The notes under the pieces: model-generated
What the model was told of the DNA's origin: nothing
Databases searched by the model: none
Seen by the model: only the letters and a program-made list of their open reading frames with translations
Program-made: the position numbers and the translations under genes
Shown here: one piece after another, positions 1 to 64,000 of the stretch
How positions within the stretch are numbered: the stretch's first letter is position 1
Layout of the letters: every line of letters starts with the position of its first letter
Assembly: GCA_037127585.1 (NCBI GenBank)
Contig: JBAXYB010000003.1
Coordinates: 3,248 to 67,247, forward strand
From: Verrucomicrobiota bacterium
GTDB taxonomy: Bacteria > Verrucomicrobiota > Verrucomicrobiia > Palsa-1439
DNA length: 64,000 bases
Reading direction: 5' to 3'

Positions 1-1169
1 GACATTCCAAAGAGGAGTATGATCGTCGTCTTAACCATGCAAAGCAAGCGAAGGAAAATGCAGCGAAACTCTCCGAAAAGTTCTCGGCAAAAACACTCGA
101 TCAGATTCAAGACAATGAGATTGAGGAATTGCTTGCCGCCGTTCAAGCAGAGCGCAGTAGCTCGGACGTTTACGAAGAAGTCCTGAAAGAAAAAGAGAGC
201 GGCTCAGATAAGTATTACCTCAAAGCGATGAACTGCCCACACCATCACCGGGTCTTCGCAGCCGAGCCGCATAGTTACCGGGATTTGCCACTGCGGTTGG
301 CGGAGTACGGCACTTGTTACCGGTACGAGCAGTCGGGCGAACTCTTCGGCTTGATGCGCGTGCGTTCGCTCAACATGAACGACGCGCACATCTACTGCAC
401 GCCCGAGCAATTCGCCGCCGAGTTCAATGCGGTCAACGAGATGTACCTGAAGTATTTCAAGATTTTTGGCTTCGAGAAATATCAGATGCGTTTCAGCACC
501 AGCGCGCCGGAAGGGCTCGGCAAGAAGTACGTGGACGAGCCGGCATTGTGGAAGCAGACCGAGGACATGGTCCGACAAGTCTTGATCGACTCGAAAATCA
601 ACTTCGTCGAGGTCGCCAACGAAGCCGCGTTCTACGGCCCGAAGATCGACGTGCAAGTTTGGAGCGCCATCGGCCGCGAGTTCACCATCGCGACGAATCA
701 GGTGGACTTCGCCGTCCCGAAGCGTTTCGGCCTCGTGTACAAGGATCGCGACAACACCGAGAAGACCCCGCTCTGCATTCACCGCGCGCCGCTCGGCACG
801 CACGAACGTTTCATCGGTTTCCTCATCGAACATTACGCCGGCAATTTCCCGCTCTGGCTCGCGCCGGAGCAGGTGCGAGTCATCACGCTCGGCTCGGAAG
901 AGCCGCTGTTGAATTACGCCAAGGACGTGGTCAATCAACTCCGTGCCCAGCAAGTTCGCGCGGAAGGTGATTACAGCAACGACCCCATGAAGGCGAAGAT
1001 CGCCGAAGCCGAGAAAGCCAAAGTCCACACGATGCTCGTCATCGGCGGTCGCGACATGGAAGCCGGCGCGGTCAGCATCCGGCTCCACGGCAAAGGCATG
1101 GTCGGTACAAAACCGAAGGCGGAAGTGATAGCCGACATTCTTGCCGCGATTCGCGAGCGGCGTTCCTAA
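1..1169 (+). CDS. thrS: threonyl-tRNA synthetase, C-terminal catalytic and anticodon-binding part (5' end outside window)
   Basis: ORF is open to the window start (frame 3). It carries the class II aaRS motif region KAMNCPHHH...YRYEQSGEL...RVRSLNMNDAHIY typical of ThrRS, and the anticodon-binding end of the gene. Confidence 0.85.
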   Translation, partial: HSKEEYDRRLNHAKQAKENAAKLSEKFSAKTLDQIQDNEIEELLAAVQAERSSSDVYEEVLKEKESGSDKYYLKAMNCPHHHRVFAAEPHSYRDLPLRLAEYGTCYRYEQSGELFGLMRVRSLNMNDAHIYCTPEQFAAEFNAVNEMYLKYFKIFGFEKYQMRFSTSAPEGLGKKYVDEPALWKQTEDMVRQVLIDSKINFVEVANEAAFYGPKIDVQVWSAIGREFTIATNQVDFAVPKRFGLVYKDRDNTEKTPLCIHRAPLGTHERFIGFLIEHYAGNFPLWLAPEQVRVITLGSEEPLLNYAKDVVNQLRAQQVRAEGDYSNDPMKAKIAEAEKAKVHTMLVIGGRDMEAGAVSIRLHGKGMVGTKPKAEVIADILAAIRERRS

Positions 1170-1244
1170 CCGCGGTGGGGTTGACGGGCGGTGTACAATG
1201 TTTGGCGCGCAAATCTTAACTGACTTCACCATCGGAGGACGACA

Positions 1245-2393
1245 ATGAGCAAGACACTGAATGTTGGAATGATCGGGTACAAATTCATGGGCAAGGCGCA
1301 CTCGAACGCCTGGCTCAAGGCGGATAAATTTTTTGATCTCAAAGCGCGCCCGGTCATGAAAATGATCTGTGGCCGCGACAAAGCCGGCGTCTCCCAAGCC
1401 GCGTTCCGCTGGGGCTGGGATCAATTCGTCACCGACTGGCGCGATGTCGTCAACGATCCGACGATTGATATCGTCGACATCAACACGCCCAACGACACGC
1501 ACGCCGAGATCGCCATCGCCGCCGCCAAAGCCGGCAAGGCCATCCTCTGCGAAAAACCGCTCGCGATGGATGTGAAGCAAGGCAAACAGATGGTCGAGGC
1601 CGTCAAGAAAGCCGGCGTGGTCAACATGATCTGCCACAATTACCGGCGCATTCCTGCGCTGGTGCAGGCTAAGAAGATGATTGAGGCCGGCGACATCGGG
1701 ACGATCTTTCATTACCGGGCCCGGTACGCGCAGGACTGGATTGTGGATCCAAATTTCCCGCTTGTCTGGCGGTTGCAGAGCAAAGTGGCCGGCAGCGGCA
1801 CGCACGGCGACATCAACGCCCACATCATCGACATCGCCCGGTATCTCGTTGGCGAATTTTCTGAAGTCTGCGGCCAGATGGAAACGTTCATCAAAGAACG
1901 CCCTTTGCCGACGGAGCAAGGCGGCCTCAGTGCGACTGGCTCGAAGAAAATGGGCAAGGTTACGGTTGACGACACGGCGATGTTCATTGGCCGGTTCAAG
2001 AACGGCGCGCTGGCCAATCTCGAAGCGACCCGGTTCGCTCTCGGTCGCAAGAACGGTATCCAAGTCGAAATCAACGGAAGCAAAGGCAGTCTCTATTTCG
2101 ACTTCGAAGACATGAACCGCCTCAAGTATTACAACGAAGCCGACCCTGCCGACCGGCGTGGTTTCCGCGATATCCTCGTGACCGAAGGCGTGCATGCGTA
2201 TGCGAACCATTGGTGGCCACCCGGCCACATCATCGGCTACGAACACACCTTCGTGCATACGATTGCCGACTTCATCAACGCCGTCGTGGACAAGCGCAGC
2301 GTCCAGCCGACGTTAGCCGACGGGCTGGCGAATCAGATCGTGTTGGAAGCCGTCGAGAAATCCGCCAAGACCCGCAAGTGGGTGAAGCTGTAA
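1245..2393 (+). CDS. Gfo/Idh/MocA family NAD(P)-dependent oxidoreductase
   Basis: N-terminal Rossmann motif VGMIGYKFMGKAHSNAW. Length and overall profile fit the Gfo/Idh/MocA family. Confidence 0.8.
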   Translation: MSKTLNVGMIGYKFMGKAHSNAWLKADKFFDLKARPVMKMICGRDKAGVSQAAFRWGWDQFVTDWRDVVNDPTIDIVDINTPNDTHAEIAIAAAKAGKAILCEKPLAMDVKQGKQMVEAVKKAGVVNMICHNYRRIPALVQAKKMIEAGDIGTIFHYRARYAQDWIVDPNFPLVWRLQSKVAGSGTHGDINAHIIDIARYLVGEFSEVCGQMETFIKERPLPTEQGGLSATGSKKMGKVTVDDTAMFIGRFKNGALANLEATRFALGRKNGIQVEINGSKGSLYFDFEDMNRLKYYNEADPADRRGFRDILVTEGVHAYANHWWPPGHIIGYEHTFVHTIADFINAVVDKRSVQPTLADGLANQIVLEAVEKSAKTRKWVKL

Positions 2394-2408
2394 GGGACTT
2401 GGTGTAGC

Positions 2409-2440
2409 GGCGCTTCTGTGAAGCGCCGAATTGTTTGTTT
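2409..2440 (+). terminator. putative rho-independent terminator after the oxidoreductase gene
   Basis: GC hairpin GGCGCTTC-tgtg-GAAGCGCC followed by a T-rich tract (gaattgtttgtttct). Confidence 0.45.
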
Positions 2441-2500
2441 CTCAGCGGGAATCGGCGGCTCACAGAGCCGCCGCTACAACTATTTATAACACGCACTAAC

Positions 2501-3403
2501 TCACTTCCGCTGCCACTCGTCTTTCGTCTCCATAACACCGCGCGGGCCGGGGCCGTCGAGCCAGGCTTTGGCTTCCGCATTGCCGGTGAGATACGCGTCC
2601 CAGAATGCCGTGCTGATGGCGAGGATCGCCTTGTGATGATTCGGGTTGCGCGGTTCGACATCGCCCGGGAGTGGTCGGTCGGTAAACGCGGAATGTTCAG
2701 CTCGGTCGAGAACGAGCTCATACTTGCTGCCCGCCGGCAGCGCCGGAAAGACCGTCCGACGCGATGCCACGGTGGCATGACCGATCGGCGCAGTGTCCTT
2801 CGTGCCGGTCATGAGCAGCCACGGAATCTTTACACTCCCGAAAGCGGTTTGGGCATTGCCGGCGACAGGGGTGCTGGGACTGAATGCGATGGCGGCTTTG
2901 ATGCGCGGGTCAGTGAATTCGCCCACGGGAAAATGTTGGCCGCTGACGGCTTGGGTGGTGACCGCACCGAATGAGTGGCCGGACATACCGACTCGATTCA
3001 TGTCGAGGCGACCGGCGAGGGCGGGAACAGCGGGCAGTTTGTCGAGGACAGCGGAAACATCTTTGACACGGAGGAGAAAGTTCTGGGCGCTGGCGGCGTT
3101 TTGCATGGCGGCCAGGCGTTTCTCCGGCGGCTGCCCCTGCCAGACGCCAGTATCACTGCCGGGATGTTGGAGATAGACGACGACGTAACCGTGCGCGGAC
3201 CAGTGTTGGCCGAGGAACGCGCTGCCGTTACGCGAGCCGCCGAGGCCGTGGCTGAAGAGAATGACCGGGGCCGGCTTTTTGTCCGCCGGGAGGAAGACGC
3301 GCACGGGAATCTCGCGCTGCCGGGCGGCATCGGTCACGGTGAAATCGAGTGGCTCGCCGGCGTGGACGGTGACTGCTATCAGGAAGCTGAGGAGAAGTTT
3401 CAT
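2501..3403 (-). CDS. secreted alpha/beta hydrolase (PAF-acetylhydrolase / lipase-like)
   Basis: Signal peptide MKLLLSFLIAVTVHA at the internal ATG. Nucleophile elbow GMSGHSFGA. The ORF-track start further upstream is probably spurious. Confidence 0.7.
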   Translation of the reverse strand: MKLLLSFLIAVTVHAGEPLDFTVTDAARQREIPVRVFLPADKKPAPVILFSHGLGGSRNGSAFLGQHWSAHGYVVVYLQHPGSDTGVWQGQPPEKRLAAMQNAASAQNFLLRVKDVSAVLDKLPAVPALAGRLDMNRVGMSGHSFGAVTTQAVSGQHFPVGEFTDPRIKAAIAFSPSTPVAGNAQTAFGSVKIPWLLMTGTKDTAPIGHATVASRRTVFPALPAGSKYELVLDRAEHSAFTDRPLPGDVEPRNPNHHKAILAISTAFWDAYLTGNAEAKAWLDGPGPRGVMETKDEWQRK

Positions 3404-3437
3404 ATTAACCACACAGACGGATTGCCGGTCAGAAAGG

Positions 3438-5558
3438 TTACGAAGATTGGGCTTCGGCAATGACGGCGAGCGCTTCTTCGCCGAAGCGTTGGGCTTTGGC
3501 GGGGCCGATGCCGCGCACGTTTAACAGATCGGCGGGCGACTCCGGCAGGAGTCGCGCTAGCTCTTGCAGCGTCTTGTCCGGGAAGACGACGTACGCCGGT
3601 ATGCCCATTCGCGTGGAAGTTTCGCGTCGCCATTTTTTCAACGCTTCGAAGACGTTGTTGTTGTAGTCCGCTGGTGGAGTGGCGGCTGTCCCAGCCGCTT
3701 TCTTGCGAGCCGGTCGCGGCGCTGAGGCCGCTCCCACATTCGCTGCCGGCATTGTTAGGGGGATTGTTTTCTGTTTCAGCATCACTTCTCGGCCGAGGTC
3801 CGTGATCGAGAGGGTGGGGAAACGGTCGCCACCAACCGCAATGCAGCCGGCACGGATCAACGAGTCGAGCAACGACCACACGTAATCGGAGCCTTGCTCG
3901 GCCAAAAGTCCATAAGTCGAGAGTTGATCGAGACGGGCATCGACGACTTCTTTCGAGCGTGACCCGGTCAGTGTCTGGGCAATGCGGGCGCGGCCAAACC
4001 GGCCGTTGACGCGCGCGACGCAACTCAATGTCTTTTGAATGCTGACGGTTTCGGCGTCGGTCGGTAAGCGCGGGGCGGTCTTGCCGGTCTGGGTGACGCA
4101 GTTGTCGCAGACGGTGCAATGCGGACTGGCCTCAGTGTCGCCGAAGTAATCGAGGATGAAGTTGTGCCGGCAGCCGTGGTGATCGGCGTAGGCGATGATC
4201 TTGTGGAGCTTGCCGAGGTCGCGCTGGCGTTTGCTTTCGAGGCGCTCAAAATCAATCTCCAATTCGGAGAAGGCTTTGACTGGTTCGACGAGGCCGGTCG
4301 TGTAGGTCCGATTGCCGGATTCATAATCGCGGGCGATGAAGCCGGCCCGTTCGAGTTGAAACAAGGCGCTACCGACGGCCATGCCGTTCTTGACGCCCGG
4401 CAATTGTTCGGCGATGTCGTCAATCGACATGGTGATCGGGCCGCGTTGACAGAGGCGGGTTAAGGTCTGGTACAAGGCGGCGATGATTTCGCGAGTTGGG
4501 TTGGCGCCTTCGATGAAAAACTCCTGCGTGCGAACGTCGGCATAGTTAAACAGGATCTCGCAGCGGGCCGGCTCGCCATCGCGACCGGCGCGGCCGGCCT
4601 CCTGGTAATATGCCTCGACGCTGCCGGGGATGTCGAAGTGAATGACGAACCGCAAGTCCGACCGGTCGATGCCCATGCCGAAGGCATTGGTCGCGACCGC
4701 CACGTCGCAATCGCCGTTCATGAATTTGGTTTGGGCTTTGTTGCGTTGCTCGGGCGTCATCGCGCCGTGGTAGGCGATGCATTTAATGGGCAACTCGGCG
4801 GCGACTTTTTCGACGTTCTTGCGGGTGGCGCAATAGATGATGCCGGTCTTGTATTGGCGGACGATGTCGACGATGTGCTGAAATTTCGCGGCTTTGCCTT
4901 TGACGTTGGCGACGGCGAGCGTGAGGTTGTGCCGGGCAAAGCCGGTGACGAAAACTTGCGGTTCTTGCCGGCCAAACTTACCGAGGGCGAGCTGTTCGAT
5001 GATGTCGGCCCGGACTTCAGGCGTGGCGGTGGCGGTGAGGGCGATGACCTGCGGTTGTCCGAGTTCTTTGAGCGCCCATTTCAAGCGGATGTAGTCGGGC
5101 CGGAAGTCATGTCCCCATTGTGAGATGCAATGCGCCTCGTCCACCGCAAAGAGCGCGATGGACAACGGCGCTAGGGCGCGGATGAAGCGGTCGCTCTTGA
5201 AGCGTTCTGGCGCGATGTAGACGAGCCGGTAATCGCCGCGTTGCATGCCGGCGGTGCGGGCATCGATCTCGGATTGACTGAGCGAGGAGTTGATGAACGT
5301 GGCCGGGATCTTCTTATCGGTGAGGGCATCGACCTGATCTTTCATCAAGGCGATGAGCGGCGAGACGACGACGGTAATGCCTTCGAGGGCGAGGGCGGGG
5401 TACTGATAGCAGAGTGATTTGCCGCCGCCGGTCGGCATGATGACGAGCGTGTCCTGGCCATCGAGGATGGTCTCGATGACGTGCTCCTGGCCTTCGAGAA
5501 ATTCCCGAAAGCCGAAGTGTTGCTCAAGGAGTTGGTGGCGTTGCGTCGAGTCAAGCAT
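3438..5558 (-). CDS. recQ: ATP-dependent DNA helicase RecQ
   Basis: Canonical RecQ N-terminus (LEQHFGFREFLEGQEHVIETILDGQDTLVIMPTGGGKSLCYQ). DEAH box, RQC and C-terminal HRDC-like region are present. 706 aa. Confidence 0.9.
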   Translation of the reverse strand: MLDSTQRHQLLEQHFGFREFLEGQEHVIETILDGQDTLVIMPTGGGKSLCYQYPALALEGITVVVSPLIALMKDQVDALTDKKIPATFINSSLSQSEIDARTAGMQRGDYRLVYIAPERFKSDRFIRALAPLSIALFAVDEAHCISQWGHDFRPDYIRLKWALKELGQPQVIALTATATPEVRADIIEQLALGKFGRQEPQVFVTGFARHNLTLAVANVKGKAAKFQHIVDIVRQYKTGIIYCATRKNVEKVAAELPIKCIAYHGAMTPEQRNKAQTKFMNGDCDVAVATNAFGMGIDRSDLRFVIHFDIPGSVEAYYQEAGRAGRDGEPARCEILFNYADVRTQEFFIEGANPTREIIAALYQTLTRLCQRGPITMSIDDIAEQLPGVKNGMAVGSALFQLERAGFIARDYESGNRTYTTGLVEPVKAFSELEIDFERLESKRQRDLGKLHKIIAYADHHGCRHNFILDYFGDTEASPHCTVCDNCVTQTGKTAPRLPTDAETVSIQKTLSCVARVNGRFGRARIAQTLTGSRSKEVVDARLDQLSTYGLLAEQGSDYVWSLLDSLIRAGCIAVGGDRFPTLSITDLGREVMLKQKTIPLTMPAANVGAASAPRPARKKAAGTAATPPADYNNNVFEALKKWRRETSTRMGIPAYVVFPDKTLQELARLLPESPADLLNVRGIGPAKAQRFGEEALAVIAEAQSS

Positions 5559-5961
5559 GACGTGTAAATGGATAGTGTGGCAATTGGAAGCCGCTCGAGC
5601 CGAATAGTAGGGTGCTTGTGCGAACTTGCCAAGCTCCGGGACAATGTCGCTAGTGATCTCGGGCCGGTAAGGCGCAACGATCGGCCTTCTACCTACGCCG
5701 GTGTAGCGTGCATTATCCCCAGCGCTGATTCCAGCGTGACGAGTCGCGTCAATCTTGCTAAACGCAACGCGCCATGACTATCACCACCTTGCCGCTCTGG
5801 CCTACCGGCTGTCCGAATAATCCGCAACCTGAGCACGGATGTCTGGCAGGCGCTGCCAACGTTTCAGAATCTGCCCGGCACGGGTGCGAAAATGAGCGCG
5901 ACGAACTCCCTGACAATTCCGACGCAGACTTACCGGCTAAACGGGCGCGTGCCGTAGCGCG

Positions 5962-5991
5962 TTGACAAGGCGGGCGGGCGGCGTCTACGAT
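5962..5991 (+). promoter_or_regulatory. candidate sigma70-like promoter (TTGACA-18 nt-TACGAT) for DUF502/recO
   Basis: TTGACA at 5962-5967 and TACGAT at 5986-5991. This would place the transcription start next to the second ATG (5999), suggesting a short or leaderless 5' UTR. Confidence 0.25.
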
Positions 5992-6607
5992 GCCGGTCAT
6001 GAGCGAGCAGTGGAAATCCATTCGTATTTCATTTTTTACCGGGTTGCTAGTGGTGGTACCGGTCGGGGCGTCGATTGGGTTGATCTGGTGGGTGATCAAA
6101 TTGGTGACGGCGTGGTTGCCGGATCAATATGATTCGCCATTGTGGCGCATGGCGGGCGTGGTGTTCCTGGTTGTGGTGACCGTCTTGGTGGGGATGCTGA
6201 TGCGGAAAGTGGCCGGTAAGCGGCTGATTTCGTTGGGTGAAGATTTGATCGGGCAGACGCCGTTGTTGAATAAGATTTATCCGTTCATGAAAGAGATCAG
6301 TCACACGATGCTCTCCGGGCAGAAGACGATGTTTCAGCGGGTAGTGCTAGTGCAGTTTCCACGCCGGGGAATTTATTCGATTGGATTCATCACGAGCGAG
6401 ACGGCGGGTGAGGCGCAGGCGAAAACGAAGGAGCAAGTCGTCAATGTGTTCGTGCCGACCACTCCGAATCCGACGAGTGGTTTTTTAGTATTGGTGCCGC
6501 GGGAGCAGGTGACGAATATGGATATGTCTGTGACGGAGGGGATGAAAATGGTGATTTCCGGCGGCGCGGTGGTGCCGGCGTATTTGCCGGACGGCAAGCG
6601 GCCGTGA
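5990..6607 (+). CDS. DUF502 family membrane protein
   Basis: N-terminal TM helix (FFTGLLVVVPVGASIGLIWWVIKLV) and a conserved DUF502-like core. True start may be the ATG at 5999. Confidence 0.65.
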   Translation: MPVMSEQWKSIRISFFTGLLVVVPVGASIGLIWWVIKLVTAWLPDQYDSPLWRMAGVVFLVVVTVLVGMLMRKVAGKRLISLGEDLIGQTPLLNKIYPFMKEISHTMLSGQKTMFQRVVLVQFPRRGIYSIGFITSETAGEAQAKTKEQVVNVFVPTTPNPTSGFLVLVPREQVTNMDMSVTEGMKMVISGGAVVPAYLPDGKRP

Positions 6608-7248
6608 TGGAGACGGAGCGCGCGGAGGGGATTGTGGTGCGGTTGCAGCCGGTCACCGAGACGAGTTTGTTGGTGACGTGGTTTACGCGGGAACACGGGA
6701 AGTTGAAGACGTTGGCGAAGGGCGCGCGGCGACCGAAGAGTCCGTTGCGGGGACGGATCGATCTTTTTTACGAGGACGAGATCATTTTTTTGCGGAGTCG
6801 ACGGAGTGATTTGCATTTGTTGCACGATTGTTTTTTGGAGAATTCACACCGGCGGTTGCGGGAGAGTCTGGCCGGGTTGATGGCCGCCTCTTATGTCTGC
6901 GAGTTGGTTGATGTGCTGACGGAGGTCGAAGACCGGCACGCTGCCATATATATAGCGCTGACGCAGGTGTTGGGGATGTTGGAGAAGTCGGCAGGGGTGG
7001 TGCCGCTGCTGTGGTTTGAGTTGCAGGTGTTGGCCGCGGCGGGCTGGCGACCGGAGTTTACTGACGAGACGGGAACGGGGAAGGTGTTGCGGTCGTTGGC
7101 GGCAGCCAGTGCGACCGGAGTGCAGCGCGTGAAGTTGACTGTCGCGCAAGCGCGGGCGGCGCAGGTGAAGTTGGGGCGGTTCCGGGAAGAGCAGGTGGGC
7201 CGGGGGTTGCGATCGGAAAAAATGTGCTTTGAGAAAATCAATCGTTGA
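6604..7248 (+). CDS. recO: DNA repair protein RecO
   Basis: N-terminal OB-fold signature AEGIVVRLQPVTETSLLVTWFTREHGKLKTLAKGARRPKSPLRG. Overlaps the upstream stop (GTGATGG). Confidence 0.8.
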   Translation: MMETERAEGIVVRLQPVTETSLLVTWFTREHGKLKTLAKGARRPKSPLRGRIDLFYEDEIIFLRSRRSDLHLLHDCFLENSHRRLRESLAGLMAASYVCELVDVLTEVEDRHAAIYIALTQVLGMLEKSAGVVPLLWFELQVLAAAGWRPEFTDETGTGKVLRSLAAASATGVQRVKLTVAQARAAQVKLGRFREEQVGRGLRSEKMCFEKINR

Positions 7249-7394
7249 CATTATCCGGTCGGATACTAAGATGCGCCGCACGTAGTGGTGGATGGAATAG
7301 GTTCCGATTGATACTTCAATGAACACGCTTGTCATGACGCAGGCGCCGAGCCGGCAAGCCAACCCAAAACAACCGTACCAGGAGTAGAAGAGCT

Positions 7395-9134
7395 ATGGCT
7401 ACTGAAGCGACAACACGCCGTCAAGTTGAGTTCCCAACGCACGAACGTCCCCATACCGAGATCAGTATCACAGCCATGTTTGGGATTGCGGCGGCTTTTA
7501 CCGTTGCGTGGTTTGGGATCTTGTACGTTACACCGCCAACGAATCACAATTTCGTCCGCGACCTTTTCATGGGTGCGGAAGTGGATCACGAGGGGAAGGT
7601 AATCAAGGGGTTCTTGACTGAACGCGTGATCTTCCAAGGCATGATTACCTTGGTTTGGGCGTGCTCAATGGCGACCGTGGTTTTGAAGCTCATGCGCCTC
7701 AAGAAGGAACAAGCGAGTCTCGAGGATGATCTGATTCCTGAGGGGATCGATATGGGTGACTCCGATAAGCTGATTGAAGTTTATCAAAGGATTAAGTCAA
7801 TGCCGGATATCTCGGAGAGTCTTGGCGTCAGTCGCGTGGGGCGCGTGTTGGCCATGTGGATTAATACGGGTGACTTTGAGCGAACTGCGGAATTTGCGCA
7901 TCTCCAATCGGATATGGATGCAGCGATTTCAGATTCCAGCTACCGCACAAACCGCTTGTACATTTGGGCGATGCCGTTGTTGGGATTCGTTGGAACGGTC
8001 TTCGGTGTTGCGGCCGGCATCAGCGGATTTGCAGCGTTTTTGCGGAGTGGAAATGTTTCGGCACAACAGATCACCGAGCAGGTCGGTAACATTACGACTG
8101 GTTTGGCTGTTGCGTTTTTCTGTACGTTATTGGGTCTTTTGACCGCTGGTTTGGCGGCCTTCCCGAGTTTGATGGCGGAACGTAAAGAGGAAGGCATTCT
8201 CTCGGAAATCGATGAATATGTTGAAGACCGGTTGTTGTCACACATGCCATCGGGCGGTGCCGCTGCGCTTGAGCAACAGAAGTTTCCGATTGATGAACTG
8301 GTTGGGGCGATTCGCGAGGGGATGGCTGGGCTGACAGCGCAGACCAAATTCCCGGTGGAAGAACTCGCCCAAGCGATTGATGCCGGGTTCCGGCGCTTGC
8401 CGAATCCAGAGCGCTATGAGGAAGTCTTCTCCAAGGCGGTCGCGAAAGCTGGCGAAGTCATCAATACGAAATACGAAGAATTTCAGACGAATTACGAGCG
8501 CCGGATCGGCGAGCTTGGTTCAACGTTGGGCGGTAAGCTGGGTGAAGTGGCCAATAACTTTAATAGCGGCACCACCCGCATGATGGCCGACTTTACGAAG
8601 GCCCAAGAGAAGAGCCTTGAACAGTTCGCGAAGAACGATGCCAAGCTCACCGAAAACTTTGAAGAATTGACGGAGAAGGTTACCGCGATGGGGAAAGAAA
8701 TTGCCGAACAGATCGGCGATTCCCACGAGACCTACCTCGAAGCTGTCACCGATCTCGACAAGAAAGAAATTCAACGTTGGGAGAAGATGGTCAACGACTT
8801 CAATCAGTTGTCGGTCAAGTTGGCCGATTCGTTCAAGCAATCGGTTTCCACACTCGACTCCGCATCGGGCCGGTATGCCGATCGGATTCAGCAATCGGTG
8901 CAACAATTGACCGATCAACTGGAGAAGATCGCGCAGCTCGGCAATGAGATTGATAAGGTCTTGCGGACAACGCAGAGCATGGAAGCTACACTCCGGCAGG
9001 TTGGCAGTTCGGATGAGTTCCGCCAGACGTTGGCGAACATTCGGAGCCACTTGGTCACCAGTGATGAGTTGTTGAAGCAATTGTCCAAGCCGCGCAAAGT
9101 CGTGTTCCAAGAAGCGCGCGCCGACGACATTTAA
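7395..9134 (+). CDS. MotA/TolQ/ExbB-family proton channel protein with long C-terminal coiled-coil extension
   Basis: TM helices plus the MotA/ExbB signature RLYIWAMPLLGFVGTVFGVAAGISGFAAFL. ~300 extra C-terminal residues are coiled-coil rich, with repeated KFP[IV][DE]EL..AI..G motifs. 579 aa, versus ~240 aa for typical ExbB. Confidence 0.75.
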   Translation: MATEATTRRQVEFPTHERPHTEISITAMFGIAAAFTVAWFGILYVTPPTNHNFVRDLFMGAEVDHEGKVIKGFLTERVIFQGMITLVWACSMATVVLKLMRLKKEQASLEDDLIPEGIDMGDSDKLIEVYQRIKSMPDISESLGVSRVGRVLAMWINTGDFERTAEFAHLQSDMDAAISDSSYRTNRLYIWAMPLLGFVGTVFGVAAGISGFAAFLRSGNVSAQQITEQVGNITTGLAVAFFCTLLGLLTAGLAAFPSLMAERKEEGILSEIDEYVEDRLLSHMPSGGAAALEQQKFPIDELVGAIREGMAGLTAQTKFPVEELAQAIDAGFRRLPNPERYEEVFSKAVAKAGEVINTKYEEFQTNYERRIGELGSTLGGKLGEVANNFNSGTTRMMADFTKAQEKSLEQFAKNDAKLTENFEELTEKVTAMGKEIAEQIGDSHETYLEAVTDLDKKEIQRWEKMVNDFNQLSVKLADSFKQSVSTLDSASGRYADRIQQSVQQLTDQLEKIAQLGNEIDKVLRTTQSMEATLRQVGSSDEFRQTLANIRSHLVTSDELLKQLSKPRKVVFQEARADDI

Positions 9135-9177
9135 TAGGTCAACTTGACTTCGAACCTACCGGAAGGAAGGTAACAGC

Positions 9178-9723
9178 ATGGCTGGACGCAAGGAGTATAA
9201 GAAGATCGACATTGATGTGGAGCCGTTCTTGTCGATTATGGCCATCGTCATGAAGTTAATCTCCTTGATTCTCGTCGTGATCGTGATGCGAATCGCGGCG
9301 AACCGGGATAAAAAGCACGTGGTGGCCTTGGAAGGGTTGTGGGACGGGTCTACTGGGAATACCAAGAATATCAAAGAGCCAGTCTACTTAGATTGTTTCG
9401 AGGATAAGGTTATTATCTATCCCGGTTCTATCACGAACACGTGGGAGGCTTTGCAAAAACCTGGCAATCCAGTCGAGAAGTTGTTTGATAGAATTCAAGC
9501 GAACTCGACCAACGAATACGTTGTAGTGCTGGCTCGACCGCAGTCGGTGAAATTCTATCGAGCCATTCGCCGGAAACTTAGTCAACGTGGCGGTATCGAC
9601 GTTGGTGCGGATGTAGTCGATGCCAAGTATACAGTGAACTGGGATGCGGCGCTTGGTGCTTTGTCTGTATCGGAGGAAGTACCCGAAACGGCAACGAACA
9701 ACCCGCCGGCTTCGGTCAATTAG
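9178..9723 (+). CDS. ExbD/TolR-family biopolymer transport protein (paralog 1)
   Basis: Basic N-terminus plus TM (IDIDVEPFLSIMAIVMKLISLILVV). Periplasmic domain motifs KEPVYLDCFEDKVIIYPG and EYVVVLARPQSVKFYRAIRRKL match ExbD. Confidence 0.75.
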   Translation: MAGRKEYKKIDIDVEPFLSIMAIVMKLISLILVVIVMRIAANRDKKHVVALEGLWDGSTGNTKNIKEPVYLDCFEDKVIIYPGSITNTWEALQKPGNPVEKLFDRIQANSTNEYVVVLARPQSVKFYRAIRRKLSQRGGIDVGADVVDAKYTVNWDAALGALSVSEEVPETATNNPPASVN

Positions 9724-9753
9724 CAGTGGTGATAACTAACGGAGCAATGAGCC

Positions 9754-10389
9754 ATGCCCAAGCGTAAAAAGAAACATGAGCCAGAGATGCTGATCGTATC
9801 GTTTTGCGACATCGTAACGATTACGACGGCCGCGTTGTTTTTCTGTTTGTTGATCACCGTTCAAGAGGCAGTCAAGGTCCCCGTCTTCAAACCAACGCCG
9901 CGGTCCGCGCCGACGGACAAGACCCCCGTGTTTTTTGAATGCCGGGAAAATGCTGTGATCTATATCGACAAAGAAGGGCTGGATGCGCAGGTTCAACGGA
10001 TGCTGCAGACACTGCCGGCCAATGTGAAGAGTGGTGATATCCAAGCATTTGTTCGGGCAGTTGGAACTGATACGGTTGGCAACGAGTACTACCGGGTCAT
10101 TCCTAGTTATTTGCTGACAGCCATTATGGCATTAGAGCCAAAACCAGGATCCAAGGGTGAAGACAAGCAGCAGTTGAAAGCGGAGAACAGTCGATTTCAC
10201 TTGGTTCTCCGCCAATTGGATCGCAAAAAGCAGTATGCTGTTTTCTTGGTTCGCGACGATAGCTTTGAGGTGTTTCGCAGTGCCCGCAAAGAGGCATTCA
10301 CCACGGGTTTTGAAATCGGTTGGGAATTACTTGGAAAAGATGAACCAGTTAAGTTTGGCTCCGGTGGTGCTGAGATACCGACGAGCTAG
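9754..10389 (+). CDS. ExbD/TolR-family biopolymer transport protein (paralog 2, extended)
   Basis: MPKRKKKHEPEMLIVSFCDIVTITTAALFF TM segment. KTPVFFECRENAVIYIDKEG and YAVFLVRDDSFEVFRSARKEAFTTGFEIG match ExbD. 211 aa. Confidence 0.7.
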   Translation: MPKRKKKHEPEMLIVSFCDIVTITTAALFFCLLITVQEAVKVPVFKPTPRSAPTDKTPVFFECRENAVIYIDKEGLDAQVQRMLQTLPANVKSGDIQAFVRAVGTDTVGNEYYRVIPSYLLTAIMALEPKPGSKGEDKQQLKAENSRFHLVLRQLDRKKQYAVFLVRDDSFEVFRSARKEAFTTGFEIGWELLGKDEPVKFGSGGAEIPTS

Positions 10390-10600
10390 CATGGGTTCGT
10401 AGGTTGTTTTTCTCCGACAACTTTCTTAAAGTTGCGAGCTAGTGCTCATTGAGTTAGCGCCAGACATTAGTTTGCCAATTTAGCGGCGAGATGGTAAGTT
10501 CGCAGCGTTCTGGATAGTTCGAATATCAAGGGCAACCTTGGCAGAACCAGAAGATGTAGTTCGATAGTTACGAATTTCGACCGGTAAAGCTAAATCACCT

Positions 10601-11623
10601 ATGCCACGCAAACCACAGGCAGGAAAAGGCAAGAGCAAGAGTACGGTAATTGTGTGGGTTGTGCTTGGGGTGTTGCTCTTGGGTGCTGGTGTTCTGGCAA
10701 TCAATGTGACCCAGCGTTTCCGTCGCGTGGTCCAGGAGACCAATCAGGTCCGGTCGGCAGTTCAAGAGGCTGTCAAACGTCAAGAGATGGTGGTCAAATC
10801 CCCCGCGCGTAAAGAATTTTCCTCGGCGTTTCTGCAAATGGCTTTTGGCGACAATCCGCCACTCTTGGAGCAGATTAAGGATGCGCTCAGTCGGGCGATC
10901 GGCGAAAAACCGTCACTAACCCAAGGGGATGTGGCCATGATGTTGGTGACGTACCGGGCGGAGGGCGAGCTTCACGATGTCGCGATTCATGTCTTCGGTA
11001 ACCTAAACCCGGAACGCTTACCGGCATTCAGTACGGAGGGTTACTGGAAGTCTCAGTTGCCGGAGCAGTTCTACAACATGGGGCAGACGATGTTGTCATT
11101 GATGGGGCGCGAAGTATTGATTTTGGCGTCGAAAGATGTCGAGAAACGGCAACGGGAGTTACTGGACGCCAGCACCAATGATCGTTTCACAGTCGTTCAG
11201 GATTATTTCCACGACCCCGTTTCTTTCATCGCCGTCATTCCCGAGCCGGCAAAACTGTTTACCGATCAATACCGGCCGTTTATGGCGGCGGTGCTCGTGA
11301 AAGGCAAAATCTCCATGGACGAAGCCCGGTTTGAGTTTGTGGCGTTAAGTTTCGACCAGCGTAAAGCTCAGGAACTCGCCCAAATGCTTTCCGATGCACG
11401 GACGATGGCAACCAGCATTGCGCGGGTGCGTTTTGGTGGGGCTGCCATTGCGGAGTCGGCGTTTCAATCCCTCGCACGTTCGCATGTGCGCGCCGAAGGG
11501 CCGACCGTGGTCATCAACTCCATGATGCCGGGTAGCGTGTTGGAGAAATCCTTGCCGCAAATTGTACGCGTTCTCTCCAAAGGCACTGGGCGAATCCGTC
11601 GCGGTCCGGGTTATCCGAGCTGA
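10601..11623 (+). CDS. hypothetical membrane-anchored protein
   Basis: Basic N-terminus and a single TM (STVIVWVVLGVLLLGAGVLAINV), then a ~300-aa soluble domain with no motif I recognise. Lies in the ExbB/ExbD cluster. Confidence 0.5.
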   Translation: MPRKPQAGKGKSKSTVIVWVVLGVLLLGAGVLAINVTQRFRRVVQETNQVRSAVQEAVKRQEMVVKSPARKEFSSAFLQMAFGDNPPLLEQIKDALSRAIGEKPSLTQGDVAMMLVTYRAEGELHDVAIHVFGNLNPERLPAFSTEGYWKSQLPEQFYNMGQTMLSLMGREVLILASKDVEKRQRELLDASTNDRFTVVQDYFHDPVSFIAVIPEPAKLFTDQYRPFMAAVLVKGKISMDEARFEFVALSFDQRKAQELAQMLSDARTMATSIARVRFGGAAIAESAFQSLARSHVRAEGPTVVINSMMPGSVLEKSLPQIVRVLSKGTGRIRRGPGYPS

Positions 11624-11626
11624 CGA

Positions 11627-13582
11627 GTGGCATCGCGTGACATGAAACTAGCCCGCTGCATTCTAGCGATTGTCGGGTGTGTTACCCTTGCAGATTTCGT
11701 TGCCGGTGCTGACTTGAATGACCCGGTGGACGTCAAACTCAAGAATGCCTATCAACGAATTCGGTTTGGCCAGCAGTACCCAGAAGAGGCGGTTCAGTTC
11801 ATCCAGTCGCAGTTACAGGATGTCGCTCGTCCGTTGACGGTATTACCCCAATTAGCCAAGGATAAGCGCGTCGAAGTTCGCGCGCTGGTGGCCCTGTTGT
11901 ATGGTGAATATGGCGACGCCGAAGCCAGTAAGATTCTCTGGCTCCTCACGCGCGATGAATTTGAATCAGTTCGCTTAACCGCAGCCGGAGCGATCGCGCG
12001 CTTGGGCCACTTGACAATAGTTACCGGTAATGTCGAGGGACTTCAGGACGAACGGCCGGCCGTCCGCCGGTTGACGGCCAGTATCTTGGCGGCTCTCGGT
12101 GATAAGTCGGCTGAAGAGGCACTCATTGATGCGCTCAAAGATGATAACGAGTTGGTTCGTACCGATATCGTGAAGGCCCTCAGCAAGGCCGCTTGCGGAA
12201 CGGACAAAGCTTTATCGTCCTTAATCGAAGCGTTGCATGATCCCAGCGTCAATGTCCGGGATCGAGCCGCTCAAGTGTTGGGCGGTTTTCAACAGATTGA
12301 CGTAGTCGATCCGCTCGTCAATGCGTTGAAGGACCCGGACTGGCATGTGCGTGCCGCGGCGGCGGATGCCCTCGGTGGCTGGGTCAAGATTCCGGTCGTT
12401 GTAGACGCACTGATCCGAGTCTTGGAGAACGACACTTTTGCCTTGGTCCGCGACCGGGCCGCGGATGCATTATCGCATCTTGGCGATGATGAGCGGGTGG
12501 TTCCCGCCTTGGTCAAAGCCCTCGGTGCCGAGCAACGCGATGTCCGCTTTCACGCCGCCCAAGCTCTAATCTCAGCCAAAGCCTCCAGCGCGTTGCCATT
12601 ACTCACGGCGGAATGGCGACGGACAACTCCCGCACCGGGCGGGCGTGATGCTTTTCCTGATCTTCGTGAGAAAATAATGGATATTTTTGGTCGTCTTGGT
12701 GGCGGTGATCAATTGCCAGTGATTATCGAAGGGACCAACGATTCAGAACCGCAGGTCCAATTGGCGGCCGTGAATGCGCTTCGTCGTCTCAAGGAACGCG
12801 GTGCCGGTAAACAGCTTAACGCCTGTTTAACCGATAAGAATCCCCACGTCCGCGCTGCCGCAGTCCGGGCCATTGGCGACCTCGGCGAGAAGGAAGCATC
12901 CATCAGGATATTGCCGCTGTTACGCGACGAAAGTAGTTATGTGAGGAGTGCGGCGGCCGAAGCGCTTGGCAAGCTCGGTGACCGGACTGCAATCATCCCG
13001 TTAATTCAGGTCCTCACCGGCGAAAAGCTGCCGGATGATCCCAAAGCCGGTTTGGTTATCGGTTCGGGAGATAAGTTTCTCGCTGACCTCGAGCTCACAA
13101 AAGTTCAGACCAGAACCCGGGCCATCGAAGCCCTCGGCGTCTTGCGTGCACCCGAAGCAGTTGAACCGATTATTAAAAACGGCTTAACAGCCGAAGATGC
13201 CGGGGTGCGGGCCGTTTCCGCCTATGCTCTTGGTCAGATCGGCGACGTGCGTGCGGTTGAGCCACTCAAAGATGTCGTCCGTAGTTATTACCTGACCGCG
13301 CCGACTGATCTTGATTACGTTATTAATCCCGGCGGTGGCGAAAAAGTTGCCGACGAAGCGCGGCGCATGAAAGAAAAGGAATCTCGCGTGCGCGCCTCCG
13401 TTACCTGGGCGCTTGGCCAGATCGGTGATGCCGCGGCCAAAGAAACCTTACTCAAGGCAATGAACGATCAGAACAGCTTGGTGCGCGACTCCGCGTTTGA
13501 AGCGCTTGCCAAAATTGCCGAAAAAGAAGAAGCCCAACAAATCGCGACGGACGCCAAAAAGAAATCCGAGAAAACACCCTAG
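11627..13582 (+). CDS. secreted HEAT-repeat (PBS-lyase-like) protein
   Basis: Signal-peptide-like N-terminus (MKLARCILAIVGCVTLADFVAGA). More than 12 tandem ~30-aa repeats of the form VR..A..ALG..GD..A...L...L.D. Confidence 0.75.
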   Translation: MASRDMKLARCILAIVGCVTLADFVAGADLNDPVDVKLKNAYQRIRFGQQYPEEAVQFIQSQLQDVARPLTVLPQLAKDKRVEVRALVALLYGEYGDAEASKILWLLTRDEFESVRLTAAGAIARLGHLTIVTGNVEGLQDERPAVRRLTASILAALGDKSAEEALIDALKDDNELVRTDIVKALSKAACGTDKALSSLIEALHDPSVNVRDRAAQVLGGFQQIDVVDPLVNALKDPDWHVRAAAADALGGWVKIPVVVDALIRVLENDTFALVRDRAADALSHLGDDERVVPALVKALGAEQRDVRFHAAQALISAKASSALPLLTAEWRRTTPAPGGRDAFPDLREKIMDIFGRLGGGDQLPVIIEGTNDSEPQVQLAAVNALRRLKERGAGKQLNACLTDKNPHVRAAAVRAIGDLGEKEASIRILPLLRDESSYVRSAAAEALGKLGDRTAIIPLIQVLTGEKLPDDPKAGLVIGSGDKFLADLELTKVQTRTRAIEALGVLRAPEAVEPIIKNGLTAEDAGVRAVSAYALGQIGDVRAVEPLKDVVRSYYLTAPTDLDYVINPGGGEKVADEARRMKEKESRVRASVTWALGQIGDAAAKETLLKAMNDQNSLVRDSAFEALAKIAEKEEAQQIATDAKKKSEKTP

Positions 13583-13647
13583 CTCGTGCCGGGCGGTTGA
13601 CATCCCAACCGTGTGCACTACATTCCGTCGGGTAGTACAAGGATGAG

Positions 13648-14655
13648 ATGGATTTAGTGAGACTTCACCTGCGAGATTTTATCTGGATTACGCTCGGGAC
13701 TCTGTTCTTACCGGCCTACACTCTGACAGGCTCCGCGGAAGATCCCGGCATACCCTGGCTCAATCACTTAAGCCTTAGCGCCCCGGAGCACGCCGGCTTG
13801 GTGGACAATGTGCTGCCACTTCTGCGCGGCGCACCGGCGGCCGTTGACCCAGATTTGGCCGTGGTCACCTTCCGAACTGGAGCCGCCGGTATCAAAGACG
13901 CCGTAATCCAACTCTACCAAGCGCCCACTTCCGGTGGCGCTCCAGTCCTCAACCCCCAAGGCGTCGTCCGCGACCGCGTCGGTGAATCGATGGCCGACTC
14001 GGCTGACAAACTACTTGGGCTCGTGCTCCAACAACCCGCTTGCTTCGGTGCCGCCACCGAGGTCCGGCGGCAACGCCGCGCTCTCAACTTGACCTTCAAC
14101 GGCGACCTCACTCTCTTGCGCGAACAAACCGTCGAACCACTCTACGTCGTCGGCGTCCTCGTTCATGCCGAACGGTACCTGCCGCGGAGTCTCAGTGCGC
14201 GCGTTCGAGCCGTTGTTCTCACTGCGCAACTCGACTTCGGTGAATGGCGCGGCCGGCTCAACTTCGTGACCGACAACCCAGCCGACGCTGAACAGGTCGG
14301 CAACATCGTGGCCGCGTGGCGTGATCTGGCCGGCTCGCTGGCGGCACACTTTGCCGGTCACTCCTCCGGCGACCGACTGCGTGCCGCGCTCCAAGCTTCC
14401 ACCGTTGTCGTCAACGAGAACCAAGTAACTGCCACCAGCGCGATCCCTGCGCCCGTCGTCGTTCGTGTCGCGAAAGAAGCCGCCGGTCACGGTAGCGGTT
14501 GCCCACCGGGCGGCGTTTGTGACCGGAACAAAATTGCCATTTGCCACAAATCCAGCACCACACTTTGTCTCCCACCAGCTGCGGTATCCGCTCACTTGGC
14601 GCATGGTGACACGTGTGGCCCCTGCGGTGTCCACGCCGCTACCGCTACCCCGTGA
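13648..14655 (+). CDS. hypothetical secreted protein with Cys-rich C-terminus
   Basis: N-terminal hydrophobic leader. C-terminal CPPGGVCDRNKIAICHKSSTTLCLPPAAVSAHLAHGDTCGPCG. Stop overlaps the start of the next HEAT gene (GTGATG). Confidence 0.45.
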   Translation: MDLVRLHLRDFIWITLGTLFLPAYTLTGSAEDPGIPWLNHLSLSAPEHAGLVDNVLPLLRGAPAAVDPDLAVVTFRTGAAGIKDAVIQLYQAPTSGGAPVLNPQGVVRDRVGESMADSADKLLGLVLQQPACFGAATEVRRQRRALNLTFNGDLTLLREQTVEPLYVVGVLVHAERYLPRSLSARVRAVVLTAQLDFGEWRGRLNFVTDNPADAEQVGNIVAAWRDLAGSLAAHFAGHSSGDRLRAALQASTVVVNENQVTATSAIPAPVVVRVAKEAAGHGSGCPPGGVCDRNKIAICHKSSTTLCLPPAAVSAHLAHGDTCGPCGVHAATATP

Positions 14656-15650
14656 TGCGGCTGACCATCATCGTCTGCTTCGCTCTCACCGGCCTACTAC
14701 TTGCCCAAGAACCCGAATCCCGACTCGACCGGCTCACTCGCTGGTTGCGTTCGCCACGAGCCAGCATCCGCGAAGAGGCTGTTACCGAGCTCGACACCGT
14801 TCCCATCAATAGCGCCTTGCCGTTGCTCCTCTCCGCGCTCAGCGATTCGAGCACCGTTGTCCGGGCCGCCGCCGCCAGTTCACTCGCGCGCACCGCCGAT
14901 AAACGTGCCGTACCGGCGTTGCGACCTTTGCTGAAAGATGACGACGAACATGTCCGGGCCGCCGCCGTCTGGGCACTCTGCCACACTGCCGGCAAAGCCA
15001 TCCTGCCGGACGTGCTTTCAATGTGCCTCGACGACGCCTCCGGTATCGTCCGCTTCCGAGCGGTTTGGGGTTTGGCCTTCATTGGCGATAAGTCCGCCTT
15101 ACCGGTCGCCGTCGCCGCACTCGGCGACTACAACACCGCCGTGCGCGAACGCTCCGCACTCCTCGCGCTCGACGTGCTGGCCGACGGGACGATTGGTGAT
15201 CGACTGGTCAAACAGGCGAAAAATATATTTCCACCAACGCGGCGAATTGTCATGTACCTCTTCACCCGGTATGGTGACGCAAAACAAGCCGGGCTGGCAC
15301 TCCAGGCCGGCCTGAAGGATGGCGAACCGCTCGTGCGCGCCGAAGCCGCACTCGCACTCGGCCGGCGCCACGCGAAGAACGTCGTGCCATTCTTGTTGCC
15401 GGCGCTCCAGGACGACGACGATCACGTGCGCGGTGCGGCGGCTCATGCACTCGGTTTGTTGGGAGAGCCTTCTAGCCGGGAAGCCTTACGTCCGTTGCTG
15501 CAAGACGAGGCCGCGTTCGTACGAGCCGTGGCGGCGGAATCCCTGCAACAATTGGGCGATCAAACCATCAAACCACCGGCCGGTTTCCGCGCGGCGGACC
15601 TGTTCACCTATCCAATTTACAGCCCCGAGAATGCGCAACGTTACCGCTGA
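14655..15650 (+). CDS. secreted HEAT-repeat protein
   Basis: Signal peptide MRLTIIVCFALTGLLLAQ followed by HEAT/PBS-lyase repeats (VRAAAASSLARTADKRAVPALRPLLKDDDEHVRAAAVWAL...). Confidence 0.75.
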   Translation: MRLTIIVCFALTGLLLAQEPESRLDRLTRWLRSPRASIREEAVTELDTVPINSALPLLLSALSDSSTVVRAAAASSLARTADKRAVPALRPLLKDDDEHVRAAAVWALCHTAGKAILPDVLSMCLDDASGIVRFRAVWGLAFIGDKSALPVAVAALGDYNTAVRERSALLALDVLADGTIGDRLVKQAKNIFPPTRRIVMYLFTRYGDAKQAGLALQAGLKDGEPLVRAEAALALGRRHAKNVVPFLLPALQDDDDHVRGAAAHALGLLGEPSSREALRPLLQDEAAFVRAVAAESLQQLGDQTIKPPAGFRAADLFTYPIYSPENAQRYR

Positions 15651-16420
15651 GGACCGGGGCAATGACCGTTCGGTGACTTCTTCACGAACTCGATAAACTC
15701 CAGCGCTTCCGCTGTCTTGAACGCGCCGTCCGTCTCCGCCAATGCCTGCGAGCCAGTCTTGCCGGCGAGATAGAATAGTTGAAATAGCCGTTTCAACTCC
15801 GACACCGCCTCGCGGGGAACTTTCGTCCGCCGCAATCCGACAAGATTCAAAGCGTGAATCTCATTCCGTTCCGCCGCGAGTGTGAACGGCGGCACGTCCA
15901 TCGACACGCGCGCATTCCCGGAGAACATCGCCAACCGGCCGATGTGCGTGAATTGATGGATGACCACCCCGCCCGAGATGAATGCCCGGTCGCCCACGTG
16001 GACGTGACCGGCCAACAGCGCGCAGTTGCAGATGATGACATTGTTGCCGATGACGCAATTGTGTCCGACGTGCGCCGTTGCCATGAGGTAACAATCGTTC
16101 CCGATCACCGTCGCGCTTTCCGGCTCCGTGCCGCGATGGACGTTGCAGTATTCCCGGAACACATTCCGGTCGCCAACGCGCAAGAAGCTTCGGATCGACC
16201 GATCAAACTTCAAATCCTGCGGCTCATGGCCGATGACCGCGCCCATGTGAATCTGGTTGTCGCGGCCAATCTCCGTGTGCCCGGTCAGATAAGCGTTGGC
16301 CCAGATCCGCGTCCCGGCTCCGACTTTTACGTGCTCCTCAATAATCGCGTGTGGCCCGACCTCCACCGAGGAATCGAGTTCGGCCTTCGGGCTGATGATA
16401 GCTGTTGGATGAATCGCCAT
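15641..16420 (-). CDS. lpxA: acyl-ACP--UDP-N-acetylglucosamine O-acyltransferase LpxA
   Basis: MAIHPTAIISPKAELDSSVEVGPHAIIEEHVKVGAGTRIWANAYLTGHTEIGRDNQIHMGAVIGHEPQDLKF hexapeptide LbH fold, diagnostic of LpxA. Start at the internal ATG 16420. Confidence 0.85.
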   Translation of the reverse strand: MAIHPTAIISPKAELDSSVEVGPHAIIEEHVKVGAGTRIWANAYLTGHTEIGRDNQIHMGAVIGHEPQDLKFDRSIRSFLRVGDRNVFREYCNVHRGTEPESATVIGNDCYLMATAHVGHNCVIGNNVIICNCALLAGHVHVGDRAFISGGVVIHQFTHIGRLAMFSGNARVSMDVPPFTLAAERNEIHALNLVGLRRTKVPREAVSELKRLFQLFYLAGKTGSQALAETDGAFKTAEALEFIEFVKKSPNGHCPGPQR

Positions 16421-16829
16421 GTCGAGTTGGGAGTATAGGTTATCCCGTGCCGGGTGGGAAGTCCCGGTGCCGGTCAAACCACCAGACCCACAGAAAAAGC
16501 GGCAAGCAAAACACGCCGGTAATGGTCACGGTATTTCCACTCGGCGGCGGCGGCCTGAAGATATTTCCGAGATAGTTCAACGAAAGCAATCCTACGAACG
16601 ACCAATATCCGATCGAGCCAATCTTGTCTTGTGCTTTTGAAGCGCGCGCGCAGAACCATACACTGCCCGGCCGGTATTTCGTCACCGCGTAATACATGGC
16701 CGCCAGCAACGTTGCCCAACCGGCATCGGCCACACCACATCCGGCCAAAGTGCCCGCCCGATTAACATACAGGTAACATTGCCAATTCCATCCTTAATGT
16801 AGGAACGACATTCTTGTCGCGACCGGAAA

Positions 16830-18305
16830 CTAATACTGCGGCACGTCCGTGTCGATCCGCTCAGCCCAGGCGTTGATGCCGCCGGCGACGTTCTTGACTT
16901 TCGTGTAGCCTTGGGTCTTGAGGAAGCTGACGGCGCGGGCGCTGCGACCGCCCATTTTGCAGTGGACGACGAGCTGTTTGTCCTTCGGCAGTTCCCGGAA
17001 ACGCTGCGGCAACTCCGGCAGGGGAAGTTTGACGGAGCCGTCGATGACGCTGATCTCGAATTCGTCGGGGTTGCGAACGTCGACGAGAACAAAATCTTCT
17101 TTGGCGTCGCGCATCTTCTTGAGGGTCTCGACACTGATGTCGTCGGGACCGAGGCCTTCTTCCTTTTTCTCGACGATGCTGTCGCCGGAGGTGCCGCCGT
17201 CTTCGCCGCGACCGATGCCGCAGAATTCGTTGTAGTCGATCAACGCGGTGATCGTCGGATTCTTTCCGCAGAGGGGGCAGTTGTGGTCTTTCGGGATTTT
17301 GTATTCCCGGAAAGTCATATCCATCGCGTCGAAGCGGAGCAACCGACCCATGAGCGGTTTGCCTTTGCCGATGATGAGTTTGATGGCTTCGTTGGCTTGG
17401 ATGTTGCCGATGATTCCGCAGATGACGCCGAGCACACCGCCTTCGGCGCAACTCGGGACGAGTCCGGGCGGCGGCGGTTCGGGGTACCAGCACCGGTAAC
17501 ATGGCCCGCCGAGGTGTGGCGCGAACACGCTGGCCATGCCTTCAAAGCGGAAGATCGAGCCGTAGACGTTCGGCTTCTTGAGCATCACGCAGGCGTCGTT
17601 GACGAGGTACCGGGTCGGGAAATTGTCGGTGCCGTCGACGACGAGATCGTAGTCCTTGATGAGGTCGAGCGCGTTCTCAGAGGTGATCTTGGTTTCGTGG
17701 GGGATGAAGTTCAGGTTCGGGTTGATCGCCTTCATCTTCTCGCCGGCGCTCTGGACTTTCGGTTTGCCGACGTCGCCGGTGAAATGGATGATCTGGCGCT
17801 GGAGATTGCTGAAATCCACGGTGTCGAATTCCACCATGCCGATGGTGCCGACGCCGGCCGCGGTGAGATAGAGGGCGAGGGGCGAACCGAGTCCGCCGCT
17901 GCCGATGAGCAATACCTTCGCGGCTTTGATGCGTTCCTGACCTTCGACGCCGACTTCCGGCAAGATGAGATGCCGGGAGTAACGCTTGATTTCTTCATTG
18001 GTCAGTTTCGCGCGGGTCTTGATGACCGGGTCGATGCCGCCGGCAATGGACGGGACAATCGCGATTTCATCGCCTTCCTTGACAGGAGTGTGGTCGCCCT
18101 GCAAGCGGATGTCCTCGTCGTTGACGTAGACGCGGACGAAGTTCCGCAGTTTGCCATCGCCGGTATAGAGGTGTTGCCGGAGTTGGGCATGCTGGGTGGT
18201 TAAATTGTTGAGAACTTCGCTGATGGTCGTGCCGGCGACTTCGACATTCGCTTGGTTGTCGGCGAAGCGGCGGAGCGCGGTCGGAATGGTAACGATGATT
18301 GGCAT
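16830..18305 (-). CDS. moeZ: fused sulfur-carrier protein (CysO/MoaD-like, ends in GG) + MoeZ/MoeB-type E1 adenylyltransferase + C-terminal rhodanese
   Basis: N-terminal ~90 aa MoaD/ThiS fold ending in ...EGDEIAIVPSIAGG. ThiF/MoeB nucleotide-binding motif VLLIGSGGLGSPLALYL and CxxC pairs. C-terminal rhodanese with active-site loop VVHCKMGGRSARA. Continuous ORF, no stop between domains. Confidence 0.8.
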   Translation of the reverse strand: MPIIVTIPTALRRFADNQANVEVAGTTISEVLNNLTTQHAQLRQHLYTGDGKLRNFVRVYVNDEDIRLQGDHTPVKEGDEIAIVPSIAGGIDPVIKTRAKLTNEEIKRYSRHLILPEVGVEGQERIKAAKVLLIGSGGLGSPLALYLTAAGVGTIGMVEFDTVDFSNLQRQIIHFTGDVGKPKVQSAGEKMKAINPNLNFIPHETKITSENALDLIKDYDLVVDGTDNFPTRYLVNDACVMLKKPNVYGSIFRFEGMASVFAPHLGGPCYRCWYPEPPPPGLVPSCAEGGVLGVICGIIGNIQANEAIKLIIGKGKPLMGRLLRFDAMDMTFREYKIPKDHNCPLCGKNPTITALIDYNEFCGIGRGEDGGTSGDSIVEKKEEGLGPDDISVETLKKMRDAKEDFVLVDVRNPDEFEISVIDGSVKLPLPELPQRFRELPKDKQLVVHCKMGGRSARAVSFLKTQGYTKVKNVAGGINAWAERIDTDVPQY

Positions 18306-18312
18306 GGTGTCT

Positions 18313-18717
18313 CTATAGCACTTCAATTGGCTCTTGGTCAAATTGGCTGCGGTCATCCCGTAGCAGCCACGAGTTTGTTTCGACAGCTTTCCCTTTGCAT
18401 ACCGAGACGATCAGGTAGGCGAGATTTGGAAACGCGTTATCGAGGTCGAACTGCGATGGTCGCGCCGGCACGTCGGGATGCGAGTGGTAGATGCCGAGGA
18501 CTTGGATGGCCCGTTTGTCCGCGGCGCGTTCGATATCTCGGTAGGCGAGGGGATCGATGAGGTACCGGTTGTGGGCGCTGTCGTCGCGCTGGTTGTCGGC
18601 CCGGGCAATTTCGCTCACGACGTTGCCGTGACCGAGGAGGACGCCGCATGCTTCGTTTGGGTAACCGGCTTCGAGGTGTTGGTGGATTTGTGTCAGCAGT
18701 GCCTGTTTGATCTTCAT
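18313..18717 (-). CDS. mec: Mov34/MPN/JAMM metalloprotease (Mec+ / CysO-cysteine peptidase-like)
   Basis: JAMM motif EACGVLLG ... HSHPDVPARPSQFD. 134 aa. Confidence 0.8.
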   Translation of the reverse strand: MKIKQALLTQIHQHLEAGYPNEACGVLLGHGNVVSEIARADNQRDDSAHNRYLIDPLAYRDIERAADKRAIQVLGIYHSHPDVPARPSQFDLDNAFPNLAYLIVSVCKGKAVETNSWLLRDDRSQFDQEPIEVL

Positions 18718-19646
18718 CGCGCTTCCCAGAATTTGTCGCTTTGATACCGCGCCCCGCCGTCCGGCGCAACCGCGACGATGACGCCTTGTTGAATCCGCCC
18801 GGCCAACGTCACCGCCGCGCAGACAGCGGCTCCCGCACTGATGCCGACGAACAAGCCTTCCGCGCTCGTCAGTTGTCGGGCCATCGCTTGGGCGTCTTCA
18901 GTGCTGACGCCGATGGTTTCGTCGGCGAATTTCGAGCTGAATATTTCCGGCACGTGCGAGGCCGTCTCCATATGTTTGAGACCTTCGAGACCGTGGAACG
19001 GTCCTTCGGGTTGCATCGCGATGATGCGGATGGCCGGATTGTGTTCGCGGAGCCGGCGGCCAGTGCCCATCAACGTTCCGCTCGTGCCAAGGCCGGCAAT
19101 GAAATGCGTTACTTCGCCGGCGGTTTGCGTGATGATTTCTGCGCCGGTCGTCTCGTAATGGGCTTGGGGGTTCTCGAGGTTTCCGTACTGGTTTGGGTAG
19201 AAGTACTGGCCGGTACTGGTTTCGAGGAGCTTCTGCGTTTCATAATACGCGCCGTCGCTGCCTTGCGCTGGATCGGTGAGAACTAATTCGGCTCCGTATG
19301 AAGCGAGCAACTTTTTCCGTTCGATGCTCGCGTTTGCCGGCATGAGCAGTTTGCACCGATAACCTTTGCGGGCGGCAATCATCGCGTACGCGATGCCGGT
19401 GTTGCCGCTGGTAGCGTCGACAATGGTTTTGTCTTTTGTCAGCGCACCGGAGATTTCGCCTTGGCGAATCATCCGGTACGCGGGCCGGTCTTTCACGGAG
19501 CCGCCCGGGTTGAACCATTCGGCTTTCAGGAAAACGCGGACATGCGGAAAAGTCGCGATGCGGAGCAGGGGAATGAGCGGCGTGTTGCCGATCTGGCGTA
19601 GTAACGCGTCGGAATCATCAGCCGGCAATGGAGAGGCGCTATTCAA
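18714..19646 (-). CDS. cysM: cysteine synthase (CysM/CysK family, PLP-dependent)
   Basis: PLP-lysine motif KAEWFNPGGSVKDRPAYRMI, plus SGNTGIAYAMIAA. The ORF-track N-terminal extension is rejected because it runs through the tRNA. Probable TTG start at 19646. Confidence 0.75.
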   Translation of the reverse strand: MNSASPLPADDSDALLRQIGNTPLIPLLRIATFPHVRVFLKAEWFNPGGSVKDRPAYRMIRQGEISGALTKDKTIVDATSGNTGIAYAMIAARKGYRCKLLMPANASIERKKLLASYGAELVLTDPAQGSDGAYYETQKLLETSTGQYFYPNQYGNLENPQAHYETTGAEIITQTAGEVTHFIAGLGTSGTLMGTGRRLREHNPAIRIIAMQPEGPFHGLEGLKHMETASHVPEIFSSKFADETIGVSTEDAQAMARQLTSAEGLFVGISAGAAVCAAVTLAGRIQQGVIVAVAPDGGARYQSDKFWEAR

Positions 19647-19668
19647 AAGAGTTGTCTTGGGCTTGGAT

Positions 19669-19744
19669 TGGTGGAGATGAGGGGATTCGAACCCCTGGCC
19701 TCCTCGTTGCGAACGAGGCGCTCTACCAACTGAGCTACATCCCC
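19669..19744 (-). tRNA. tRNA-Ala (anticodon CGC), CCA encoded
   Basis: Cloverleaf by eye: 7-bp acceptor stem with G3:U70 (Ala identity), D-arm GCTCAGTTGGTAGAGC, anticodon stem CCTCG/CGAGG with loop TTCGCAA, T-arm GGTTCGAATCC, 3' CCA. Confidence 0.85.
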
Positions 19745-19826
19745 GACCCAAGCGCAGAATCTGCGACGCGCGGAATTTACTGTTTGAGTTGATTGCCGTC
19801 AACGTTTCACTTATGGTCACACCACT

Positions 19827-21278
19827 TTGAATCCCGAGACACAAAATCCAATTACTTTCTCCCTGGAAGAACTCAACGTCACGCCGGATTGGCTGAAAGC
19901 CCCGGTCAAGAGCTATGACCGCCATCCGGGTGATACCGGCAAGCGGTCGTTTGGCGACGGGCCACGCGAGCGGTCGGGCCCACCGCGGGGCGATCGGAAC
20001 GGGCCGCCCCGGCGTGACCGGCCGCCGGGCGGTCGTCGCGATGATCGATCTGGCGGTGGTCGGCCAATGGGTCGCCCAGCGGCACCTCGGGCGGAAGCGC
20101 CCCCGCAACCGTTACCCAATGTGGACGTACTTTTCGTTCCGAACGAGGCGGTACTGGTGGCGTTGATTGACACGGTCAAACAATCACGACGCGCCTTTGC
20201 ACTATTCGATCTCGCGAAACTTGTGCTCAATAAACCCGAGCGCCACAACGTTAAGTTCGTCCCCAAAGACGGCGAGTTGTACTGTGCGTTGTTGGCCGGC
20301 GGTGTGTTTTTGTCGCGCGAAGAGGCCATCCGCCACACGCTCCGGCAGGGAGTGGACAAAGTTTTCTCCCGCCAAGAAAAACCAATTGATCCGCCGAAAG
20401 GTAATTTCCAATTCGTCAATCGCTGCGGTCTGACCGGCGAATGGCTGGGACCACCGAACTATCACGAATACCAAGCGCGGCTCGTGCGTCATCACCAACA
20501 ACGGTTCGCGCACATGCCTTTCGACCGATTTAAGTCGAGCGTTGAGACGGTTCACGATCCAGAGGCCGTCAAAGCCTGGATCGAGTCCAAGAGCAAAGTG
20601 ACCGAATACACCTGCCTGCTCGACGCCGAGCCGAAGGTGTTTGCCGACCGGACGGAGTTGGAGAAACATATCCGGCAAGAACACCTCGACAAGATTGTCT
20701 CCGCCGTCAATGTCGTCGAACTGACTGGAGTGATGTCGCGCCAAGTCGAAGATCGCCGGTTGCTCGACCTCGTGCGCGACGCGTGGGAAAGCGAACACCG
20801 CTTCCCGATTCGGACCGTGAACGAACTCCGGCCCCAGCTCGTCAAAGCCGGTCTCCATTTCTTCAAACACAAAAAAGGCGTGACCTACATTACGCCCATT
20901 AAGCTGAACCGGTTTGATGCCATCACGCACCTGACTGAGCACGTGCAAAAGATCATCACGTATCTGCGCGCCCATGACGACGCGACGCGCAAAAAACTCG
21001 CCGAGCATCTCGCGCCGGTTGACGAGACCATGCTGGCGTCAGACCTCCACTGGCTCATTCAAGACGGGTACGTTGTTGAATTCCACAACGGCCGCCTCTG
21101 GGCTTTGGATGACCGGCCCGCGAAGCCAGTCACTCCGCCGCCCGCCGCTCAGACAGCCGAAATTGCTGCTGAGGCGCCGGCTCCGTCAAATCCGGCCGAC
21201 CCGGTGCCAAATTTGGCTGCACCAGCAACCGAAACAGTTCAAGCAGCGGCCCCGGTAATCGACAATCCGCCAAATTAG
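19827..21278 (+). CDS. hypothetical protein with Arg/Gly/Pro-rich N-terminal low-complexity region
   Basis: 483-aa ORF (TTG start per the track). RGG/RGD-like N-terminal tract (GPPRGDRNGPPRRDRPPGGRRDDRSGGGRP). Conserved-looking globular region and Pro/Ala-rich tail. No motif I recognise. Confidence 0.5.
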   Translation: MNPETQNPITFSLEELNVTPDWLKAPVKSYDRHPGDTGKRSFGDGPRERSGPPRGDRNGPPRRDRPPGGRRDDRSGGGRPMGRPAAPRAEAPPQPLPNVDVLFVPNEAVLVALIDTVKQSRRAFALFDLAKLVLNKPERHNVKFVPKDGELYCALLAGGVFLSREEAIRHTLRQGVDKVFSRQEKPIDPPKGNFQFVNRCGLTGEWLGPPNYHEYQARLVRHHQQRFAHMPFDRFKSSVETVHDPEAVKAWIESKSKVTEYTCLLDAEPKVFADRTELEKHIRQEHLDKIVSAVNVVELTGVMSRQVEDRRLLDLVRDAWESEHRFPIRTVNELRPQLVKAGLHFFKHKKGVTYITPIKLNRFDAITHLTEHVQKIITYLRAHDDATRKKLAEHLAPVDETMLASDLHWLIQDGYVVEFHNGRLWALDDRPAKPVTPPPAAQTAEIAAEAPAPSNPADPVPNLAAPATETVQAAAPVIDNPPN

Positions 21279-21322
21279 GCCTGTTTTGAGCGTTGGCATA
21301 CCCACTGCTAAAGAGAAGGGGT

Positions 21323-21505
21323 ATGAAACGCAATGGACAGAAAACACAACCAGCCCGAACCCAGACCATAGCCGACTTGGTCATGACCGTGTCGAAACTC
21401 ACCCGCGATGAACGCCTCGGTGCGTACATTGTAGCCGACATGATCAATGCGCGCCTCGTCCGCCTTGAAGGCAAGTTTCACGGCCGGCGCGTTGTCGTCG
21501 GCTAA
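21323..21505 (+). CDS. small hypothetical protein (60 aa)
   Basis: Strong SD (GAGAAGGGG) 5 nt upstream of ATG 21323. No motif I recognise. Confidence 0.35.
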   Translation: MKRNGQKTQPARTQTIADLVMTVSKLTRDERLGAYIVADMINARLVRLEGKFHGRRVVVG

Positions 21506-21555
21506 GCAGAATCCGCTTTACCAGCGGCGACCTCATCGGCCACATTCGTGGCCGT

Positions 21556-21885
21556 ATGAGTTCGCTCAACAACCCATTCGCGGCGCTCTCGAATCAAGGC
21601 TTACCGGCCGGCCCCGAACTTCCTCCGCCCAAGCCACCCAAACTCGGTCGGGTTGTCCTCCGCAAAGAAACCGCCCACCGTGGCGGTAAGACCGTCATCG
21701 TCGTCCACGAGTTCGCCTCGCAAATCACCGGCAAGCAGATCGATGACCTCGCCACGAAGCTCAAGAAAACCTGTGGCTGCGGCGGCACCGTGCGCGATCG
21801 CCAAATCGAAATCCAAGGCGACCAACCCGGCAAGATTCGCGCGTTGCTCGAAGCTGAAGGTTTTCAAGTTGCCGGCGTCAAGTGA
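21556..21885 (+). CDS. translation initiation factor SUI1/YciH family
   Basis: GRVVLRKETAHRGGKTVIVVHEF ... LKKTCGCGGTVRDRQIEIQGDQPGKIRALL matches the SUI1 fold signature. Confidence 0.8.
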   Translation: MSSLNNPFAALSNQGLPAGPELPPPKPPKLGRVVLRKETAHRGGKTVIVVHEFASQITGKQIDDLATKLKKTCGCGGTVRDRQIEIQGDQPGKIRALLEAEGFQVAGVK

Positions 21886-21888
21886 ATA

Positions 21889-22176
21889 CTATTGAAGTTC
21901 TGCCTGAACGTCGCGTGCGCCGTGAAGCACTCGGATAATTTGGAGTTCATCCGCGGCAATTCGGTAGAAGATCACGTATGAATTCGCTGGGAAGCTGCGG
22001 AGTCCGCTCGCCAGCTCGTCGCGTTGCCGGCCAAGCTCTGGGTAATCGCACAGCAGACGGCTTTTCTGTTCGATCAGCTCAAGGATCGACAACGCGGCTT
22101 GGGGATCATCGTTCGCAATGCGGTCAGCCAGCTCAGCCAAGTCGATCTCAGCTTGGAGCGTAACTCGCAGGCGCAT
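21889..22176 (-). CDS. parE: type II toxin-antitoxin system RelE/ParE family toxin
   Basis: 95 aa, ParE-like sequence (SYVIFYRIAADELQIIRVLHGARD). Overlaps the stop of the upstream antitoxin gene. Confidence 0.75.
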   Translation of the reverse strand: MRLRVTLQAEIDLAELADRIANDDPQAALSILELIEQKSRLLCDYPELGRQRDELASGLRSFPANSYVIFYRIAADELQIIRVLHGARDVQAELQ

Positions 22177-22388
22177 CAGCGACCTTGCTTCAACCGCCGG
22201 AACACTGCGTCACCTTCGCCGAGGTCGCCCCGGTTCGCTTGGGCGATCCCGACGGCGATATCCGCGCGGAGCGTTTGCAGGCGGAGGCGCTGGACTTCAT
22301 GCGAGGCGGCGAGCCATTCGGAAAGCTCCAAGCGTTCGCGGGCGGATAGGTGTTCCGCCGCCAGCTTGATTTCCTGAATCGTGCTCAC
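22176..22388 (-). CDS. parD: type II antitoxin (ParD-like) cognate to ParE
   Basis: 70-aa ORF immediately upstream of the toxin and overlapping it. Helical, charged; typical TA architecture. Confidence 0.6.
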   Translation of the reverse strand: MSTIQEIKLAAEHLSARERLELSEWLAASHEVQRLRLQTLRADIAVGIAQANRGDLGEGDAVFRRLKQGR

Positions 22389-22449
22389 GGCGAAACTTTA
22401 CCCGAGTTGAGAGTGGTGAACAAGTGCCATTCCAGTCCGGCAGGCAAGG

Positions 22450-23988
22450 TCACAAGGTCGGCTTCTCAGCCTCAGCCCGGCGGCGTTGCTCGTCGAGATA
22501 CCGGTTAAGAGAGTTCAAGTAGGCGAGGGCGCTGGCTTCGATGATGTCGGTGCTGACTCCCTTGCCGGTGACGATGCGGCCATCAAAGTCGACGCGGACG
22601 CTGACTTCGCCGATGGCATCTTTCCCCCGCGAAACGCTCGACACGCTATAATCGTTCAACGCGCCCTTGATGCCGGTGATGCGATCCACGGTCTTGAGCA
22701 TCGCGTCGATCGGCCCGTCACCAGTGCCGGCATCGCTGATTGGTTCGTTTTTGTCGGCGCGAATCAAGCGGACGCTGGCCGTGGGAATCGTACCGGTCAT
22801 GACACTGAGGTAATCCAGTTTCCAGACCGGCGGGACTTCGGTGAATTGGCCTTCGACGATGGCGCGGACGTCTTCGTCGTAGACATGTTTCTTTTTGTCG
22901 GCGAGAGCCTTGATTGCGTCAGTGATGCGGCGGATTTCTTCGTCGCTGAGTTTGTAGCCCATCTCTTCGAGCTTCTTGCGAACGGCATGGTTGCCCATGT
23001 GTTTGCCCAACGTGAGTTCACTCGTGCGACCCACGTCTTCGGCGCACATGATCTCGTAATTCGCGCGGTTCTTGAGCATGCCGTGTTGGTGAATGCCGGA
23101 CTCGTGCGCGAACGCGTTGTCGCCGACGATGGCTTTGTTGCGTTGCACGACCATGCCGGTGAGATGGGACACGAGTCGGCTCGCGGGATAGATCTGGTGC
23201 GTGTCGATGCCGGTCGTCACGCCGCCGAAAATCTCGGGGCGCATCTTCAACGCCATCACGACTTCTTCGAGCGACGTGTTGCCGGCGCGTTCGCCGAGCC
23301 CGTTGAGGGTGCATTCGATCTGACGCGCTCCGGCTTGCACGGCGGCCAACGAGTTGGCGACGGCGAGGCCGAGGTCGTCATGGCAATGCACCGAGAAGAT
23401 CAAGCCCGGCACTTTCACGTTCGCGACAAGAAACGCGATCAACGCGCCGTATTCACCGGGAATTGCATAGCCGACGGTGTCTGGAATGTTCAACGTCGTC
23501 GCGCCGGCTTCAGCGCAGGCGGTGTAGAGTTCGACGAGGTAGTCGCGATCCGACCGGGTCGTGTCTTGTGCGGAGTATTCCACGTTGTCGGTGAATGTTC
23601 GCGCGAGTTTCACGGCGGCGACGGAGCGCTTGATGTTTTCGGCGCGGGACACGTTGAGCATGGTCTTCAAATGAATATCGCTGCCGGAGCTGAAGGTGTG
23701 AATACGGCGGCTCTTGGCCGGGGCGATTGCCTCGCCAGCGCGGACGATGTCTTTTTCCATCGTGCGGGCGAGTGCGCAGATGCACGGCCCCTGGATTTCG
23801 GTGGCGATGGCGTGGACGGCCTCGAAATCACCGTCGCTGGCGATGGGGAAGCCGGCTTCGATGATGTCTACTTTGAGGCGCGCGAGTTGGCGGGCGACCT
23901 CGAGTTTCTCGCGCGTGTTCATCGACGCGCCGGGGCATTGTTCGCCGTCGCGCAACGTCGTATCGAATATCAAGACTTGGTCACTCAT
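22450..23988 (-). CDS. leuA: 2-isopropylmalate synthase
   Basis: MSDQVLIFDTTLRDGEQCPGASM...HCHDDLGLAVANSLAAVQAGA, the canonical LeuA N-terminus and HxH motif. SD AAGGAAAAC before ATG 23988. Confidence 0.9.
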   Translation of the reverse strand: MSDQVLIFDTTLRDGEQCPGASMNTREKLEVARQLARLKVDIIEAGFPIASDGDFEAVHAIATEIQGPCICALARTMEKDIVRAGEAIAPAKSRRIHTFSSGSDIHLKTMLNVSRAENIKRSVAAVKLARTFTDNVEYSAQDTTRSDRDYLVELYTACAEAGATTLNIPDTVGYAIPGEYGALIAFLVANVKVPGLIFSVHCHDDLGLAVANSLAAVQAGARQIECTLNGLGERAGNTSLEEVVMALKMRPEIFGGVTTGIDTHQIYPASRLVSHLTGMVVQRNKAIVGDNAFAHESGIHQHGMLKNRANYEIMCAEDVGRTSELTLGKHMGNHAVRKKLEEMGYKLSDEEIRRITDAIKALADKKKHVYDEDVRAIVEGQFTEVPPVWKLDYLSVMTGTIPTASVRLIRADKNEPISDAGTGDGPIDAMLKTVDRITGIKGALNDYSVSSVSRGKDAIGEVSVRVDFDGRIVTGKGVSTDIIEASALAYLNSLNRYLDEQRRRAEAEKPTL

Positions 23989-23994
23989 GTTTTC

Positions 23995-24150
23995 CTTTTT
24001 GCCGGTGGGGACAGTGGAAAATGCAAAACCCACTGTCCGAACCGGACAGTGGGTTGTTTACCGTTTCTCAGCGCAAAGCTCAACCCGCTGTCCGACCCGT
24101 CAGGGCCAGACCTAGCAACGCCAGAAGCAAGTTGAGATTACAATTCATTA
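23995..24150 (-). promoter_or_regulatory. transcription attenuator (leader peptide + antiterminator/terminator alternative hairpins) controlling leuA
   Basis: mRNA segments A GGACAGCGGGUUG (contains the leader stop), B CAACCCACUGUCCG, C CGGACAGUGGG, then UUUUGCAUUUU, then D CCACUGUCC. B:C is a perfect 11-bp hairpin followed by the U tract (terminator). A:B (13 bp, 1 mismatch) is the mutually exclusive antiterminator. Confidence 0.6.
24080..24148 (-). CDS. leu operon leader peptide (22 aa, MNCNLNLLLALLGLALTGRTAG)
   Basis: 8 of 22 codons are Leu (mixed codons incl. CUA). The stop codon lies inside the first stem of an alternative-hairpin attenuator directly upstream of leuA. Confidence 0.6.
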   Translation of the reverse strand: MNCNLNLLLALLGLALTGRTAG

Positions 24151-24211
24151 CGGGCGAATATGTAGCAGTCAGACACGTTCGCGTCAAGTCGGGGCGAATT
24201 GCAATTCGCTC

Positions 24212-25615
24212 CTACGGTCCAATCACGATGCCGGGAGTGGTGGGCTGCTTGGGGGAAAACTCACCGCCAAGGCTTTCGATGAGGTAATGCCGCGTGTCGA
24301 TGGAGAACTCCGCCATGTAGGGCGTGCCCTTGAGTTGGCTCAGCAGGCCGGCCATGACTTTGCGGAGTTGATAGGACGGCATATCGATCAACTTCTTTAT
24401 CATCTGGTCGGCGAGCGTCACGTCGCCGATAAACTTCAGATACCGGACGCCTTCGGCGCGCGTGTCGTCCATGTCGTACATCGGTTCGGTGGCGGGAGGC
24501 GACGGCGGGACGACTTTCTCGGTGATGATCTGCATTACGCGTTTGGTCGAATCGCGGTCACCGAGGAGGCGCAGCGATTCGATGGCGCGTTGGCGGGTGG
24601 TCGGGCCGTGGGCTTTCATTTCGAAGAGCACTTTTTGGAGCGGGGCGATGGCTTGCTTATCGCCAAGCTTGCCGAGGGCTTCGGCGGCGTTCGACTGCGT
24701 CTCTTCGTTGCTGGTGCCAAGTAACCCGATCAATACCGGCACGGCAGCAGTCGCGGGCAGTTCGCCGAGCGCCCACGCGACGCGGGCTTGGGCGAACGGC
24801 GGACATTTTGAGACAGCATCCAGCATTGGTTGCCGGGAATCGGGATTACCGAGTTTGCCGACGGCGTCTGCCGTCGCCCGCGCCACCAGCGGATTGACAT
24901 CGAGGAGCAGGGGATGGAGTGCGATGGCCACTGCCGGTTGCTTCCAGCCGCCAAGTGCGCGGGCGGACTCAGTGCGAACCGGCGCGCTCGGATGTTTCAA
25001 CAATTCCACGAGCGCATCGCGGGCCGTGTCGCTATGAATCGACAGCAACGCGTCAGCGGCCGCCCGGCGCACGAATGGATCGTCGTCACGACCGAGCTGG
25101 CGGGCCAGTGCCACGCTCATTTCGACGCGGAGCGCGCCGAGCGCTTCGCAGACGTGCCGGCGCAGAACGGAGTCAGTGCTATCGAGCAGTGGAATGAGAT
25201 CGTCCGCCAGCCCGGTAAGTTTCAGCTTCGCAGCGGCATCAGCGGCGAGTTGCTGTTTAAGCGGACTCTTGTTTGTCAGATCGTACCGGATTTGGTCAGG
25301 GTTGGTCGGTTCTTCGATGGCCTTTGCTGTAATGGCCGATGGTTTATTGAGCGCTTGCTCGCGGACGGTGGCGACCGGGTCATTGGCCAGTTTGCGAATC
25401 AGTTCGACGTCGGCGGGATCACAGATCGTTTGCAGGGCGACAAGGCCTTGAATGCGGATGAGCGGGTCTTTCTCGCGCAGGCTGGCGCGGAGCATGTCGT
25501 GAGTCGCCGCGTCTTTCACCGGCATGAGAATCACCCCGGTCTCCAAGTTCGTCTCGATGACTTGGGCGAATGTCGCATTGGCCAGCGACAATAAGATAAT
25601 AATGACGTGTTTCAT
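24212..25615 (-). CDS. secreted HEAT-repeat protein
   Basis: Signal peptide MKHVIIILLSLANATFAQ followed by HEAT/PBS-lyase-type repeats. Start overlaps the stop of the ABC permease gene. Confidence 0.7.
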   Translation of the reverse strand: MKHVIIILLSLANATFAQVIETNLETGVILMPVKDAATHDMLRASLREKDPLIRIQGLVALQTICDPADVELIRKLANDPVATVREQALNKPSAITAKAIEEPTNPDQIRYDLTNKSPLKQQLAADAAAKLKLTGLADDLIPLLDSTDSVLRRHVCEALGALRVEMSVALARQLGRDDDPFVRRAAADALLSIHSDTARDALVELLKHPSAPVRTESARALGGWKQPAVAIALHPLLLDVNPLVARATADAVGKLGNPDSRQPMLDAVSKCPPFAQARVAWALGELPATAAVPVLIGLLGTSNEETQSNAAEALGKLGDKQAIAPLQKVLFEMKAHGPTTRQRAIESLRLLGDRDSTKRVMQIITEKVVPPSPPATEPMYDMDDTRAEGVRYLKFIGDVTLADQMIKKLIDMPSYQLRKVMAGLLSQLKGTPYMAEFSIDTRHYLIESLGGEFSPKQPTTPGIVIGP

Positions 25616-27285
25616 TTTTCGGGCGAAAGCATTTTCCAAATACGCTGGCAGGCGATAATGAAAAAGATGGCGCTCAGAGCTAAGACAAACGTGACATGCG
25701 AATGCCACAACTCGCGCGACTCACTGAAGTATTCGGTCGTCAACGCCTGGATTGCGCCGACAAACGGATTCAGCGCTAAAATCGCATCGCGGATGTTGCC
25801 GGCCAAATGCTCGCCGAGCAAAAGCGGAAAGAACGTCGCGACCGAGAGCACGGCAAGAATGCCGTAGGCGATTCCGGTCGCGGAGGCGGTCTTCTTCGCG
25901 ACCGCCGAACTGAATAGCCCGGTCATCAATGCCAGCAGAATCGTCGCGCCGATGATTTTCCAAGCGATGAAGATCTGTTGGAGCGTGTTGGTCTTCAGGT
26001 AGTAGATTGAGAACCACAACGGGATCGCGCCGACAACCACGAACAACACAAACACGGCCGCCGTGAATAGTTTGCCCCAGAGGAACTGCCAAGCGCTGAT
26101 CCGCGTCTGCCGGAGTAAGTCGAGGTTGCCGCGTTCGCGTTCCTGCGTAATCGCGCCGACGGTCAACGACGGCACGACGAGCACGATCAAGCCGAGTTGA
26201 AAGACCAGCGCCACCGTCCGGATTAAGTCGGGACTGCCGAGCGCGATGTTGCCGGCGACGAGTGACATCAAAATCATCGAGCCGGCCAGGCACAAATACG
26301 CGCAACGAAAAATCCAGATGCCGCCACCGAACGCTTGCGCGCGCATTTCGCGGGCGAAGACCGGGTTGATCCAATCGGGAATGTGCCCGCGCCGACGGAT
26401 CGGGTCGATCAGGTAGAATGGAAAGCTGAGTTTGCGTTGTGCCAGCAGCTTTGGGTCGTCGATGACCGGTGAGTGAGCCCGCGACGGTTGCCGGGCCGAG
26501 CGATACACGCTGGTGAGCAAATAAACGAGCAAACCAAACGACACCGTCCCGGCAAAGCCCGCAAAGATTATCCACGACGCCGGCAAGCCGGTCTTGCCGC
26601 CGCCAGGCGCGAGGTCAAACGCCGGCACGACCACCGATGCGATGGCTGCCAACGGGCTGCAAGACCGCACCAACACCGTCCAGTACGCCGCTTCGGGGCG
26701 CGTCTGCAGGATGACGTAAGGAATCCACGGCAACGCGTTGAGCCCGAGAATCAGCAGGTACGTCGTCACGAGCGCCGAGTGCGACGTGGGCCGCGCGGCG
26801 CTGATTGCCAACCCAAGCAACGCGAGAAACAGCGCTGTCAGCGCGGTCAGTCCGAAGATGATGATGGTTTCCGGCACCGACACCGCGCCGAGGAAGAAGC
26901 ACGCCGTAAAAATTGGAAACGACAGCACGACGAATAGCAGCAGACACGTCACCGATGAGAATAGCTTGCCGGTGATGATGTCCGCCGGACTCAATTGGGT
27001 CGTGAACAACAGCTCGTACGAGTTCTGTTCTTTCTCGACGGTAATGGCCGTCGCGCCAAAAGCCGGCGCGTACAACATCACCAGCAACAGTTGCCCGATG
27101 GTGAACACGAGCAACACCGACCGGGTCGATTGCGCCGCCAAAGAGTAAATGCCCTCGGTCGGCCAGAGAAACCAGACCACCGCCGCCAGCCCGGCAAGAT
27201 ACAGCGCCGTCAGCAGAAACGTCAGCCGACTGCGCAGCGCGCTCGTCAGTTCGCGGTGGAGGATGGGGTTATCGAGCATCGTCAA
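25612..27285 (-). CDS. ABC-2 type transporter permease (large, ~12 TM)
   Basis: 557-aa polytopic membrane protein with duplicated 6-TM ABC-2 organisation. Coupled to the upstream ATPase gene. Confidence 0.7.
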   Translation of the reverse strand: MTMLDNPILHRELTSALRSRLTFLLTALYLAGLAAVVWFLWPTEGIYSLAAQSTRSVLLVFTIGQLLLVMLYAPAFGATAITVEKEQNSYELLFTTQLSPADIITGKLFSSVTCLLLFVVLSFPIFTACFFLGAVSVPETIIIFGLTALTALFLALLGLAISAARPTSHSALVTTYLLILGLNALPWIPYVILQTRPEAAYWTVLVRSCSPLAAIASVVVPAFDLAPGGGKTGLPASWIIFAGFAGTVSFGLLVYLLTSVYRSARQPSRAHSPVIDDPKLLAQRKLSFPFYLIDPIRRRGHIPDWINPVFAREMRAQAFGGGIWIFRCAYLCLAGSMILMSLVAGNIALGSPDLIRTVALVFQLGLIVLVVPSLTVGAITQERERGNLDLLRQTRISAWQFLWGKLFTAAVFVLFVVVGAIPLWFSIYYLKTNTLQQIFIAWKIIGATILLALMTGLFSSAVAKKTASATGIAYGILAVLSVATFFPLLLGEHLAGNIRDAILALNPFVGAIQALTTEYFSESRELWHSHVTFVLALSAIFFIIACQRIWKMLSPEK

Positions 27286-28216
27286 CCCTCCGCTTGCCGG
27301 CTTTGGCTTCGGCGGTGATTTTTAGGTAGACGTTCTCAAGCTCGACCGGCACCTCGCGGTACCAGAGAACGCCGTGGCCTTGCTTCACTAAATCCGCCAG
27401 CAACGCGACGATGTCTTCATCCTTACCGGCGAGCGAGACACGGATCATGTTGCCGACGACTTGCTGCACTTCGGTTTTGGTCTTGAGGTAATCGGCGGTC
27501 TTGCCGGCGTCGCCGGTCACTTCGATTTCGATCATCCGCTGATCTTCAATTTGATGGAGCACGTTCGCGACGCTGTCGCACAACAACATCTTGCCTTGTT
27601 CGATGATGCCGACCCGGTCGCACGTCGTGGCGAGCTCCGGTAGGATGTGCGATGAAACCAAAATCGTCTTGCCAAGTTGCTGGAGCGTCTTCAACAACGC
27701 GCGCATCTCGATCCGGGCCCGCGGGTCCAGGCCGTTGGTTGGTTCGTCGAGGAACAACACTTTTGGATCGTGAATCAACGTCCGCGCGATGCCGACGCGT
27801 TGCTTCATGCCGTGCGAGAGGGAATCGACGAAGTAATCCTTCATCTCGTCCGCGCCGGATATCTTCAGAACATCGTCCACTCGTGATTTTCGTTTTGCTT
27901 TCGGAATCCGGTGGGCGGCGGCGAAGAAGTCGAGGTATTCCCACACGCGCATGCCCCGGTACACGCCGACGGCATCGGGCGCGTATCCGACGACTTCCTT
28001 GGCGCGTCGCGGATGCGCGACGACGTCGATGCCGCCGACTTCGGCCTTGCCGGAGGTGGGGGCCATCATGCCGGCGAGGATGCGGATCGTCGTGGTCTTG
28101 CCGGAGCCGTTGGGGCCGATGTAGCCGAAGATTTCTTTTTCGGCGACGTTGAGAGTGAGATTGTCGAGGGCGAGGAAGTTCTCGTACTTCTTCGTAAGGT
28201 TTTCGGTGCGGATCAC
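27269..28216 (-). CDS. ABC transporter ATP-binding protein
   Basis: Walker A GPNGSGKTTT, ABC signature LSHGMKQRVGIA, Walker B LFLDEPTNGLD. Confidence 0.9.
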   Translation of the reverse strand: MIRTENLTKKYENFLALDNLTLNVAEKEIFGYIGPNGSGKTTTIRILAGMMAPTSGKAEVGGIDVVAHPRRAKEVVGYAPDAVGVYRGMRVWEYLDFFAAAHRIPKAKRKSRVDDVLKISGADEMKDYFVDSLSHGMKQRVGIARTLIHDPKVLFLDEPTNGLDPRARIEMRALLKTLQQLGKTILVSSHILPELATTCDRVGIIEQGKMLLCDSVANVLHQIEDQRMIEIEVTGDAGKTADYLKTKTEVQQVVGNMIRVSLAGKDEDIVALLADLVKQGHGVLWYREVPVELENVYLKITAEAKAGKRRVDDAR

Positions 28217-30552
28217 GGGACGGTACCTCCAAGTTCGAAATCAAGTTCGCGAATCTGCCAGTAGTTGACCGAGGTCGGTTCGGTTAAGCCGAGCGGTTCG
28301 ATGTCCACCGCCACGAGGAACGAGCGGGTGACCGGGTCGTACCACTGGGCTGGATTGGGAATGGTTTCGCCGGTAAGCGGCAGGTGGCGTTTCTCGTCGG
28401 TCGATTGGATTTGGACGCGGCACTTAAATGCGCTGCCCCGGTAGTTGACGAAAACTTTGGCGCTGGTGATCTGCAAGTCCGGGCACTCTGCCGGCAAGGT
28501 GAACTCCGCGAGAATCGTGCTGCTGCGCGTGCCGGAGTAACGGCCTTCGGCGCGTTCGACGGTCCGGGCGTCCTTGTTTTTCAGGCGTAACGTCATCAAC
28601 CCGCGCGGCACCGTGAGTTGCCGGCCAGCGTAGGTGACCGGCGCTCCGATGTTCCAGAAGTTCACGGCGCGGCGGGCGATTTGTTGTTGGATAGTGACCG
28701 GGAAGAGCGGTTGGTCGCTCCAGCCGTAAACGGCGGGGCCGCGTTCGCGGAAGTTGGTGTTGTCGCCGAGGCGCTGTTTGCCGAGCGTGTAAACCGGGTC
28801 GGGGAAGAAGAGGCGGCGGATGCGGGTGCGGAGTTCGTCGGTCGAGTTCGCGACGACGCGGGTGGTGAACGCGTCGCTGGCGGCGAGGTTGCGGAAGGTT
28901 TTGGTGGCGCCGGCCGGTAAATCGCCAAGGGGCGCGATGAGCCGGTTGCATTTGAAGAAGCAATCTTCCAGCGGTTGCGCGGTCGGATTGTTCACGGTGA
29001 CGGTCAACCCGGCTTCGCTCAAGACTGCGCGAGCTTGGGGTTGTTGGCCGTCGGGCAACACCGCCTGGCCGAACATCGCGCGCATGTCGCTGGCACGAAT
29101 GGCCAACCCCGGCATGCTCAAATCATCATCGACGCGGACACTGAACGGGTCGCCGCCCGGCCGCGGTCGGACGCGCAAGGTTTCGGCCGACGCAGTCAGA
29201 TCGAAGGCGGCGGCGCGCGGCGAATAGAGGCCGAGGACGCTGTGGGCGACGGCGTGTTCGCCGGCGACGTAGATGACGTTGACTTCGTTGAGGAAGGGTT
29301 GCGGTTGGCCTTTCCACCGGTCGGCGGCGACGACGACGGCACCGCCGGTGATGACGGCGAGAATGACCACGACCGGCCAGCCGCGTTCGGGGTTGCGGGT
29401 GAGGCGAAAGGCGTAGAGCACGACGATCAGGCCGGCAGCGAGGACGGCGAGATAAATCAGGATCGGGCCGCGCCCCAGCACTTTGATGCCGGCCAGACTT
29501 GAGACAATGGCATCGGTGCTAGCGGTGCGTTCGAAGAGGCGGTCGGTGGCCGGGATGGTTTTGAGCGCGTAGCTGAGCAGCTCGGCGCTGAAGTTGGTGG
29601 TGCCGGTCCAGCGTTGAAACGCTAGGTCACCGGAATCGAGCGCGAAGGTGGCAACGCTGCCAAGTCCTTCGCGGCGGACGGCGAGGAGCGGGGAGTTGGT
29701 GTCGCCGGCGAGGACGGTGCCGTCCCGAACGACCATGCGGCGGAAGGTTAGACCGTCCTCGAAGACGGTGGGTGTGCCCCACCGGCGGAGGCGGGGTTCA
29801 GTGGCGAGTTTGTCGGCTGGGGCGAACTCGACGGGGGCGATGGCCGGCCAGCTCGGGTTGACCGGTAAGAAAAGGGTGCCGCCCGCGCGCACCCAATCAA
29901 GGATGGCTTGGCGTTGCATGGTGTTCAGATCCGTGGGGCCGGGATCGCCGAGAATCAACAAGCTGACGCTTTCGTAATCGACAGCCCGGGCCGGTAAGTC
30001 GCGGGGCATGACGCTGACAGGGGCGACCGGCTTGCGCGTCCAGCCGGCGGGGAGATCGCTCGGGGTCCGGTACGAAGTCAGGCGCGCATCGGCGACCAGC
30101 ATGAGCGCGGCGTTGTCGGGAATGATTTTCCCGAGGATCTCGTACTGCGACCAAACTTTGAGCCCGCCATCGGTCAGTTTGGCGGTGAGCACTTTGATGA
30201 CGGAGGTGGATTCGGCTTTGTCCTGGCCGGGTTTGGTGATCGGCGCGTTTTCGGAAGCGTCCGGGAAGACGGTGAGATAAATGGTGCGGCGCGACTGGGC
30301 CGGCAGGAAGACGGGTTTGCTGATGCTGATGGATTGGCCTTGGGCGCGGCTGGCCGGTTCGACGACGATGGTGGCGTGGCGGTCGGGGCCAGGATTTTCG
30401 ATGTCCACGCGCAACGGCGTCCAGTGGCGGTTGGGGAACTGGTGGTTGAAACCGAAGGTGGCGTTGCGGATGACTGGCAGTTCGGTCGAATCGGCGCGAC
30501 AGACCAGGGCCAGGCTCAACAGGAAGACCGGAAACAAAAAGAAACGAAGCAT
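28213..30552 (-). CDS. large signal-peptide membrane protein, putative ABC-transporter auxiliary component (GldG-like?)
   Basis: 779 aa. Signal peptide MLRFFLFPVFLLSLALVCRA, a ~350-aa periplasmic domain, two central TM helices, and a second ~350-aa domain. The stop/start overlap (ATGA) couples it to the ABC ATPase gene. Confidence 0.45.
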   Translation of the reverse strand: MLRFFLFPVFLLSLALVCRADSTELPVIRNATFGFNHQFPNRHWTPLRVDIENPGPDRHATIVVEPASRAQGQSISISKPVFLPAQSRRTIYLTVFPDASENAPITKPGQDKAESTSVIKVLTAKLTDGGLKVWSQYEILGKIIPDNAALMLVADARLTSYRTPSDLPAGWTRKPVAPVSVMPRDLPARAVDYESVSLLILGDPGPTDLNTMQRQAILDWVRAGGTLFLPVNPSWPAIAPVEFAPADKLATEPRLRRWGTPTVFEDGLTFRRMVVRDGTVLAGDTNSPLLAVRREGLGSVATFALDSGDLAFQRWTGTTNFSAELLSYALKTIPATDRLFERTASTDAIVSSLAGIKVLGRGPILIYLAVLAAGLIVVLYAFRLTRNPERGWPVVVILAVITGGAVVVAADRWKGQPQPFLNEVNVIYVAGEHAVAHSVLGLYSPRAAAFDLTASAETLRVRPRPGGDPFSVRVDDDLSMPGLAIRASDMRAMFGQAVLPDGQQPQARAVLSEAGLTVTVNNPTAQPLEDCFFKCNRLIAPLGDLPAGATKTFRNLAASDAFTTRVVANSTDELRTRIRRLFFPDPVYTLGKQRLGDNTNFRERGPAVYGWSDQPLFPVTIQQQIARRAVNFWNIGAPVTYAGRQLTVPRGLMTLRLKNKDARTVERAEGRYSGTRSSTILAEFTLPAECPDLQITSAKVFVNYRGSAFKCRVQIQSTDEKRHLPLTGETIPNPAQWYDPVTRSFLVAVDIEPLGLTEPTSVNYWQIRELDFELGGTVP

Positions 30553-30681
30553 GCCGGCCGGAAGTCTTACCCGTCGCAGGTAAAAGGGGAAAGTGAAAAA
30601 ATCAGCGCGAATACCGGCAACTGCGAACTAAGAACCGTTGAACTGGGAAATGCACGAATCAGGATCAACCGCCAAGTCGCC

Positions 30682-31203
30682 CTACGCACGGCCGGTTGCG
30701 GCGGTTACCGGCGATTGCTTGGCGATTAGCCCGTTGATCTCGCGAATCATCGCCGTGTTTTCGCTGACGACTTTGTATTCGACCCAAAATGCGTAGAGGT
30801 TGAATACCACGACCACCCACGAGACCCATGCGTGCAGCATGCCGCGCGAGAGGCCGGTATCTTTGGCGCCGCCAAGCAAGGCGGCGGCGATGATCGTGAT
30901 GCAGCCGAAGGTCGCCATGCCGGAGCTGCGGCCGGTGAGCCGGCGGATCCGACGGGTGTAGCCGGTCTGGGGATCGTTCGGGAGATGATGGGTGGCGATG
31001 GCTTCTTTGATGCCTTTGCCGGAGCCCATGAAATGCATCATCACGACGCAATGGGTCAGGCAGGTGTAGAGGCCGGTCAAGACGCCGAGTCCTTGATGCA
31101 GCCAATTGGCGGAGTGATGCGTCATTCCAAAGTAGAGGGTGATGGCAAATAGGACTACATTCCAGAAAGCCATCCCGATGAAAATCTTGCCCATTTGTAG
31201 CAT
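30682..31203 (-). CDS. hypothetical 4-TM membrane protein
   Basis: 173-aa ORF filling the AKR-to-large-protein gap. Four hydrophobic helices with His/Cys-rich loops (THHSANWLHQG, CLTHCVVMMHFMG). Confidence 0.45.
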   Translation of the reverse strand: MLQMGKIFIGMAFWNVVLFAITLYFGMTHHSANWLHQGLGVLTGLYTCLTHCVVMMHFMGSGKGIKEAIATHHLPNDPQTGYTRRIRRLTGRSSGMATFGCITIIAAALLGGAKDTGLSRGMLHAWVSWVVVVFNLYAFWVEYKVVSENTAMIREINGLIAKQSPVTAATGRA

Positions 31204-31209
31204 AACGTT

Positions 31210-32169
31210 TTATCCCTGCAGTGAACCTTGGACGGCGACCATTTCGTCGCGGGTGATTTGGGGCAACATGCTCGTACCGACATGCGCCTCGACTTGGGCG
31301 CGATCTTTGACGCCGATAATCGCCACCGAGACGGCAACGTTGCTGAGCACAAATTTCACGGCTAACTGCGGGAGCGTGAAACCGGCCCGGGTGGCGACCG
31401 GCCGCAAACGTTCGACGGTATCCATCTGCCGGTCGAACTCGGCCCGACTTTCGCCCGCGAGCCATTTGCTGCGAATATCGTCGGGTGCGAATTGGGAGTT
31501 CTTGTTGTACTTGCCGGTGAGTTTACCCATCGCGAGGACGCCGCGCGCAATGACCGCAATCCCGCGAGCCCGGCAATAGGGGAGAATGTCGCGTTCCGCG
31601 CGGCGGTCGAACAGGTTGTAGTTGCATTGGACTGCGCCGAGAGTCCGCTTTTCGTCGAAGCGCAGCACCATATCGAGATCGTTTGTCGAAACGCCGAACG
31701 CGCGAATCTTGCCGGCTTGCTGGAGAGTGTCGAAGGCGGCGAGAAATTCGGCCCAGCGTTCCGTCCGCCAGATGTGACATTGATAGAGGTCGAGATGGTC
31801 GGTTCGGAGTCGGCGCAGGCTGGCTTCGCACGCGCCGATGATGTAGTCGCGCGATTCGTTGAGGGTCCGGTACCCCGCAGCATCCCGGCCGAAGCCGACT
31901 TTGGTCGCGATGTAAACCTTGTCCCGGCAAGGCTGCAAAGCTTGGCCGAGAATTTCTTCGCTCCGGCCCCAGCCGTATTGGTCGGACGTATCGAAAAAGT
32001 TGCAGCCGAGTTCGACGGCGCGTTGGACGGTGGCGACGGACTCGGTGTCCGTGATTCCGCTCCAGCCGTCGGGCTTGCCGTCCAGCGTAATGGCGCCGCC
32101 GAATTGCCAGCCGCCGACGCCGATTTCGCCGACGCGCCACCCGGTCTTTCCGAAAGTGCGTAGAATCAT
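31210..32169 (-). CDS. aldo/keto reductase family oxidoreductase
   Basis: MILRTFGKTGWRVGEIGVGGW...FFDTSDQYGWGRSEEILGQAL, the typical AKR N-terminus with catalytic Tyr/Asp. ATG overlaps the ccsA stop (TAATG). Confidence 0.85.
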   Translation of the reverse strand: MILRTFGKTGWRVGEIGVGGWQFGGAITLDGKPDGWSGITDTESVATVQRAVELGCNFFDTSDQYGWGRSEEILGQALQPCRDKVYIATKVGFGRDAAGYRTLNESRDYIIGACEASLRRLRTDHLDLYQCHIWRTERWAEFLAAFDTLQQAGKIRAFGVSTNDLDMVLRFDEKRTLGAVQCNYNLFDRRAERDILPYCRARGIAVIARGVLAMGKLTGKYNKNSQFAPDDIRSKWLAGESRAEFDRQMDTVERLRPVATRAGFTLPQLAVKFVLSNVAVSVAIIGVKDRAQVEAHVGTSMLPQITRDEMVAVQGSLQG

Positions 32170-34097
32170 TAGACCTTTTGGACCAGCTGGAAACTGCGCC
32201 AGCGGCGGACCGGTAGGAGGCCGAGGAGGATGAGGCAGACTTGGGTGCCGTTAAAGAGCATCAGCCATTTGAACGCGGCGTCCATGAAGCCGTAGCTGTG
32301 GAGGCCGATGCCGAGCATGTTGACGCCGAACCACGAGAACGCGGTGACGATGTTGCCGAAGATGGCGAGGTTCATCAGGCCGCGGTCGCGGACGAGGCCG
32401 CCCCAGCGCGCGTGGAGGATCAGCGCATTCCAGATCACGATGAGGAGCGCGCCGTTTTCTTTCGGATCCCAACCCCAGAAGCGGCCCCAGGATTGATCCG
32501 CCCAGATGCCGCCGAGGACCGTGCCGACGAAGCTGAAGAGCGTGGCGAAACAGACGATGGCATAAACCATATTGGCCAATGCCTTGCCCAGATTTGCGGT
32601 GCCGGCTTTTGTCGCGAGTACCGGCGTGAAGACGCCGAGAACGATGTAGGCCAGCGCCAAGGTGCCGGCAACGAATGTGGCCGCGTAACCCAGCGTGACA
32701 CAGACGACATGCGTCGCGAGCCAGAAGTTGGTGTCGAGCACGGCGCGGAGCATTTCCATTGTGTCGCCGCCGAGGGCGAGGTTGTGGGCGATCAGTAAGG
32801 TGACGAAGCCGGCCAGTCCGGCGACCGCGCTGCCGAGGCCGATTTTATAGACCCGCTCCAGGACGAGGCCGAGTCCGCACGCGCCCCAACCGATGAAGAT
32901 GGCGGAGGAATAGAGGTTCGTGACCGGCGGTCGGCCTTCGAGCACCATCCGGTAGATGAGGCCAAAGGTGTGGACCACAAAAGCCAGTCCGATCAGGAAA
33001 AATGCCGACCGGCGCAGGGACTCCGAAAGTTGCGGGGCGGGACCGAAAAGCAGCAACGCGCCGGCGGCGAGCATGAAGGCGACGAGATAAATGATGGTGG
33101 CGTGGAGAAAGACTTTTATCTGGTTGAAGTAAAACTCCGACCGGCCTTTGGCCACTTCGCGCGCGAAGCCGGTCAGCAGCCAATTCTTGTAGCCGGACAC
33201 CGCGCTATTGAATTCCGCGGCTTCATCGTGTCCGTACGCCGTGGCCATCCGGGCAAAGAAACTCACCGCTGGCGCGAGCGAGCCGCCGCCGCGCAGGGTG
33301 CTGAGGACGCTGGCGCCGACGTTGAGCCAGGCGTCTTTGTTGGCGGGATCGGTTGGGGGCACGGTCAAGGGATAGGCAAAGTTGGCTTGTTCATCGAACT
33401 GCTGTGCGAGACCGGAGAATCGTTTCAGGGCGGCTTCATCAAACTGCTGGCCGGCCTGCTGCGCGCGCAACGCCGCCAGCCCCGCCGGTAACGCGGCTTG
33501 AAACTTGGCCAGCAACTCCGCGAAGTTGTGCGTGTCTTCGGGCTGGATGCTGCTTTTGAGGCGTTGATAGAGGAGGAGGCCGTTGGCGAGTTTGAGAAGT
33601 TGTTTTTGATAGGTCGTGCGGTTGGCGTCTTCGATGGCGCTGGCGGTGCGCGCTTGGGCCGAGATTTCCGCCAGCCGGTTCTCGAGTTCGGCAAAAGTAT
33701 AGTAGCGCAGGCCGGATTTCTCGACACCCTTGTCGCCGAGTTTGAGTTCGCTGATGAGGTCGGGATGATGAATCAGAAAGATCGGGCGCGAATCCGCGAT
33801 GTCGGGCTTGAAGAAAACTTCGAGCAGCCAGTCGGTGGATTTGAGTTTGGCCGGATGGTGCCAGAATTTCCAGCTGGGAACTTCTTCCAGCGGCACATCG
33901 CCGGTACTGCGAATTTGCAGCAGCGAATTGCGGGCGACCGAGTCGAAGGGTTGGATGCGACCGTTGAGCAAGACCGGCAGGCGACCGAAGTCCGCGGTAT
34001 GCATTGCGCTGTCTTTCTTCGGCAACATCACGACAATGATTTCCGTGGCGAACAGCGCCAGGAACAGCCACGGCAGAGCTTTCAAGAGAGCTTTCAT
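32169..34097 (-). CDS. ccsA: cytochrome c biogenesis protein CcsA (ResC family) with N-terminal extension
   Basis: Trp-rich WWD motif WADQSWGRFWGWDPKENGAL and conserved His residues. Start at MKALLKALPWLF overlaps the ccsB stop (ATGA). Confidence 0.85.
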   Translation of the reverse strand: MKALLKALPWLFLALFATEIIVVMLPKKDSAMHTADFGRLPVLLNGRIQPFDSVARNSLLQIRSTGDVPLEEVPSWKFWHHPAKLKSTDWLLEVFFKPDIADSRPIFLIHHPDLISELKLGDKGVEKSGLRYYTFAELENRLAEISAQARTASAIEDANRTTYQKQLLKLANGLLLYQRLKSSIQPEDTHNFAELLAKFQAALPAGLAALRAQQAGQQFDEAALKRFSGLAQQFDEQANFAYPLTVPPTDPANKDAWLNVGASVLSTLRGGGSLAPAVSFFARMATAYGHDEAAEFNSAVSGYKNWLLTGFAREVAKGRSEFYFNQIKVFLHATIIYLVAFMLAAGALLLFGPAPQLSESLRRSAFFLIGLAFVVHTFGLIYRMVLEGRPPVTNLYSSAIFIGWGACGLGLVLERVYKIGLGSAVAGLAGFVTLLIAHNLALGGDTMEMLRAVLDTNFWLATHVVCVTLGYAATFVAGTLALAYIVLGVFTPVLATKAGTANLGKALANMVYAIVCFATLFSFVGTVLGGIWADQSWGRFWGWDPKENGALLIVIWNALILHARWGGLVRDRGLMNLAIFGNIVTAFSWFGVNMLGIGLHSYGFMDAAFKWLMLFNGTQVCLILLGLLPVRRWRSFQLVQKV

Positions 34098-35239
34098 GCG
34101 ACCTTCCGTTTCTTGGCAAAGCCAACGAGATGAGTCCCGAATTGGACGAGTAATCCCAAACCGACGAGCACGCACGAGAAATACGGCGTGAGCCAACTGG
34201 GGTTGTGAACCACTTGGAGGACGGTCCCTTGGTTGTCGGGGTCAAAGCTGGCTTGGTAGTACGTGTCGCCGTCGTACCGGAGCGGGTTGTTCATGTAGAT
34301 CAAGACTTCGCGCTTCTCGCCGGTCGCCGGGCGCTCGATGCGGACGCGGCTCGAGAAGTTTTTGGGGATATCCGTGCCAGGATATTTGTCGTGCTTGAAT
34401 TCCAGAAGGTGGAGCGTGAACGGCTTGTAGAATCGTTCGCCGCGTAACGCGAGTTGATACCGGCGACCGTTGTGGGTGAATTCCTGGGGCCGCGTCAGAT
34501 ACGCGGAGATGAGAAAGGTGCCGAGCGAGCCTTGCGGCGTGACGAGCTCGACGATGCCGGAGGGCATGTCGCGCCGGTCCATGACGGTTTCGTGCGGCAG
34601 TTCGCGCCACCAGATGCCAGCGCCGAAGCCGGCCGTGACGGCGATTTCGGAATAACCCGGGCCGGTTTTTTCGACGAGAGCCGAGTTTTTGTAATACGTC
34701 TGGACGCGAATGGAGAAGGGCATGTCTGCCTGATTGATCTCGCCCAGCTTCGCCAACCGGCCGGCGGGGATGGCGACGACTTTGTCGGTGGTTGCTTCGG
34801 TCGTATCGATCACTGCGAGTTCATATTGACTCGACGCTTCCGAATAGTTCTTCGTCTCGCCGTGACGCATGTGCAGCATGCTTTCCGTCGAGAGTACATC
34901 GGTCAGCAGTTGCCCGAAGAGCAGGAGGACGACGCCGAGATGAATCATCGCGATGCCGTATTTCTTCTTGCCGGGTTGGTAGTAGCGGAAGTGGGCGGCG
35001 AATAGATTGATGAGCAGGAGCCAGCCGATGGCATAGCCTGCCGGAAAAATCGGAATCCGCCAACTCGATCCGCCCGGCGCCCAGTAGATGAAGAAGCTCC
35101 GAAAGAAATCGTTCTGCGCCCGGTACAACCCAAGATTTACCTGTGCCAGTGTGCCCCAAAACACCAGCACCAACCCCAGCGCCAGCAAAACTACGGTGAG
35201 CCGGAGTGACGTAACAATCTTGTAGAGCTTGGTAAGCAT
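34094..35239 (-). CDS. ccsB: cytochrome c biogenesis protein CcsB/ResB
   Basis: N-terminal TM region (LRLTVVLLALGLVLVFWGTLAQVNLGLYRAQNDFFRSFFIYW), large periplasmic domain and C-terminal TM. The ResB profile. Confidence 0.8.
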   Translation of the reverse strand: MLTKLYKIVTSLRLTVVLLALGLVLVFWGTLAQVNLGLYRAQNDFFRSFFIYWAPGGSSWRIPIFPAGYAIGWLLLINLFAAHFRYYQPGKKKYGIAMIHLGVVLLLFGQLLTDVLSTESMLHMRHGETKNYSEASSQYELAVIDTTEATTDKVVAIPAGRLAKLGEINQADMPFSIRVQTYYKNSALVEKTGPGYSEIAVTAGFGAGIWWRELPHETVMDRRDMPSGIVELVTPQGSLGTFLISAYLTRPQEFTHNGRRYQLALRGERFYKPFTLHLLEFKHDKYPGTDIPKNFSSRVRIERPATGEKREVLIYMNNPLRYDGDTYYQASFDPDNQGTVLQVVHNPSWLTPYFSCVLVGLGLLVQFGTHLVGFAKKRKVA

Positions 35240-35240
35240 C

Positions 35241-36233
35241 TCAGTACTTAGCCTCTTGCACGAATTTGCTAAACGCATCTTTCTGGGCGGCGACAATCTT
35301 GGCGTCACCCATCAGCTTGTAGAACCACGCTTGCCCCGGCTGCAGCACCATCGCGCCGACCAGTGCGGCGGGCTGACCGCTCCGTGCATCTGTGCCGGAC
35401 ATCTCGACGAAGGTTGCCGAACCGCGCGTCAAAGCTGCCTTCGCGAGTTCGTCGGAGGTCTGCTCACCTAAGCCGAGTTGCTTGCGCCACCGGTTCACAT
35501 TCGCCGCCAAGCCGCCGCCATCGCCGGCCGACGAACTTATGTTCACGGCGGCTTGGCCGCCGGCAATCGTGAACTTAGCCACGAGAAATTGTCCGCCGGT
35601 CACTTCCGTCCAGTCGCCGGGCGGCGTCCATTGCGGCTTGTCGGCGTTCGCGGCGGGCGCGGTTTCAGTGGTCGCGAATTGAAGCGATTTGAGAAACTCG
35701 ACAAAGACCGGCTTTTGTTGCGCCACGAGTTGATCGTCGCCGGTCATTTTGTAAAACCAGGCCGTGCCGGTCCGATGTTGAATGACAGCTAGAATCCGCA
35801 GCGGTTCGCCATTCGGGCCGGCGCCGGCTTGCTCGTAAAGTTCAGCAGACTGACCGGCCAACTCGACTGGTTGCGCGAGCGCCTTCAATTCCGTCTCGGA
35901 TACCGGCGGTTGACTGACTTGGCCGCGCCACCGGTTCACATTGCTAAGTTCGCCGCCTGCCGCGCCCGGTAACGGGACGATGCTGACATCGGCTTCCTTG
36001 CCGGCTGGCCCTTTGACCCGGAACGACGCCACGCGGAATTCACTTGGTGCGCCTTCCTTCCAGCCGGCCGGTAAATTCCATTTCAACTTCGGCGGGGCTG
36101 GCTCTGCCGCGTGGTCCGCATGGCCGTCGGGCATCGCTGGCGGTGCCGACTGTTCTTTCGGGACGGTATAAACTTTGATGTCGTTCTGTTCGCAGCCGGT
36201 CAGTCCCAGCGCGAATAGGACACATACCTTCAC
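35241..36233 (-). CDS. hypothetical lipoprotein with tandemly duplicated domain
   Basis: Lipobox ALGLTGC (probable GTG start). Two internal ~130-aa repeats, each with W.(L|P)P.(G|D)W.E, (R|L)VA.F and NVNRWR(G|K)Q motifs. Start overlaps the ccsB region. Confidence 0.5.
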   Translation of the reverse strand: MKVCVLFALGLTGCEQNDIKVYTVPKEQSAPPAMPDGHADHAAEPAPPKLKWNLPAGWKEGAPSEFRVASFRVKGPAGKEADVSIVPLPGAAGGELSNVNRWRGQVSQPPVSETELKALAQPVELAGQSAELYEQAGAGPNGEPLRILAVIQHRTGTAWFYKMTGDDQLVAQQKPVFVEFLKSLQFATTETAPAANADKPQWTPPGDWTEVTGGQFLVAKFTIAGGQAAVNISSSAGDGGGLAANVNRWRKQLGLGEQTSDELAKAALTRGSATFVEMSGTDARSGQPAALVGAMVLQPGQAWFYKLMGDAKIVAAQKDAFSKFVQEAKY

Positions 36234-36299
36234 AGGGAAATCGTGATTCACAGCGTGACTATTACTGACTTTGATTGTGCGGCGCAAGCTGTCGTTTGG

Positions 36300-36983
36300 C
36301 TATAACAACACGGCAGCGGTGACAGCCGGTTGGATGCAATCGGGGCCATCGTTCTGGGGTTTGTTCACGAGTGTGGCGACCGGGAAACCTACCATCTCCG
36401 CGGCCGGGTAGGGGACGAGCGCAGGCGTTAATTCGGCCGGTGTCCGTTCTTGCGAACTTAGCCACAAGTCGTAGAACTTTGGCTGGAGAATTACCGGCAT
36501 TCGGTCGTGGACTGATTGCACGACGGCATTGGGTGTCGTCGTAATTAGACAGCACGATACGATCTCTTGGCCGGTCGGATCGCGCCAGACATCCCACAAT
36601 CCAGCGAACGCAAATACGGCTTTCGATTTTAAGCGGAAGTAGTATGGGGTTTTCGGTTTGGTCGGTTTCCACTCGTAGAATCCATCGGCCAACACCAGGC
36701 AGCGCCGGCGTTTCAGCGGCCCGCGAAAACTGGGCTTCTCGGCGATCCCTTCACACCGGGCATTCGCGAGCTTATTGCCGATGGTCGAGTCTTTCGCCCA
36801 CGTCGGGATTAAACCCCATTTGGCTTTGCTCACTTCGAGTTTTCCATCGTTCAAGACAACGACGACCGGCTGCGATGGACAGATGTTAAAGCGTGGGCTG
36901 ACTGCGGCCGATTCGGGTTTGAGGCCGGTAATCGAATCGGTCAATCCGCGCACGTCGACGGTCAGTGTAAAGCGTCCGCACAT
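36300..36983 (-). CDS. SOS response-associated peptidase (SRAP/YedK, abasic-site processing protein)
   Basis: N-terminal MCGRF with catalytic Cys2, plus conserved ...RRCLVLADGFYEWK. Confidence 0.85.
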   Translation of the reverse strand: MCGRFTLTVDVRGLTDSITGLKPESAAVSPRFNICPSQPVVVVLNDGKLEVSKAKWGLIPTWAKDSTIGNKLANARCEGIAEKPSFRGPLKRRRCLVLADGFYEWKPTKPKTPYYFRLKSKAVFAFAGLWDVWRDPTGQEIVSCCLITTTPNAVVQSVHDRMPVILQPKFYDLWLSSQERTPAELTPALVPYPAAEMVGFPVATLVNKPQNDGPDCIQPAVTAAVLL

Positions 36984-37141
36984 GCCAGTGAATTACCGGA
37001 GTGGGTGTGGGGAGTCAATGCTGCCGGACGATTCGGCAACGCTACTGCGTTCGCCTTAGCTTGTGGCTTTGATTTGGTTGGCAATCTTTGATGTCAATCC
37101 GCTACCATTCCGCTAACAGCAACTCAACCCTGGAGGCACCG

Positions 37142-37456
37142 ATGAAATACATGATCTGTTGGAATGAACGTCCGCAAGGCTCAGCGTTGGAATATGAGAA
37201 TGCCCAGAAGCGCATTCTGGAGATTTTCACGCAATGGAAAGCGCCCGCCAATTTCAAGATCGAGTTCTTCGTGGTGCGGGTGGGCGATTGGGGCGGGTAT
37301 ATGTTGGTGGACTGTGATGATCCGTTGACCGTCCACAAGTTCTGCTCGACCTACCCGGCGTTTACCGTTGAGGCGCGCCCGGTGGTGCCGGTCATGGACG
37401 CGGTGCGAGTCGAATTGGAAGCGATGGCTTGGCGCGATGGATTGAAGAAGGGGTGA
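37142..37456 (+). CDS. DUF3303-like small protein
   Basis: ~105 aa with a ...VDCDDP...F...EARPVVPV pattern resembling the DUF3303 family. Start taken at MKYMICW. Confidence 0.45.
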   Translation: MKYMICWNERPQGSALEYENAQKRILEIFTQWKAPANFKIEFFVVRVGDWGGYMLVDCDDPLTVHKFCSTYPAFTVEARPVVPVMDAVRVELEAMAWRDGLKKG

Positions 37457-37577
37457 CGGTCGCGTATCCCCCAGAACACGCCTCGCAGAGGCGTGGCTAC
37501 ACCGGATGACGGAACGCAATCGCGCGCCGGTTGCTCCGTGTTGCTGGGTCTGATAATATCCCGCGCGGATCGCAACT

Positions 37578-39401
37578 ATGAATTCTCTCTGGCTCATTAT
37601 TGTTTCGGCGGCGGCTTTTGCTGTGGCGTACCGGTTCTACGGGGCGTTTCTGGCGGCGAAGGTCGCGGTGTTGGATGATTCCCGGGCGACACCGGCGCAC
37701 CGACTGAAGGACGGTGTGGATTATCATCCGACGAATAAGCTCGTGTTGTTCGGGCATCATTTCGCGGCGATTGCGGGGCCGGGGCCGTTGGTGGGGCCGG
37801 TGTTGGCGGCGCAGTGGGGTTACTTGCCGGGGTTTACTTGGATTGTGGTGGGGGCGTGTCTGGCGGGGGCGGTGCATGACTTTGTGATTTTGTGGGCATC
37901 GGTCCGGCAGGATGGGTTGACGTTGCCGAAGATCGCGCGGGCCAACATCGGGCCGGTGGCGGGGGTGACGACGAGTGTGGCGACGTTGTTCATCATCGTG
38001 TGTACGTTGGCGAGCGTGGGGATTGTGGTGGTGAATGCGTTGGCGGAAAGCTCGTGGGGGATGTTCACGATTATTGTGACGATACCGGCGGCGCTGATTA
38101 CCGGGTTGTGGATGTACAAGATTCGTCCGGGAAAGGTGACGGAGGCGTCGATTATCGGGGTGACGATTGTGCTGGCGGGGGTGTTGTTCGGGAAACCGTT
38201 TGCGGAATCGGGAATGGCCGGGTCGCTGTTGTTCTCGAAGCAGACGTTGTCGATCATGTTGCCGGTGTATGCGTTCATCGCGGCTAGTTTGCCGGTGTGG
38301 GTTTTGATGTGTCCGCGAGATTATTTGAGTTCGTATATGAAGATCGGCGTGATGGTTGTGCTCGGGGTGGGGATTTGTGTGGCGCATCCGACGTTGAAGA
38401 TGCCGGCGACCACGCCGTTTCTGCACGGCGGGGGGCCGGTGATTTCGGGGACGGTGTGGCCGTTCGTGTGCATCGTGATTATGTGCGGGGCTATCTCGGG
38501 ATTTCATGCGTTGATCGCCTCGGGGACGACGCCGAAGATGTTGAATAAGGAGTCGGATATTAAGCCGATTGCGTATGGCGCGATGGTGATCGAGGGGTTT
38601 GTGGCGATCACGGCTTTGATCGCGGCGTGTGCGCTGGAGCCGGGGGATTATTTTGCGATTAATGTGGCGAAGGAGAAGCATGCGGCCATCGTGCAATCGG
38701 TGGCGGCGAATCAGCAGTGGGATATTTCACCGCGGGAGTTGCCGGCGTTGGAGGCGGGGACGGAGGAGAAGTTGGAGGGGCGCGTCGGCGGGGCGGTGAC
38801 GTTGGCGGTGGGGATGGCGAAGGTGTTTTCGGCCGTGCCGGGGATGAAGCATTTGATGAGTTACTGGTACCACTTCGTGATCATGTTTGAGGCGTTGTTT
38901 ATTTTGACGCTGTTGGAAACGGGGACGCGGGTGGCCCGGTTTGTCTTTCAAGAATCAGCGACGGCGATTGGCGGGAAGCCGAAGTGGGGGATGAATATCG
39001 CGATGAGCGCGGCGGTGTGTTTGGCGTGGGGGTATCTGTTGTACTCCGGTAATCTGAACATGCTGTGGCGGATGCTCGGCATCGCGAATCAGCTGTTGGC
39101 GACGATCGCGCTGGCGGTCGGGACGACGTATCTGCTCAATCACGCGCCGAAGCGCCGGTATGCGTTGTGTACCGGGATTCCGTTCGCATTCATTCTCGTC
39201 ACGGTGCTTACGGCCGGCATTCAGAGTGTTCACCAATGGTGGGGGCAGATCGCGACGGCGCCGGCGAACGAAGTCTTTATGTTGCGGCTGACGTGCGTGT
39301 TGGCGAGCATCATGCAGGTGTTGACGGTCATCATCGCGTTGGATGCGATGCGCGTGTGGGTGAAGTCGCTGACCGGTGGGGCAGGGCGGCGAGTGGTCTG
39401 A
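37578..39401 (+). CDS. cstA: carbon starvation protein A
   Basis: Canonical CstA N-terminus (FGHHFAAIAGPGPLVGPVLAAQWGYLPGFTWIVVGACLAGAVHDF). 607 aa, polytopic. Confidence 0.9.
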   Translation: MNSLWLIIVSAAAFAVAYRFYGAFLAAKVAVLDDSRATPAHRLKDGVDYHPTNKLVLFGHHFAAIAGPGPLVGPVLAAQWGYLPGFTWIVVGACLAGAVHDFVILWASVRQDGLTLPKIARANIGPVAGVTTSVATLFIIVCTLASVGIVVVNALAESSWGMFTIIVTIPAALITGLWMYKIRPGKVTEASIIGVTIVLAGVLFGKPFAESGMAGSLLFSKQTLSIMLPVYAFIAASLPVWVLMCPRDYLSSYMKIGVMVVLGVGICVAHPTLKMPATTPFLHGGGPVISGTVWPFVCIVIMCGAISGFHALIASGTTPKMLNKESDIKPIAYGAMVIEGFVAITALIAACALEPGDYFAINVAKEKHAAIVQSVAANQQWDISPRELPALEAGTEEKLEGRVGGAVTLAVGMAKVFSAVPGMKHLMSYWYHFVIMFEALFILTLLETGTRVARFVFQESATAIGGKPKWGMNIAMSAAVCLAWGYLLYSGNLNMLWRMLGIANQLLATIALAVGTTYLLNHAPKRRYALCTGIPFAFILVTVLTAGIQSVHQWWGQIATAPANEVFMLRLTCVLASIMQVLTVIIALDAMRVWVKSLTGGAGRRVV

Positions 39402-40181
39402 TCAGGGCGGTGGAACGAGGAGGCCTTGGAGTGCCCGGTCCAGCCAACCGAAAACAACGACCGGCATGCCCTTCGTCCCGGTCACAATCGCGGTCCCTTG
39501 CAAGTTGCCGGTGCAAACGGTGAGTTCATTCTCCTCCACGGCTTGGCCGGCTTTCTTGCGCAATTCGAGGAGTCGCTTCGATGAAAGGAGCGAACCACGA
39601 TCCTCGCTCGCGACCGCGATATGCAACGGCCGCTTGCCGATCTTGGTGATGATGGTGTCGGTGCGGACGTCCTGAATGATGAGGCCGGGGCTGAACACCA
39701 GAATCGCCGCGATGTCTTCGTTAAATGCGGAGTAGCGCAATGCCAGATTCGCCCCGAGGTTCGCGCCCACAATGCCAATGCGCTGTTTGTTAATGCCGGG
39801 CTGTTCCGCCAGCCAGTCGAACGCGGCGTTGATGTCCATCAGCATGTCCTGATAATCCTGCGGCTTGAAGCTGTGGTAGTCCACCAATTGCGGGCCGTCC
39901 GCCGTCAATCGCCGCTTGCTCTCCCCGTGGCCGCGCAAATCAATCGCCAACGCGGCGATGCCGTTTCGTTGCAAGGCCGGGGCGATCCCGCTCCACTCGT
40001 CGCGATTTTTGCCGAGCGAATGCAATAACACCACCGCGGGTGCGTTGTTGCTTTCCACCGGGTAGTAAGTCGCGGCAATGCCGAGATCATCGGTGGCGGT
40101 CACGTTGATGCTGCGCGCCGTGCCAGCATTCACCGCCACCGCCCCGATGCAGATCAACGCGAGAAAAAGTCTTATGAACAC
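39402..40181 (-). CDS. alpha/beta hydrolase-fold protein (nucleophile elbow reads GANLG)
   Basis: Signal peptide, then HS/LRGHGES and an alpha/beta-hydrolase topology. The expected GxSxG reads IGIVGANLGANLAL, with Asn in place of Ser. Confidence 0.55.
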   Translation of the reverse strand: MFIRLFLALICIGAVAVNAGTARSINVTATDDLGIAATYYPVESNNAPAVVLLHSLGKNRDEWSGIAPALQRNGIAALAIDLRGHGESKRRLTADGPQLVDYHSFKPQDYQDMLMDINAAFDWLAEQPGINKQRIGIVGANLGANLALRYSAFNEDIAAILVFSPGLIIQDVRTDTIITKIGKRPLHIAVASEDRGSLLSSKRLLELRKKAGQAVEENELTVCTGNLQGTAIVTGTKGMPVVVFGWLDRALQGLLVPPP

Positions 40182-40297
40182 GGCGCGACTTTAACACAGG
40201 GTCAATCGAGCGCAACGGTATTCAAAAGTGTGTTCCGACCGGAAAACAACAAGCCCCGCAATTGCGGGGCTTGTCGGTAATTGGATTGTCGGAAGGA

Positions 40298-41086
40298 TTA
40301 CGTTTGGCGGCGGCGCAAGAACCACGCGCCCACCAAGCCACAGCCGACCAACACCATCGTCGATGGCTCAGGAACAATGGCGAGGTTGTTATAGAATGCG
40401 TCTTTGTTGCCGCCACTGCCGGCGTTGAAGTTAAACAGACGAATCCGGTCGATACCGCCGGAATTATTCAAACCGATGTTGGAGAAGAAGCTGTTGGTGC
40501 CGCCGTTGGAACCGTTCAGACTGCCGACCGTCAAATCCATCGTGTCGCCCGTGCCCGTCAAGGTGAAGGTCAGTCGCAGACCGTCGCCGGTAAACGGAAC
40601 GCCAGAGGCAGTGCCAGAGGCGGTTTGAATCGTGTAGCTGGTCTGGCCGCCAGTAAAGAAAAACTCGATTCGATTCTGACTGCTGGAGTTCTGGAGTCCG
40701 AGTCCAACCGTCGCGCCGTTATCAATGAACCCATTGTCCAGATCAATGACTACGCTTTGTCCCAGGCTCAGCGCGCCGATGAAGGGTCGGGTCGCATCGG
40801 CTGTTGCACTAGTGTTTGCAAACATCCCCCACGCTTGGCCGCTGGTATTAATGCCGCCGCTGGTGCCGCCAGCGTTGGATGTCGAGTTTCCGAGAAACTG
40901 GCCACTATTGACCGGCGAACCAAAAATCCAATTGCCAAAACCGGTGCCAGCGTTTGCTCCGTTCGTCCACGTACCGCCAGCGTAATTGCCGGCATTATCG
41001 GAGGCTGGGGTTGAGGCGTGACTCGTCACCGCGAAGAGTGCACTGGCTAAAGTTCCCAACAAGAGTTGCTTCATGACGACTTTCAT
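40298..41086 (-). CDS. PEP-CTERM sorting domain-containing secreted protein
   Basis: Signal peptide, Gly/Thr/Asn-rich body, and C-terminal VPEPSTMVLVGCGLVGAWFLRRRQT (PEP motif + TM + basic tail). Confidence 0.85.
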   Translation of the reverse strand: MKVVMKQLLLGTLASALFAVTSHASTPASDNAGNYAGGTWTNGANAGTGFGNWIFGSPVNSGQFLGNSTSNAGGTSGGINTSGQAWGMFANTSATADATRPFIGALSLGQSVVIDLDNGFIDNGATVGLGLQNSSSQNRIEFFFTGGQTSYTIQTASGTASGVPFTGDGLRLTFTLTGTGDTMDLTVGSLNGSNGGTNSFFSNIGLNNSGGIDRIRLFNFNAGSGGNKDAFYNNLAIVPEPSTMVLVGCGLVGAWFLRRRQT

Positions 41087-41201
41087 TGTGGTTTTCTCCC
41101 TATGCTGATTACTTGTTTTGCTGCGTCGATACCGTCACTTGGTAAAGCGGTCTATCTGGAGTGTTAATTACTCATCCACCCGATGACTGTCAATAGTTTT
41201 T

Positions 41202-42086
41202 TTGAATTTGTTTGCCCTCGGTAGCGGCTTTGCTAGTCTCGCGGCGCCGATGAATCTCGATCTTCTCAATACCATTACCGCGCTCTCCCACGAATTCGGC
41301 ACCCCAGATTTCGTCAAAGGCGGCGGCGGCAACACCTCCTGCAAAACCGCCGACACACTCTGGGTCAAACCGTCCGGCACCACGCTGGCAGGCCTCACGC
41401 CGGCAACGTTCGTGGCCATGGACCGGCAGAAACTCGCGCGCCTGTACGTCGCGGCGATACCGGTCGAATCGCAGGCCCGTGAATCACTCGTCAAAGATCT
41501 GATGGCCGCCGCCGTCAAGCCAGATTCCAATGGCCGCCCGTCGGTCGAAGCGCCGCTGCACGATATTCTGTCCGGCGCATTTGTCGTCCATACGCATTGC
41601 ACCCTCGTCAACGGTCTGACCTGCGCCCGGCAAGGTGCGGCGGCTTGTGCGCGACTGTTTCCGGAAGCGCTGTGGATTCCGTACATCGATCCCGGTTTCA
41701 CTCTTTGCATGGATGTGCGGCGGCGGCTGCACAACCAACGGCTCGTCATCCTCGAGAATCACGGCATCTTTGTGGCCGGTGACACCGCGGAAGAAATCCG
41801 CGGCACCTATCAACGCGTCCTCGGCGCTTTGCGGACCGAGTACGCCAAAGCCGGCATCTCGACCGATTTAAAACCCGGCAAGCTTCCCGCCGAACCCGAG
41901 CCCGTCACGCCAGATCATATGGTGTACATGAAACACCCGAAGCTCGGCCCAGAGATGGCGGCCGACTGCGCCCTCATCCGGCAACTCGCGGACGCCTTTG
42001 GTGGAATGCAACTTCTCGATGACCGCGCCCAGCAGTTCATCCGCGAATGGGAAGTCGAAGCCTACCGGTCAAAACAAGTGGCATGA
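41202..42086 (+). CDS. class II aldolase/adducin family protein (possible rhamnulose-1-phosphate aldolase)
   Basis: GGGNTSCK...KPSG class II aldolase motifs. Lies near rhaA. Confidence 0.6.
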   Translation: MNLFALGSGFASLAAPMNLDLLNTITALSHEFGTPDFVKGGGGNTSCKTADTLWVKPSGTTLAGLTPATFVAMDRQKLARLYVAAIPVESQARESLVKDLMAAAVKPDSNGRPSVEAPLHDILSGAFVVHTHCTLVNGLTCARQGAAACARLFPEALWIPYIDPGFTLCMDVRRRLHNQRLVILENHGIFVAGDTAEEIRGTYQRVLGALRTEYAKAGISTDLKPGKLPAEPEPVTPDHMVYMKHPKLGPEMAADCALIRQLADAFGGMQLLDDRAQQFIREWEVEAYRSKQVA

Positions 42087-42186
42087 GATGAAGTTTGTAG
42101 TCAGGCACGTAGCATCAGCGGAGTGCCGTTCGCGGGAAACGCCACTGCGCCGGGCTGCGTGGCTTACTACAAACAGGAAGTCAGCA

Positions 42187-43403
42187 TGAATCAACGCGTC
42201 TGGTGGTGGGTCGGCGGCGGTGCGATTGTTATCGCGTTTCTCTGGTTCGCGACGTTTGCGCTCCGAAATCCTTCAAATGATTCCACGAACGATGCGACTG
42301 GTTTAGCGGTGGAGTCGTCACCTCAGGTTCGACCCCGGCCCACAGCAATTGCAGAAGAGACGCCTGCGACAGATTTCACGTCGAGTGAATCCGGAGCTTT
42401 CACCAACGCTGCTGATATTTATCGGCGTGCCTTCAAGCTTGTAGATGAATTAGGTAGGTCGAACCAAGCGTTGCTTGCCAATTGGACGACAAACCTCGAT
42501 GAAGCCGTCAGGGCGGAATTGTGTGAGAAAATTCGTCCGATCTGCGACTTGATGCGTGAAGCTGCCGTTGTGACCAACTGCGACTGGGGAATCGTACAAC
42601 ACACCATAAAGACCGCGGTACCTTTCTTGGGTTCCGCCCGGAATCTGGCGCGTGTCGGCATTTGGAGCGCGGCCAACTGCCAGGAAGATTCTGCTGCTGC
42701 CAGCGACGATCTCGTGGCGTCTTTACAAGTTGGGAGGCAGGTTGATCAACATGGTTTGATTGGCTACCTCGTCGATATGGCGATCGAGACTCTGACCCTT
42801 GCGTGCGTCAGCTCCAATCTCTTCCGGTTTTCAGCGTCGGACCGCGAGCGTATGGCCGTTATCATCGAGGATCCCAGTTTGTCTGAATTGCCTGGGCGAG
42901 CCGTCCAAATGGAATCAGAGATGCTTGAGCGATACCTTGCTGAGTTAGCGGCCAAGCCGGTGAGTGAGGCCAATGAGGAATTGGCAAACATCATCAGCTT
43001 CTCTGAAGACAATGTGCCGCATGTCGATTTTCCAACTGCAATGGTTGCCTTCAAACAGGTGATTGCTGTTCAGCGGGAACTTGTCGAGGCACTGGCGTCT
43101 CCTGAGAAGTACGACGAGTGGTATCGGCATTACACCGAAGTAAAGGCATCTAGCCCGATCGCAAAACTCAGCTTGGACGTCTACGAGATCTGGGTGGATA
43201 AGGTGCGACGCTATGCCGCCAATCGGGCCATTGTGCTCGCGGCACTGGCGGTGGCGTCTGGTGGTGTCGACGCGCTGGCCGCGCACGTCGATCCAACCAC
43301 TGGGGAGTCGCTTGGTTACCGGCAGATTTCTGGTGGTTTTGAATTGCAGTCTGAGTACAAGGTCAACGATAAACCGATGAAGGTATTTTTCCCGATGCCC
43401 TGA
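42187..43403 (+). CDS. hypothetical membrane-anchored protein
   Basis: N-terminal TM (MNQRVWWWVGGGAIVIAFLWFATFAL), then a ~370-aa helical domain. No motif I recognise. Confidence 0.45.
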
Positions 43404-43423
43404 ACTTTGAAAGGAACAATCTT

Positions 43424-44671
43424 ATGAGTAAACCCTACCAACACGCCCAACAAGCCTACGCCGAACTCAACGTCGACACCAAGAAAGCGATTAAACAAGC
43501 GCTTGCCATTCCGATCTCGATGCACTGCTGGCAGGTGGACGACGTTACCGGCTTCGAAGTGAAAGAGGAAGGCCTGGCCGGCGGCGGCATCATGGCGACC
43601 GGCAATTATCCTGGTCGCGCCCGCAATCCCCAAGAAGCCCGGCAGGATTACGAGCAGGTCTTGAAACTCGTCCCCGGCACGCTCCGTCTCAACATCCACG
43701 CCTGCTACGCCGAGACTGCCGGCAAGGTCGTCGACCGCGACGCGCTCGAACCGAAACATTTCGCCAACTGGATGGCGTGGGGCAAACAGCAGGGCGTCAA
43801 ACTTGATTTCAATCCGACGTTCTTCGCGCATCCGAAAGCGAACGACGGTTACACGCTCAGTCATACCGGCAAGGCGACCCGGCAGTTCTGGATCAATCAC
43901 GCCATTGCTTGCCGGAAGATTGCCGCCGCGATGGCCAAACACCAAGGCAGCCCGGCCATCGTCAACCACTGGATACCGGACGGCACCAAAGATTATCCCG
44001 CCGACCGGTGGACGCATCGCGCGCTCCTCACCGAATCCCTCGACGCCGTGCTTGCGAAGAAATTACCGGGCTGCGTCGATTACGTCGAAAGCAAACTCTT
44101 CGGTCTCGGCAGCGAAGAATACGTCGTTGGCTCCGCGGAATACTACAGCAGCTATGCCCTCAGCCGCGGCATCGGCTACTGCCTCGACATGGGCCACTGG
44201 CATCCGACCGAAGAAATCTATGACAAGATTTCCGCGTACCTCCAGTTTCACAAAAAGCTACTCCTCCATGTCAGTCGTCCGATCCGCTGGGACAGCGACC
44301 ACGTCGTCATCTTCAACGAAGCGTTAAAGAACGTCTTCCTCGAAATCCAGCGTGGCCGCGCGTGGGACCGAGTCGCGTTCGCCACCGATTACTTCGACGC
44401 CAGCATCAACCGCATCGCTGCCTACGCGATCGGCCTCCGTGCCACGCGCAAAGCGATTCTCTACGCGTTGCTCGATCCGAGTGCCGAGTTGCAGAAACTC
44501 GAAGCCACCGGCAACAACGCCGGCCGCCTCGCGTTGATGGAAGACATGAAGACGATGCCCTTCGGTGCTGTCTGGGACGAAGCCTGCGACCAAGCCGGCA
44601 TCCCGCACGACCGGCAATGGATGAATGCCGTGATGACGTACGAGGCGAAAGTCCAGTCGAAGCGAAAGTAG
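43424..44671 (+). CDS. rhaA: L-rhamnose isomerase
   Basis: ALAIPISMHCWQVDDVTGFE matches the RhaA N-terminal signature (PVSMHCWQGDDVSGFE in E. coli). 415 aa. Confidence 0.85.
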   Translation: MSKPYQHAQQAYAELNVDTKKAIKQALAIPISMHCWQVDDVTGFEVKEEGLAGGGIMATGNYPGRARNPQEARQDYEQVLKLVPGTLRLNIHACYAETAGKVVDRDALEPKHFANWMAWGKQQGVKLDFNPTFFAHPKANDGYTLSHTGKATRQFWINHAIACRKIAAAMAKHQGSPAIVNHWIPDGTKDYPADRWTHRALLTESLDAVLAKKLPGCVDYVESKLFGLGSEEYVVGSAEYYSSYALSRGIGYCLDMGHWHPTEEIYDKISAYLQFHKKLLLHVSRPIRWDSDHVVIFNEALKNVFLEIQRGRAWDRVAFATDYFDASINRIAAYAIGLRATRKAILYALLDPSAELQKLEATGNNAGRLALMEDMKTMPFGAVWDEACDQAGIPHDRQWMNAVMTYEAKVQSKRK

Positions 44672-44748
44672 TTCCGCCATATTGCGCGGCGTACAACCAT
44701 CGACGAATATCTCAATTGGCAACTGGCGTGCACTGACTGGTTCGGTAA

Positions 44749-45501
44749 TTGAAAAGGGAATGCATGAACCAAACTAGCCTCAGCCAAGAATGGAATGCTC
44801 TCGCCCCGGCCTGGATCCGGGAATCACGCGAAGGTGCCAATCCGACCCGCAACGGTTTGCTCGACCCACCCATGCTCGCGGCATGCGGCGATGTGACCGG
44901 GCTGCGGGTGCTGGATTGCGGCTGTGGCGAAGGCCGGTTCTGCCGGTTGCTCGCAGACCGGGGCGCGGCTTACGTCTTGGGACTCGATCTCTGCCGGCCG
45001 ATGATCGAGGCCGCGGAAAAAATGAAGTCCGACCGGGTCGAGTACCGGGTCGCCAATGTGGAGGACTTGAGCTTTCTCGACAACGCGACGTTTGATCTCG
45101 TCGTGTCGTACTTGAACCAGTGCGACTTGCCGGATTTCGGGGCCAACAACCGGGAAGTATTTCGCGTGTTGAAGCCCGGCGGCAAATTCATCATCGCCAA
45201 TCTGCATCCCATGCGGTCGGCAGTTGGCGGTTGGCATCAGGCCGCCGACGGGACGAAACTCCATGTCATCCTCGACCGCTATTTTGAGGAAACCGAACGG
45301 CACTGGAAAATGTTGGGAGTCGAGTTCACGAACTTCCACCGCACGCTGGAGACATACACGCGGAGCTTCCGGGCGGCTGGTTTCAACATCACGGAAATCA
45401 TCGAGCCCACGATCACGCCCGAACAATTGCAGCGCTTCCCGCAACTCGCCGAGGAACTCCGCGTGCCGAACTTCATTGTCTACGTCCTTCAGAAGCCCTG
45501 A
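44749..45501 (+). CDS. class I SAM-dependent methyltransferase
   Basis: Motif I VLDCGCGEGRF, post-I acidic residue, motif II/III region. Confidence 0.8.
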   Translation: MKRECMNQTSLSQEWNALAPAWIRESREGANPTRNGLLDPPMLAACGDVTGLRVLDCGCGEGRFCRLLADRGAAYVLGLDLCRPMIEAAEKMKSDRVEYRVANVEDLSFLDNATFDLVVSYLNQCDLPDFGANNREVFRVLKPGGKFIIANLHPMRSAVGGWHQAADGTKLHVILDRYFEETERHWKMLGVEFTNFHRTLETYTRSFRAAGFNITEIIEPTITPEQLQRFPQLAEELRVPNFIVYVLQKP

Positions 45502-45608
45502 ACCGAGCTGTTTAGTGCGACCGGGGCGTTTCCCCAACGATAATCTGCTCTCGGCCGACCATTTTCCGGGCTTACCTAATTGTTCTCCGAGCTTGGAAAC
45601 AAAACCGG

Positions 45609-46673
45609 CTAGCCGCCGTCACAGTTCTTGTACCGTATCGCGAGCTTGGTGCTGCGGGAAGCTTGGTTCACCGAGTAATAACTTAAACCGGACCCGAGAA
45701 TGAGTAGCCCACAACCGAACCACAGGTTTGCTCCCGGGAAGATCGCGAGGTAGAGGCAACTGATGATGGTGGAAAGGAGGGGGGTCAAATAGGAGGCGGC
45801 TGCGACGGTCACTACACGGCCCCGGCGCATGGCGTTGTCCCAAAGTGCGTACGATGCATAGGTCGTGATCCCTTGAAACAGTAGTTCGGCCACGGCCCGG
45901 CGGCTCCAGTGGTGCGGTTCGTCCAGGGTGCAACTGAGTAGGAACAGCAGGCCCGCGATCACGGGGAGAAATACCGACATGGCGCCGGTCGTTTGTCCGC
46001 CGGCCCATTTCCGCGCGAGATTGGAGTACAACGCCCAACACACAGCGGCGCCCGCGGCCAAGAGATAAACGGTCGGATGGCTGCCGACGTTCTGGAACCA
46101 GCTGGCCGATGACACCGTGGCGCCGTGCATTAGCACCAGGAACACGCCGACCATCGCCAATAGCGTTCCGGGAATCAACACCCACGTCGCCCGTTCGCCG
46201 AGGAGGACGAGTGAGAACACGAGGGCCAGCGTCGGCCAGAGATAGTTCAACAGGCCGACCGCCAACACTTCTTGCCGGTTCGCCGCCTGACCGATGGCCA
46301 GATACAACAGCAGCGTATAACCGGCGACCAACCCGCCACACCCGAACAGATACCGGTCGGGCAGTTTGCGAATCTGGCGCCGCCGGTCGGGTTGGCCCAA
46401 CAGCGCGAGCAACGCGAGGGCGCCGGCAATTCCGTGGACCGCTGTCGCAGCGGTGACTGGCCCTACGTCCTCGGACAACCGGCGGACACAGGCAATCGTG
46501 GTACTCCACAACAAGATCGCGCCGAACTCGCCCACGGTCGCCAACGTTGATCCGCGGGGCGATGCCAGCGCGCTCGAATCCAGGGACTGGCCGGTGTCGC
46601 ACTGAAATGGTTGAGAGCTGGGGGCCAGGCGGTCGGGAGAAACCGAACGTGCGGGGGCGGGTTCAAAGCGCAT
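45609..46673 (-). CDS. DMT superfamily (EamA-like) transporter
   Basis: ~10 TM helices with EamA repeats. N-terminal ~60 aa of the ORF are probably not translated (start uncertain). Confidence 0.65.
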   Translation of the reverse strand: MRFEPAPARSVSPDRLAPSSQPFQCDTGQSLDSSALASPRGSTLATVGEFGAILLWSTTIACVRRLSEDVGPVTAATAVHGIAGALALLALLGQPDRRRQIRKLPDRYLFGCGGLVAGYTLLLYLAIGQAANRQEVLAVGLLNYLWPTLALVFSLVLLGERATWVLIPGTLLAMVGVFLVLMHGATVSSASWFQNVGSHPTVYLLAAGAAVCWALYSNLARKWAGGQTTGAMSVFLPVIAGLLFLLSCTLDEPHHWSRRAVAELLFQGITTYASYALWDNAMRRGRVVTVAAASYLTPLLSTIISCLYLAIFPGANLWFGCGLLILGSGLSYYSVNQASRSTKLAIRYKNCDGG

Positions 46674-46825
46674 GACCGACTCTCCTGTGGCGTTGGTTTA
46701 GGTTGCCGCCAGCCTTCTAATGAATTGCTCCCCGGCAGTCAAGACCACCGGAGGGGGCGCCCGGCGCGGATATTTTGGCGTGGCGTTACCGGGTAGGGTA
46801 TTGGATATTCTCCAAGCGACCGACT

Positions 46826-49303
46826 ATGACACTGACTGAGATTCTGCTGAAGAACGCGCGCGAGTTGCCGGACAAGATCGCGTTGGCGATGCGGGTGGGT
46901 TACCGGACCCAGACGCTGTCGTACCGGGACGTTTATCAACGGGCGGCGGGGATTGCCGGCTTTCTCAAAGAGAATGGGCTGACGAAGGGCGACCGGGTGT
47001 TGGTGCTGGCGCCGAATTCGCCGGACTGGATTTGTTTGTTCTGGGGCGTATTGCTCAACGGCAATGTGATCGTGCCACTGAATCTGCAGAGCACACCGGA
47101 GATGGTCGAACAAATCGCGGCGCAGTCGGGCGCGAAGATTTTCTTCCGGCATCACGGGTACCGCCCTCACCCTAACCCTCTCCCGCAAGCGGGAGAGGGG
47201 ATAAGAGTTGTTGATCTCGATAGTCTTCACGAATTGCGGGCCGATACGTGCGCGGATGTGGGCGCGCAGGAGAACGATCTGGTCGAGATCATGTACACGT
47301 CCGGGACGACGGGGCAACCGAAGGGCGTGATGCTGACGCATGGGAATCTACGCGCCAACGTCGAGGCGGTCGCGGCGGCGATGCCGATGGACGGCGGTGA
47401 TACGTTCTTGTCGATTCTGCCGTTGAGTCATGTGTTCGAGCAGACGATTGGGTTTTTGTATCCGTTTCTTGTCACGGCGAAGATCGTGTACGCACATTCG
47501 CCGGCGGCGATTGCAGAGTTGATTCGCGAACATCGGGTGACAACGATGGCGGGTGTGCCGGAGTTTCTGCGGGTATTGCTCACGAAGATCGAGGATCGTG
47601 CGGCTGCCGCCGGCAAGAAGGCGGCGTTTGACCGGATGATGAAGCTCGGTTCGGCGTTGCCGTTTCGGCCGGTGCGAAAACTATTGTTTGCGCCATTGCA
47701 TCGGCGGTTTGGCGGGAAGTTCCGGCGCGTGGCGTCGGGCGGCGCGCCGTTGGATTCGGAGTTGGAGCACCGGTGGAACGCGATGGGTTTTTTCGTGCTG
47801 CAAGGCTATGGGCTGACGGAGACTTCGCCGGTCATTTCGACGAACACGGAGTTTGCTCACCGATTTCGGTCGGTTGGTAAACTTCTGTCGTGCGTTCAAG
47901 TGCGGATTGCCGGCGACGGCGAGATTCAGGTGCACGGTCCGAGTGTCACGCAGGGCTATTACCGGGAAGCGGAGTTGACGAAGGCAGCGTTCACCGAGGA
48001 CGGCTGGTTCAAGACGGGCGACATCGGCGAGTTGGACAAGGACGGCTTTCTGTTTCTGAAAGGCCGCAAGAAATACATGATCCTCGGGGCGGGCGGGCAG
48101 AACGTTTACCCGGAGGATCTCGAAGCGGCGTTGAACAAGCAGCCCGGGATGAAGGACAGCTGCGTGGTCGGCTGGGAACGACGGCCTGGGCAGGTGGAGA
48201 TTCACGCGGTCTTGCTCGGCGCGGACTTGAAGGCGGAGGCGATTGTCGCGGCGGCGAATGACCGGCTCGCGACATATCAACGCATTGCCGGCTGGTCGGT
48301 TTGGCCGAACGACGATTTCCCGCGGGCGGCGACGCGGAAGGTGAAGAAGGAGGAAGTGTTGACATGGTTGAAGGCGCAAGGGCAGGGGGCCGCCGTGTCG
48401 CCGAAAGCCATTCAGCAGGTCACCCCGCTGGTGCGGCTGTTGGCGAGCATCGCGGACGTGGAGGCGCATGAGATTACGGCGACGACCGATATTTTCCGGG
48501 AACTGCCGTTCGATTCGCTGTTGCGCGTGGAGTTGATTGCCGGCATCGAACAGAACTTCGGCGTGCTGTTGGACGAAGGGACGCTCGGCACGTCGCTGAC
48601 CGTGGCGAAGCTGGACGAGTTGATCAAGAAAGCGCCGGTCACAAAGGCGCAACTCGGTTTTAAGGAATGGCCGGTAGCGGGTTGGGCGAAAGCGATCCGG
48701 TGGGTGGGGCAGAAGTTGATCGTCGCGCCGGTGAATTGGGCGTGCCTGGATTTACGCGTGGAAGGCGTGGAGCATCTGCGCGGGTTACCGGTGCCGGCGG
48801 TGTTTATGGGGAATCACTTGAGCTTTCTCGATTCGCTGGCGTTTCTGATGGCGTTGCCGCCCGAAATTCGGAAGCGCATCGGCTTCGCGGCGGCGCTCGA
48901 TGTGGTGTACCAAGAGTTCCGGCAGTTCGCATTTCTCGCGGATTTATTCTTTAACAGCTTTCCTTTCCCGCGGCGGGAAGGCGAGAATATCAAGGCCGGC
49001 TTGGATAGTATGGGGCGGATGTTGGATCGCGGTTTTTCGGTGATGATTTTTCCGGAAGGCCAGATCAGCGTGACCGGCGAACTGCAGCCGTTGAAACGTG
49101 GGACTGGCTTGGTGGCGGTGGAGATGAAATGCCCGATCGTCCCGGTGCGCATTACCGGCACGCGGGAAGTGTTGCCGCTGGGGAAAGTCTGGCCACGGCG
49201 CGGGCCGGTCACGGTGCGGTTCGGTCCGCCGCTGCGGTTCGGCCGGGACGAGACGTACGAGGGCGCGACCGCCAAGGTTGAGCAGGCGCTGCGGGCCTTG
49301 TAA
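46826..49303 (+). CDS. tri-domain acyl-activating protein: AMP-dependent synthetase/ligase + acyl-carrier-like domain + PlsC-type acyltransferase (Aas-like, permuted order)
   Basis: AMP-binding motif MYTSGTTGQPKGVMLTHGNL. 4'-PP-like helix ELPFDSLLRVELIAGIEQNFGV. Acyltransferase HX4D motif GNHLSFLD and FPEG. Contains the in-frame palindromic insert at 47167-47200. Confidence 0.75.
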   Translation: MTLTEILLKNARELPDKIALAMRVGYRTQTLSYRDVYQRAAGIAGFLKENGLTKGDRVLVLAPNSPDWICLFWGVLLNGNVIVPLNLQSTPEMVEQIAAQSGAKIFFRHHGYRPHPNPLPQAGEGIRVVDLDSLHELRADTCADVGAQENDLVEIMYTSGTTGQPKGVMLTHGNLRANVEAVAAAMPMDGGDTFLSILPLSHVFEQTIGFLYPFLVTAKIVYAHSPAAIAELIREHRVTTMAGVPEFLRVLLTKIEDRAAAAGKKAAFDRMMKLGSALPFRPVRKLLFAPLHRRFGGKFRRVASGGAPLDSELEHRWNAMGFFVLQGYGLTETSPVISTNTEFAHRFRSVGKLLSCVQVRIAGDGEIQVHGPSVTQGYYREAELTKAAFTEDGWFKTGDIGELDKDGFLFLKGRKKYMILGAGGQNVYPEDLEAALNKQPGMKDSCVVGWERRPGQVEIHAVLLGADLKAEAIVAAANDRLATYQRIAGWSVWPNDDFPRAATRKVKKEEVLTWLKAQGQGAAVSPKAIQQVTPLVRLLASIADVEAHEITATTDIFRELPFDSLLRVELIAGIEQNFGVLLDEGTLGTSLTVAKLDELIKKAPVTKAQLGFKEWPVAGWAKAIRWVGQKLIVAPVNWACLDLRVEGVEHLRGLPVPAVFMGNHLSFLDSLAFLMALPPEIRKRIGFAAALDVVYQEFRQFAFLADLFFNSFPFPRREGENIKAGLDSMGRMLDRGFSVMIFPEGQISVTGELQPLKRGTGLVAVEMKCPIVPVRITGTREVLPLGKVWPRRGPVTVRFGPPLRFGRDETYEGATAKVEQALRAL
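47167..47200 (+). repeat. small palindromic repeat element inserted in-frame in the acyl-CoA ligase gene
   Basis: CACCCTAACCCTCTCCCGCAAGCGGGAGAGGGG, with a 10-bp perfect stem CCCTCTCCCG/CGGGAGAGGG. Encodes HPNPLPQAGEG inside the ORF. Confidence 0.6.
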
Positions 49304-49356
49304 GTTCGGCGAAACTATTCGAGCGGGGCCGTGTTTGATAGAGTCAGATGACTTGA

Positions 49357-50780
49357 TGAGCACACTCCAACCATACGTGGGCAAGTGGAATGGGACGCTG
49401 GCGGCGCATCTATTGAATCGGACCGGCTTCGGCCCGTTGCCGGCGGAGATTGAGCGGGCGGTGGCGGCCGGCCTGACGAAGACGGTTGACGGTTTGCTGA
49501 GTCCGGAAAACGAAGGGTCACAGTTTCCCATGCCGGTCATGCCTGAGGTGGCGGAGTTTCCACGCCGGGAGTTGGCGGCGTTGTCGCCCGAGGAGCGTAA
49601 GAAAAAGATGGAGGAAATCCAGCGCGCGAACCGGGAAGGTGTCGAGGCCGTGCGGGCGTGGTGGATTGGGCGGATGTGGCGCAGTCAATGGCCGTTGCGG
49701 GAGAAGCTGGTATTGTTTTGGCACGGGCATTTCACGAGCAGCGTGATGGATGTGAAGGTGCCGCGGTTGATGTTTAACCAGAACGCGTTTTTCCGCAAAA
49801 ATTGTCTCGGTGATTTTCGCACGTTGCTGGTGGGGATCAGTCAGGACCCAGCCATGCTCCGGTATCTGGATAACAACACCAATCGCCGGGAACACCCGAA
49901 CGAGAATTATGCCCGGGAGTTGATGGAGTTGTTTTCGATGGGCATCGGGAATTACACCGAGGACGATGTGAAGGCGGCGGCGCGCGCGTTTACCGGTTGG
50001 ACGTCGGAAGGCGAGGACTTTGTCTTTAACGAGCGGGCGCATGACGGCAATGTGAAGACGTTCTTGAATGAGACGGGTCGGTTCGACGGCACGGACATCA
50101 TCGACATCATTTTGTTGCAACCGTGCACCGCCCGGTTCATGGCGACCAAATTGCTGAATTATTTTGTGACGGATCATCCCGCCCCGGCGGCGGTCGAGGC
50201 AGTGGCGGCGATGTTGCGAAGTAATGGGTATCAGTTCAAGCCGGTGTTGCGCGCGATTTTTACCAGTGACTATTTCTATTCCACCACGGCGTACCGGTCG
50301 CAAATCAAGAGCCCGGCGCAACTGGTGGTCGGCTCGGTCCGGTTGTTGGATATTGCGCTCGATGAGCGGGCGCTGGGGATTGCGATGCGCGGTCTCGGTC
50401 AGGATTTGTTGGCGCCGCCGAATGTGAAGGGGTGGGATGGTGGCGAGACGTGGATCAATACGACAACGTTGTTGATGCGGTATAACTATGCCGGGTTCTT
50501 GCTCAGTGGCGATGTGCCTGACGCGGTCCCGCAGAAGGCGCGCGCGCGGCTGAATCGGTTGGGAAAACCGAAAAACAAACTGGCGCTGTTGTACCCGCCG
50601 GAAGTTGTCGATAACGCCCCCAAGCTGGTGGACGCGCTGATTGCGCGGTTGCTGCAAACCAAACTCGACGCCAAAGCCCGGCAGTGGCTCCTCGAACAAG
50701 CGGAAACCGCGCGGTTGAGCGAGCGGCCGGTTCGCGTCGCGCACCTGATTATGAGCATGCCGGATTATCAACTCTGCTGA
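49357..50780 (+). CDS. DUF1800 domain-containing protein
   Basis: Conserved DUF1800 core (LFWHGHFTSS...). Always paired with DUF1501 in PVC genomes. Confidence 0.75.
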
Positions 50781-50786
50781 GGTACT

Positions 50787-52088
50787 ATGAACGATTCATT
50801 CCACACCCGCCGTGAGTTTTTACGCAAGGGCATTTACTTTGTCGCGGCCAGTGCGACGGCACCGTTCTTCCTGACTCGGACCGCGCTGGCGCTCGATAGT
50901 CTGGCCGCCAATTCGCCCACGCGCGGTCTGCCCGGCGTTGTTGATGACCGGATTCTCGTGGTCATTCAGATGAGCGGCGGCAATGACGGTCTCAACACGA
51001 TCGTGCCGCATGCGATGGATGAGTATTACAAGTTGCGACCAACGCTTGGGGTGGGTAAGAAGTCTTTGTTGAAGTTGGATGACACGGTTGGCTTTCATCC
51101 CGGTCTCGCGAAGGTTAAAGATCTCTACGACTCCGGCAAGGTAGCGGTGATTCACGGCGTCGGTTATCAAAACCCCGACCGGTCGCACTTCCGGTCAATG
51201 GAAATCTGGCATACGGCCGACCCGAAGAGCAAAGCCGTTTCGTACGGCTGGCTCGGCCGGTATCTCGATAGCGCTTGTCCGGGGTGTGACCCGCGCACGA
51301 AGAAAATCAATCCGATGGGCGGGATCAACATCGGCGGCGACATGCCGGTGGCGATGAAGTCCGCGAAAGGCGTGAGCATCGCGTTGGAGAATCCCGATTC
51401 GTTCAAGTGGCAGCCATTGATCGATGAAAAGTCGGATGCGAAGAACGCGTCGGCCACGTATGAAAAACTCAACCACATTGTGGCGAGTAATCTTGATGAT
51501 CCACAGATCGCGCGGTTGGATTTTCTATCGCGCGTCGCAATGAACGCGGATGTGAGTTCCGACAAGATCCATGATATCTCCAAGCGGACGCGTTCGGGCG
51601 GCACGTACCCGGCGACCGGGCTCGGCAACCAACTCAAGATCGTCGCGCAGATGATTACTGGCGGCTTAAACACGCGGATCTATTACGTCGCGTTCAGCGG
51701 GTTCGACACCCACGCCAACGAACCCGGGACGCATGAGCGGCTGCTGGCGGAATTGGCCGATGAGGTGAGCGCGTTTCAGAAAGACTTGGAAGCGCGGGAT
51801 CAGGCCAGTCGCGTGTTGACGATGACGTTCAGTGAGTTCGGCCGGCGCGTCGCGCAAAACGCCAGCAATGGTACCGACCACGGGACCGCCGCACCGATGT
51901 TCATCTTCGGCGACCATCTCAAAGCCGGGGTCTATGGCAAACATCCGAGTCTGACCGATCTTGACCGCGGCGATCTGAAGTTCAACACGGACTTCCGTAG
52001 TGTCTACGCGACTGTGTTGGAAAACTGGCTGGGCGCAAAGAGCGCGCCGATTCTTGGCCAGCAGTTCGAGAAGTTGAAGTTCGTGTAG
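50787..52088 (+). CDS. DUF1501 domain-containing (sulfatase-fold-like) protein with Tat-type signal
   Basis: MNDSFHTRREFLRKGIYFVAASATAPFF Tat-like leader. Conserved ...GFDTHANE... and ...NGTDHGTAAP... motifs. Confidence 0.8.
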   Translation: MNDSFHTRREFLRKGIYFVAASATAPFFLTRTALALDSLAANSPTRGLPGVVDDRILVVIQMSGGNDGLNTIVPHAMDEYYKLRPTLGVGKKSLLKLDDTVGFHPGLAKVKDLYDSGKVAVIHGVGYQNPDRSHFRSMEIWHTADPKSKAVSYGWLGRYLDSACPGCDPRTKKINPMGGINIGGDMPVAMKSAKGVSIALENPDSFKWQPLIDEKSDAKNASATYEKLNHIVASNLDDPQIARLDFLSRVAMNADVSSDKIHDISKRTRSGGTYPATGLGNQLKIVAQMITGGLNTRIYYVAFSGFDTHANEPGTHERLLAELADEVSAFQKDLEARDQASRVLTMTFSEFGRRVAQNASNGTDHGTAAPMFIFGDHLKAGVYGKHPSLTDLDRGDLKFNTDFRSVYATVLENWLGAKSAPILGQQFEKLKFV

Positions 52089-52119
52089 CGCTTGGAAGGT
52101 GGGCGGTGAAGTGAAAGTC

Positions 52120-52190
52120 CTTGTGGGAGCGGCGACCCCGCCGCGATCTTTGCTCGACCCGGTCGCGGCGGGACGCCGCTCCCACAAAGC
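52120..52190. repeat. long near-perfect inverted repeat (stem-loop) downstream of DUF1501 gene; possible terminator/REP
   Basis: CTTGTGGGAGCGGCG...CGCCGCTCCCACAAAG outer 15-bp stem plus inner GC-rich stem ACCCCGCCGCGATC/GGTCGCGGCGGGAC. Confidence 0.5.
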
Positions 52191-52246
52191 CAAATCCGGA
52201 TCCTGGCGTTGTATGCTAGTGGCGGGACGGATATGATGCAGCCACG

Positions 52247-52984
52247 ATGCGTTTTCGATTGCTGACATATAATGTCCACGGTTGCCGCGGCACGGACCGG
52301 CGAGTGTCACCGGCACGCATTGCGACCGTGATCGAGGCGACCGGTGCTGATGTGGTGGCGTTGCAGGAGTTGGACTTCAACCGGGTGCGCTCGGGTCATG
52401 TCGATCAAGCGGCGGCGATTGCCGCGAAACTGTCGATGGAGTTTCATTATCAACCGGCCTGGCATCTGGCCGAAGAAAAGTTGGGTGATGCGATTTTGTC
52501 GCGGTTGCCCATGCGGTTGATGAAGGCGGGAGCCTTACCGTCTTTCTCCCGTTGGAAACGCGAACGCCGCGGTGCGGTCTGGGTGCGACTCGAAAACGGC
52601 GGGCGACCGGTGCATCTGGTCAATACCCACCTCGGTTTGAACCTGCGCGACCGGCTCGCCCAGACGGAAGCGTTGTTCGGACCGGAGTGGTTGGGGAATT
52701 CGCAGTGCGGGCCGCCGCTGGTTTTGTGCGGTGATTTCAATGCCTTACCGGGCTCAGCGGTGCATCGCCGGGTTTTGCAGCAATTGCACGATGTACATGC
52801 CAACACGCTGACCACGCGGCGCCGGCGGCGGACGTTTCCGACTCAGTACCCGGTCGCCTGTTTGGATCATATTTTCCTGAGTGAGAAGGTGACGGTGCAC
52901 CACGTCGAGGTGGTGCGGACGCCGTTGACGCGGATCGCATCGGACCATTATCCATTGCTGGCGGAATTGAGCGTGCCGTTCTAA
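52247..52984 (+). CDS. endonuclease/exonuclease/phosphatase (EEP) family protein
   Basis: MRFRLLTYNVHGCRGTD...VVALQELD N-terminal EEP motifs. C-terminal SDHYPL. Confidence 0.8.
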   Translation: MRFRLLTYNVHGCRGTDRRVSPARIATVIEATGADVVALQELDFNRVRSGHVDQAAAIAAKLSMEFHYQPAWHLAEEKLGDAILSRLPMRLMKAGALPSFSRWKRERRGAVWVRLENGGRPVHLVNTHLGLNLRDRLAQTEALFGPEWLGNSQCGPPLVLCGDFNALPGSAVHRRVLQQLHDVHANTLTTRRRRRTFPTQYPVACLDHIFLSEKVTVHHVEVVRTPLTRIASDHYPLLAELSVPF

Positions 52985-53090
52985 ATCGGAAAGATTCAGT
53001 GTACGTGGAGGGCCACGCTCCGTCGTGGCCTATTCCCAGCGGACGCGAAAGAGCGCGTTCCTTCAAAATGTAACGCGCCGAAGGGTGCAT

Positions 53091-53160
53091 GGTAGGGACG
53101 GCGCGCCGCGCCGTCCGAGTCGTCGGCGGATCACGGCGCTCGCGGCGCGAGCGCCCTATC
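53091..53160. repeat. 70-bp REP-like palindromic repeat element, copy A
   Basis: GGTAGGGACGGCGCGCCGCGCCGTCCGA (28 nt identical to the copy at 63716) + second GC hairpin, ending CCCTATC. Intergenic. Confidence 0.7.
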
Positions 53161-53382
53161 AACCAATCAGTAACTGCATTGTTCCGGCCACGTGCGTGTT
53201 TTGAAATTCGTTTCAGGTGTAGCGGCGGCTGTCTCAGCCGCCGGTTTCGTTCGGCAGTCAAACGCACGGCGCTTGAGACAAACGCCGCTACACCGATTTT
53301 CCAACACGCATCGCGTCAGCATCATCGCCGGCAAAACTAACCAGCGCGAAACTCAACAGGAGAATGAATGCGATTGGAAGCT

Positions 53383-53994
53383 TCATGGGGTTTTCGTTTC
53401 CGGGATGCGCTTAAGTTCGAAGGCGCGTTTCTCCGGAAATGCGCCGGCATCATTGGCGTATTTCTGGAGGAAGGTTTCCCAGTCGGCCGGTTTGGTGGTG
53501 AACAACATCAGGTCGTTGGTCGTGCCGTAATGGGGTAGGGCGAGTTGTTTCTTAGTCAAACCGTCCTCGACCCATTGGTAGTCCAGCGCGATCAATTGCA
53601 GCCGGTTTGTTTCGAGGATCACCTTGCACACACTGTGGACGGGATGTACGGCAGCAAAAGTCCAGTGCTCATTGAGTCGCATATCACCACCGTCTAGGCC
53701 GGCGACGACATCAACGAAAAATGATTTGCCAACAGTGAAAAAGATCAAGTCGAATGGAGCGCCGACGTTCCGCGAGTCGTAGGCCGTTAGTTTGTAATGA
53801 TTGGCATCCCCGGTTTCGATGATCCAAGGACTGATGTTATTGCTCCCGACCGGTTCGCCGTGGTTTTGCAGCAATTGCCAGCGCCCGAGCACGGCGTTCG
53901 GCGCAACCCGCGCTGTGGATGAGTAAAACGGCTCGATCGAGTGGATGACGCAACCGGTAAGAATGACGGCCAAGAGCGGGATAAAGCGTTTCAT
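53383..53994 (-). CDS. hypothetical lipoprotein
   Basis: MKRFIPLLAVILTGC lipobox. No motif I recognise. Confidence 0.55.
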   Translation of the reverse strand: MKRFIPLLAVILTGCVIHSIEPFYSSTARVAPNAVLGRWQLLQNHGEPVGSNNISPWIIETGDANHYKLTAYDSRNVGAPFDLIFFTVGKSFFVDVVAGLDGGDMRLNEHWTFAAVHPVHSVCKVILETNRLQLIALDYQWVEDGLTKKQLALPHYGTTNDLMLFTTKPADWETFLQKYANDAGAFPEKRAFELKRIPETKTP

Positions 53995-54115
53995 AGGTGC
54001 TCCCTCGTTTCTGTTGTTGGAAGTGTAGTTCCCCCCGGTTCGCACGCAAGCTCAAAGCCGGGCGGATGGAAATCCTATTGCGTGACCGCGCCTGGTGCCG
54101 CCATAATCTCCCGCT

Positions 54116-54583
54116 ATGTACCGCGACCGCCGCCGATCCCACCGCGCAAGCCAACACCCGGAGACGCGTGAACTTCGGCAACAACTGATCAAAGCGAAAC
54201 GCCGCCGCAGCGACAAGCTGTTGATGCGAATCATCATCTTTGGGCCGTTGTTGTTGTATTTCGCGTTCGAAATGGGACGCAGCTTTCTTTACATGCAAAG
54301 CGTCCGGTCGTTTGCCGCCTCGATTGACCAGTTGCCACCGGCCGAAGTGAAAGCCAAGGTCAAACGGTACGCGATCGAGCTCGATAGCCGGAATCCGCTC
54401 ATTCGCAATGGCGCAATTGCTGCGCTCAAAATCGCGACCGGCTGGAATGTTGGCTCGGAGGCCGCGGAGTGGAAAGCGCGCTGGGTCATGGAAGAACCGT
54501 ATTGGGAATACCGGTCGCGGCCAGCGATGAATGTACCGGCAGGCCCGGAAGTGGATTGGCGGAAGGATTTGCCGAAGCCATGA
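54116..54583 (+). CDS. hypothetical membrane protein
   Basis: Basic N-terminus, one TM (MRIIIFGPLLLYFAFEMG), soluble domain. Stop overlaps the next start (ATGA). Confidence 0.4.
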   Translation: MYRDRRRSHRASQHPETRELRQQLIKAKRRRSDKLLMRIIIFGPLLLYFAFEMGRSFLYMQSVRSFAASIDQLPPAEVKAKVKRYAIELDSRNPLIRNGAIAALKIATGWNVGSEAAEWKARWVMEEPYWEYRSRPAMNVPAGPEVDWRKDLPKP

Positions 54584-54774
54584 AGTTGTTTCACTGGGGT
54601 TTGATGCTGCGATACATGGTGTATGGCGTGTTGCCGCTGTTGTTGCTGTTCGCGGCGTTTCAACGCTTCGGCGGCGGCGATGTCGGTGTTTTCATCGTGG
54701 TTTTGGCGGCGCTGCTGCCGTTCATCGCGATTGGCTGGCTCGGCTATCAACATTACCGGCACCGCGGGAAATGA
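54580..54774 (+). CDS. small 2-TM membrane protein (64 aa)
   Basis: MKLFHWGLMLRYMVYGVLPLLLLFAAF...VFIVVLAALLPFIAIGWLGY. Translationally coupled to the upstream ORF. Confidence 0.4.
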   Translation: MKLFHWGLMLRYMVYGVLPLLLLFAAFQRFGGGDVGVFIVVLAALLPFIAIGWLGYQHYRHRGK

Positions 54775-54845
54775 CGCGGTATTTTGGGCTTGTCGGCGCA
54801 ATAGTTTGAGCGCAATCTAATCCTGTTGGTTCACCCCGGTCGGAG

Positions 54846-55439
54846 GTGTTTATGGCGGTTGTTACAAAGCCTGACACTGGATCGCGCAGTCTGGAAGCGG
54901 TCCTTGAAGTTCTGCATGCCGAAGCTGAACACAAAGCTTCCCTGCGGATGTTTTTCGCAGCGGCTGAGCACTGTCGGAATTATCACGGCGCATTTGCCGC
55001 TGAGACCGAGACCGCGCGGGCGCGCCTGGCGGCGGAATATGAAAAGCTCGGGGTGATCGCCGAACAGGAACGCAAGGAGCTCGGCGTGACATTTGCCCCG
55101 CACCCCGTTGTGCACTTGCCGGCGAACTGGCATTGTCCTGCTTGTCACACGAGCTTCCCGGCCGCGCTGGTCGTCTGCGGTAAATGCGGGTTCGACCTGC
55201 GGACCGGTAAAGCTTACCAAGCAGAGACCAAGCCTCCGCGGCGGGAGTGGATTGGGAATACGAAAGTTACCGCTTCGCCGCACCTCGGTCGCGCCAAACG
55301 GCGGGAGGATCATAGCTTGGTGTGGGTCATTGGCGGGACCGCAGTCGGGGTGCTCGTGTTGCTGGTGGTGCTCGCCATTTGCAAACAGCATCTCTCGGCG
55401 GAGCATGTTCCCGCCTTGCGCTCGGATGTTCAGCGGTGA
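54846..55439 (+). CDS. hypothetical zinc-ribbon protein with C-terminal TM anchor
   Basis: CPACHT...CGKCG four-Cys ribbon. C-terminal TM WVIGGTAVGVLVLLVVLAIC. Confidence 0.45.
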   Translation: MFMAVVTKPDTGSRSLEAVLEVLHAEAEHKASLRMFFAAAEHCRNYHGAFAAETETARARLAAEYEKLGVIAEQERKELGVTFAPHPVVHLPANWHCPACHTSFPAALVVCGKCGFDLRTGKAYQAETKPPRREWIGNTKVTASPHLGRAKRREDHSLVWVIGGTAVGVLVLLVVLAICKQHLSAEHVPALRSDVQR

Positions 55440-55508
55440 GGGGAATGCACGCTTGACCCACCGGAAAGCGCGTGTTACCAAAACTGCGGAGAGCGTTTCG
55501 ACGAATTC

Positions 55509-55991
55509 ATGCGATGCCCAAAATGCGGGGAACAAGACGACAAGGTTATTGACTCGCGCAGCAGTAGCGATGGGGCGCAGATTCGTCGACGGCGGGAATG
55601 TCTCGATTGCGGCACGCGGTTCACCACGTACGAAGCGGTGTTTCACGAGCCGATGCGGGTCAAGAAACGGACCGGCGATTATCAGGAGTTTGAGCGCCGC
55701 AAACTCCGCAATGGCATCGACCGCGCCTGCGAGAAACGCCCGGTCAGCACCGAACAGATCGAAGCCAGTGTCGAACGGATCATGACGGAACTTGAAAATG
55801 AATATGGCCGCGAAGTGACTTCGGAACAGATCGGGGAACGCGTGATGCGCCACCTCCGGAAGCTGGACGAAGTTGCCTATGTCCGTTTTGCCTCGGTGTA
55901 CCGGCAGTTCCATGATGCCGAACAGTTCATCCACGAAATTCAGCGCATGGTCAAACGGCCCGCGAAACCGACCCGAGGCAAGGAGCGATGA
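55509..55991 (+). CDS. nrdR: transcriptional repressor NrdR
   Basis: MRCPKCGEQDDKVIDSR...CLDCGTRFTTYE zinc ribbon + ATP-cone. Canonical NrdR. Confidence 0.9.
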   Translation: MRCPKCGEQDDKVIDSRSSSDGAQIRRRRECLDCGTRFTTYEAVFHEPMRVKKRTGDYQEFERRKLRNGIDRACEKRPVSTEQIEASVERIMTELENEYGREVTSEQIGERVMRHLRKLDEVAYVRFASVYRQFHDAEQFIHEIQRMVKRPAKPTRGKER

Positions 55992-56554
55992 TTCAACTCC
56001 GCGAAGAAATCGCCTGGGTGCGCGACAGTCAGGACCGGCTCACGCCGTTCGATGTCGCCCGGCTGGCCGCATCGATTCATGGCGCTGTGGCGGTGGCAGG
56101 TGCCGCGGAACATCTGCTGGCGGAATCTGTGGCGTCGGCGATTCATCTCTACACGCGCGATGTGTGTCAGCGCCAAACCATCGCGGCGGTTGAGATTGCC
56201 GAGCTGGTCAATGCCGTACTGACGATGCTGGGACTCGAAGAAATCGCGCGCGCTTACGAACAACGCCGGCAATGGACTGAAATTCGCCTCGATCAACTCA
56301 GTGCCACGGCCGACTTCGAACTCGGCTTTTACCGGCGGCTCAACTCCGAGCTCAATGCCGTTGTGGACGATGAACTCGAATTGGTTCAACTTCGCGGCCT
56401 CCGTGCCTGTGTGATGCAACTGCAAGGCGCGCGCCGGTGGGGCGAGAGCTGTCGCGCGTTGGCGGATGACATTGTTGGTTTCGTGCGCGACCGGGTCCGA
56501 CAAGTCCGCCGGGCGAGCTCCACCGCGTTGTGCGTGGAAGTGCTGGAGTCATAA
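55988..56554 (+). CDS. hypothetical protein coupled to nrdR
   Basis: 188-aa helical ORF. Overlaps the nrdR stop (ATGA) and the HIT start (TAATG). Confidence 0.45.
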   Translation: MIQLREEIAWVRDSQDRLTPFDVARLAASIHGAVAVAGAAEHLLAESVASAIHLYTRDVCQRQTIAAVEIAELVNAVLTMLGLEEIARAYEQRRQWTEIRLDQLSATADFELGFYRRLNSELNAVVDDELELVQLRGLRACVMQLQGARRWGESCRALADDIVGFVRDRVRQVRRASSTALCVEVLES

Positions 56555-56892
56555 TGGCCGACAACATTTTCGCCAAGATCATCGCCAAGCAGATTCCGGC
56601 AACCATCGTGTTCGAGGACGACCGGGTGCTGGCGTTTCGCGACGTCAACCCGCAAGCGCCCGTCCACATTCTCGTCGTCCCGAAACCGGACATTGCCAAT
56701 GTCAGCGCGACCCGGGATGAAGTGATGCTGGGGCACTTGTTGACTGTGGCGGCGGACATTGCCCGCCAAGAGGGGATTGATTCGACAGGCTACCGGCTGG
56801 TCATAAACAAAGGGCGCGATGCCGGCGAGAGTGTTCCCCATTTGCACGTTCATTTGCTTGGCGGACGTTCCCTGAACTGGCCGCCCGGCTGA
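56554..56892 (+). CDS. HIT family (histidine triad) nucleotide-binding protein
   Basis: MADNIFAKII...VPHLHVHLLGG histidine triad. Confidence 0.85.
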   Translation: MADNIFAKIIAKQIPATIVFEDDRVLAFRDVNPQAPVHILVVPKPDIANVSATRDEVMLGHLLTVAADIARQEGIDSTGYRLVINKGRDAGESVPHLHVHLLGGRSLNWPPG

Positions 56893-58373
56893 TGATTCTC
56901 TTCGAAGATAAGCACCTGCTGGTCGTCAACAAACCGTCCGGCATCAATACGCACAAACCGGACAAGTACACGCCCGACGGCTTGCACGAATGGCTGCTCA
57001 AGCGCGGCCATAAACTTTCCATCCTCCACCGGCTCGACAAGGATACCTCGGGTGTTCTCGTGTTTGGCAAGAGCACGTTGGCGAATCAATCTCTCGCCAA
57101 GCAGTTCGAGAAGCACAAAATCAAAAAGGAATACCTTTTCCTCTCCGCGAGCCGGCCGAAGCGGCACCGGTTTTGTGAGGAAGGACCCAATGAGCAGACG
57201 TGGTTCGAGTACGTGTCGCCGGTGGGCGAGAATCATCTCCTCAAAGCCGAACCCGTCACCGGTAAGACGCATCAGATCCGCCGGCACTCGGCGTATTGTA
57301 AGTTTCCGGTCTTGGGCGACACCAAGTACGGTGACATGCCGGCCCCGCGGCTGATGTTGCATGCCCACCGGATTACGTTTACGCATCCGGCCAGTGGTGA
57401 ACTGGTGACGTTTTCGGCGAGCATACCGGCCGTGTTTGAAGATTTGGATGCGTTGACGGCAGCGCGTGAGTTTCGCGAGCTGTTGTTCGATCCGGCGGAG
57501 ACCAATGCGTACCGGCTCGTGAGCGGGGCGGCTGATGGATTGCCGGACGTGATTGTTGATTCGTATGCCGGTCGGTTTTTTGTGCAGCGGTTGTCGGAAA
57601 CAGCCAAACCCCCTCACCTTAATCCTCTCCCCCGGAGGGGAGAGGAGACCGGCGAGGGGGAGTTCTGCGTGTATGATCAACTCGCAACGAAACAGACGCG
57701 CACGCCGGCCCAGTGCATTCAGGGCGCGGCGGTCGCGGAACGGTTCCCGATCCGCGAGAACGGCGTGACTTATCTCATCAACTTCGGCGAAGGCTTGTCG
57801 ACCGGCATCTTTCTCGATCAACGCGAAAATCGCCGGCGACTCTTGAACATGCCGCTGGCCGGTAAGCGGGTGCTAAATTGTTTTTCATACACGTGCGCGT
57901 TCTCCGTTGCGGCGGCGAAGGCGGGGGCGGTGACGACCAGCATTGATCTGTCGCGAAAGTATCTCGACTGGGGGAAGGAAAACTTCCGCGTGAATAATCT
58001 TGATCCTGAGAAACACGATTTCGTTTACGGCGATGTGTTCGAATGGCTCAGGAAGTTCGTGAAGCGTGGCGACCGGTGGGACATGGTGCTGATCGATCCG
58101 CCGACGTTCGCGACGACGAAGAAAGGCCGGGCGTTTCGGGCGGAGCGTGATTACGAGGAACTGGCGGCGTTGGCCATGCCGTTAGTGGTGCCGGGTGGGG
58201 CGCTGTTTTGTTCGACGAATCAGCGGACTTTGTCGCCGGAGAATTTCGAGCGGGCGATTCGGTCGACGGAACGCCAGATTACGGCGCTGGAGTTTGAGAC
58301 GTTGCCTTTTGATTATCGGGTGGCGGAGGGGGAGCACCCGTACTTGAAGACGCTGTGGGCAACCCTGGAATAG
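56892..58373 (+). CDS. fusion of RluA-family pseudouridine synthase and RlmI-like class I SAM rRNA methyltransferase
   Basis: N-terminus: HRLDKDTSGVLVFGKS (RluA catalytic Asp motif). C-terminus: YRLVSGAADGLPDVIVDSYAGRFFVQ and VLNCFSYTCAFS...LIDPPTFA (RlmI/YccW-like). In-frame palindromic insert at 57615-57647 in the linker. Confidence 0.7.
   Translation: MILFEDKHLLVVNKPSGINTHKPDKYTPDGLHEWLLKRGHKLSILHRLDKDTSGVLVFGKSTLANQSLAKQFEKHKIKKEYLFLSASRPKRHRFCEEGPNEQTWFEYVSPVGENHLLKAEPVTGKTHQIRRHSAYCKFPVLGDTKYGDMPAPRLMLHAHRITFTHPASGELVTFSASIPAVFEDLDALTAAREFRELLFDPAETNAYRLVSGAADGLPDVIVDSYAGRFFVQRLSETAKPPHLNPLPRRGEETGEGEFCVYDQLATKQTRTPAQCIQGAAVAERFPIRENGVTYLINFGEGLSTGIFLDQRENRRRLLNMPLAGKRVLNCFSYTCAFSVAAAKAGAVTTSIDLSRKYLDWGKENFRVNNLDPEKHDFVYGDVFEWLRKFVKRGDRWDMVLIDPPTFATTKKGRAFRAERDYEELAALAMPLVVPGGALFCSTNQRTLSPENFERAIRSTERQITALEFETLPFDYRVAEGEHPYLKTLWATLE
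57615..57647 (+). repeat. second copy of the small palindromic element, in-frame in the RluA-RlmI fusion gene
   Basis: CACCTTAATCCTCTCCCCCGGAGGGGAGAGGAG, with a 9-bp stem CCTCTCCCC/GGGGAGAGG. Encodes HLNPLPRRGEE in the same relative frame as the copy at 47167. Confidence 0.6.
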
Positions 58374-60081
58374 ACGCCCACGGAATCTGCGCCAAGAGTG
58401 GTTGCGCGGCCCCGATGCCACCGGCCAGCGCGACGATGTAGGTCAGCGGTTTCCCAATCGGCGAGTACGTGGTCGTCGTTGAAGCCTTGGCGCCTTCCAC
58501 GGTGGTGGAAACATACGGCCCGAGGTGGCGCATGATGGTCTCCGGTTGCGGGAGCTTGTTCCAGGCGATGAAACTGTCGGTGTTGGTGGCAGTGGCGTGC
58601 GCGAGCGTGTAGAGGCCGCCCATGACTTTTCGCAGATCACAGTACGTGAACGATGAGCCTCCGGTCGGAACGCGTTGCGCGACGCTCTTGAACTCGGCGG
58701 AGTCGGCCAGCGACGTCGTGCCGGACTTGATCTGGGTGATGATTTCTTTCGCGTAATCGGGCGTCAACGCGAGGACGAAGTATTTTTCCGTCAACACGTA
58801 CGTCGGCGCAGCGTAACTGCTCCCGGTGCGGATGACGTGCAAGGTTTCGCCGGCATGCGTGATGTCATCGGTGCGCTCGACGGTCTTCTTGATCGTCTCG
58901 ACAATGGTGTCAAACTTTGTGATCGGGTCTTTCACTTCGGCGACCAACGCGAAGTCAGGGGACCGGGCGCCGGATCGCCAATTGCCGATGTAAGCGACTT
59001 CTGGCCCGAGGTGCGTCAGGAAATCGTCACTGAGCCGTACGCCGGCATCGGAGAGATACTTATCGAGGTCGCCGCCGATTTTCAGGGCCGTGGGATTGCC
59101 GGAGCGGGCGAGGGCTTCCATCAACTTCGTGAAGCCGCCGGCCAGATCAGTCGACTGCACGGCGTACAATGCGGAGTCCCCCGGGGCGACGGCCAGCGTG
59201 CTCTGTTGAATCGGCGGGTCAGGTTGGTGGTCTTTGGAGTACGTGATGATGCTGGAGTCCGTGAGGCCGGCGCCATCGAAATTCACGGCGACGGTGGTCG
59301 CTTGAATGTTCCCGAGACTTTCGAGCATCGGACTGCCTTGGGCGGCCATCAGTAGCAGCATGCCGTATTGACTGAAGAGTTGTTCCATGTTGATGAAGGC
59401 GTGGCCCGCGCTGTTCTTTGGTAAGCGCTGGATGGCGTTTTGGAAACGCATGCTGCCGGCCAACGAGACTGCCTCCGGTAACGCATTGCGAGTGAAGCGG
59501 GTAATCATGTCGCGCATCTGCTCCTCGTCAGTCGTGCCGACTAACAGCGTGCCGAGAAATCCATAGCAGAATTGCGCCGCCGGACTGGCATGCACCACCG
59601 TATAGTCAATGCTCAGATAGTTTTTCTTTTCGAGCGTGGCGGCCGGGTTGTACTTCGCCAGTTGGTGCTCATAAACTTTCAGATATGCGAACGCCTGGAC
59701 CTTGTGCAATTTACAATCGATGCCGACGGCCCCGCCGACCTCGGTCTTCGGAGTCGCGGCAAACCGAGTGATGGCGACGAACACTTCGCCTTGCGGCAAG
59801 GCGAGCGCCTCTTCCCAGCGTTCTTTCTTCAATCCGCCTTGCACTGCCGCGAGTGGCTTCTGAAGGAACGCTTGCACCTCCGGCTCGGCCCACAACGCTG
59901 CCAACGGCGTGCCGCGCAACTGCTCCCGGGCGGCCTGAAAATCCGGTGCGTCCACAAACAGGAGAGTGCTCTCCGGTAACAGTTCAGCGCCGGCGGGAGA
60001 ACGTCCACCCCGATTAAAAATTAGGATGGCGGCGGCGACGATCAACGTCAGCGCGATGAAGATGAGTAAAACTTTTTTCAT
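58279..60081 (-). CDS. hypothetical secreted/membrane-anchored protein (DUF3352-like?)
   Basis: MKKVLLIFIALTLIVAAAILIF N-terminal anchor. ~600 aa with a Pro-rich C-terminal tail. Family assignment is tentative. Confidence 0.45.
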   Translation of the reverse strand: MKKVLLIFIALTLIVAAAILIFNRGGRSPAGAELLPESTLLFVDAPDFQAAREQLRGTPLAALWAEPEVQAFLQKPLAAVQGGLKKERWEEALALPQGEVFVAITRFAATPKTEVGGAVGIDCKLHKVQAFAYLKVYEHQLAKYNPAATLEKKNYLSIDYTVVHASPAAQFCYGFLGTLLVGTTDEEQMRDMITRFTRNALPEAVSLAGSMRFQNAIQRLPKNSAGHAFINMEQLFSQYGMLLLMAAQGSPMLESLGNIQATTVAVNFDGAGLTDSSIITYSKDHQPDPPIQQSTLAVAPGDSALYAVQSTDLAGGFTKLMEALARSGNPTALKIGGDLDKYLSDAGVRLSDDFLTHLGPEVAYIGNWRSGARSPDFALVAEVKDPITKFDTIVETIKKTVERTDDITHAGETLHVIRTGSSYAAPTYVLTEKYFVLALTPDYAKEIITQIKSGTTSLADSAEFKSVAQRVPTGGSSFTYCDLRKVMGGLYTLAHATATNTDSFIAWNKLPQPETIMRHLGPYVSTTVEGAKASTTTTYSPIGKPLTYIVALAGGIGAAQPLLAQIPWASIPGLPTASSSTGAPPPPPDNQKATSQTPAP

Positions 60082-60116
60082 GAGCGCGCGGATGCTATGC
60101 GTCGAACGGGAGGGCG

Positions 60117-60527
60117 TCAAGCTTGCGGCGGGATCGGCGAATGGGTGCCGCGGGTTCGCCAGTAGTATTCGAGGCCCACACTCATGCCGTTTCGATGGGG
60201 CAATGTGAAAATGAAGCCACTGATCAGAGCGCCGACCAACCCATAGAACCAGACTGAATACGGATTATAGACGCGAAAATAGATGATCACGATCAATGGG
60301 AAAATAAACAGTGCGCGGTCGATCAATAGCAAATAAGCCCAGAGATCGCCTTGGTTCTGGAGATATTGCAGGTCGCACGCAGGACACCGGTCATGCAATG
60401 TGATCCACTTCTTGAACAATGCGCCGGCACCACACCGTGGGCATTTCCGCTGCGCCCCACGCCAGAGTACCGACTTTAATGTTGGATGCGTGTCCTGCAC
60501 TCGCCAATTGTAACATGGTTGCCCCAT
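60117..60527 (-). CDS. DUF983 family membrane protein
   Basis: CPRCGAGALF...CPACDLQY zinc-ribbon followed by two TM helices, the DUF983 architecture. Confidence 0.65.
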   Translation of the reverse strand: MGQPCYNWRVQDTHPTLKSVLWRGAQRKCPRCGAGALFKKWITLHDRCPACDLQYLQNQGDLWAYLLLIDRALFIFPLIVIIYFRVYNPYSVWFYGLVGALISGFIFTLPHRNGMSVGLEYYWRTRGTHSPIPPQA

Positions 60528-60618
60528 GGGCTTGGTTATAAAACAGGTTTGAAACGGAAGCGCCCGGTAATCCTCAGGGGATTACCGGGCGCCTAGAAAC
60601 TCGGCCGGTCAGGGTTCT

Positions 60619-61368
60619 TTACTTCCCGTTGCCGTGCCCATGGCCATTGCCGTTGCCATTACCATTCCCCTGGCCGCCTTGACCCTTTTTGCCTTTGGAA
60701 TGGGGCACGAGAACCGCCACCGATTTGGACGATGAGTTGCCGCTCGCATCCGTGCTGGTAATCGTGATCGTGTAGATGCGGCCATTGCCGGGACCTGCCC
60801 GTTCCGCGCGCAACAAGACCTTGTGATCATTGAGCACTTCCCAATCGGGGCTGAAGTTGCCATCGCCAATGCTGTCCACCGACTCGTCACTTTAGATGCT
60901 CAAGGTCGTCGTCGTCTCGCCGTCACAATTATCAACGATGTCGTAGTTCACGGTGACCGGCACCATCTTATGGTTGGGCGGCCACAAGAGCGACTTGCTG
61001 AGGTTGACGTTCGTGATCGCTGGCGCTTCCGCGTCGACAACCGTGATGGTGAAGATGCAGGAGGTGGTATTGGTATTCGCATCGGTAACGGTGCAGAGCA
61101 CGGTATTAGTTCCGACTGGGAAGGTTGCGCCGGAAGCTGGAACCGTCGTCACAGTAATCGGCAATGCTGCGCCGGTCACAATGGGCGCGGAGTAGGCAAC
61201 GCTGGCCGAGCAGACGCCGGGATCATTTGACACCGTAATGTCCGCGGGGCAAGTAATGGCCAGTTGGGCAAAGACCGGAGAAGCAATTCCCGCCAGAATT
61301 GTCAGCAGGACGGTGGCGACAAATTGCCTGACTGTTGGTTTACAGGACTCGATAGTTACTGAACGCAT
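60619..61368 (-). pseudogene. HYR-domain surface protein interrupted by a single in-frame TAA (60892-60894); downstream 60619-60891 continues in the same frame
   Basis: The two ORF-track entries (60892-61368 and 60619-60879) are in the same frame, separated only by one TAA. The downstream part encodes a beta-rich domain and a G/N/H-rich tail. Confidence 0.4.
60892..61368 (-). CDS. secreted HYR (hyalin repeat) domain protein, N-terminal segment ending at in-frame TAA
   Basis: Signal peptide, then CPADITVSNDPGVCSASVAYSAPIVTGAA...TFPVGTNTVLCTVTDANTNTTSCIFTITVVD, an HYR domain. Confidence 0.65.
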   Translation of the reverse strand: MRSVTIESCKPTVRQFVATVLLTILAGIASPVFAQLAITCPADITVSNDPGVCSASVAYSAPIVTGAALPITVTTVPASGATFPVGTNTVLCTVTDANTNTTSCIFTITVVDAEAPAITNVNLSKSLLWPPNHKMVPVTVNYDIVDNCDGETTTTLSI

Positions 61369-61557
61369 AGTGAGAACCTCCGTGTGTACTGATTGTTATG
61401 TTTTGAGTGACTACGCCGCGAGGCGGAGTCCTTGCACGGTTGGTTTGTAGGCCATTGCCGACGACTTGTCAACCTTGTAATCCATATAATATAAGGCCTG
61501 CAAGTCAGTCAAACGCCGGTTGCCAAAGCGGGCCAGATGCGGTAGTTACCTTGCCAA

Positions 61558-62313
61558 ATGACCAGCTTCAAGCATTTTACTTTCGTTCTCCTGGCTTGGG
61601 TCGGGGCTGCCCAGGCGCAAATGGGACCGTGCGCGTCGCCCAACGGCCCGCTCTTACCGGATCTAATCGTCGACAAGCGCGCGCTGCGGACGGACCGCTC
61701 GATCACGCAGGAATACATCGCGGCTGATAGTTGTCAGATTATCGAGGGTTGCGTCACGATCTCTGGTTTCCGGCGCTTGCTCCGGTTCACAACCACGACG
61801 CCCAACATCGGTACCACTGCGCTCGTCATTGGCGCGCCAGCGGAATGCTCCCTGTTGTTTCATTTCAGCGAATGCCACGGCCATTACCATCTGGAAGAAT
61901 ACGCGGACTACCGGCTCTGGACTAAGACCGGCTTCCGGATATGGCGACAGCATCGCGACTGGTCCGTACCGGCCTCGGCATCGACCAACCAACTCCTCCT
62001 CGCCACGTTGAGCGATGCCGGCGAGTTGATTACTGGACGTAAGCAAGGCTTCTGCATGCTTGACTCCACGCCGTACATAAAATCGCCGGTGCCGCCGGGT
62101 TTTCATGACTGCATTTCGAATCAAGGCATCAGCGCTGGTTGGGCGGACGTTTACGACAAAGGGCTGGATTGCCAGTTCATTGACGTGACCGGCCTGGCGC
62201 CCGGCCGCTACACGTTGGAGATCGAGGTTAACTCTGACCGGGTTTTACCGGAGAGTGATTACCGGAACAACAGCACCAGCGTGGCGGTTAAGATTCCGCC
62301 CGTGGCGAATTAA
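61558..62313 (+). CDS. secreted lysyl oxidase (LOX) catalytic-domain homologue
   Basis: Signal peptide MTSFKHFTFVLLAWVGAAQA. Copper-binding His motif FHFSECHGHYH (vs WEWHSCHQHYH in animal LOX). KQGFCMLD (LTQ Lys) and ADVYD (LTQ Tyr). C-terminal GLDCQFIDVTGLAPGRYTLEIEVNSDRVLPESDYRNN aligns almost residue-by-residue with human LOX. Confidence 0.8.
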   Translation: MTSFKHFTFVLLAWVGAAQAQMGPCASPNGPLLPDLIVDKRALRTDRSITQEYIAADSCQIIEGCVTISGFRRLLRFTTTTPNIGTTALVIGAPAECSLLFHFSECHGHYHLEEYADYRLWTKTGFRIWRQHRDWSVPASASTNQLLLATLSDAGELITGRKQGFCMLDSTPYIKSPVPPGFHDCISNQGISAGWADVYDKGLDCQFIDVTGLAPGRYTLEIEVNSDRVLPESDYRNNSTSVAVKIPPVAN

Positions 62314-63713
62314 CGTTGCCCCGCGAGCTGGATGTCTTCCCAGCCGCCGCCGAGCGCTTTGTAGAGCGCGATGAGATTGGTGGTCACCGTCCGCTCGCTC
62401 TGGGCGAGATCGTCTTCAGCCCGGTAGAGGGCGCGTCTGACGATGAGCACATCGAGGAAGTTGCTGTTGCCTTTGGAATAGAGCTGATTGGCCAACTCGA
62501 CGGCTTGCCGGTTGGCGGTGACTTGTTCGCGCAACGCGCGCAGCCGCTCCTGTTCTTGCGCGTAATTCACGAGAGCATTCTCGACATCCTCCAGCGACGT
62601 GAGCACGGTCTTTTCGTAGAGGGCCAGCGCCTGTTCTTCGCGAGCATTCGCGGCCTTGATCTGACTGTGAATCCGGCCGATCTCGAGCAACCGCCATGTG
62701 ACCGTCGGCCCCGCTGACCAGTACCGACTGCCACTGGAAAACCAATCGCTAAAACTCAAGCTCTGGAAGCCGCCCGTACCGATCAATGAAAACTTCGGAA
62801 ATAATTCTGCCGTCTCCACACCGATGCGCGCCGTCGTCGAGGCGAGCTGGTGCTCTGCGCGACGAACATCGGCTCGGCGACGCAAAAGGTCGGATGGCAA
62901 GCCGACCGGCACTTCGGGTGGAATGGGGGGGATCGCGTTATCCGGTGACAATTCGGTGATGAGCGCATCCGGTGTTTGCCCGACCAACACGGCCAACCGG
63001 TGCATCGTTTGTTTTGTCGCCCCCTGCAACGTCGGTAACTCGGCCTGCGTGCCGGCTAGTAACGCCGCCGCTTGGGCGACGTCGAGTTTACTGCTGATGC
63101 CACCCTTGAACCGGGCGCGCGTCAATTCGAGTGCAGCTTGTTGCGCCGCGATGTTGTCGCGGGCAATGGCGAGGCGCCGTTGATAGCCGCGCAGTTCGAC
63201 ATAATTGCGCGCGACCTCTGCCAATACGCTCACCAGGACATCACGCCGGTCTTCTTCCGTCGAAGCCAGATTCGCATTCAACACTTCCACGCCACGCCGC
63301 TTGCCGCCAAAAACATCGATCTCCCAGGACGCGTCAAAGTGTGCGTCGTACGTGCTTGTGTGTAATGTGTCGAAGGCGAAGATCTGTGCGTTCGAGCTGA
63401 CTTGAGCATCAATATAGGACGCATTGCCTGTGATAGTCGGTAGGAAATCCCAACGTCCCGCGGTTCGCAGTGCTCTGGATTCGCGTAGCTGACCGGCGGC
63501 GATGCGGAGGTCGTGATTGGCTTTCACGGCGCGCTCGATCAACGAATCGAGTTCGGGATCGTTGAACGTCTTCCACCACTTCGCCAATTTCGTCGGGCTG
63601 TTGGTCGTGCCGCCGGTCGTGGGCTCCGTCCAATTGGCTGGGAGCTTGGTTTTCGGCGGGTGATAGTCCGGTCCGACTGCGCAGCCCGTAAATAGAAGTG
63701 CAACCAAGAGCAA
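62310..63713 (-). CDS. RND efflux outer-membrane factor lipoprotein (NodT family)
   Basis: Lipobox LLVALLFTGC-AVGPDYHPP, typical of NodT OMFs. Two TolC-like repeats. The ORF-track N-terminus (MRHSPGRAV...) is rejected because it translates the REP element. Probable TTG start at 63713. Confidence 0.75.
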   Translation of the reverse strand: MLLVALLFTGCAVGPDYHPPKTKLPANWTEPTTGGTTNSPTKLAKWWKTFNDPELDSLIERAVKANHDLRIAAGQLRESRALRTAGRWDFLPTITGNASYIDAQVSSNAQIFAFDTLHTSTYDAHFDASWEIDVFGGKRRGVEVLNANLASTEEDRRDVLVSVLAEVARNYVELRGYQRRLAIARDNIAAQQAALELTRARFKGGISSKLDVAQAAALLAGTQAELPTLQGATKQTMHRLAVLVGQTPDALITELSPDNAIPPIPPEVPVGLPSDLLRRRADVRRAEHQLASTTARIGVETAELFPKFSLIGTGGFQSLSFSDWFSSGSRYWSAGPTVTWRLLEIGRIHSQIKAANAREEQALALYEKTVLTSLEDVENALVNYAQEQERLRALREQVTANRQAVELANQLYSKGNSNFLDVLIVRRALYRAEDDLAQSERTVTTNLIALYKALGGGWEDIQLAGQR

Positions 63714-63715
63714 CC

Positions 63716-63785
63716 GGTAGGGACGGCGCGCCGCGCCGTCCGAATCCGTTGTCAATCGCGGCGGTCGCGGCGCAACCGCCCTACC
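63716..63785. repeat. 70-bp REP-like palindromic repeat element, copy B (intergenic between RND pump and OMF genes)
   Basis: First 28 nt identical to copy A (53091). Terminal inverted repeat GGTAGGG...CCCTACC. Internal palindrome GGACGGCGCG-C-CGCGCCGTCC. Confidence 0.7.
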
Positions 63786-63796
63786 GGGGCTATGCC

Positions 63797-64000
63797 TCAT
63801 AGCGCCGCTTCCTCCGGAATTTCAGCATATTCGGGAGCGGGATTCTTCGCCCGGTCGCGGGCGATCACCATGTAGATCGACGGCAAGATGAAGAGCGTGA
63901 ACAAAGTCCCAATCGCCATACCGGTGACGAGGACGGTGCCGATGCTGTTGCGCGAACCGGCACCGGGGCCTGTCGCCAGGACGAGCGGGAAATGGCCGGC
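63797..64000 (-). CDS. RND family efflux transporter permease (AcrB-like), C-terminal end only (5' part outside window)
   Basis: Reverse-strand translation ...SIGTVLVTGMAIGTLFTLFILPSIYMVIARDRAKN* matches the last TM helix of AcrB/MdtC-type pumps. Confidence 0.7.
   Translation of the reverse strand, partial: AGHFPLVLATGPGAGSRNSIGTVLVTGMAIGTLFTLFILPSIYMVIARDRAKNPAPEYAEIPEEAAL

Follow-up and report, generated by a model that had tools for sequence, protein, structure and literature searches.

Gene content and layout of the cluster

The window analysed here (64,000 nt of contig JBAXYB010000003.1, from a Verrucomicrobiota bacterium) carries seven co-directional ORFs at nt 7395–15650, and an ORF check of the window confirmed the number, orientation and lengths given in the initial annotation. 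All features described below lie on the + strand. A consensus scan placed a promoter-like site, TTGACA-16-TAAGAT, upstream of the first gene (nt 7245–7272; 10/12, a weak pattern match only). The first three genes encode A (nt 7395–9134; 579 aa), a membrane protein of the ExbB/TolQ/ZorA fold, and the small proteins B1 (nt 9178–9723; 181 aa) and B2 (nt 9754–10389; 211 aa). These are followed by C (nt 10601–11623; 340 aa), the HEAT-repeat protein H (nt 11627–13582; 651 aa; alternative start ATG 11642), C' (nt 13648–14655; 335 aa) and a second HEAT-repeat protein, H2 (nt 14655–15650), whose ORF opens with GTG at nt 14613 and has ATG 14655 as an alternative start (345 and 331 aa, respectively). As genes 4 and 6 are paralogs (see below), the layout can be written [A B1 B2][C HEAT][C' HEAT'].

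Two details of the original description needed correction. Just one overlapping stop/start junction is present rather than two: C' and H2 meet at TGATG, a 1-nt overlap with the C' stop if H2 starts at ATG 14655, while C and H are separated by 3 nt (GTG start) or 18 nt (ATG start). Nor is spacing tight throughout, since B2 and C are separated by an unusually long spacer of lower G+C content (211 nt; nt 10390–10600) with a terminator-like hairpin at nt 10381–10400, whereas in most other genomes the same junction measures ~10 nt. At this locus, the spacer and hairpin count against a single unit of motor, C and H.

Gene A and its cytoplasmic tail

Gene 1 had been described as a MotA/TolQ/ExbB channel, which holds for its fold but not for its Pfam score (19.6 bits to MotA_ExbB, under the cut-off of 22.9). 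The AF2 model of aa 1–285 (pLDDT ~80) gave as top Foldseek matches ExbB (5sv0), ZorA (8vvn, second-best) and TolQ (9ddm, 8vlw), and also 8odt, with a probability of 1.0 and TM scores up to 0.66; A is therefore assigned to this family by its fold. There is an additional N-terminal TM helix (aa 25–45). The alignment of A homologs shows invariant Pro/Gly/Thr motifs in TM2 and TM3, with P194, G197, G200, T201, T234 and T244 as invariant residues, and inspection of the last TM helix revealed no Glu of the ExbB E176/TolQ E173 type.

The C-terminal ~300 aa were correctly recognised as a coiled-coil extension with a repeated motif. They are predicted to be all-helical, with a hendecad-like amphipathic periodicity of 3.6–3.7 residues, and AF2 models them as long helices at low pLDDT. 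Two tandem copies of FP[IV][DE]EL..AI..G (aa 296–313 and 318–335; nt 8280–8399) lie at the start of the tail, where FPVEELAQAIDAGFRRLPNP is nearly invariant in the alignment and where one homolog has three copies of the motif; the coiled-coil region follows at aa 338–565 (nt 8406–9089). Mean column identity in the tail is 0.72–0.82, above that of TM0 and the periplasmic loop, and the last ~120 aa are conserved even among cyanobacterial homologs. By topology the tail is cytoplasmic; its architecture is like that of ZorA, and no other part of A is as well conserved. The output of the motor need not be periplasmic.

The B1 and B2 subunits

Genes 2 and 3 were originally taken as two different ExbD/TolR paralogs in tandem. 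On profile comparison they are indeed mutual paralogs of differing sequence (hhalign, 98.6%), each predicted to be N-in and single-pass, but their likeness to ExbD is weak. B1 has no Pfam match, aligns with E. coli ExbD at 78.8% (hhalign, E = 1.7e-5), and retrieved TolR and ExbD among 11 weak matches in a PDB profile search; B2 scores E = 0.086 against Pfam ExbD, and 5/16 of its orthologs match (best, 0.0028). The ExbD likeness found by hhalign covers the N-terminal part only, i.e. the TM helix and first strand, with the transpore helix aligned in register with ExbD D25. B2 carries the TM Asp, within the invariant residues F17, C18 and D19, while B1 has Ser in this column, so that the canonical two-Asp cycle cannot operate. 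The additional length of B2 is not the long C-terminal extension first reported, as it lies internally (an insertion of ~57 aa relative to B1). A Pfam search of B1 and B2 found no OmpA-like peptidoglycan-binding domain.

The periplasmic proteins C, C', H and H2

C has a single N-terminal TM helix, oriented N-in, and a putative periplasmic alpha/beta domain that has no Pfam domain and no confident match among solved structures (model pLDDT 65.8, moderate confidence). In keeping with its first description as a membrane-anchored protein without TonB features, it lacks a Pro-rich linker, an SHLS/His motif and a TonB- or TolA-like C-terminal domain, and no TonB was found in the cluster or its flanks. 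Gene 6, described as encoding a secreted Cys-rich protein, does have a signal-like N-terminus and 8 Cys within its last ~60 aa (a C-terminal Cys/His module). It is not unrelated to its neighbours, however: an HMM built from C matches C' at E = 1.7e-7 (C' orthologs down to 6e-25), and hhalign aligns the two over 202 columns (88%, E = 2.8e-6), by which measure C' and the periplasmic domain of C are paralogous.

The identification of genes 5 and 7 as secreted HEAT-repeat proteins was upheld. Both are HEAT_2/HEAT_PBS proteins in Pfam (HEAT_2 E = 2e-79 over 8 stretches for H, and 1e-42 for H2), and they and their orthologs have hydrophobic, signal-peptide-like N-termini (MRLTIIVCFALTGLLLAQEP in H2). 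A motif of H, DPKL..AY.RL.F, is conserved among orthologs. Each of C, H, C' and H2 has an export signal or an N-in anchor, and the C-like and HEAT genes are duplicated together as a pair.

Distribution and synteny

The A-B1-B2 trio occurs in Verrucomicrobiota, Kiritimatiellia, Lentisphaerota and Cyanobacteria, the last including Anabaena cylindrica PCC 7122 and Microcystis NIES-2481. Among 44 genome loci it is unbroken in every one that extends past A, as it is in two plasmids and in those metagenome loci that extend far enough (four phyla overall). Within the Verrucomicrobiia clade, C follows the trio in 30/30 loci with enough sequence and H follows C in 28/28, with median intergenic gaps of 10 nt before C and 33 nt before H; gaps across the five-gene block are about 5–33 nt. 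The A-B1-B2-C-HEAT block has at least three kinds of flanks (RecO/LpxA, RF1/LpxA and response regulator/L28), and the five genes A-B1-B2-C-H move as a unit between them (L001, L003). Given this order in 30/30 loci and its differing flanks, placement of the HEAT genes by chance can be discounted; the arrangement is repeated in dozens of genomes, far beyond chance. The motor is co-inherited with C and H in this clade, and is probably co-transcribed with them. Across 48–90% identity the PVC copies keep stable synteny with housekeeping genes.

Outside this clade the picture differs. C and HEAT genes lie downstream of the trio only in Verrucomicrobiia, and the trios of Kiritimatiellia, Lentisphaerota and Cyanobacteria have neither, so that C and HEAT are best regarded as lineage-specific accessories outside the core. 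The solitary trios also speak for a rival reading, in which genes 4–7 are an independent periplasmic module that merely shares a conserved chromosomal slot, and the trio needs no partners beyond its tail and the periplasmic domains it already has. The same is suggested by locus L057, where four genes (in the order C-like, 285-aa, C-like, HEAT) lie between RecO and LpxA without A, B1 or B2, by C-like proteins away from any motor in L050, L053 and L055, and by the long spacer and hairpin ahead of C in the window. We nevertheless consider an independent module doubtful, as the five genes relocate together, the B2-to-C gap is short in most genomes, and the diverged L051/L052 cluster again joins trio, C-like and HEAT genes in the same order, and has a further C-like/HEAT pair in convergent orientation. 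Moreover, L057 lies on a contig of only 12.7 kb, and a motor could lie elsewhere in that genome. The earlier picture of a motor strictly wired to periplasmic HEAT proteins is nevertheless weakened by L057, and the link from motor to C and H is one of neighbourhood only, constant within the Verrucomicrobiia clade.

Comparison with Ton, Tol-Pal and gliding motors

[quoted passage not shown] A divergent Ton or Tol-Pal motor with its TonB or TolA encoded elsewhere, energising TonB-dependent uptake or outer-membrane constriction, would be compatible with these traits, the closest solved folds to A including ExbB and TolQ. One ExbB with two ExbD subunits is also known from Bacteroidetes Ton systems, and the Tol-Pal operon includes a periplasmic solenoid, the TPR protein CpoB. 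In addition, lpxA adjoins the cluster, and SurA-like genes adjoin the trio in Lentisphaerota. Such a motor is nonetheless quite improbable: neither the cluster nor its flanks encode TonB, TolA, TolB, Pal or a TonB-dependent receptor, the partners here being a novel alpha/beta protein without the TonB hallmarks sought in C and HEAT solenoids. Furthermore, the extra TM helix and conserved 300-aa cytoplasmic tail of A are known from no ExbB or TolQ, the Glu of the last TM helix is missing, the two B subunits are dissimilar with Asp in B2 only, and Pfam thresholds are missed by B1, by B2 and, in this genome, by A.

AglR-AglQ-AglS, the Myxococcus gliding motor, and Bacteroidetes ExbB-ExbD1-ExbD2 likewise have, in their gene arrangement, a single channel subunit and then two unlike TolR/ExbD-like subunits. 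Unlike A, the channel subunits of these systems are not known to have a tail, and they work with Glt proteins or with TonB, neither of which is encoded in the cluster. A surface-motility or adhesion motor of the Agl type, its tail reaching a cytoplasmic track and C and H the envelope, would find a parallel in AglZ, a cytoplasmic coiled-coil protein that works with the Agl motor. This is a slim prospect, as Glt-like genes are absent, gliding is not known for these lineages, and trios are also found in unrelated settings on plasmids of cyanobacteria. AglRS has been placed among generic ion transporters (cf. PMC12505986).

[quoted passage not shown] Compared by description, these resemble the present cluster in the tolQ-like gene with an unlike tolR-like pair, the periplasmic solenoid gene, the non-TonB membrane-anchored partner and the lack of an obvious adjacent TonB or TolA (PMC12204202). 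They differ in their transducer, which combines a vWA domain with a disordered linker and an SHLS/His TM helix, none of which is present in C, and in that their solenoid is TPR rather than HEAT (PMC12204202); the tail on A is a further difference.

Comparison with Zorya and defence contexts

ZorA, whose tail has been modelled as a right-handed pentameric coiled coil, also joins an ExbB-like membrane domain to a long cytoplasmic alpha-helical tail of non-heptad periodicity (PMC11946911), of about 500 aa in E. coli against about 230–290 aa in A. As in Zorya, a core is accompanied by variable accessory genes, and some trios lie in defence islands. Two cyanobacterial plasmid copies adjoin CRISPR and other defence genes: one directly follows type III-B Cmr and CARF-HEPN genes, with viperin nearby, and the other is flanked by HKD-Snf2 helicase, SLATT and methylase genes and, at its opposite end, by DUF559, NUDIX, HNH and GIY-YIG genes. 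In metagenomic relatives the accessories change (among them DUF559-like, WCX/WYL-type, Cas3d, type I RM and MADS genes), a pattern of varying partners around a constant core. These contexts, the ZorA-like domain and hendecad tail, and weak tail matches to PADLOC ZorA models would suit a Zorya-like anti-phage or envelope-surveillance system, in which the motor senses envelope damage and signals through a rotating tail, with the accessories as lineage-specific effectors or sensors.

Several observations make such a system unlikely. The ZorA matches are largely compositional, since the coiled coils of LmuB, JetC and DruC match too, and no PADLOC model calls the trio Zorya. ZorC, ZorD and ZorE are absent from the cluster, and whereas ZorB forms a homodimer that has two Asp26 residues and carries an OmpA-like peptidoglycan-binding domain (PMC11946911), B1 and B2 would form a heterodimer with one Asp and no such domain. 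The cluster of the window and its neighbouring genes include no defence gene such as a nuclease or helicase, PVC copies remain in housekeeping synteny, many cyanobacterial copies have housekeeping neighbours (RuvA, LexA, LeuRS, PFOR), and the family was not found in IMG/VR viral contigs. On the reading we prefer, the cluster is neither a Ton nor a Tol-Pal nor a Zorya system.

The presence of some cyanobacterial trios in defence islands reduces the envelope machine proposed in the initial annotation to one among several live readings. An envelope-housekeeping role does not predict trios in such islands.

Proposed nature of the motor

The searchable literature yielded no description of this gene combination, in line with the first impression that it matched no described system. 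The reading we prefer, with a probability of roughly 0.5, is an undescribed family of ion-driven motors of the ExbB/TolQ/MotA/ZorA (5:2) type, accompanied by lineage-specific periplasmic accessories. The motor is probably a new branch of the known motor family, as its three-gene core occurs in other phyla too.

For such a motor, five A subunits would form an inner-membrane ring around a heterodimer of B1 and B2. Proton flow through a single protonatable Asp, D19 of B2, lined by T201 and T244 of A, would rotate the A ring relative to B1/B2. Since A itself bears the ~300-aa tail, a cytoplasmic bundle of tail helices would rotate along with it, as has been suggested for ZorA. C, H, C' and H2 would be the periplasmic partners of the motor and may serve as anchor, scaffold or load, in place of TonB, TolA or the peptidoglycan-binding domain of ZorB. 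We infer that the role of the system is most likely envelope-associated, in envelope maintenance or surveillance mechanically coupled to the cytoplasm, rather than TonB-type import.

Organization of the gene cluster

All seven co-directional ORFs of the cluster (nt 7395-15650, + strand) were present, with exactly the lengths reported in the initial annotation. The first three encode subunit A (579 aa, nt 7395-9134), which resembles motor channel proteins, and two ExbD/TolR-like subunits, B1 (181 aa, nt 9178-9723) and B2 (211 aa, nt 9754-10389); this trio is followed by C (340 aa, nt 10601-11623), the HEAT-repeat protein H (651 aa), C' (335 aa) and a second HEAT-repeat protein, H2 (345 aa, or 331 aa from the ATG at nt 14655). 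The gaps are 43 nt (A-B1), 30 nt (B1-B2), 211 nt (B2-C), 3 nt with a GTG start or 18 nt with an ATG start (C-H), and 65 nt (H-C'). Two overlapping stop/start junctions had been described, but there is only one, a 1-nt overlap (TGATG) between C' and H2. The 211-nt spacer between B2 and C (nt 10390-10600) has a reduced G+C content and a terminator-like hairpin (nt 10381-10400), and measures about 10 nt in orthologous loci. Rfam and tRNA scans gave no match within the cluster or this spacer. The window belongs to a metagenome-assembled Verrucomicrobiota genome, and its C and B2 are 100% identical to the NCBI proteins WCS70_00865 and WCS70_00860.

The upstream flank consists of RecQ, a DUF502 protein and RecO. 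Downstream come a convergent LpxA gene and then a row of three genes (nt 16830-19640, - strand) for a ThiS-ThiF-rhodanese fusion protein (508 aa), a JAB/Mov34 peptidase and a CysM-like PALP enzyme. This row resembles the sulfur-carrier-protein route to cysteine, with carrier and activating enzyme joined in one protein. The mechanically called PALP ORF (464 aa, nt 18714-20108, - strand) crosses a tRNA-Ala(CGC) gene (nt 19669-19744, - strand), so translation of the real protein must begin beyond the tRNA, on its downstream side, which leaves about 308 aa.

Subunit A and its tail

Against Pfam PF01618 (MotA_ExbB), A scores 19.6 bits at aa 190-257, below the cut-off of 22.9, and many of its orthologs carry a precomputed match to this family. 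In an AlphaFold2 model based on 17 homologs, aa 1-285 are predicted with confidence (pLDDT about 80), and Foldseek matched this part with probability 1.0 to ExbB (5sv0), ZorA (8vvn) and TolQ (9ddm, 8odt, 8vlw, 9kpz), at target-normalised TM-scores of no more than 0.66; MotA ranked below these three. A sequence-profile search of the PDB gave marginal matches. The pore-helix residues P194, G197, G200, T201, G204, T234 and T244 do not vary among 17 sequences, the most distant at 51% identity, and, by inspection, this pore-lining Pro/Gly/Thr motif probably supplies the equivalents of ExbB T148/T181. Relative to ExbB and TolQ there is one additional N-terminal hydrophobic helix (aa 25-45) which, together with the charge distribution, suggests that both termini of A are cytoplasmic.

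The last 300 or so residues form a tail, which opens with two copies of an FP[IV][DE]EL..AI..G helix and continues as long helices. Over aa 338-565 the hydrophobic periodicity is 3.6-3.7 residues, i.e. hendecad-like and not heptad. Mean column identity in the tail is 0.72-0.82 and exceeds the values for the periplasmic loop and the N-terminal helix; motifs such as FPVEELAQAIDAGFRRLPNPDRYEEVF and, at the C-terminus, ...LLKQLSRPRKVVFQE hardly vary. Judged by its alignment, the tail is a conserved part of the protein and not filler.

In its architecture A is similar to ZorA of the Zorya system, in which a motor domain is followed by a long cytoplasmic coiled-coil tail. The ZorA models of PADLOC match A weakly and mostly in the tail (best E 1e-8), and the LmuB, JetC and DruC coiled coils score similarly. 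Since other coiled coils also produce such matches, they were read as a sign of shared architecture, not of homology with Zorya, and were not accepted as evidence of Zorya membership.

Two diverged loci of the Verrucomicrobia type, L051 and L052, carry a tail-less A paralog of 286 aa directly upstream of the tailed A gene (nt 1605-2465 and 1517-2377, respectively). The HMM match of this paralog (E 2.5e-26) covers the membrane domain alone, and its pore motifs are degenerate. Mixed A rings are conceivable in these two cases.

Subunits B1 and B2

B1 and B2 are paralogous (hhalign 98.6%, E 1e-15), each with a basic N-terminus and one TM helix. The extra length of B2, previously taken for a C-terminal extension, is an internal insertion of about 57 aa relative to B1 in the hhalign alignment. 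Among the re-read B1-B2 junctions, which include every locus with a negative gap, 14 of 14 have a stop codon with the B2 start lying within about 10 nt of it, and a fusion or long overlap of the two genes was discarded.

The resemblance of the pair to ExbD is consistent but weak. B2 scores 13.3 bits (E 0.086) against Pfam PF02472 (ExbD), below the cut-off of 25.4, and B1 has no match to this family; among orthologs, a match at E<1 was obtained for 5/16 B2 sequences (best 0.0028) and 0/16 B1 sequences. When profiles were run against the PDB, B1 found TolR and ExbD chains among 11 matches (E 0.6-2), and B2 gave marginal matches at best. Comparison by hhalign with E. coli ExbD yielded 78.8% for B1 and 18% for B2, both aligning in one register that places ExbD D25 over B2 D19. 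Local and global hhalign alignments to ExbD and TolR cover the TM helix and the first periplasmic strand and nothing further, and the likeness of the C-terminal hhhhR.D..h..(F/Y)R..R....G pattern of B1 and B2 to ExbD/TolR is by eye only. A homolog search with the B2 profile recovered close relatives alone, none with a Pfam domain, and no bridge to canonical ExbD.

B2 has the N-in single TM helix with a conserved Asp that is typical of ExbD/TolR subunits, and this residue, D19, is invariant in its alignment. The equivalent position of B1 is Ser in all orthologs of the Verrucomicrobiia clade (the near relatives that also carry C and HEAT genes) and in the cyanobacterial orthologs, and Asp in the Kiritimatiellia clade. 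With Ser in B1 and Asp in B2, the inner pair would be asymmetric and hold a single protonatable Asp.

B1 C73 and B2 C63 are periplasmic cysteines at equivalent positions, invariant within PVC, where a B1-B2 disulfide is possible. As a general trait of the family such a bond was rejected, the B2 Cys being absent from cyanobacterial homologs.

Genes C, H, C' and H2

The close homologs of C (n=133) are all unnamed and all devoid of Pfam domains, and no more than 73 relatives turned up when 1.84 billion representative proteins were searched exhaustively with HMMER. Their alignment shows a basic N-terminus, one TM helix and a highly conserved periplasmic region, with no conserved His/SHLS motif, Pro-rich linker or TonB/TolA C-terminal domain. 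On these absences C was rejected as a divergent TonB or TolA, and the hidden TonB that had been considered for this gene was not found; the structural model of C is of moderate confidence.

Both H and H2 are solenoids of the HEAT_2/HEAT_PBS type that begin with a signal-peptide-like segment, and their orthologs share both features. An IVGC sequence in the H of the window is not conserved in orthologs, so the idea that H is a lipoprotein was dropped.

An HMM built from C matched C' orthologs at E-values down to 6e-25, and the C' of the window at 1.7e-7; hhalign of C against C' gave 88% over 202 columns. On these profile comparisons the periplasmic domain of C has a paralog in C', which gives the cluster the layout [A B1 B2][C H][C' H2]; a C-like gene paired with a HEAT gene thus occurs twice. 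The C-terminus of C' (nt 14470-14655) carries a Cys/His module, C-H-K...(T)-[IL]-C...AAV.AHLAHGD.CGPC (in short, CHK...C...AHLAHGD.CGPC), that is present as one or two tandem copies in orthologs (L010, L025, L034). It matches no Pfam or NCBIfam family; its appearance is that of a small domain that binds metal or forms a disulfide knot.

Conservation in PVC genomes

A profile scan taking one genome per species yielded 44 loci, and all PVC members found come from metagenome-assembled genomes. Wherever the sequence continues beyond A, B1 and B2 follow it, in Verrucomicrobiota, Kiritimatiellia and Lentisphaerota alike. In the Verrucomicrobiia clade, defined here as loci with an A at least 48% identical, C follows B2 in 30/30 loci with enough sequence and H follows C in 28/28. 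Median gaps among loci are short (A-B1 33 nt, B1-B2 5 nt, B2-C 10 nt, C-H 33 nt). The five-gene block occurs between three sets of flanking genes: RecO/LpxA, RF1/LpxA, and response regulator/ribosomal protein L28. C' is present in 14 loci and H2 in 11, sometimes split from H by further C-like genes. The diverged loci L051 and L052 have the order tail-less A paralog, tailed A, B1, B2, C-like and HEAT, followed by a convergent pair of C-like and HEAT genes.

By gene neighbourhood, C and H bear the signature of functional partners of the trio in the Verrucomicrobiia clade, and C' and H2 do so less strictly. The link could, however, be looser than it appears, as indicated by two kinds of loci. Firstly, a more distant PVC clade (14 loci) has the trio only, among unrelated neighbours (XdhC, BrkB-cNMP, EPSP synthase, SurA-like). 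Secondly, the slot between DUF502-RecO and LpxA in locus L057 (nt 1-8000) holds a C-like gene (326 aa), a gene of 285 aa, a second C-like gene (631 aa) and a HEAT gene (346 aa), with no A, B1 or B2 in the RecO...LpxA slot of this contig. C-like and HEAT genes may be the older occupants of that slot.

In Lentisphaerota-type loci a SurA-like PPIase gene adjoins the trio (nt 4986-6431 in L031, 14036-15364 in L033 and 131-1393 in L005).

Homologs beyond PVC

A tblastn search of plasmids with A identified complete trios on pANACY.03 of Anabaena cylindrica PCC 7122 and p1 of Microcystis aeruginosa NIES-2481. Local HMMs confirmed them, with E-values of 8e-65 and 6e-56 for A, about 1e-33 for B1, and 4e-35 and 7e-31 for B2; the matches reach the C-terminus of the tail and include the B1 Ser and the B2 Asp. 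The Anabaena trio lies directly after type III-B Cmr genes and a CARF-HEPN protein, with viperin and a DUF559 gene downstream. The Microcystis trio is flanked by methylase, SLATT and HKD-Snf2 helicase genes and, at its opposite end, by DUF559, NUDIX, HNH and GIY-YIG genes. Both plasmid neighbourhoods are thus rich in defence genes. PADLOC recognised no known system in either plasmid trio. IMG/VR viral contigs held no relatives, and a phage-borne origin of the trio was rejected accordingly.

A metagenome scan with the two plasmid proteins added 28 low-GC loci, with the trio present in all that were long enough and a C-like gene in none. A histidine kinase lies directly upstream in seven and a DUF559-like gene directly downstream in three; other neighbours are varied, and include WCX/WYL-type regulators, LexA, RuvA, Cas3d, type I RM, MADS and plain housekeeping genes. 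In the cyanobacterial-type loci with a shorter A of 392-396 aa (L075-L080 and L086), a co-directional HisKA/HATPase_c histidine kinase of about 476 aa is always directly upstream, which hints at a signalling link.

Trios in different phyla repeatedly adjoin DNA repair or recombination genes: RecO (nt 6604-7248) and RecQ (nt 3438-5558) in the window and, in cyanobacterial-type loci, LexA at position -1 (L072/L073) and RuvA at +1 (L067/L068). This may be coincidence, because L057 has RecO-DUF502 with no trio beside it.

Since some cyanobacterial homologs lie in defence islands, a surveillance role like that of Zorya is still conceivable. For the PVC copies, a classical defence system is opposed by their stable synteny and by the lack of nucleases and of a peptidoglycan-binding domain.

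Comparison with known motor systems

Judged by the features that define them, the Ton, Tol-Pal and Zorya families do not include this cluster. There is no TonB-dependent outer-membrane receptor in the cluster or its flanks (RecQ, DUF502, RecO, LpxA, ThiS-ThiF, JAB, PALP), and genes 4-7 (C to H2) contain no TolA, TolB (beta-propeller) or Pal (OmpA-like lipoprotein) domains. Neither B1 nor B2 matches the ZorB/OmpA-like peptidoglycan-binding domain, and the window cluster and flanks have no ZorC/ZorD, ZorE or ZorF/G effector genes and no defence-island context. The concept of a tailed motor is held in common with Zorya (PMC11946911), but the B subunit and the effectors are not, and the PVC cluster of PMC12204202 differs from the present one in transducer, solenoid type and tail. 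Full-text searches of the literature found no description of the A-B1-B2 family.

Proposed function and significance

The trio A-B1-B2 belongs to the ExbB/TolQ/MotA/ZorA motor superfamily as a conserved three-gene unit, in which a tailed A is combined with a heteromeric B pair that has a single Asp. If it is built like the solved 5:2 motors, in which five A-type subunits surround two B-subunit helices, it would assemble as an A5:B1:B2 complex; proton flow through D19 of B2 would turn the A ring, and the bundle of cytoplasmic tails would turn along with it. C, H, C' and H2 are all predicted to be periplasmic or to face the periplasm, and the most economical model is that they serve the motor as an anchor, scaffold or load on the periplasmic side. 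They would then occupy the place taken elsewhere by TonB, TolA or the peptidoglycan-binding domain of ZorB. The initial annotation was largely right in what it observed and right in part in how it interpreted it. The cluster is best filed as a new family-level variant of 5:2 motors, its function left without assignment.

A broader reading, to which we give roughly a three-in-ten chance, is that A-B1-B2 lies at the heart of a class of tailed 5:2 rotary devices that is new, extends across phyla and stands beside ZorAB as a sister concept. In it the rotating tail would couple envelope events mechanically to the cytoplasm, and the accessory modules would vary by lineage. These modules would be C-like plus HEAT periplasmic proteins in Verrucomicrobiia; the cyanobacterial ones would be a histidine kinase, nucleases of the DUF559 type or CRISPR/CARF neighbours. 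If this is true, the Verrucomicrobiia version would be the first 'domesticated', housekeeping machine for Zorya-like transmembrane mechanical signalling, with a periplasmic input/output apparatus made of a fold and a solenoid unseen in known motor systems.

The 5:2 ion-driven motors elucidated so far are of five kinds (flagellar stator, Ton, Tol, the gliding/T9SS motor and Zorya), and each has shown a different way of converting proton flow to work. The A-B1-B2 family would join three oddities in one machine. A single proton-carrying Asp in a heteromeric inner pair would be a test of current two-Asp rotation models; the ZorA-like tail is found here in genes that are seemingly vertically inherited, unlike a defence island; and the partners are neither TonB/TolA nor a peptidoglycan-binding domain. 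Some PVC lineages have been reported to be without recognisable TolA or TonB (PMC12204202), and the family bears on how such lineages energise their outer envelope. Since the trio is present in Anabaena cylindrica PCC 7122 and Microcystis aeruginosa NIES-2481, this widespread and unstudied family, mechanistically odd in its one Asp, its tail and its novel partners, is open to experiment and can be tested in cyanobacteria from culture collections.

Follow-up and report, generated by a model that had tools for sequence, protein, structure and literature searches.

We analysed a minus-strand gene cluster within a 64-kb stretch of bacterial DNA (the window, by which we mean the whole stretch). ARAGORN, the listing of ORFs and direct reading all confirm the gene order given in an earlier note on this DNA, namely tRNA-Ala(CGC), cysM, JAMM and a fusion ORF. 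The tRNA gene (19669–19744, CCA encoded), found by ARAGORN and by reading the sequence, is the only tRNA gene in the window. It is followed by a gene for a cysM-like, PLP-dependent cysteine synthase of 310 amino acids with a TTG start (18714–19646), by one for a Mec+-like JAMM/MPN+ metalloprotease of 134 amino acids (18313–18717), and by a single ORF of 491 amino acids that combines a CysO-like carrier, an E1 and a rhodanese (16830–18305). Stop/start overlaps had been said to join all three genes; cysM and JAMM do overlap (ATGA, 18717–18714), but JAMM and the fusion do not, as the JAMM stop codon (TAG, 18315–18313) is followed by a 7-nt spacer before the fusion ATG at 18305. Beside the fusion lie cysM and JAMM rather than thiamine genes; no moaE, moaA or moaC was seen next to it in the window, and the window holds no second ThiS-like gene anywhere.

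The start of the fusion can be placed by comparison: all 70 homologues begin M[AP]I.V.IPTALR, so the true start is ATG 18305, and an upstream ATG at 18356 was rejected as the homologues' N-termini match the downstream codon. Numbered on the 508-residue ORF that begins at ATG 18356, Pfam places ThiS at residues 22–107 (E = 5e-15, covering the whole 76-position profile), ThiF at 126–361 (E = 4e-80) and Rhodanese at 409–499 (E = 5e-21), which bears out the description of a ubiquitin-fold carrier, a ThiF/MoeB-type E1 and a C-terminal rhodanese in one ORF. Counted from ATG 18305, the carrier comprises residues 1–90 (18036–18305), which end in GDEIAIVPSIAGG, with the terminal IVPSIAGG that had been described. 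The comparison of these ~90 residues with family models that the earlier note proposed yields the full-length ThiS match, and among solved structures two CysO proteins match them best, 4n6e_B (E = 3e-16) and the CysO of M. tuberculosis, 3dwg_C (E = 3e-14); sub-threshold matches to NCBIfam moaD_arch and SAMP1 are also present. In an AlphaFold2 (AF2) model of the 491-residue fusion (mean pLDDT 83.5), residues 1–85 are modelled confidently and adopt the beta-grasp fold of a ThiS/MoaD carrier, and residues 87–89 of the tail have pLDDT < 50; the carrier tail is predicted by the model to be flexible and exposed.

The remainder of the fusion has the features of a MoeZ-type E1, that is, a ThiF domain followed by a C-terminal rhodanese with a catalytic cysteine. 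In the E1 adenylation domain (17274–17981), the 70 homologues share without exception the GxGxxG motif, C286 and two CxxC pairs (C269/C272 and C343/C346), and with them the E1's catalytic and zinc-binding cysteines; in the rhodanese domain (16860–17132, active-site motif HCKMGGRS), C449 and R454 never vary and H448 almost never. The modelled E1 fold matches MoeB 1jw9_B and ThiF with target-normalised TM-scores of 0.9, and the top fold match is Uba4 (6yub_A), which likewise combines an E1 with a rhodanese. Against family models the fusion scores 496 bits with MoeZ (NF005902), below the cut-off of 647, and 456 bits with MoeB (PRK08762), above the cut-off of 449; the database names are all “MoeB”. 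At the junction (18006–18041), which comprises the Gly89–Gly90 codons (18041–18036) of the predicted cleavage site and the ten residues IDPVIKTRAK, the sequence GGC GGC ATC GAC CCG contains no internal start codon, so the E1 can be made only as a fusion. The Gly-Gly carboxylate is, as had been claimed, buried in a peptide bond, with Gly90 joined to Ile91 and neither stop nor internal start between them, and the carrier as translated is not free-standing and has no free C-terminal carboxylate.

The CysM-like protein, whose N-terminus from TTG 19646 aligns with the CysM of relatives, matches Pfam PALP (E = 3e-69), and among family models it matches cysteine synthases best (E = 1e-99 to 1e-102), at 340.4 bits to NCBIfam cysKM (E = 1e-102, 4 bits under the curated cut-off) and 332.9 bits to NCBIfam cysM (E = 2e-99, 61 bits under it); in the PDB, it scores about equally against the CysM of E. 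coli (2v03) and that of M. tuberculosis (3dwg_A). O-phosphoserine, O-acetylserine or another compound are candidate substrates. The JAMM protein matches Pfam Prok-JAB (E = 5e-25) and has 2kcq as its best PDB match (E = 3e-25), with PfJAMM1 (5lda) also matched. Its translation contains the complete catalytic motif, E22 and HSHPDVPARPSQFD (H-x-H-x7-S-x2-D), and by sequence the genome therefore holds a competent JAMM gene immediately adjacent to the fusion. Adjacency of a JAMM gene is not in itself discriminating, since the unfused CysO of mycobacteria is likewise accompanied by Mec+.

The same carrier–E1 junction is found in at least 423 genome stretches from Verrucomicrobiia, Acidobacteriota, Bacteroidota, Elusimicrobia and Dormibacterota, so the fusion is real and not a sequencing error. 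Acidobacterial sequences dominate among the relatives found. All locus counts below refer to the best 80 loci of those genome stretches spanning the junction. The order cysM–JAMM–fusion is nearly universal among them, with JAMM upstream on the same strand in 78/80 and a CysM-type gene in 75/80; at two fused loci (L011 and L078), neither JAMM nor cysM lies within the DNA covered. Asking, as the earlier note suggested, whether orthologues are fused or split, we found a continuous junction in 71 of the 80, each with an invariant [IV][IV]P[SA][IV]AGG motif, and a split arrangement in nine; the closest relative (94% identity) is likewise fused. The rarity that the earlier note implied is not borne out: the architecture is common, widespread and already in a literature catalogue (see below), and the layout is common in soil bacteria. 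Apart from a copy on the opposite strand at one locus (L083), the operons of fused loci contain no second ThiS-like gene.

Sequence constraint is distributed unevenly along the fusion. Across 67 full-length fused proteins, AGG is invariant, and mean pairwise identity is 61% in the carrier, 68% in the E1 and rhodanese, and 24% in the linker, which extends 6–27 residues past the Gly-Gly and is rich in Ala, Pro, Glu and Thr. In the nine split loci an in-frame stop codon separates carrier and E1, the carrier ends in GG followed by 1–7 residues, and the ATG of the E1 gene lies in the carrier's reading frame in 9/9 cases; 9/134 of the closest carrier-domain representatives with the motif end exactly in GG. 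From the invariant AGG, the hypervariable linker and the short tails in the split loci, we infer that the carrier is a precursor requiring a cut after Gly-Gly, and the earlier proposal that it must be released from its own E1 by cleavage is thus strongly supported by sequence comparison. Unfused relatives have a methionine exactly at the position of Ile91 (MEPIVTNR.. versus GG|IDPVIKTR..), and unfused MoeZ proteins are nested at least three times within the fused clade, at loci without nearby cysM, JAMM or ThiS; three of these (L001, L084 and L086) keep tRNA-Ala and lpxA, and a fourth (L085) keeps neither. The evolutionary direction could be either fusion by stop-codon loss, or fission or loss.

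The gene content recalls a characterised pathway. In M. tuberculosis, CysM uses the carrier thiocarboxylate with O-phosphoserine, Mec+ hydrolyses the CysO-Cys adduct, and MoeZR acts both in activating CysO and in making the molybdenum cofactor (PMC3227635). Four protein types are common to that pathway (CysO, Rv1335; CysM, Rv1336; Mec+, Rv1334; MoeZR, Rv3206c) and the present cluster. The M. tuberculosis carrier is a separate protein of 93 amino acids, and moeZR is not linked there; at the locus described here, by contrast, the E1 has the carrier as its N-terminal domain, a single gene cluster encodes all components, and a processing step would be needed before the first turnover. An operon type with ThiS/MoaD, E1-rhodanese, JAB and cysteine synthase has also been described (PMC1779556).

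Fusions of a sulfur carrier to an enzyme have precedents. The MoaD-MoaE of Deinococcus (DR2607) and SAMP1-MoaE of Haloferax are inactive until a JAMM protease cuts after the terminal glycine (PMC8832034, PMC4443979); DR0402 cuts linear MoaD-MoaE, and HvJAMM1 cuts linear SAMP1 fusions (PMC8832034). As in these cases, the locus described here encodes an N-terminal beta-grasp sulfur carrier, with a conserved Gly-Gly at the junction, attached to an enzyme of its own pathway; the partner, however, is the upstream activator E1 rather than the downstream user MoaE, and the JAMM gene is adjacent, whereas in Deinococcus the protease gene is unlinked. Carriers with residues after the Gly-Gly are also known from biosynthetic clusters with a JAMM gene beside the carrier: QbsD trims QbsE (thioquinolobactin) and CxnF has been put forward as the enzyme that trims CxnE's tail (chuangxinmycin), exposing the carboxylate for a MoeZ-type E1 (PMC5925218). 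The 1–7-residue tails in split relatives of the fusion locus resemble these precursors. HcyS/HcyD, from Wolinella methionine synthesis, provides another carrier precursor with a short tail after Gly-Gly. In QbsE/CxnE/HcyS-type precursors the tail is 1–10 residues long; here the “tail” is an enzyme of 401 residues. Eukaryotic ubiquitin precursors (ubiquitin-ribosomal protein and polyubiquitin) are likewise head-to-tail fusions cut after Gly-Gly by a dedicated protease (PMC11354881), and the present modifier too is made as a fusion and predicted to be freed after Gly-Gly, although the fusion partner, the protease families and the chemistry (conjugation there, sulfur transfer here) differ.

Taking these observations together, we consider it probable (roughly three chances in four) that the locus is a thiocarboxylate-dependent cysteine unit of the CysO/CysM/Mec+/MoeZ type in which the carrier's own activating enzyme bears it as an N-terminal pro-domain; judged from its genes, the locus is otherwise an ordinary member of a known pathway. 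The adjacent JAMM is, from its sequence and position, most likely the protease that cuts after Gly-Gly. A 491-residue CysO~MoeZ precursor would be translated, probably from a transcript starting at the tRNA-Ala promoter, and JAMM would hydrolyse the Gly90–Ile91 bond, leaving a carrier of 90 residues, its Gly-Gly carboxylate now free, and a MoeZ of 401 residues. This MoeZ would then adenylate the carrier through its ThiF domain, the rhodanese persulfide would turn the adenylate into a thiocarboxylate, and the PLP-dependent CysM would join carrier-COSH to an activated serine, yielding a carrier-cysteine adduct from which the same JAMM could free cysteine and regenerate the carrier. Tolerance of such a fusion would follow from what the JAMM does in any case: with every extension beyond Gly-Gly already trimmed, losing an in-frame stop between carrier and E1 would carry no cost, the old spacer simply becoming a linker. 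The released E1 very likely acts on further carriers too, MoaD or ThiS for example; in close relatives it persists at this locus although cysM, JAMM and the carrier have been lost.

A stronger version of this model would make the fusion a control point, in which MoeZ, as a general E1, stays inactive or occupied by its tethered carrier until JAMM cuts. We regard this as unlikely, but were it true, one protease would gate all protein-thiocarboxylate chemistry, E1 and carrier would be delivered strictly 1:1 as a pre-assembled complex, and, as MoeZ is probably needed too for the molybdenum cofactor and other thiolations, the consequences would extend to these.

Among alternatives to a cysteine pathway, the carrier may be released for another purpose, as a MoaD-MoeB pair for the molybdenum cofactor or, through the PLP enzyme, for another thio-metabolite such as homocysteine or methionine. 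A 2024 mSystems catalogue lists MoaD-MoeB-rhodanese clusters (“moaD-moeBR”, 356.2 and 356.3) in Archaea, with >55% identity to acidobacterial proteins, and places this “moaD fusion with moeBR” under molybdopterin synthesis, without cysM/JAMM context or a processing model (PMC11237513). The architecture of carrier, MoeB and rhodanese (PF02597, PF00899 and PF00581) is the same, the archaeal side being taken from the catalogue's description. The uniform “MoeB” names, the sub-threshold moaD_arch and SAMP1 matches, the CysM-like protein's position under its equivalog cut-offs and the service of mycobacterial MoeZR to MoaD and CysO alike all point the same way. We nevertheless judge a non-cysteine role decidedly unlikely, as the solved structures closest to the carrier are CysO proteins, the PLP enzyme is nearest to cysteine synthases, and it is a CysM/CysK-family gene that is linked to the fusion across the loci compared, with no molybdenum cofactor gene of the three sought beside it in the window.

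It is very unlikely that the ubiquitin-like (Ubl) domain is never released and instead remains part of the E1 for good, in a docking, regulatory or autoinhibitory capacity, with the real carrier a free protein encoded elsewhere. Iyer et al. (2006) described ThiF proteins in Campylobacter as well as low-GC Gram-positives with a fused N-terminal Ubl, inferred not to be a carrier, and a separate ThiS in thiamine operons, and with only 64 kb of the genome visible here a free carrier may lie elsewhere. Their Ubl is distinct from ThiS, however, and comes without rhodanese or JAMM, whereas the present domain is a true, full-length ThiS/CysO member with an invariant AGG and cysM/JAMM neighbours, and is the operon's only carrier. 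The absence of a second carrier gene from the window and from the fused-locus operons (the opposite-strand copy excepted), the unconstrained linker, as expected of a discarded segment, and the occurrence of the orthologous domain as a separate gene in split relatives further argue against a permanent attachment.

Release by autocatalysis or a housekeeping protease, leaving JAMM only to recycle the carrier-cysteine adduct as Mec+ does, is highly improbable. Adduct hydrolysis is the documented role of Mec+, the two fused loci mentioned above have no nearby JAMM, and the MoaD-MoaE fusion MoaX of M. tuberculosis undergoes a cleavage in vivo to which no protease is known to have been assigned; against this, cleavage of linear Ubl fusions after the terminal glycine, with little regard to what follows, has been demonstrated for JAMM enzymes, a JAMM gene accompanies nearly all of the loci compared, and the carrier tail is predicted by AF2 to be flexible and exposed. 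Finally, a sequencing or assembly artefact that removed a stop codon, in favour of which one could cite the same-frame stops of the nine split loci, has a negligible chance of being correct, since the identical continuous junction recurs in independent assemblies from several phyla, including one cultured isolate, as well as in the closest relative. Pyrinomonas methylaliphatogenes K22 is an example of a cultured bacterium with the fusion.

If the preferred reading of a CysO-MoeZ precursor holds, the routine synthesis of a ubiquitin-fold carrier in the form of a fusion precursor, familiar from eukaryotic ubiquitin, would extend to bacteria, with the carrier's own E1 as the partner and a neighbouring JAMM protease needed to free it. 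It would also suggest how such fusions come and go: a single in-frame stop codon distinguishes split from fused, the linker resembles a former intergenic spacer, and a protease already trimming anything after Gly-Gly would render the fusion harmless. The fusion would lend itself to clean tests of how specific bacterial JAMM proteases are. For annotation, “MoeB” entries numbering in the hundreds, from Acidobacteriota, Verrucomicrobiota and Bacteroidota, would be CysO-MoeZ precursors of a cysteine pathway, one that a search for a separate carrier gene would miss.

As to transcription, the cysM start does lie 22 nt past the 3′ CCA of the tRNA, TTG 19646 being the first start codon after it, and this spacing had been taken to suggest co-transcription. 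A promoter-like site (TTGACG-17-TAAATT, 19774–19802, minus strand) lies ~30 nt upstream of the tRNA; a consensus scan finds 2 such sites in the region, where shuffles lead one to expect 1.1, which makes the site weak evidence. From the tRNA to the end of the fusion gene, the minus strand showed no terminator-like site. Verrucomicrobiia relatives (L005–L010, L084, L086 and L087) have the same tRNA upstream of the moeZ unit; the tRNA was not found in the five loci sampled from other phyla (L012, L016 and L054 from Acidobacteriota, L037 from Bacteroidetes, L058 from Elusimicrobia), nor in L011, which has no nearby cysM or JAMM, or the split locus L082, both unlike the rest. The tRNA–cysM gap is 94 nt in the closest relative, and in other relatives a whole sulfurtransferase gene intervenes, by which comparison the tight 22-nt spacing is specific to this lineage. 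Co-transcription of the cysM unit with the tRNA is nevertheless plausible, since in L086 the same tRNA stands 12 nt before an unfused moeZ.

We read the fusion as an in-frame carrier–E1–rhodanese protein encoded at the end of a short gene series on the minus strand. ARAGORN places the sole tRNA of the window, tRNA-Ala(cgc), at 19669-19744 (minus strand) with its CCA encoded, and an ORF listing combined with direct reading gives three ORFs downstream of it, all on the same strand. The first is a cysM-like gene of 310 aa (TTG 19646 to stop 18714; Pfam PALP, E = 3e-69), whose TTG, the first in-frame start codon to follow the tRNA, is separated from the encoded CCA by exactly 22 nt, the distance reported in the earlier note. 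It is followed by a JAMM gene of 134 aa (18717-18313; Prok-JAB, E = 5e-25) and by a 491-aa ORF starting at ATG 18305, whose Pfam matches are, in order, ThiS along its whole profile, ThiF and Rhodanese. The ORFs, Pfam matches and ARAGORN call thus bear out the claim of an in-frame fusion behind tRNA-Ala, cysM and JAMM genes. Of the stop/start overlaps claimed for both gene junctions, the one between cysM and JAMM stands, the JAMM ATG and cysM stop sharing ATGA, and the other does not, the fusion ATG lying 7 nt past the JAMM stop (TAG, 18315-18313). ATG 18305 is the true start, since the N-terminus of all 70 homologues, M[AP]I.V.IPTALR, falls there, and an upstream ATG at 18356 is ruled out.

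Residues 1-90 of the fusion end in ...GDEIAIVPSIAGG, and the junction DNA, GGC GGC ATC GAC CCG, contains no stop codon. Nor did reading the junction reveal an alternative or internal start codon, which rules out independent translation of the E1 from within the ORF. A sequencing error as the source of the fusion is likewise excluded, because a scan of one genome per species yielded at least 423 stretches encoding a relative that spans the junction, and the reading frame is continuous across it in 71 of the 80 best of these, on which our locus statistics rest; carrier and E1 are split in the remaining 9. In a protein search, dozens of clusters at 59-94% identity had the architecture PF02597 + PF00899 + PF00581, and those that are named are called 'MoeB' or 'adenylyltransferase/sulfurtransferase'. 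The best 80 loci comprise Verrucomicrobiia (79-84% identity), many Acidobacteriota (among them the cultured Pyrinomonas methylaliphatogenes K22), and members of Bacteroidota, Elusimicrobia and Dormibacterota. The identity to Verrucomicrobiia makes that class the most likely origin of the window. Upstream of the fusion and on its strand, 78 of the 80 carry a JAMM homologue and 75 a CysM homologue.

Two fused loci are exceptions to this operon rule: one from Vicinamibacterales (L011), with neither JAMM nor cysM nearby, and one from Bryobacteraceae (L078, 1823-2287), with neither gene within 1.8 kb upstream and with nearly no linker at the junction (AGG, then T, then LSNEEMLRYSRQ). At two other loci a 520-aa repeat-rich protein, probably beta-helical, is encoded on the opposite strand between the JAMM and fusion genes (L005, 4266-5828; also L004), so that cysM, JAMM and fusion need not share one transcript everywhere.

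On sequence conservation and structural modelling, the parts of the module look functional. Against NCBIfam, the cysM-like protein scores E = 1e-102 for cysKM and E = 2e-99 for cysM, both just under the curated cut-offs, and the solved structure closest to it is E. coli CysM, M. tuberculosis CysM having a similar score. Arg220 of the latter, which we took to be a possible diagnostic position for O-phosphoserine use, was dropped as a marker because the comparison did not discriminate. The JAMM protein carries the complete JAMM motif (E22 and HSHPDVPARPSQFD); among solved structures it matches the MPN protein 2kcq best, and also the archaeal desampylase-type PfJAMM1. That the N-terminal 90 aa form a MoaD/CysO-like carrier is confirmed by the full-length ThiS match and by the closest matches of this domain among solved structures, 4n6e_B and 3dwg_C, both CysO proteins (the second from M. 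tuberculosis). All 70 fused homologues share, without exception, the rhodanese Cys449 and, in the E1, the nucleotide-binding glycines, Cys286 (PSCAEGG loop) and the two CxxC zinc pairs. Their alignment was used to build an AlphaFold2 model (mean pLDDT 83.5), in which residues 1-85 form a confident beta-grasp, residues 87-89 form a tail of low confidence, and the remainder matches Uba4, MoeB and ThiF in fold comparison.

Adenylation in the MoeB/ThiF family requires a free carboxylate, so the Gly90-Ile91 bond must be hydrolysed before the carrier can function. No second ThiS-like gene was found in the window, nor in the operons of fused loci with the exception of an opposite-strand copy in L083. 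The motif [IV][IV]P[SA][IV]AGG is invariant in every fused protein. The linker from GG to the first conserved E1 motif (L..E..RY.RH) is 6-27 residues long, contains much Ala, Pro, Glu and Thr, and reaches a mean pairwise identity of 24%, against 61% for the carrier and 68% for the E1-rhodanese part. An invariant GG before a variable linker is what one would expect if cleavage occurs after GG and the linker is a spacer to be discarded.

The nine split loci (4 Bacteroidota, 4 Acidobacteriota, two of them labelled Candidatus Acidiferrales, and 1 Dormibacterota) bear on the same question. Their carriers end in GG plus 1-7 additional residues, and processing is therefore required even without fusion. 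In all nine the E1 ATG is in the carrier's frame, so a single in-frame stop is what separates the split form from the fused one. The E1 starts directly after the carrier stop in the Bacteroidota (TAA followed at once by ATG), and the Acidobacteriota and Dormibacterota have a spacer of ~30-50 nt with a purine-rich, ribosome-binding-site-like stretch before the E1; the linker of the fused forms looks like such a former spacer, now translated.

Among the closest representatives of the carrier domain, only 9 of 134 motif-bearing ones end exactly at GG. This figure is indicative, as the library matches to the 90-aa domain consist mostly of fragments, chimeras and frameshifted sequences, from which no fused-to-free frequency is derivable. 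Five CysO-like carriers among the matches (P0151, P0157, P0180, P0183 and P0200) have Cys-rich tails after GG (CCCCCCL, CCVMTCGT, ACACYCPCRMNA, CCPPAACCCR and CCALI, respectively), which may be real, perhaps as metal-binding or lipidated pro-peptides, or may be frameshift products. Three further matches (P0123, P0124 and P0127; ~170-190 aa) are tandems of two CysO-like domains, of which the first ends in AGG with the second beta-grasp directly after it, a poly-ubiquitin-like arrangement of a sulfur carrier.

The adjacent JAMM protein is the obvious candidate for cutting the fusion, and would do so after Gly-Gly, at Gly90-Ile91. Adjacency cannot prove this, because Mec+ accompanies unfused CysO too; the mycobacterial Mec+, orthologous to the JAMM protein, hydrolyses the CysO-cysteine adduct (PMC3227635). 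MoaD-MoaE fusions and carriers with tails are close analogues, from which the need for JAMM processing follows. The linear MoaD-MoaE of Deinococcus is cleaved by the JAMM protein DR0402 and SAMP1 fusions by HvJAMM1, and PfJAMM1 recognises the Ubl irrespective of residues beyond its C-terminal Gly (PMC8832034); among tailed carriers, QbsE loses two residues to QbsD, and CxnF is proposed to take ten off CxnE (PMC5925218). As the earlier note proposed, one JAMM protein probably serves both steps, and would cleave the precursor and then hydrolyse the carrier-cysteine adduct. We infer all biochemical steps of this mechanism, and consider it the best supported reading, with a probability of about three in four.

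The window fusion is one more case of a catalogued and very common architecture in a known pathway. Iyer et al. (2006) described an operon type (4c) of ThiS/MoaD, E1-rhodanese, JAB and cysteine synthase that includes an acidobacterium, whereas their Ubl-ThiF fusions differ from ours in having a non-ThiS Ubl and a separate ThiS and in lying in thiamine operons (PMC1779556). Makarova and Koonin (2010) reported Ubl-E1 fusions common to Thaumarchaeota and bacteria, and 'moaD fusions with moeBR' in Archaea, with >55% identity to acidobacterial proteins, are entered under molybdopterin synthesis in a fusion catalogue of 2024 (PMC11237513). A non-exhaustive literature search found no publication linking the fusion to a cysM/JAMM context or testing its processing. 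To this our analysis adds the comparative argument for cleavage, the finding that one in-frame stop codon relates the split forms to the fused ones, and the recurrent loss of the carrier block, with the E1 retained.

This last point comes from unfused MoeZ proteins of 389-420 aa (70-87% identity), whose N-terminus (MEPIV... or MNPIV...) falls exactly at window Ile91, the first residue of IDPVIK after GG, and which nest at least three times within the fused clade in a neighbour-joining tree of the E1-rhodanese part. Their loci L001, L084, L085 and L086 lack cysM, JAMM and carrier; L001, L084 and L086 keep the window's neighbours, with lpxA downstream and tRNA-Ala(cgc) upstream, and in L085 neither was called, its single tRNA being a tRNA-Pro 4.4 kb off. 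By this comparison the cysM-JAMM-carrier block between tRNA and moeZ would have been repeatedly gained or, more parsimoniously, lost, always with the E1 retained. Such constant retention is consistent with the E1 acting on other carriers too, as mycobacterial MoeZR has been shown to do (PMC3227635). Insertion of the block at the tRNA as a mobile element was rejected, since the window holds no second copy of the tRNA 3' end and hence no att-like signature.

What looks like a small element integrated in the tRNA 3' end, just upstream of moeZ, is present in L001 (4423-4833), where 23 nt of the tRNA-Ala(cgc) 3' end (TTCAAATCCCCTCATCTCCACCA, 4477-4499) recur at 4811-4833 and a 93-aa GIY-YIG-like ORF (4506-4787) lies between the two copies; the duplication flanks this ORF and not the carrier block. 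The module in the window is flanked by an LpxA-type acyltransferase gene (15641-16477, minus strand) and two HEAT-repeat protein genes (11627-13582 and 14613-15650, plus strand), and the moeZ-lpxA-HEAT order is kept in L086 and L088, carrier block present or not.

The earlier note had also suggested that cysM is co-transcribed with the tRNA. Weak evidence comes from a promoter-like site, TTGACG-17-TAAATT, ~30 nt before the tRNA (2 sites found against 1.1 expected), and no terminator-like site was found after it on the tRNA strand. The 22-nt gap is specific to the window's lineage: the closest relative, L087 (fusion 94% identical), has 94 nt with a hairpin between tRNA and cysM, other Verrucomicrobiia (L005-L008) have an SseA-like sulfurtransferase gene there, and sampled loci of other phyla have no tRNA at this position. 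In the unfused L086, moeZ starts 12 nt after tRNA-Ala(cgc) (5912-6003), and no Shine-Dalgarno-like sequence follows the tRNA CCA before either this start or that of the window's cysM (19646-19669). The arrangement suggests a tRNA-mRNA co-transcript whose mRNA would be nearly leaderless after tRNA 3' processing, and because L086 moeZ so closely follows the same tRNA, co-transcription of the first ORF with it is plausible and would be recurrent in the clade.

The SseA-like protein (L005, 1717-2676; also L006-L008) has two rhodanese domains, is absent from the window and L087, and could be a sulfur donor for the pathway. Divergent from the tRNA, the window encodes a conserved 483-aa protein (19827-21278, plus strand) without a Pfam match and with an Arg/Gly/Pro-rich N-terminal region, whose orthologue occupies the same position in L001 (2790-4319) and L087 (891-2375).

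Follow-up and report, generated by a model that had tools for sequence, protein, structure and literature searches.

The window, a 64,000-nucleotide stretch of a Verrucomicrobiota genome, carries on its minus strand a gene for 2-isopropylmalate synthase, leuA (22450..23988, with its ATG at 23988), whose 512-aa product scores above cutoff against the NCBIfam equivalogs NF002086 (726.8 bits) and TIGR00973 (660.4 bits), contains the Pfam domains HMGL-like, HCS_D2, and LeuA_dimer, and is 100% identical to an NCBI protein of a Verrucomicrobiota MAG. leuA, the gene under the control proposed here, stands alone at this locus, without leuBCD in the unit. Its Shine-Dalgarno sequence, AGGA, lies at 23993..23996 (minus strand), and in every member of the leader family described below AGGA or a similar motif precedes the leuA ATG by 5-10 nt. 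Upstream, on the same strand, is a gene for a HEAT-repeat protein (24212..25708). Between the two genes, a minus-strand ORF of 22 codons plus UGA (24080..24148; ATG at 24148, TGA stop at 24082..24080) encodes MNCNLNLLLALLGLALTGRTAG, in which leucine occupies codons 5, 7, 8, 9, 11, 12, 14, and 16 (8 of 22), dispersed over codons 5-16 and specified by five different Leu codons. This is the Leu-rich ORF described in the original prediction, which placed it 162 nt from leuA; the distance measures 160 nt from the leader ATG to the leuA ATG, and 91 nt from the leader stop to the leuA start. When Leu-rich was defined as at least 5 Leu within 8 codons, 3 of the 613 ATG-initiated ORFs of 10-40 codons in the window qualified, and the leader ORF is the only one of them with a terminator 90 nt or less away.

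The leader RNA contains segments with alternative partners, all on the minus strand. Specifically, segment 1, the anti-antiterminator (24126..24136, CUCAACUUGCU), covers leader codons 5-8 (L-N-L-L) and had been missed by the original prediction. It pairs, in the minimum-energy fold, with AGCGGGUUGAG of segment 2 (24079..24095, UCGGACAGCGGGUUGAG), an extended version of what had been called segment A; as had been claimed, the UGA (24082..24080) falls inside A, within its 3' end. Segment 2 has two alternative partners, segment 1 and segment 3 (24042..24056, CAACCCACUGUCCGG, formerly B), the latter of which provides both the 3' arm of the antiterminator and the 5' arm of the terminator, while segment 4 (24027..24039, CGGACAGUGGGUU, formerly C) provides the terminator's 3' arm. 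The terminator is a perfect 13-bp stem (24055..24043 with 24039..24027) with a GUU loop, followed by the U tract UUUUGCAUUUU (24018..24028), the first two U of which also close the stem; the hairpin had been given as perfect, 11 bp long, and followed by a U tract, and all but the length holds. The A:B pairing, claimed to extend over 13 bp, is present as an alternative, with 12 of the 13 positions paired and one C.A mismatch, and the folded antiterminator comprises 14 pairs (UCGGACAG/C/GGGUUG with CAACCC/A/CUGUCCGG). The computed energies of the alternative pairings are -33.8 kcal/mol for 1:2, -28.7 kcal/mol for 2:3, and -22.6 kcal/mol for 3:4, and the 181-nt leader folds with z = -4.83, a stability matched by none of 200 dinucleotide shuffles. 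Since the Leu-codon stretch, as segment 1, pairs with segment A, the data support a full classical layout, with a 1:2 anti-antiterminator, a 2:3 antiterminator, and a 3:4 terminator. We consider it very likely, judging from the sequence and from folding models, that this leader subjects leuA to leucine-responsive, ribosome-mediated transcription attenuation, a reading that had been proposed earlier and that the conserved elements, the compensatory changes, and the masked-ribosome folding reported below all support.

A homologous leader precedes leuA at 14 other Verrucomicrobiota loci, giving a family of 15 with the window; the LeuA proteins of these loci are 57-88% identical, and all of the source genomes are metagenome assemblies, none from a cultured strain. 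Conservation of the Leu-rich ORF and stems upstream of leuA, suggested earlier as a check, is borne out at the 14 further loci, with compensatory changes: each of the 15 leaders has a Leu-rich ORF in frame, with its stop within segment 2, as well as all three helices and a U-rich tract after the terminator stem. The stop codon context is GGGUUGA or GGGUUAA in 13 of the 15, with GGGCUGA in L165 and GGGGUUUAG in L005. Plain MAFFT alignments (A1 and A2) misaligned the terminator arms in several members and were replaced by covariance-model alignments (A4 and A5). Over the 15 sequences, the 1:2 helix is 93.3% paired, with 3 pairs changed on both sides, and the 3:4 terminator helix is 96.6% paired, with 10 of its 14 pairs changed on both sides. 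Jointly, 95% of cells pair in these two helices and 13 pairs are changed on both sides, a score reached by 0 of 500 shuffles, and slid controls pair at 33-50%. The 2:3 helix is 86.5% paired, with 8 pairs changed on both sides (slid controls, 34-53%), in an alignment (A5) that was fitted to the tested structure, such that these counts lean toward the model; the 81% obtained for its upper helix is probably an underestimate, because A5 misplaces the upper helix of the window. Folded individually, each of the 15 sequences forms the 2:3 helix, and duplexes of segment 2 with its cognate segment 3 are more stable than permuted ones (swap test, p about 0.0007). The structure model R1 matches the window at the leader only.

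The same comparison bears on whether the switch, if real, is flipped in trans, by an RNA-binding protein, by uncharged tRNA as in T-boxes, or by a small molecule, with the Leu-rich ORF as a by-product. Protein binding has been proposed for the actinobacterial leuA LEU element (PMC1262725), the leader here has no Shine-Dalgarno sequence, and its CU-rich segment 1 must match the G-rich segment 2, so that pairing alone would favor CUN and UUG codons. Against this, the Leu codons are frame-specific: over the 15 leaders there are 113 in the leader frame and 16 and 18 in the other two, and the leader frame is open in 15 of 15, from a conserved AUG/GUG to the stop inside segment 2, whereas the other frames both carry stops. 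Moreover, segment 1 leaves out five of the window's eight Leu codons, which fall between it and segment 2, and insertions of 15-18 nt in two relatives either leave reading frame and stop position unchanged or bring in an earlier stop within a duplicate of segment 2. Rfam likewise gave no T-box (RF00230) or other match over 23700..24500 even at E up to 10, including to Leu_leader (RF00512), and no match at gathering score, to the T-box or otherwise, in the window or in 10 relatives; what did come up were chance microRNA-type hairpins only. Finally, Leu-richness is shared by unrelated leaders that precede leuA in other phyla. Unrelated-looking Leu-rich leaders with a terminator and an antiterminator precede leuA in other Verrucomicrobia (L008, L010, and L011) and in the planctomycete Schlesneria (L014 and L015), and the same scan returned Leu-rich leaders before leuA orthologues at about 30 alphaproteobacterial, mostly Rhizobiales-type, loci. 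The alphaproteobacterial leaders (peptides ending ...LILGGLLLLSAP) resemble the window leader in that a short ORF carries a Leu run close to its end, and differ in their longer ORFs and in peptide and RNA sequences that are unrelated to it; they were reportedly predicted earlier by Vitreschak et al. in 2004. Control in trans is, in our judgment, very unlikely.

Two further readings set the leader peptide or the hairpin apart from leuA regulation. First, the ORF could encode a functional small hydrophobic peptide, such as a membrane peptide or a toxin; the peptide is indeed hydrophobic, and its N-terminal motif MNxNLNLL is conserved. The conserved N-terminal codons are, however, those that pair with segment 2, and the C-terminal half (TGRTAG, ASETAG, RQAVG, RRTVG) is free in its amino acids yet remains complementary to segment 3 in the RNA, varying in step with segments 3 and 4. 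Leader length also ranges from 19 to 28 codons across the relatives, with insertions, and the ORF is invariably attached to leuA, all of which makes a functional peptide highly improbable. Second, the hairpin might be the terminator of the upstream HEAT-repeat gene, on the same strand and with its stop about 160 nt before the hairpin, the small ORF having arisen by chance. We reject this reading, and give it almost no credence, because the genes upstream of the homologous leaders differ or run divergently: they include a HEAT protein gene, ilvC, and a methyltransferase gene, and, among divergent neighbors, L21, Polbeta, and RbsD-like genes, and the leader and hairpin are retained throughout. 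A conserved promoter also separates the HEAT gene from the leader, and changes in the hairpin are accompanied by covarying changes in the ORF and in segments 1 and 2.

For ribosome-mediated attenuation, the position of a ribosome should decide which helix forms, and this was modeled by snapshot folding, with the ribosome footprint masked and the transcript ending before segment 4. The probability that segment 3 of the window pairs with segment 2 was 0.00 both without a ribosome and with one at the stop, and rose to 0.87-0.92 when the stall was placed at Leu codons 5-14. Family means were 0.35 without a ribosome, 0.14 with one at the stop, and 0.86 at the best Leu codon; in four members (L081, L082, L170, and L002), 2:3 was already favored without a ribosome in the truncated transcript. 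Equilibrium folding with the full terminator present gave no switch, as the terminator of the window held a probability of 0.89-0.95 in every ribosome state, and most relatives likewise kept the terminator at equilibrium, even with a stalled ribosome. The claim that the antiterminator forms only upon a stall in the Leu run is thus reproduced in the window by the snapshot before segment 4 and not by equilibrium folding of the leader with its full terminator. Because the terminator wins at equilibrium once it is complete, these models imply that the switch has to be kinetic, with 2:3 trapped during transcription, as classical models have it.

Upstream of the leader ORF, the predicted promoter consists of a -35 box, TTGACG (24182..24187, minus strand), nearly invariant in alignment A1, and an extended -10 element, TGcTACATA (24159..24167, minus strand; TG at 24167..24166 and hexamer at 24164..24159). 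All 15 members have TTGAC(N) 16-17 nt upstream of a -10 hexamer beginning with TA, and the TG is present in 13 of them. The TTG at 24187 could also open a 35-codon ORF, a candidate that we discarded because this TTG belongs to the -35 box; it shares the leader frame only where the -35-to-ATG spacing is 39 nt. The -10 hexamer lies 10 nt from the leader ATG in the window and 6-10 nt over the family, and the stretch between hexamer and ATG contains no Shine-Dalgarno sequence. On account of this short distance and the lack of a Shine-Dalgarno sequence, the leader mRNA is probably leaderless or nearly so, as read from promoter geometry. Translation of the leader would depend on initiation at a leaderless or short-leader mRNA, which is not known to have been demonstrated in this phylum.

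Beyond the U tract lies segment 5 (24009..24017, minus strand, CCACUGUCC), which corresponds to D in the original prediction and is complementary to segment 4, with which it forms 10 bp including one G.U (duplex energy, -18.3 kcal/mol; z = -4.7 versus shuffles). A counterpart is found just past the U tract in 13 of the 15 members, and in 11 it begins 6-9 nt after the stem. In a subset of 11 members, cognate 4:5 duplexes are stabler than swapped ones (-17.3 against -14.3), with a permutation fraction of 0.0003. The pairing was assessed by duplex energies and the swap test rather than by a covariance model, because its register differs among subgroups. Of the four segments A-D proposed originally, A, B, and C stand as alternatives, whereas D, although complementary to C, falls outside: lying past the U tract and pairing with segment 4, segment 5 is not, by its position, part of the termination decision.

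Control might instead act mostly on leuA translation or mRNA stability, with the leader folds, the 4:5 hairpin among them, setting Shine-Dalgarno access or RNase sensitivity, or with the leader ORF promoting re-initiation. In favor of this reading, segment 5 is conserved, covaries with segment 4, and can act only on full-length mRNA, being located past the termination point; furthermore, the minimum-energy fold of the window joins the UUUUCC that finishes the U tract to GGAAAA in the ribosome-binding site of leuA. Nevertheless, the hairpin and its U tract make up a canonical intrinsic terminator, and a strong one, in 15 of 15, and the computed probability that the Shine-Dalgarno sequence is unpaired, compared between forced terminator and antiterminator states, shows no consistent difference over the family. 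The state differences go in both directions over the 15 leaders, and a role of segment 5 or of the U tract in setting leuA Shine-Dalgarno access was accordingly dropped. The 91 nt between the leader stop and the leuA start is also too great a distance for simple re-initiation. Overall, control mainly at these later steps seems very unlikely to us. A possible but doubtful extension of transcription attenuation is a five-segment, promoter-coupled attenuator, in which a leaderless leader would tie ribosome loading directly to transcription initiation, with no Shine-Dalgarno sequence, and 4:5 pairing, formed only in the readthrough RNA, would add a layer after the decision. If this is true, 4:5 might lock the "on" fold or set leuA mRNA stability or translation, an element absent from textbook attenuators.

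Under the attenuation model, transcription would begin at a sigma-70-type promoter with a -10 element ending 10 nt ahead of the leader AUG, and the 22-codon leader would be read by ribosomes from an mRNA that is leaderless or almost so. When leucine is plentiful, the ribosome would reach the UGA and cover segment 2, and when no ribosome is present, segment 1 would pair with segment 2; with segment 2 either covered or paired to segment 1, the 3:4 hairpin and U tract would halt RNA polymerase before leuA. When charged tRNA-Leu is scarce, the ribosome would stall at Leu codons 5-14, in and just past segment 1, and hide segment 1, leaving segment 2 to pair with segment 3 as the latter emerges; the terminator would then form too late, and polymerase would read through to leuA. 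In the readthrough transcripts, the freed segment 4 may pair with segment 5. The transcription start, leader translation, leucine dependence, in vivo termination, and any role of segment 5 are parts of this scheme that we infer. Architecture alone is not proof of it, because an attenuator-like leuA leader in Streptomyces coelicolor did not act classically: as summarized in the source, Leu-codon mutations there were not consistent with classical attenuation, which is why the LEU element has been proposed to bind a protein (PMC1262725). That actinobacterial element differs from the leader studied here. There, the Shine-Dalgarno sequence of leuA is paired to the Leu run at the base of a pseudoknot, and an obvious terminator is lacking (PMC1262725), whereas the Leu run of the window pairs with segment 2, a canonical terminator follows, and the Shine-Dalgarno sequence lies 130 nt from the Leu run.

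The closest mechanistic parallels are the leuL leaders of Escherichia coli and Salmonella and trpL-type leaders, which share with the window leader a short ORF rich in codons for the end product, segments pairing as 1:2, 2:3, and 3:4, regulatory codons that overlap the anti-antiterminator, and a stop codon that lets a terminating ribosome block segment 2 (PMC5314783). Leu codons overlapping the anti-antiterminator have been reported both for leuL of E. coli and for the LeuA leaders of Streptococcus (PMC5314783). The window leader has no detectable homology to leuL in sequence or structure, as there was no Rfam match even at E up to 10, and it deviates from leuL in four further aspects. First, the window leader controls a lone leuA under our proposal, whereas leuL precedes leuABCD. 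Second, there is no Shine-Dalgarno sequence, and the leader begins 6-10 nt past the -10 box. Third, the Leu codons are dispersed and of five types, in contrast to the four consecutive ones of leuL. Fourth, the window leader has the extra conserved segment 5 past the U tract. The Streptococcus LeuA leaders, identified with Term-seq and PASIFIC, are similar to ours in combining a lineage-specific Leu-rich uORF immediately before leuA with a terminator and antiterminator without sequence similarity to leuL, and they show that such a design has recurred independently before leuA; they belong to another phylum, have another sequence, and are supported by Term-seq (PMC5314783), while the window leader is predicted from sequence. 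Leaders in Corynebacterium and Mycobacterium likewise place a Leu-rich peptide (MNRANLLLLRRGGSQA) before leuA, and for the ilvB leader of Corynebacterium diphtheriae the mapped transcription start is the first base of the leader start codon (PMC5784534). Leaderless initiation is thus mapped in that case (PMC5784534), whereas promoter geometry suggests it in ours.

Our literature search, which was not exhaustive, found no papers on such attenuators in PVC bacteria, consistent, together with the absence of an Rfam family, with the earlier suggestion that this leader is undocumented for PVC lineages. A leucine leader is apparently undescribed for Verrucomicrobiota, although the mechanism itself is well known and would not surprise a specialist. 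Leader-peptide attenuation is among the best-understood forms of bacterial control and has been documented mostly in Proteobacteria, Firmicutes, and Actinobacteria; to our knowledge, gene regulation has hardly been studied in the PVC group. The 15 homologous leaders, with covariation in three alternative helices, provide a well-supported comparative case in Verrucomicrobiota and define an RNA family suited to Rfam and to annotation pipelines, which now overlook it. Further, they point to a conserved promoter type in these bacteria (TTGACN, 16-17 nt, TGnTAnnnn), and the geometry of the leader suggests that translation of leaderless mRNA may be possible in them.

The leuA gene (23988..22450, minus strand) encodes a protein with HMGL-like, HCS_D2 and LeuA_dimer domains that scores above the cutoff for NCBIfam 2-isopropylmalate synthase equivalogs and is identical to a protein of an NCBI Verrucomicrobiota metagenome-assembled genome (MAG). 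Its leader region, bounded upstream by a HEAT-repeat gene (24212..25708), comprises, all on the minus strand, a promoter-like TTGACG (24187..24182), a 17-nt spacer ending in TGc, TACATA (24164..24159), 10 nt without any Shine-Dalgarno, a 22-codon leader ORF (24148..24080; MNCNLNLLLALLGLALTGRTAG) with eight Leu codons, a perfect hairpin (24055..24043 with 24039..24027, loop GUU) followed by UUUUGCAUUUU, a short stretch 3' of the U tract (CCACUGUCC, 24017..24009), and an AGGA Shine-Dalgarno before the leuA ATG at 23988. The original prediction, which proposed a leucine leader-peptide attenuator with complementary segments A to D (here segments 2 to 5), was accurate except for small numbers, as judged by minus-strand reading and a terminator scan. 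Specifically, B:C is a perfect hairpin with a U tract, but its stem has 13 rather than 11 bp; A and B are complementary, but with one C.A mismatch instead of full 13-bp pairing; and the leader starts 160, not 162, nt before leuA. The 181-nt leader folds with z = -4.83 relative to shuffles, and among 613 short ATG-ORFs in the whole window, only this one is both Leu-rich and followed by a terminator.

LeuA scans of genomes and metagenomes provided 160 loci, and ten look-ups of closer LeuA proteins provided 12 more. A scan covering 450 nt ahead of every leuA revealed a clearly homologous leader, with the Leu-rich ORF and stems kept, in 14 further loci (L001, L002, L005, L081, L082, L161, L163, L165, L166, L168, L169, L170, L171 and L172), as expected if the prediction is correct; LeuA identity to the window protein is 57-88% at these loci, and the peptide types include MNRNLNLLLALLALRLASETAG, MNQNLNLLGLLVLLLRRRTVG and MNTNLNLLPLLALLPQRPVG. 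A covariance model made from five of the leaders (R1) recovered all 15 at E <= 1e-9, with a single match in the window and none in non-Verrucomicrobia loci; nothing comparable was found outside the 15 leaders. The gene upstream of the leader is a HEAT protein, ilvC or methyltransferase gene at some loci and a divergent ribosomal L21, Polbeta nucleotidyltransferase or RbsD-like gene at others. Because these genes vary between loci, the hairpin is ruled out as a terminator of the upstream gene. Two relatives (L163:521-666 and L171:515-666) carry a 15-18 nt insertion duplicating segment-2-like sequence (GGUGGGU... then GGCGGGUUGA/AA), and either copy could pair with segment 3; the L163 leader ORF stops in the first copy, while that of L171 continues through the insertion, for a total of 28 codons, and nevertheless ends in the second copy.

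In the minimum-energy fold, the Leu-codon stretch CUCAACUUGCU (segment 1; codons 5-8, 24136..24126, minus strand) pairs with AGCGGGUUGAG, the 3' part of segment A, stop codon included, an element absent from the original description. Since the Leu codons pair with segment 2, the predicted layout is the full classical design of a 1:2 anti-antiterminator, a 2:3 antiterminator (-28.7 kcal/mol for the sub-fold in the window) and a 3:4 intrinsic terminator (-22.6 kcal/mol). Each helix was obtained in 15/15 sequences when the relevant sub-regions were folded separately.

Covariation supports these helices. In the R1 alignment, 1:2 and 3:4 together are paired in 95% of 398 cells, and 13 of 27 pairs have changed on both sides (three in 1:2, with 93.3% of cells paired, and ten in 3:4, with 96.6%); 0/500 shuffles reached the observed level, and slid partners gave 33-50%. 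Helix 2:3, in the alignment of a second covariance model (R2), is paired in 86.5% of cells, with 8/17 pairs changed on both sides and slid partners at 34-53%, although this alignment was fitted to the structure under test and is biased towards it. Independently of any alignment, duplexes of cognate segments 2 and 3 averaged -26.1 kcal/mol versus -23.0 kcal/mol when permuted, and 0.065% of permutations matched the cognate stability, a figure inflated by the kinship of the sequences. Further, segment 2, the inner terminator arms and the C-terminal half of the peptide covary three ways: the window has UGUCCG/CGGACA in the inner terminator, CGGACA in segment 2 and TGRTAG in the peptide, while the L161 type has CCGACGCG/CGUCGG, CGCGUCGG and ASETAG, respectively. 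One might suppose that the leader ORF is kept for a conserved protein product, but the peptide's C-terminal half changes along with the RNA pairing segments, which argues against this. Across the 15 members, 113 Leu codons lie in the leader frame, compared with 16 and 18 in the two alternative frames, both of which are closed by stops in all members.

Attenuation was also modeled as a snapshot in which the transcript reaches no further than the terminator loop, before segment 4 is made, with the ribosome footprint masked. In the window, segment 2 held segment 3 with a probability of 0.00 (family mean 0.35) when no ribosome was present, where 1:2 forms, and again of 0.00 (family mean 0.14) with the footprint centred on the stop codon. 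This probability rose to 0.87-0.92 (family mean 0.86 at the best Leu codon) with the footprint on Leu codons 5-14, as expected for a stalled ribosome, and was 0.00 in the window on Leu codon 16, where segment 2 is already covered. Once the complete terminator is included, the terminator is the favoured equilibrium fold under every mask in the window and in the majority of relatives. Since the terminator wins at equilibrium, the modeled switch must depend on which segments are synthesised first, like the switches of classical models; this limits the evidence for the switch but does not contradict attenuation. Based on sequence and folding, ribosome-mediated attenuation of leuA is quite probable, a reading that bears out the original one and extends it through segment 1 and the conserved, covarying helices.

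In all 15 members, 16-17 nt separate TTGAC(N) from a hexamer that starts with TA, and 13 have TG at -15/-14. The hexamer lies 6-10 nt before the start codon, without a purine-rich stretch, whereas leuA, unlike the leader ORF, is preceded by a good Shine-Dalgarno. Because of this short gap, the mRNA from which the leader is translated is most likely leaderless or has only 0-4 nt ahead of the start codon, judging from promoter geometry; in Corynebacterium diphtheriae, the ilvB leader peptide is known to be read from a leaderless mRNA (PMC5784534). The -35 TTG (24187, minus strand) has the reading frame of the leader ORF at every locus with a -35-to-ATG spacing of 39 nt, a feature shared by L001, L161, L170 and L172, and the 35-codon ORF (24080..24187) of mechanical ORF lists was rejected, its TTG start being the -35 box. 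In L169, the gene caller's 29-aa gene (516..605) corresponds to the leader ORF extended to a start further upstream.

Just past the U tract, a stretch complementary to segment 4 (segment 5) occurs in 13/15 members; in 11 of these it begins 6-9 nt beyond the stem. It varies together with segment 4 (swap-test fraction 0.0003, 11 members): CCACUGUCC pairs with GGACAGUGG in the window, CCCAUCUCGACG with CGUCGGGGUGGG in L163 and CCCACGCCGGC with GUCGGCGUGGG in L165. Being beyond the termination point, segment 5 cannot take part in the termination decision. In forced antiterminated folds it paired with segment 4, leaving the U tract as the loop, and folding revealed no consistent effect on access to the leuA Shine-Dalgarno; locking of the readthrough fold and mRNA stabilisation are candidate roles.

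Beyond the family, different-looking Leu-rich leaders with a terminator precede leuA in the Verrucomicrobia MAGs L008 (MKSALNLLALLLLLNEG), L010 (MIIRFSLLSLRTLLLSEA) and L011 (MIRSGLLRRLLLLLLLEG), where the antiterminator begins at or just past the stop codon and the promoter-to-AUG geometry is as in the family (TTGACA; TA-hexamer ending 6-7 nt before ATG). Leu-rich leaders of different appearance, with terminators and antiterminators, also precede leuA in the Schlesneria (Planctomycetes) MAGs L014 (2281-2401; MKYESLLLLGLLLTR) and L015 (MKHESLLLLGLLLTR). A Leu-rich leader or terminator was absent from the 450 nt before leuA in Akkermansia, Kiritimatiellia, Victivallales and several Planctomycetia loci (loci without the leader: L003, L004, L009, L013, L024, L029, L033, L034, L022 and L042), and the element is therefore patchy across the PVC group. 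About 30 alphaproteobacterial loci, mostly Rhizobiales-type (including L051, L052, L059, L060, L064, L068-L076, L080 and L148-L160), carry a conserved leader ORF of their own in front of leuA, recorded at the ORF level, whose peptide ends in ...LILGGLLLLSAP or ...LLLLIRP.

Elsewhere in the window, a 95-aa ParE-family toxin gene (21889..22176, minus strand; PF05016) lies directly downstream of leuA, with no evident terminator between leuA and the toxin-antitoxin-like pair. Ahead of the toxin gene is an ORF of 70 aa (22176..22388, minus strand) that has no match among NCBIfam models; its stop codon and the toxin start overlap (TGATG), like those of ParD/ParE-type pairs. The only tRNA gene, tRNA-Ala (CGC; 19669-19744, minus strand), sits within an ORF of 464 aa (18714..20108) that was called mechanically. 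As the PALP domain of this ORF is confined to residues 171-450, the true start of the PALP gene must lie downstream of the tRNA.

The window leader shares its proposed mechanism with E. coli leuL and with Streptococcus LeuA leaders, in which Leu codons likewise overlap the anti-antiterminator (PMC5314783), yet it falls outside Leu_leader and every other Rfam family and is not a T-box. In contrast to the actinobacterial LEU element, which lacks an obvious terminator and whose Leu run pairs with the leuA Shine-Dalgarno (PMC1262725), it has a terminator, and its Leu run pairs with segment 2. In Streptomyces coelicolor, an attenuator-like leuA leader behaved non-classically in mutants (recorded in PMC1262725), which is a reason for caution in assigning attenuators. 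We found no paper on leader-peptide attenuation in Verrucomicrobia or Planctomycetes, consistent with the original prediction having known of no PVC documentation, though an earlier prediction is possible. The leader seems to be a well-conserved example of a very familiar type of regulator that is apparently undescribed in this phylum, with two modest variant features, a probably leaderless leader ORF and the post-terminator segment 5. In two relatives, the leader and leuA directly follow a same-strand ilvC gene encoding ketol-acid reductoisomerase (L161:1-317 and L171:1-483); there, the promoter and attenuator within the branched-chain amino-acid cluster would give leuA its own leucine-specific control.
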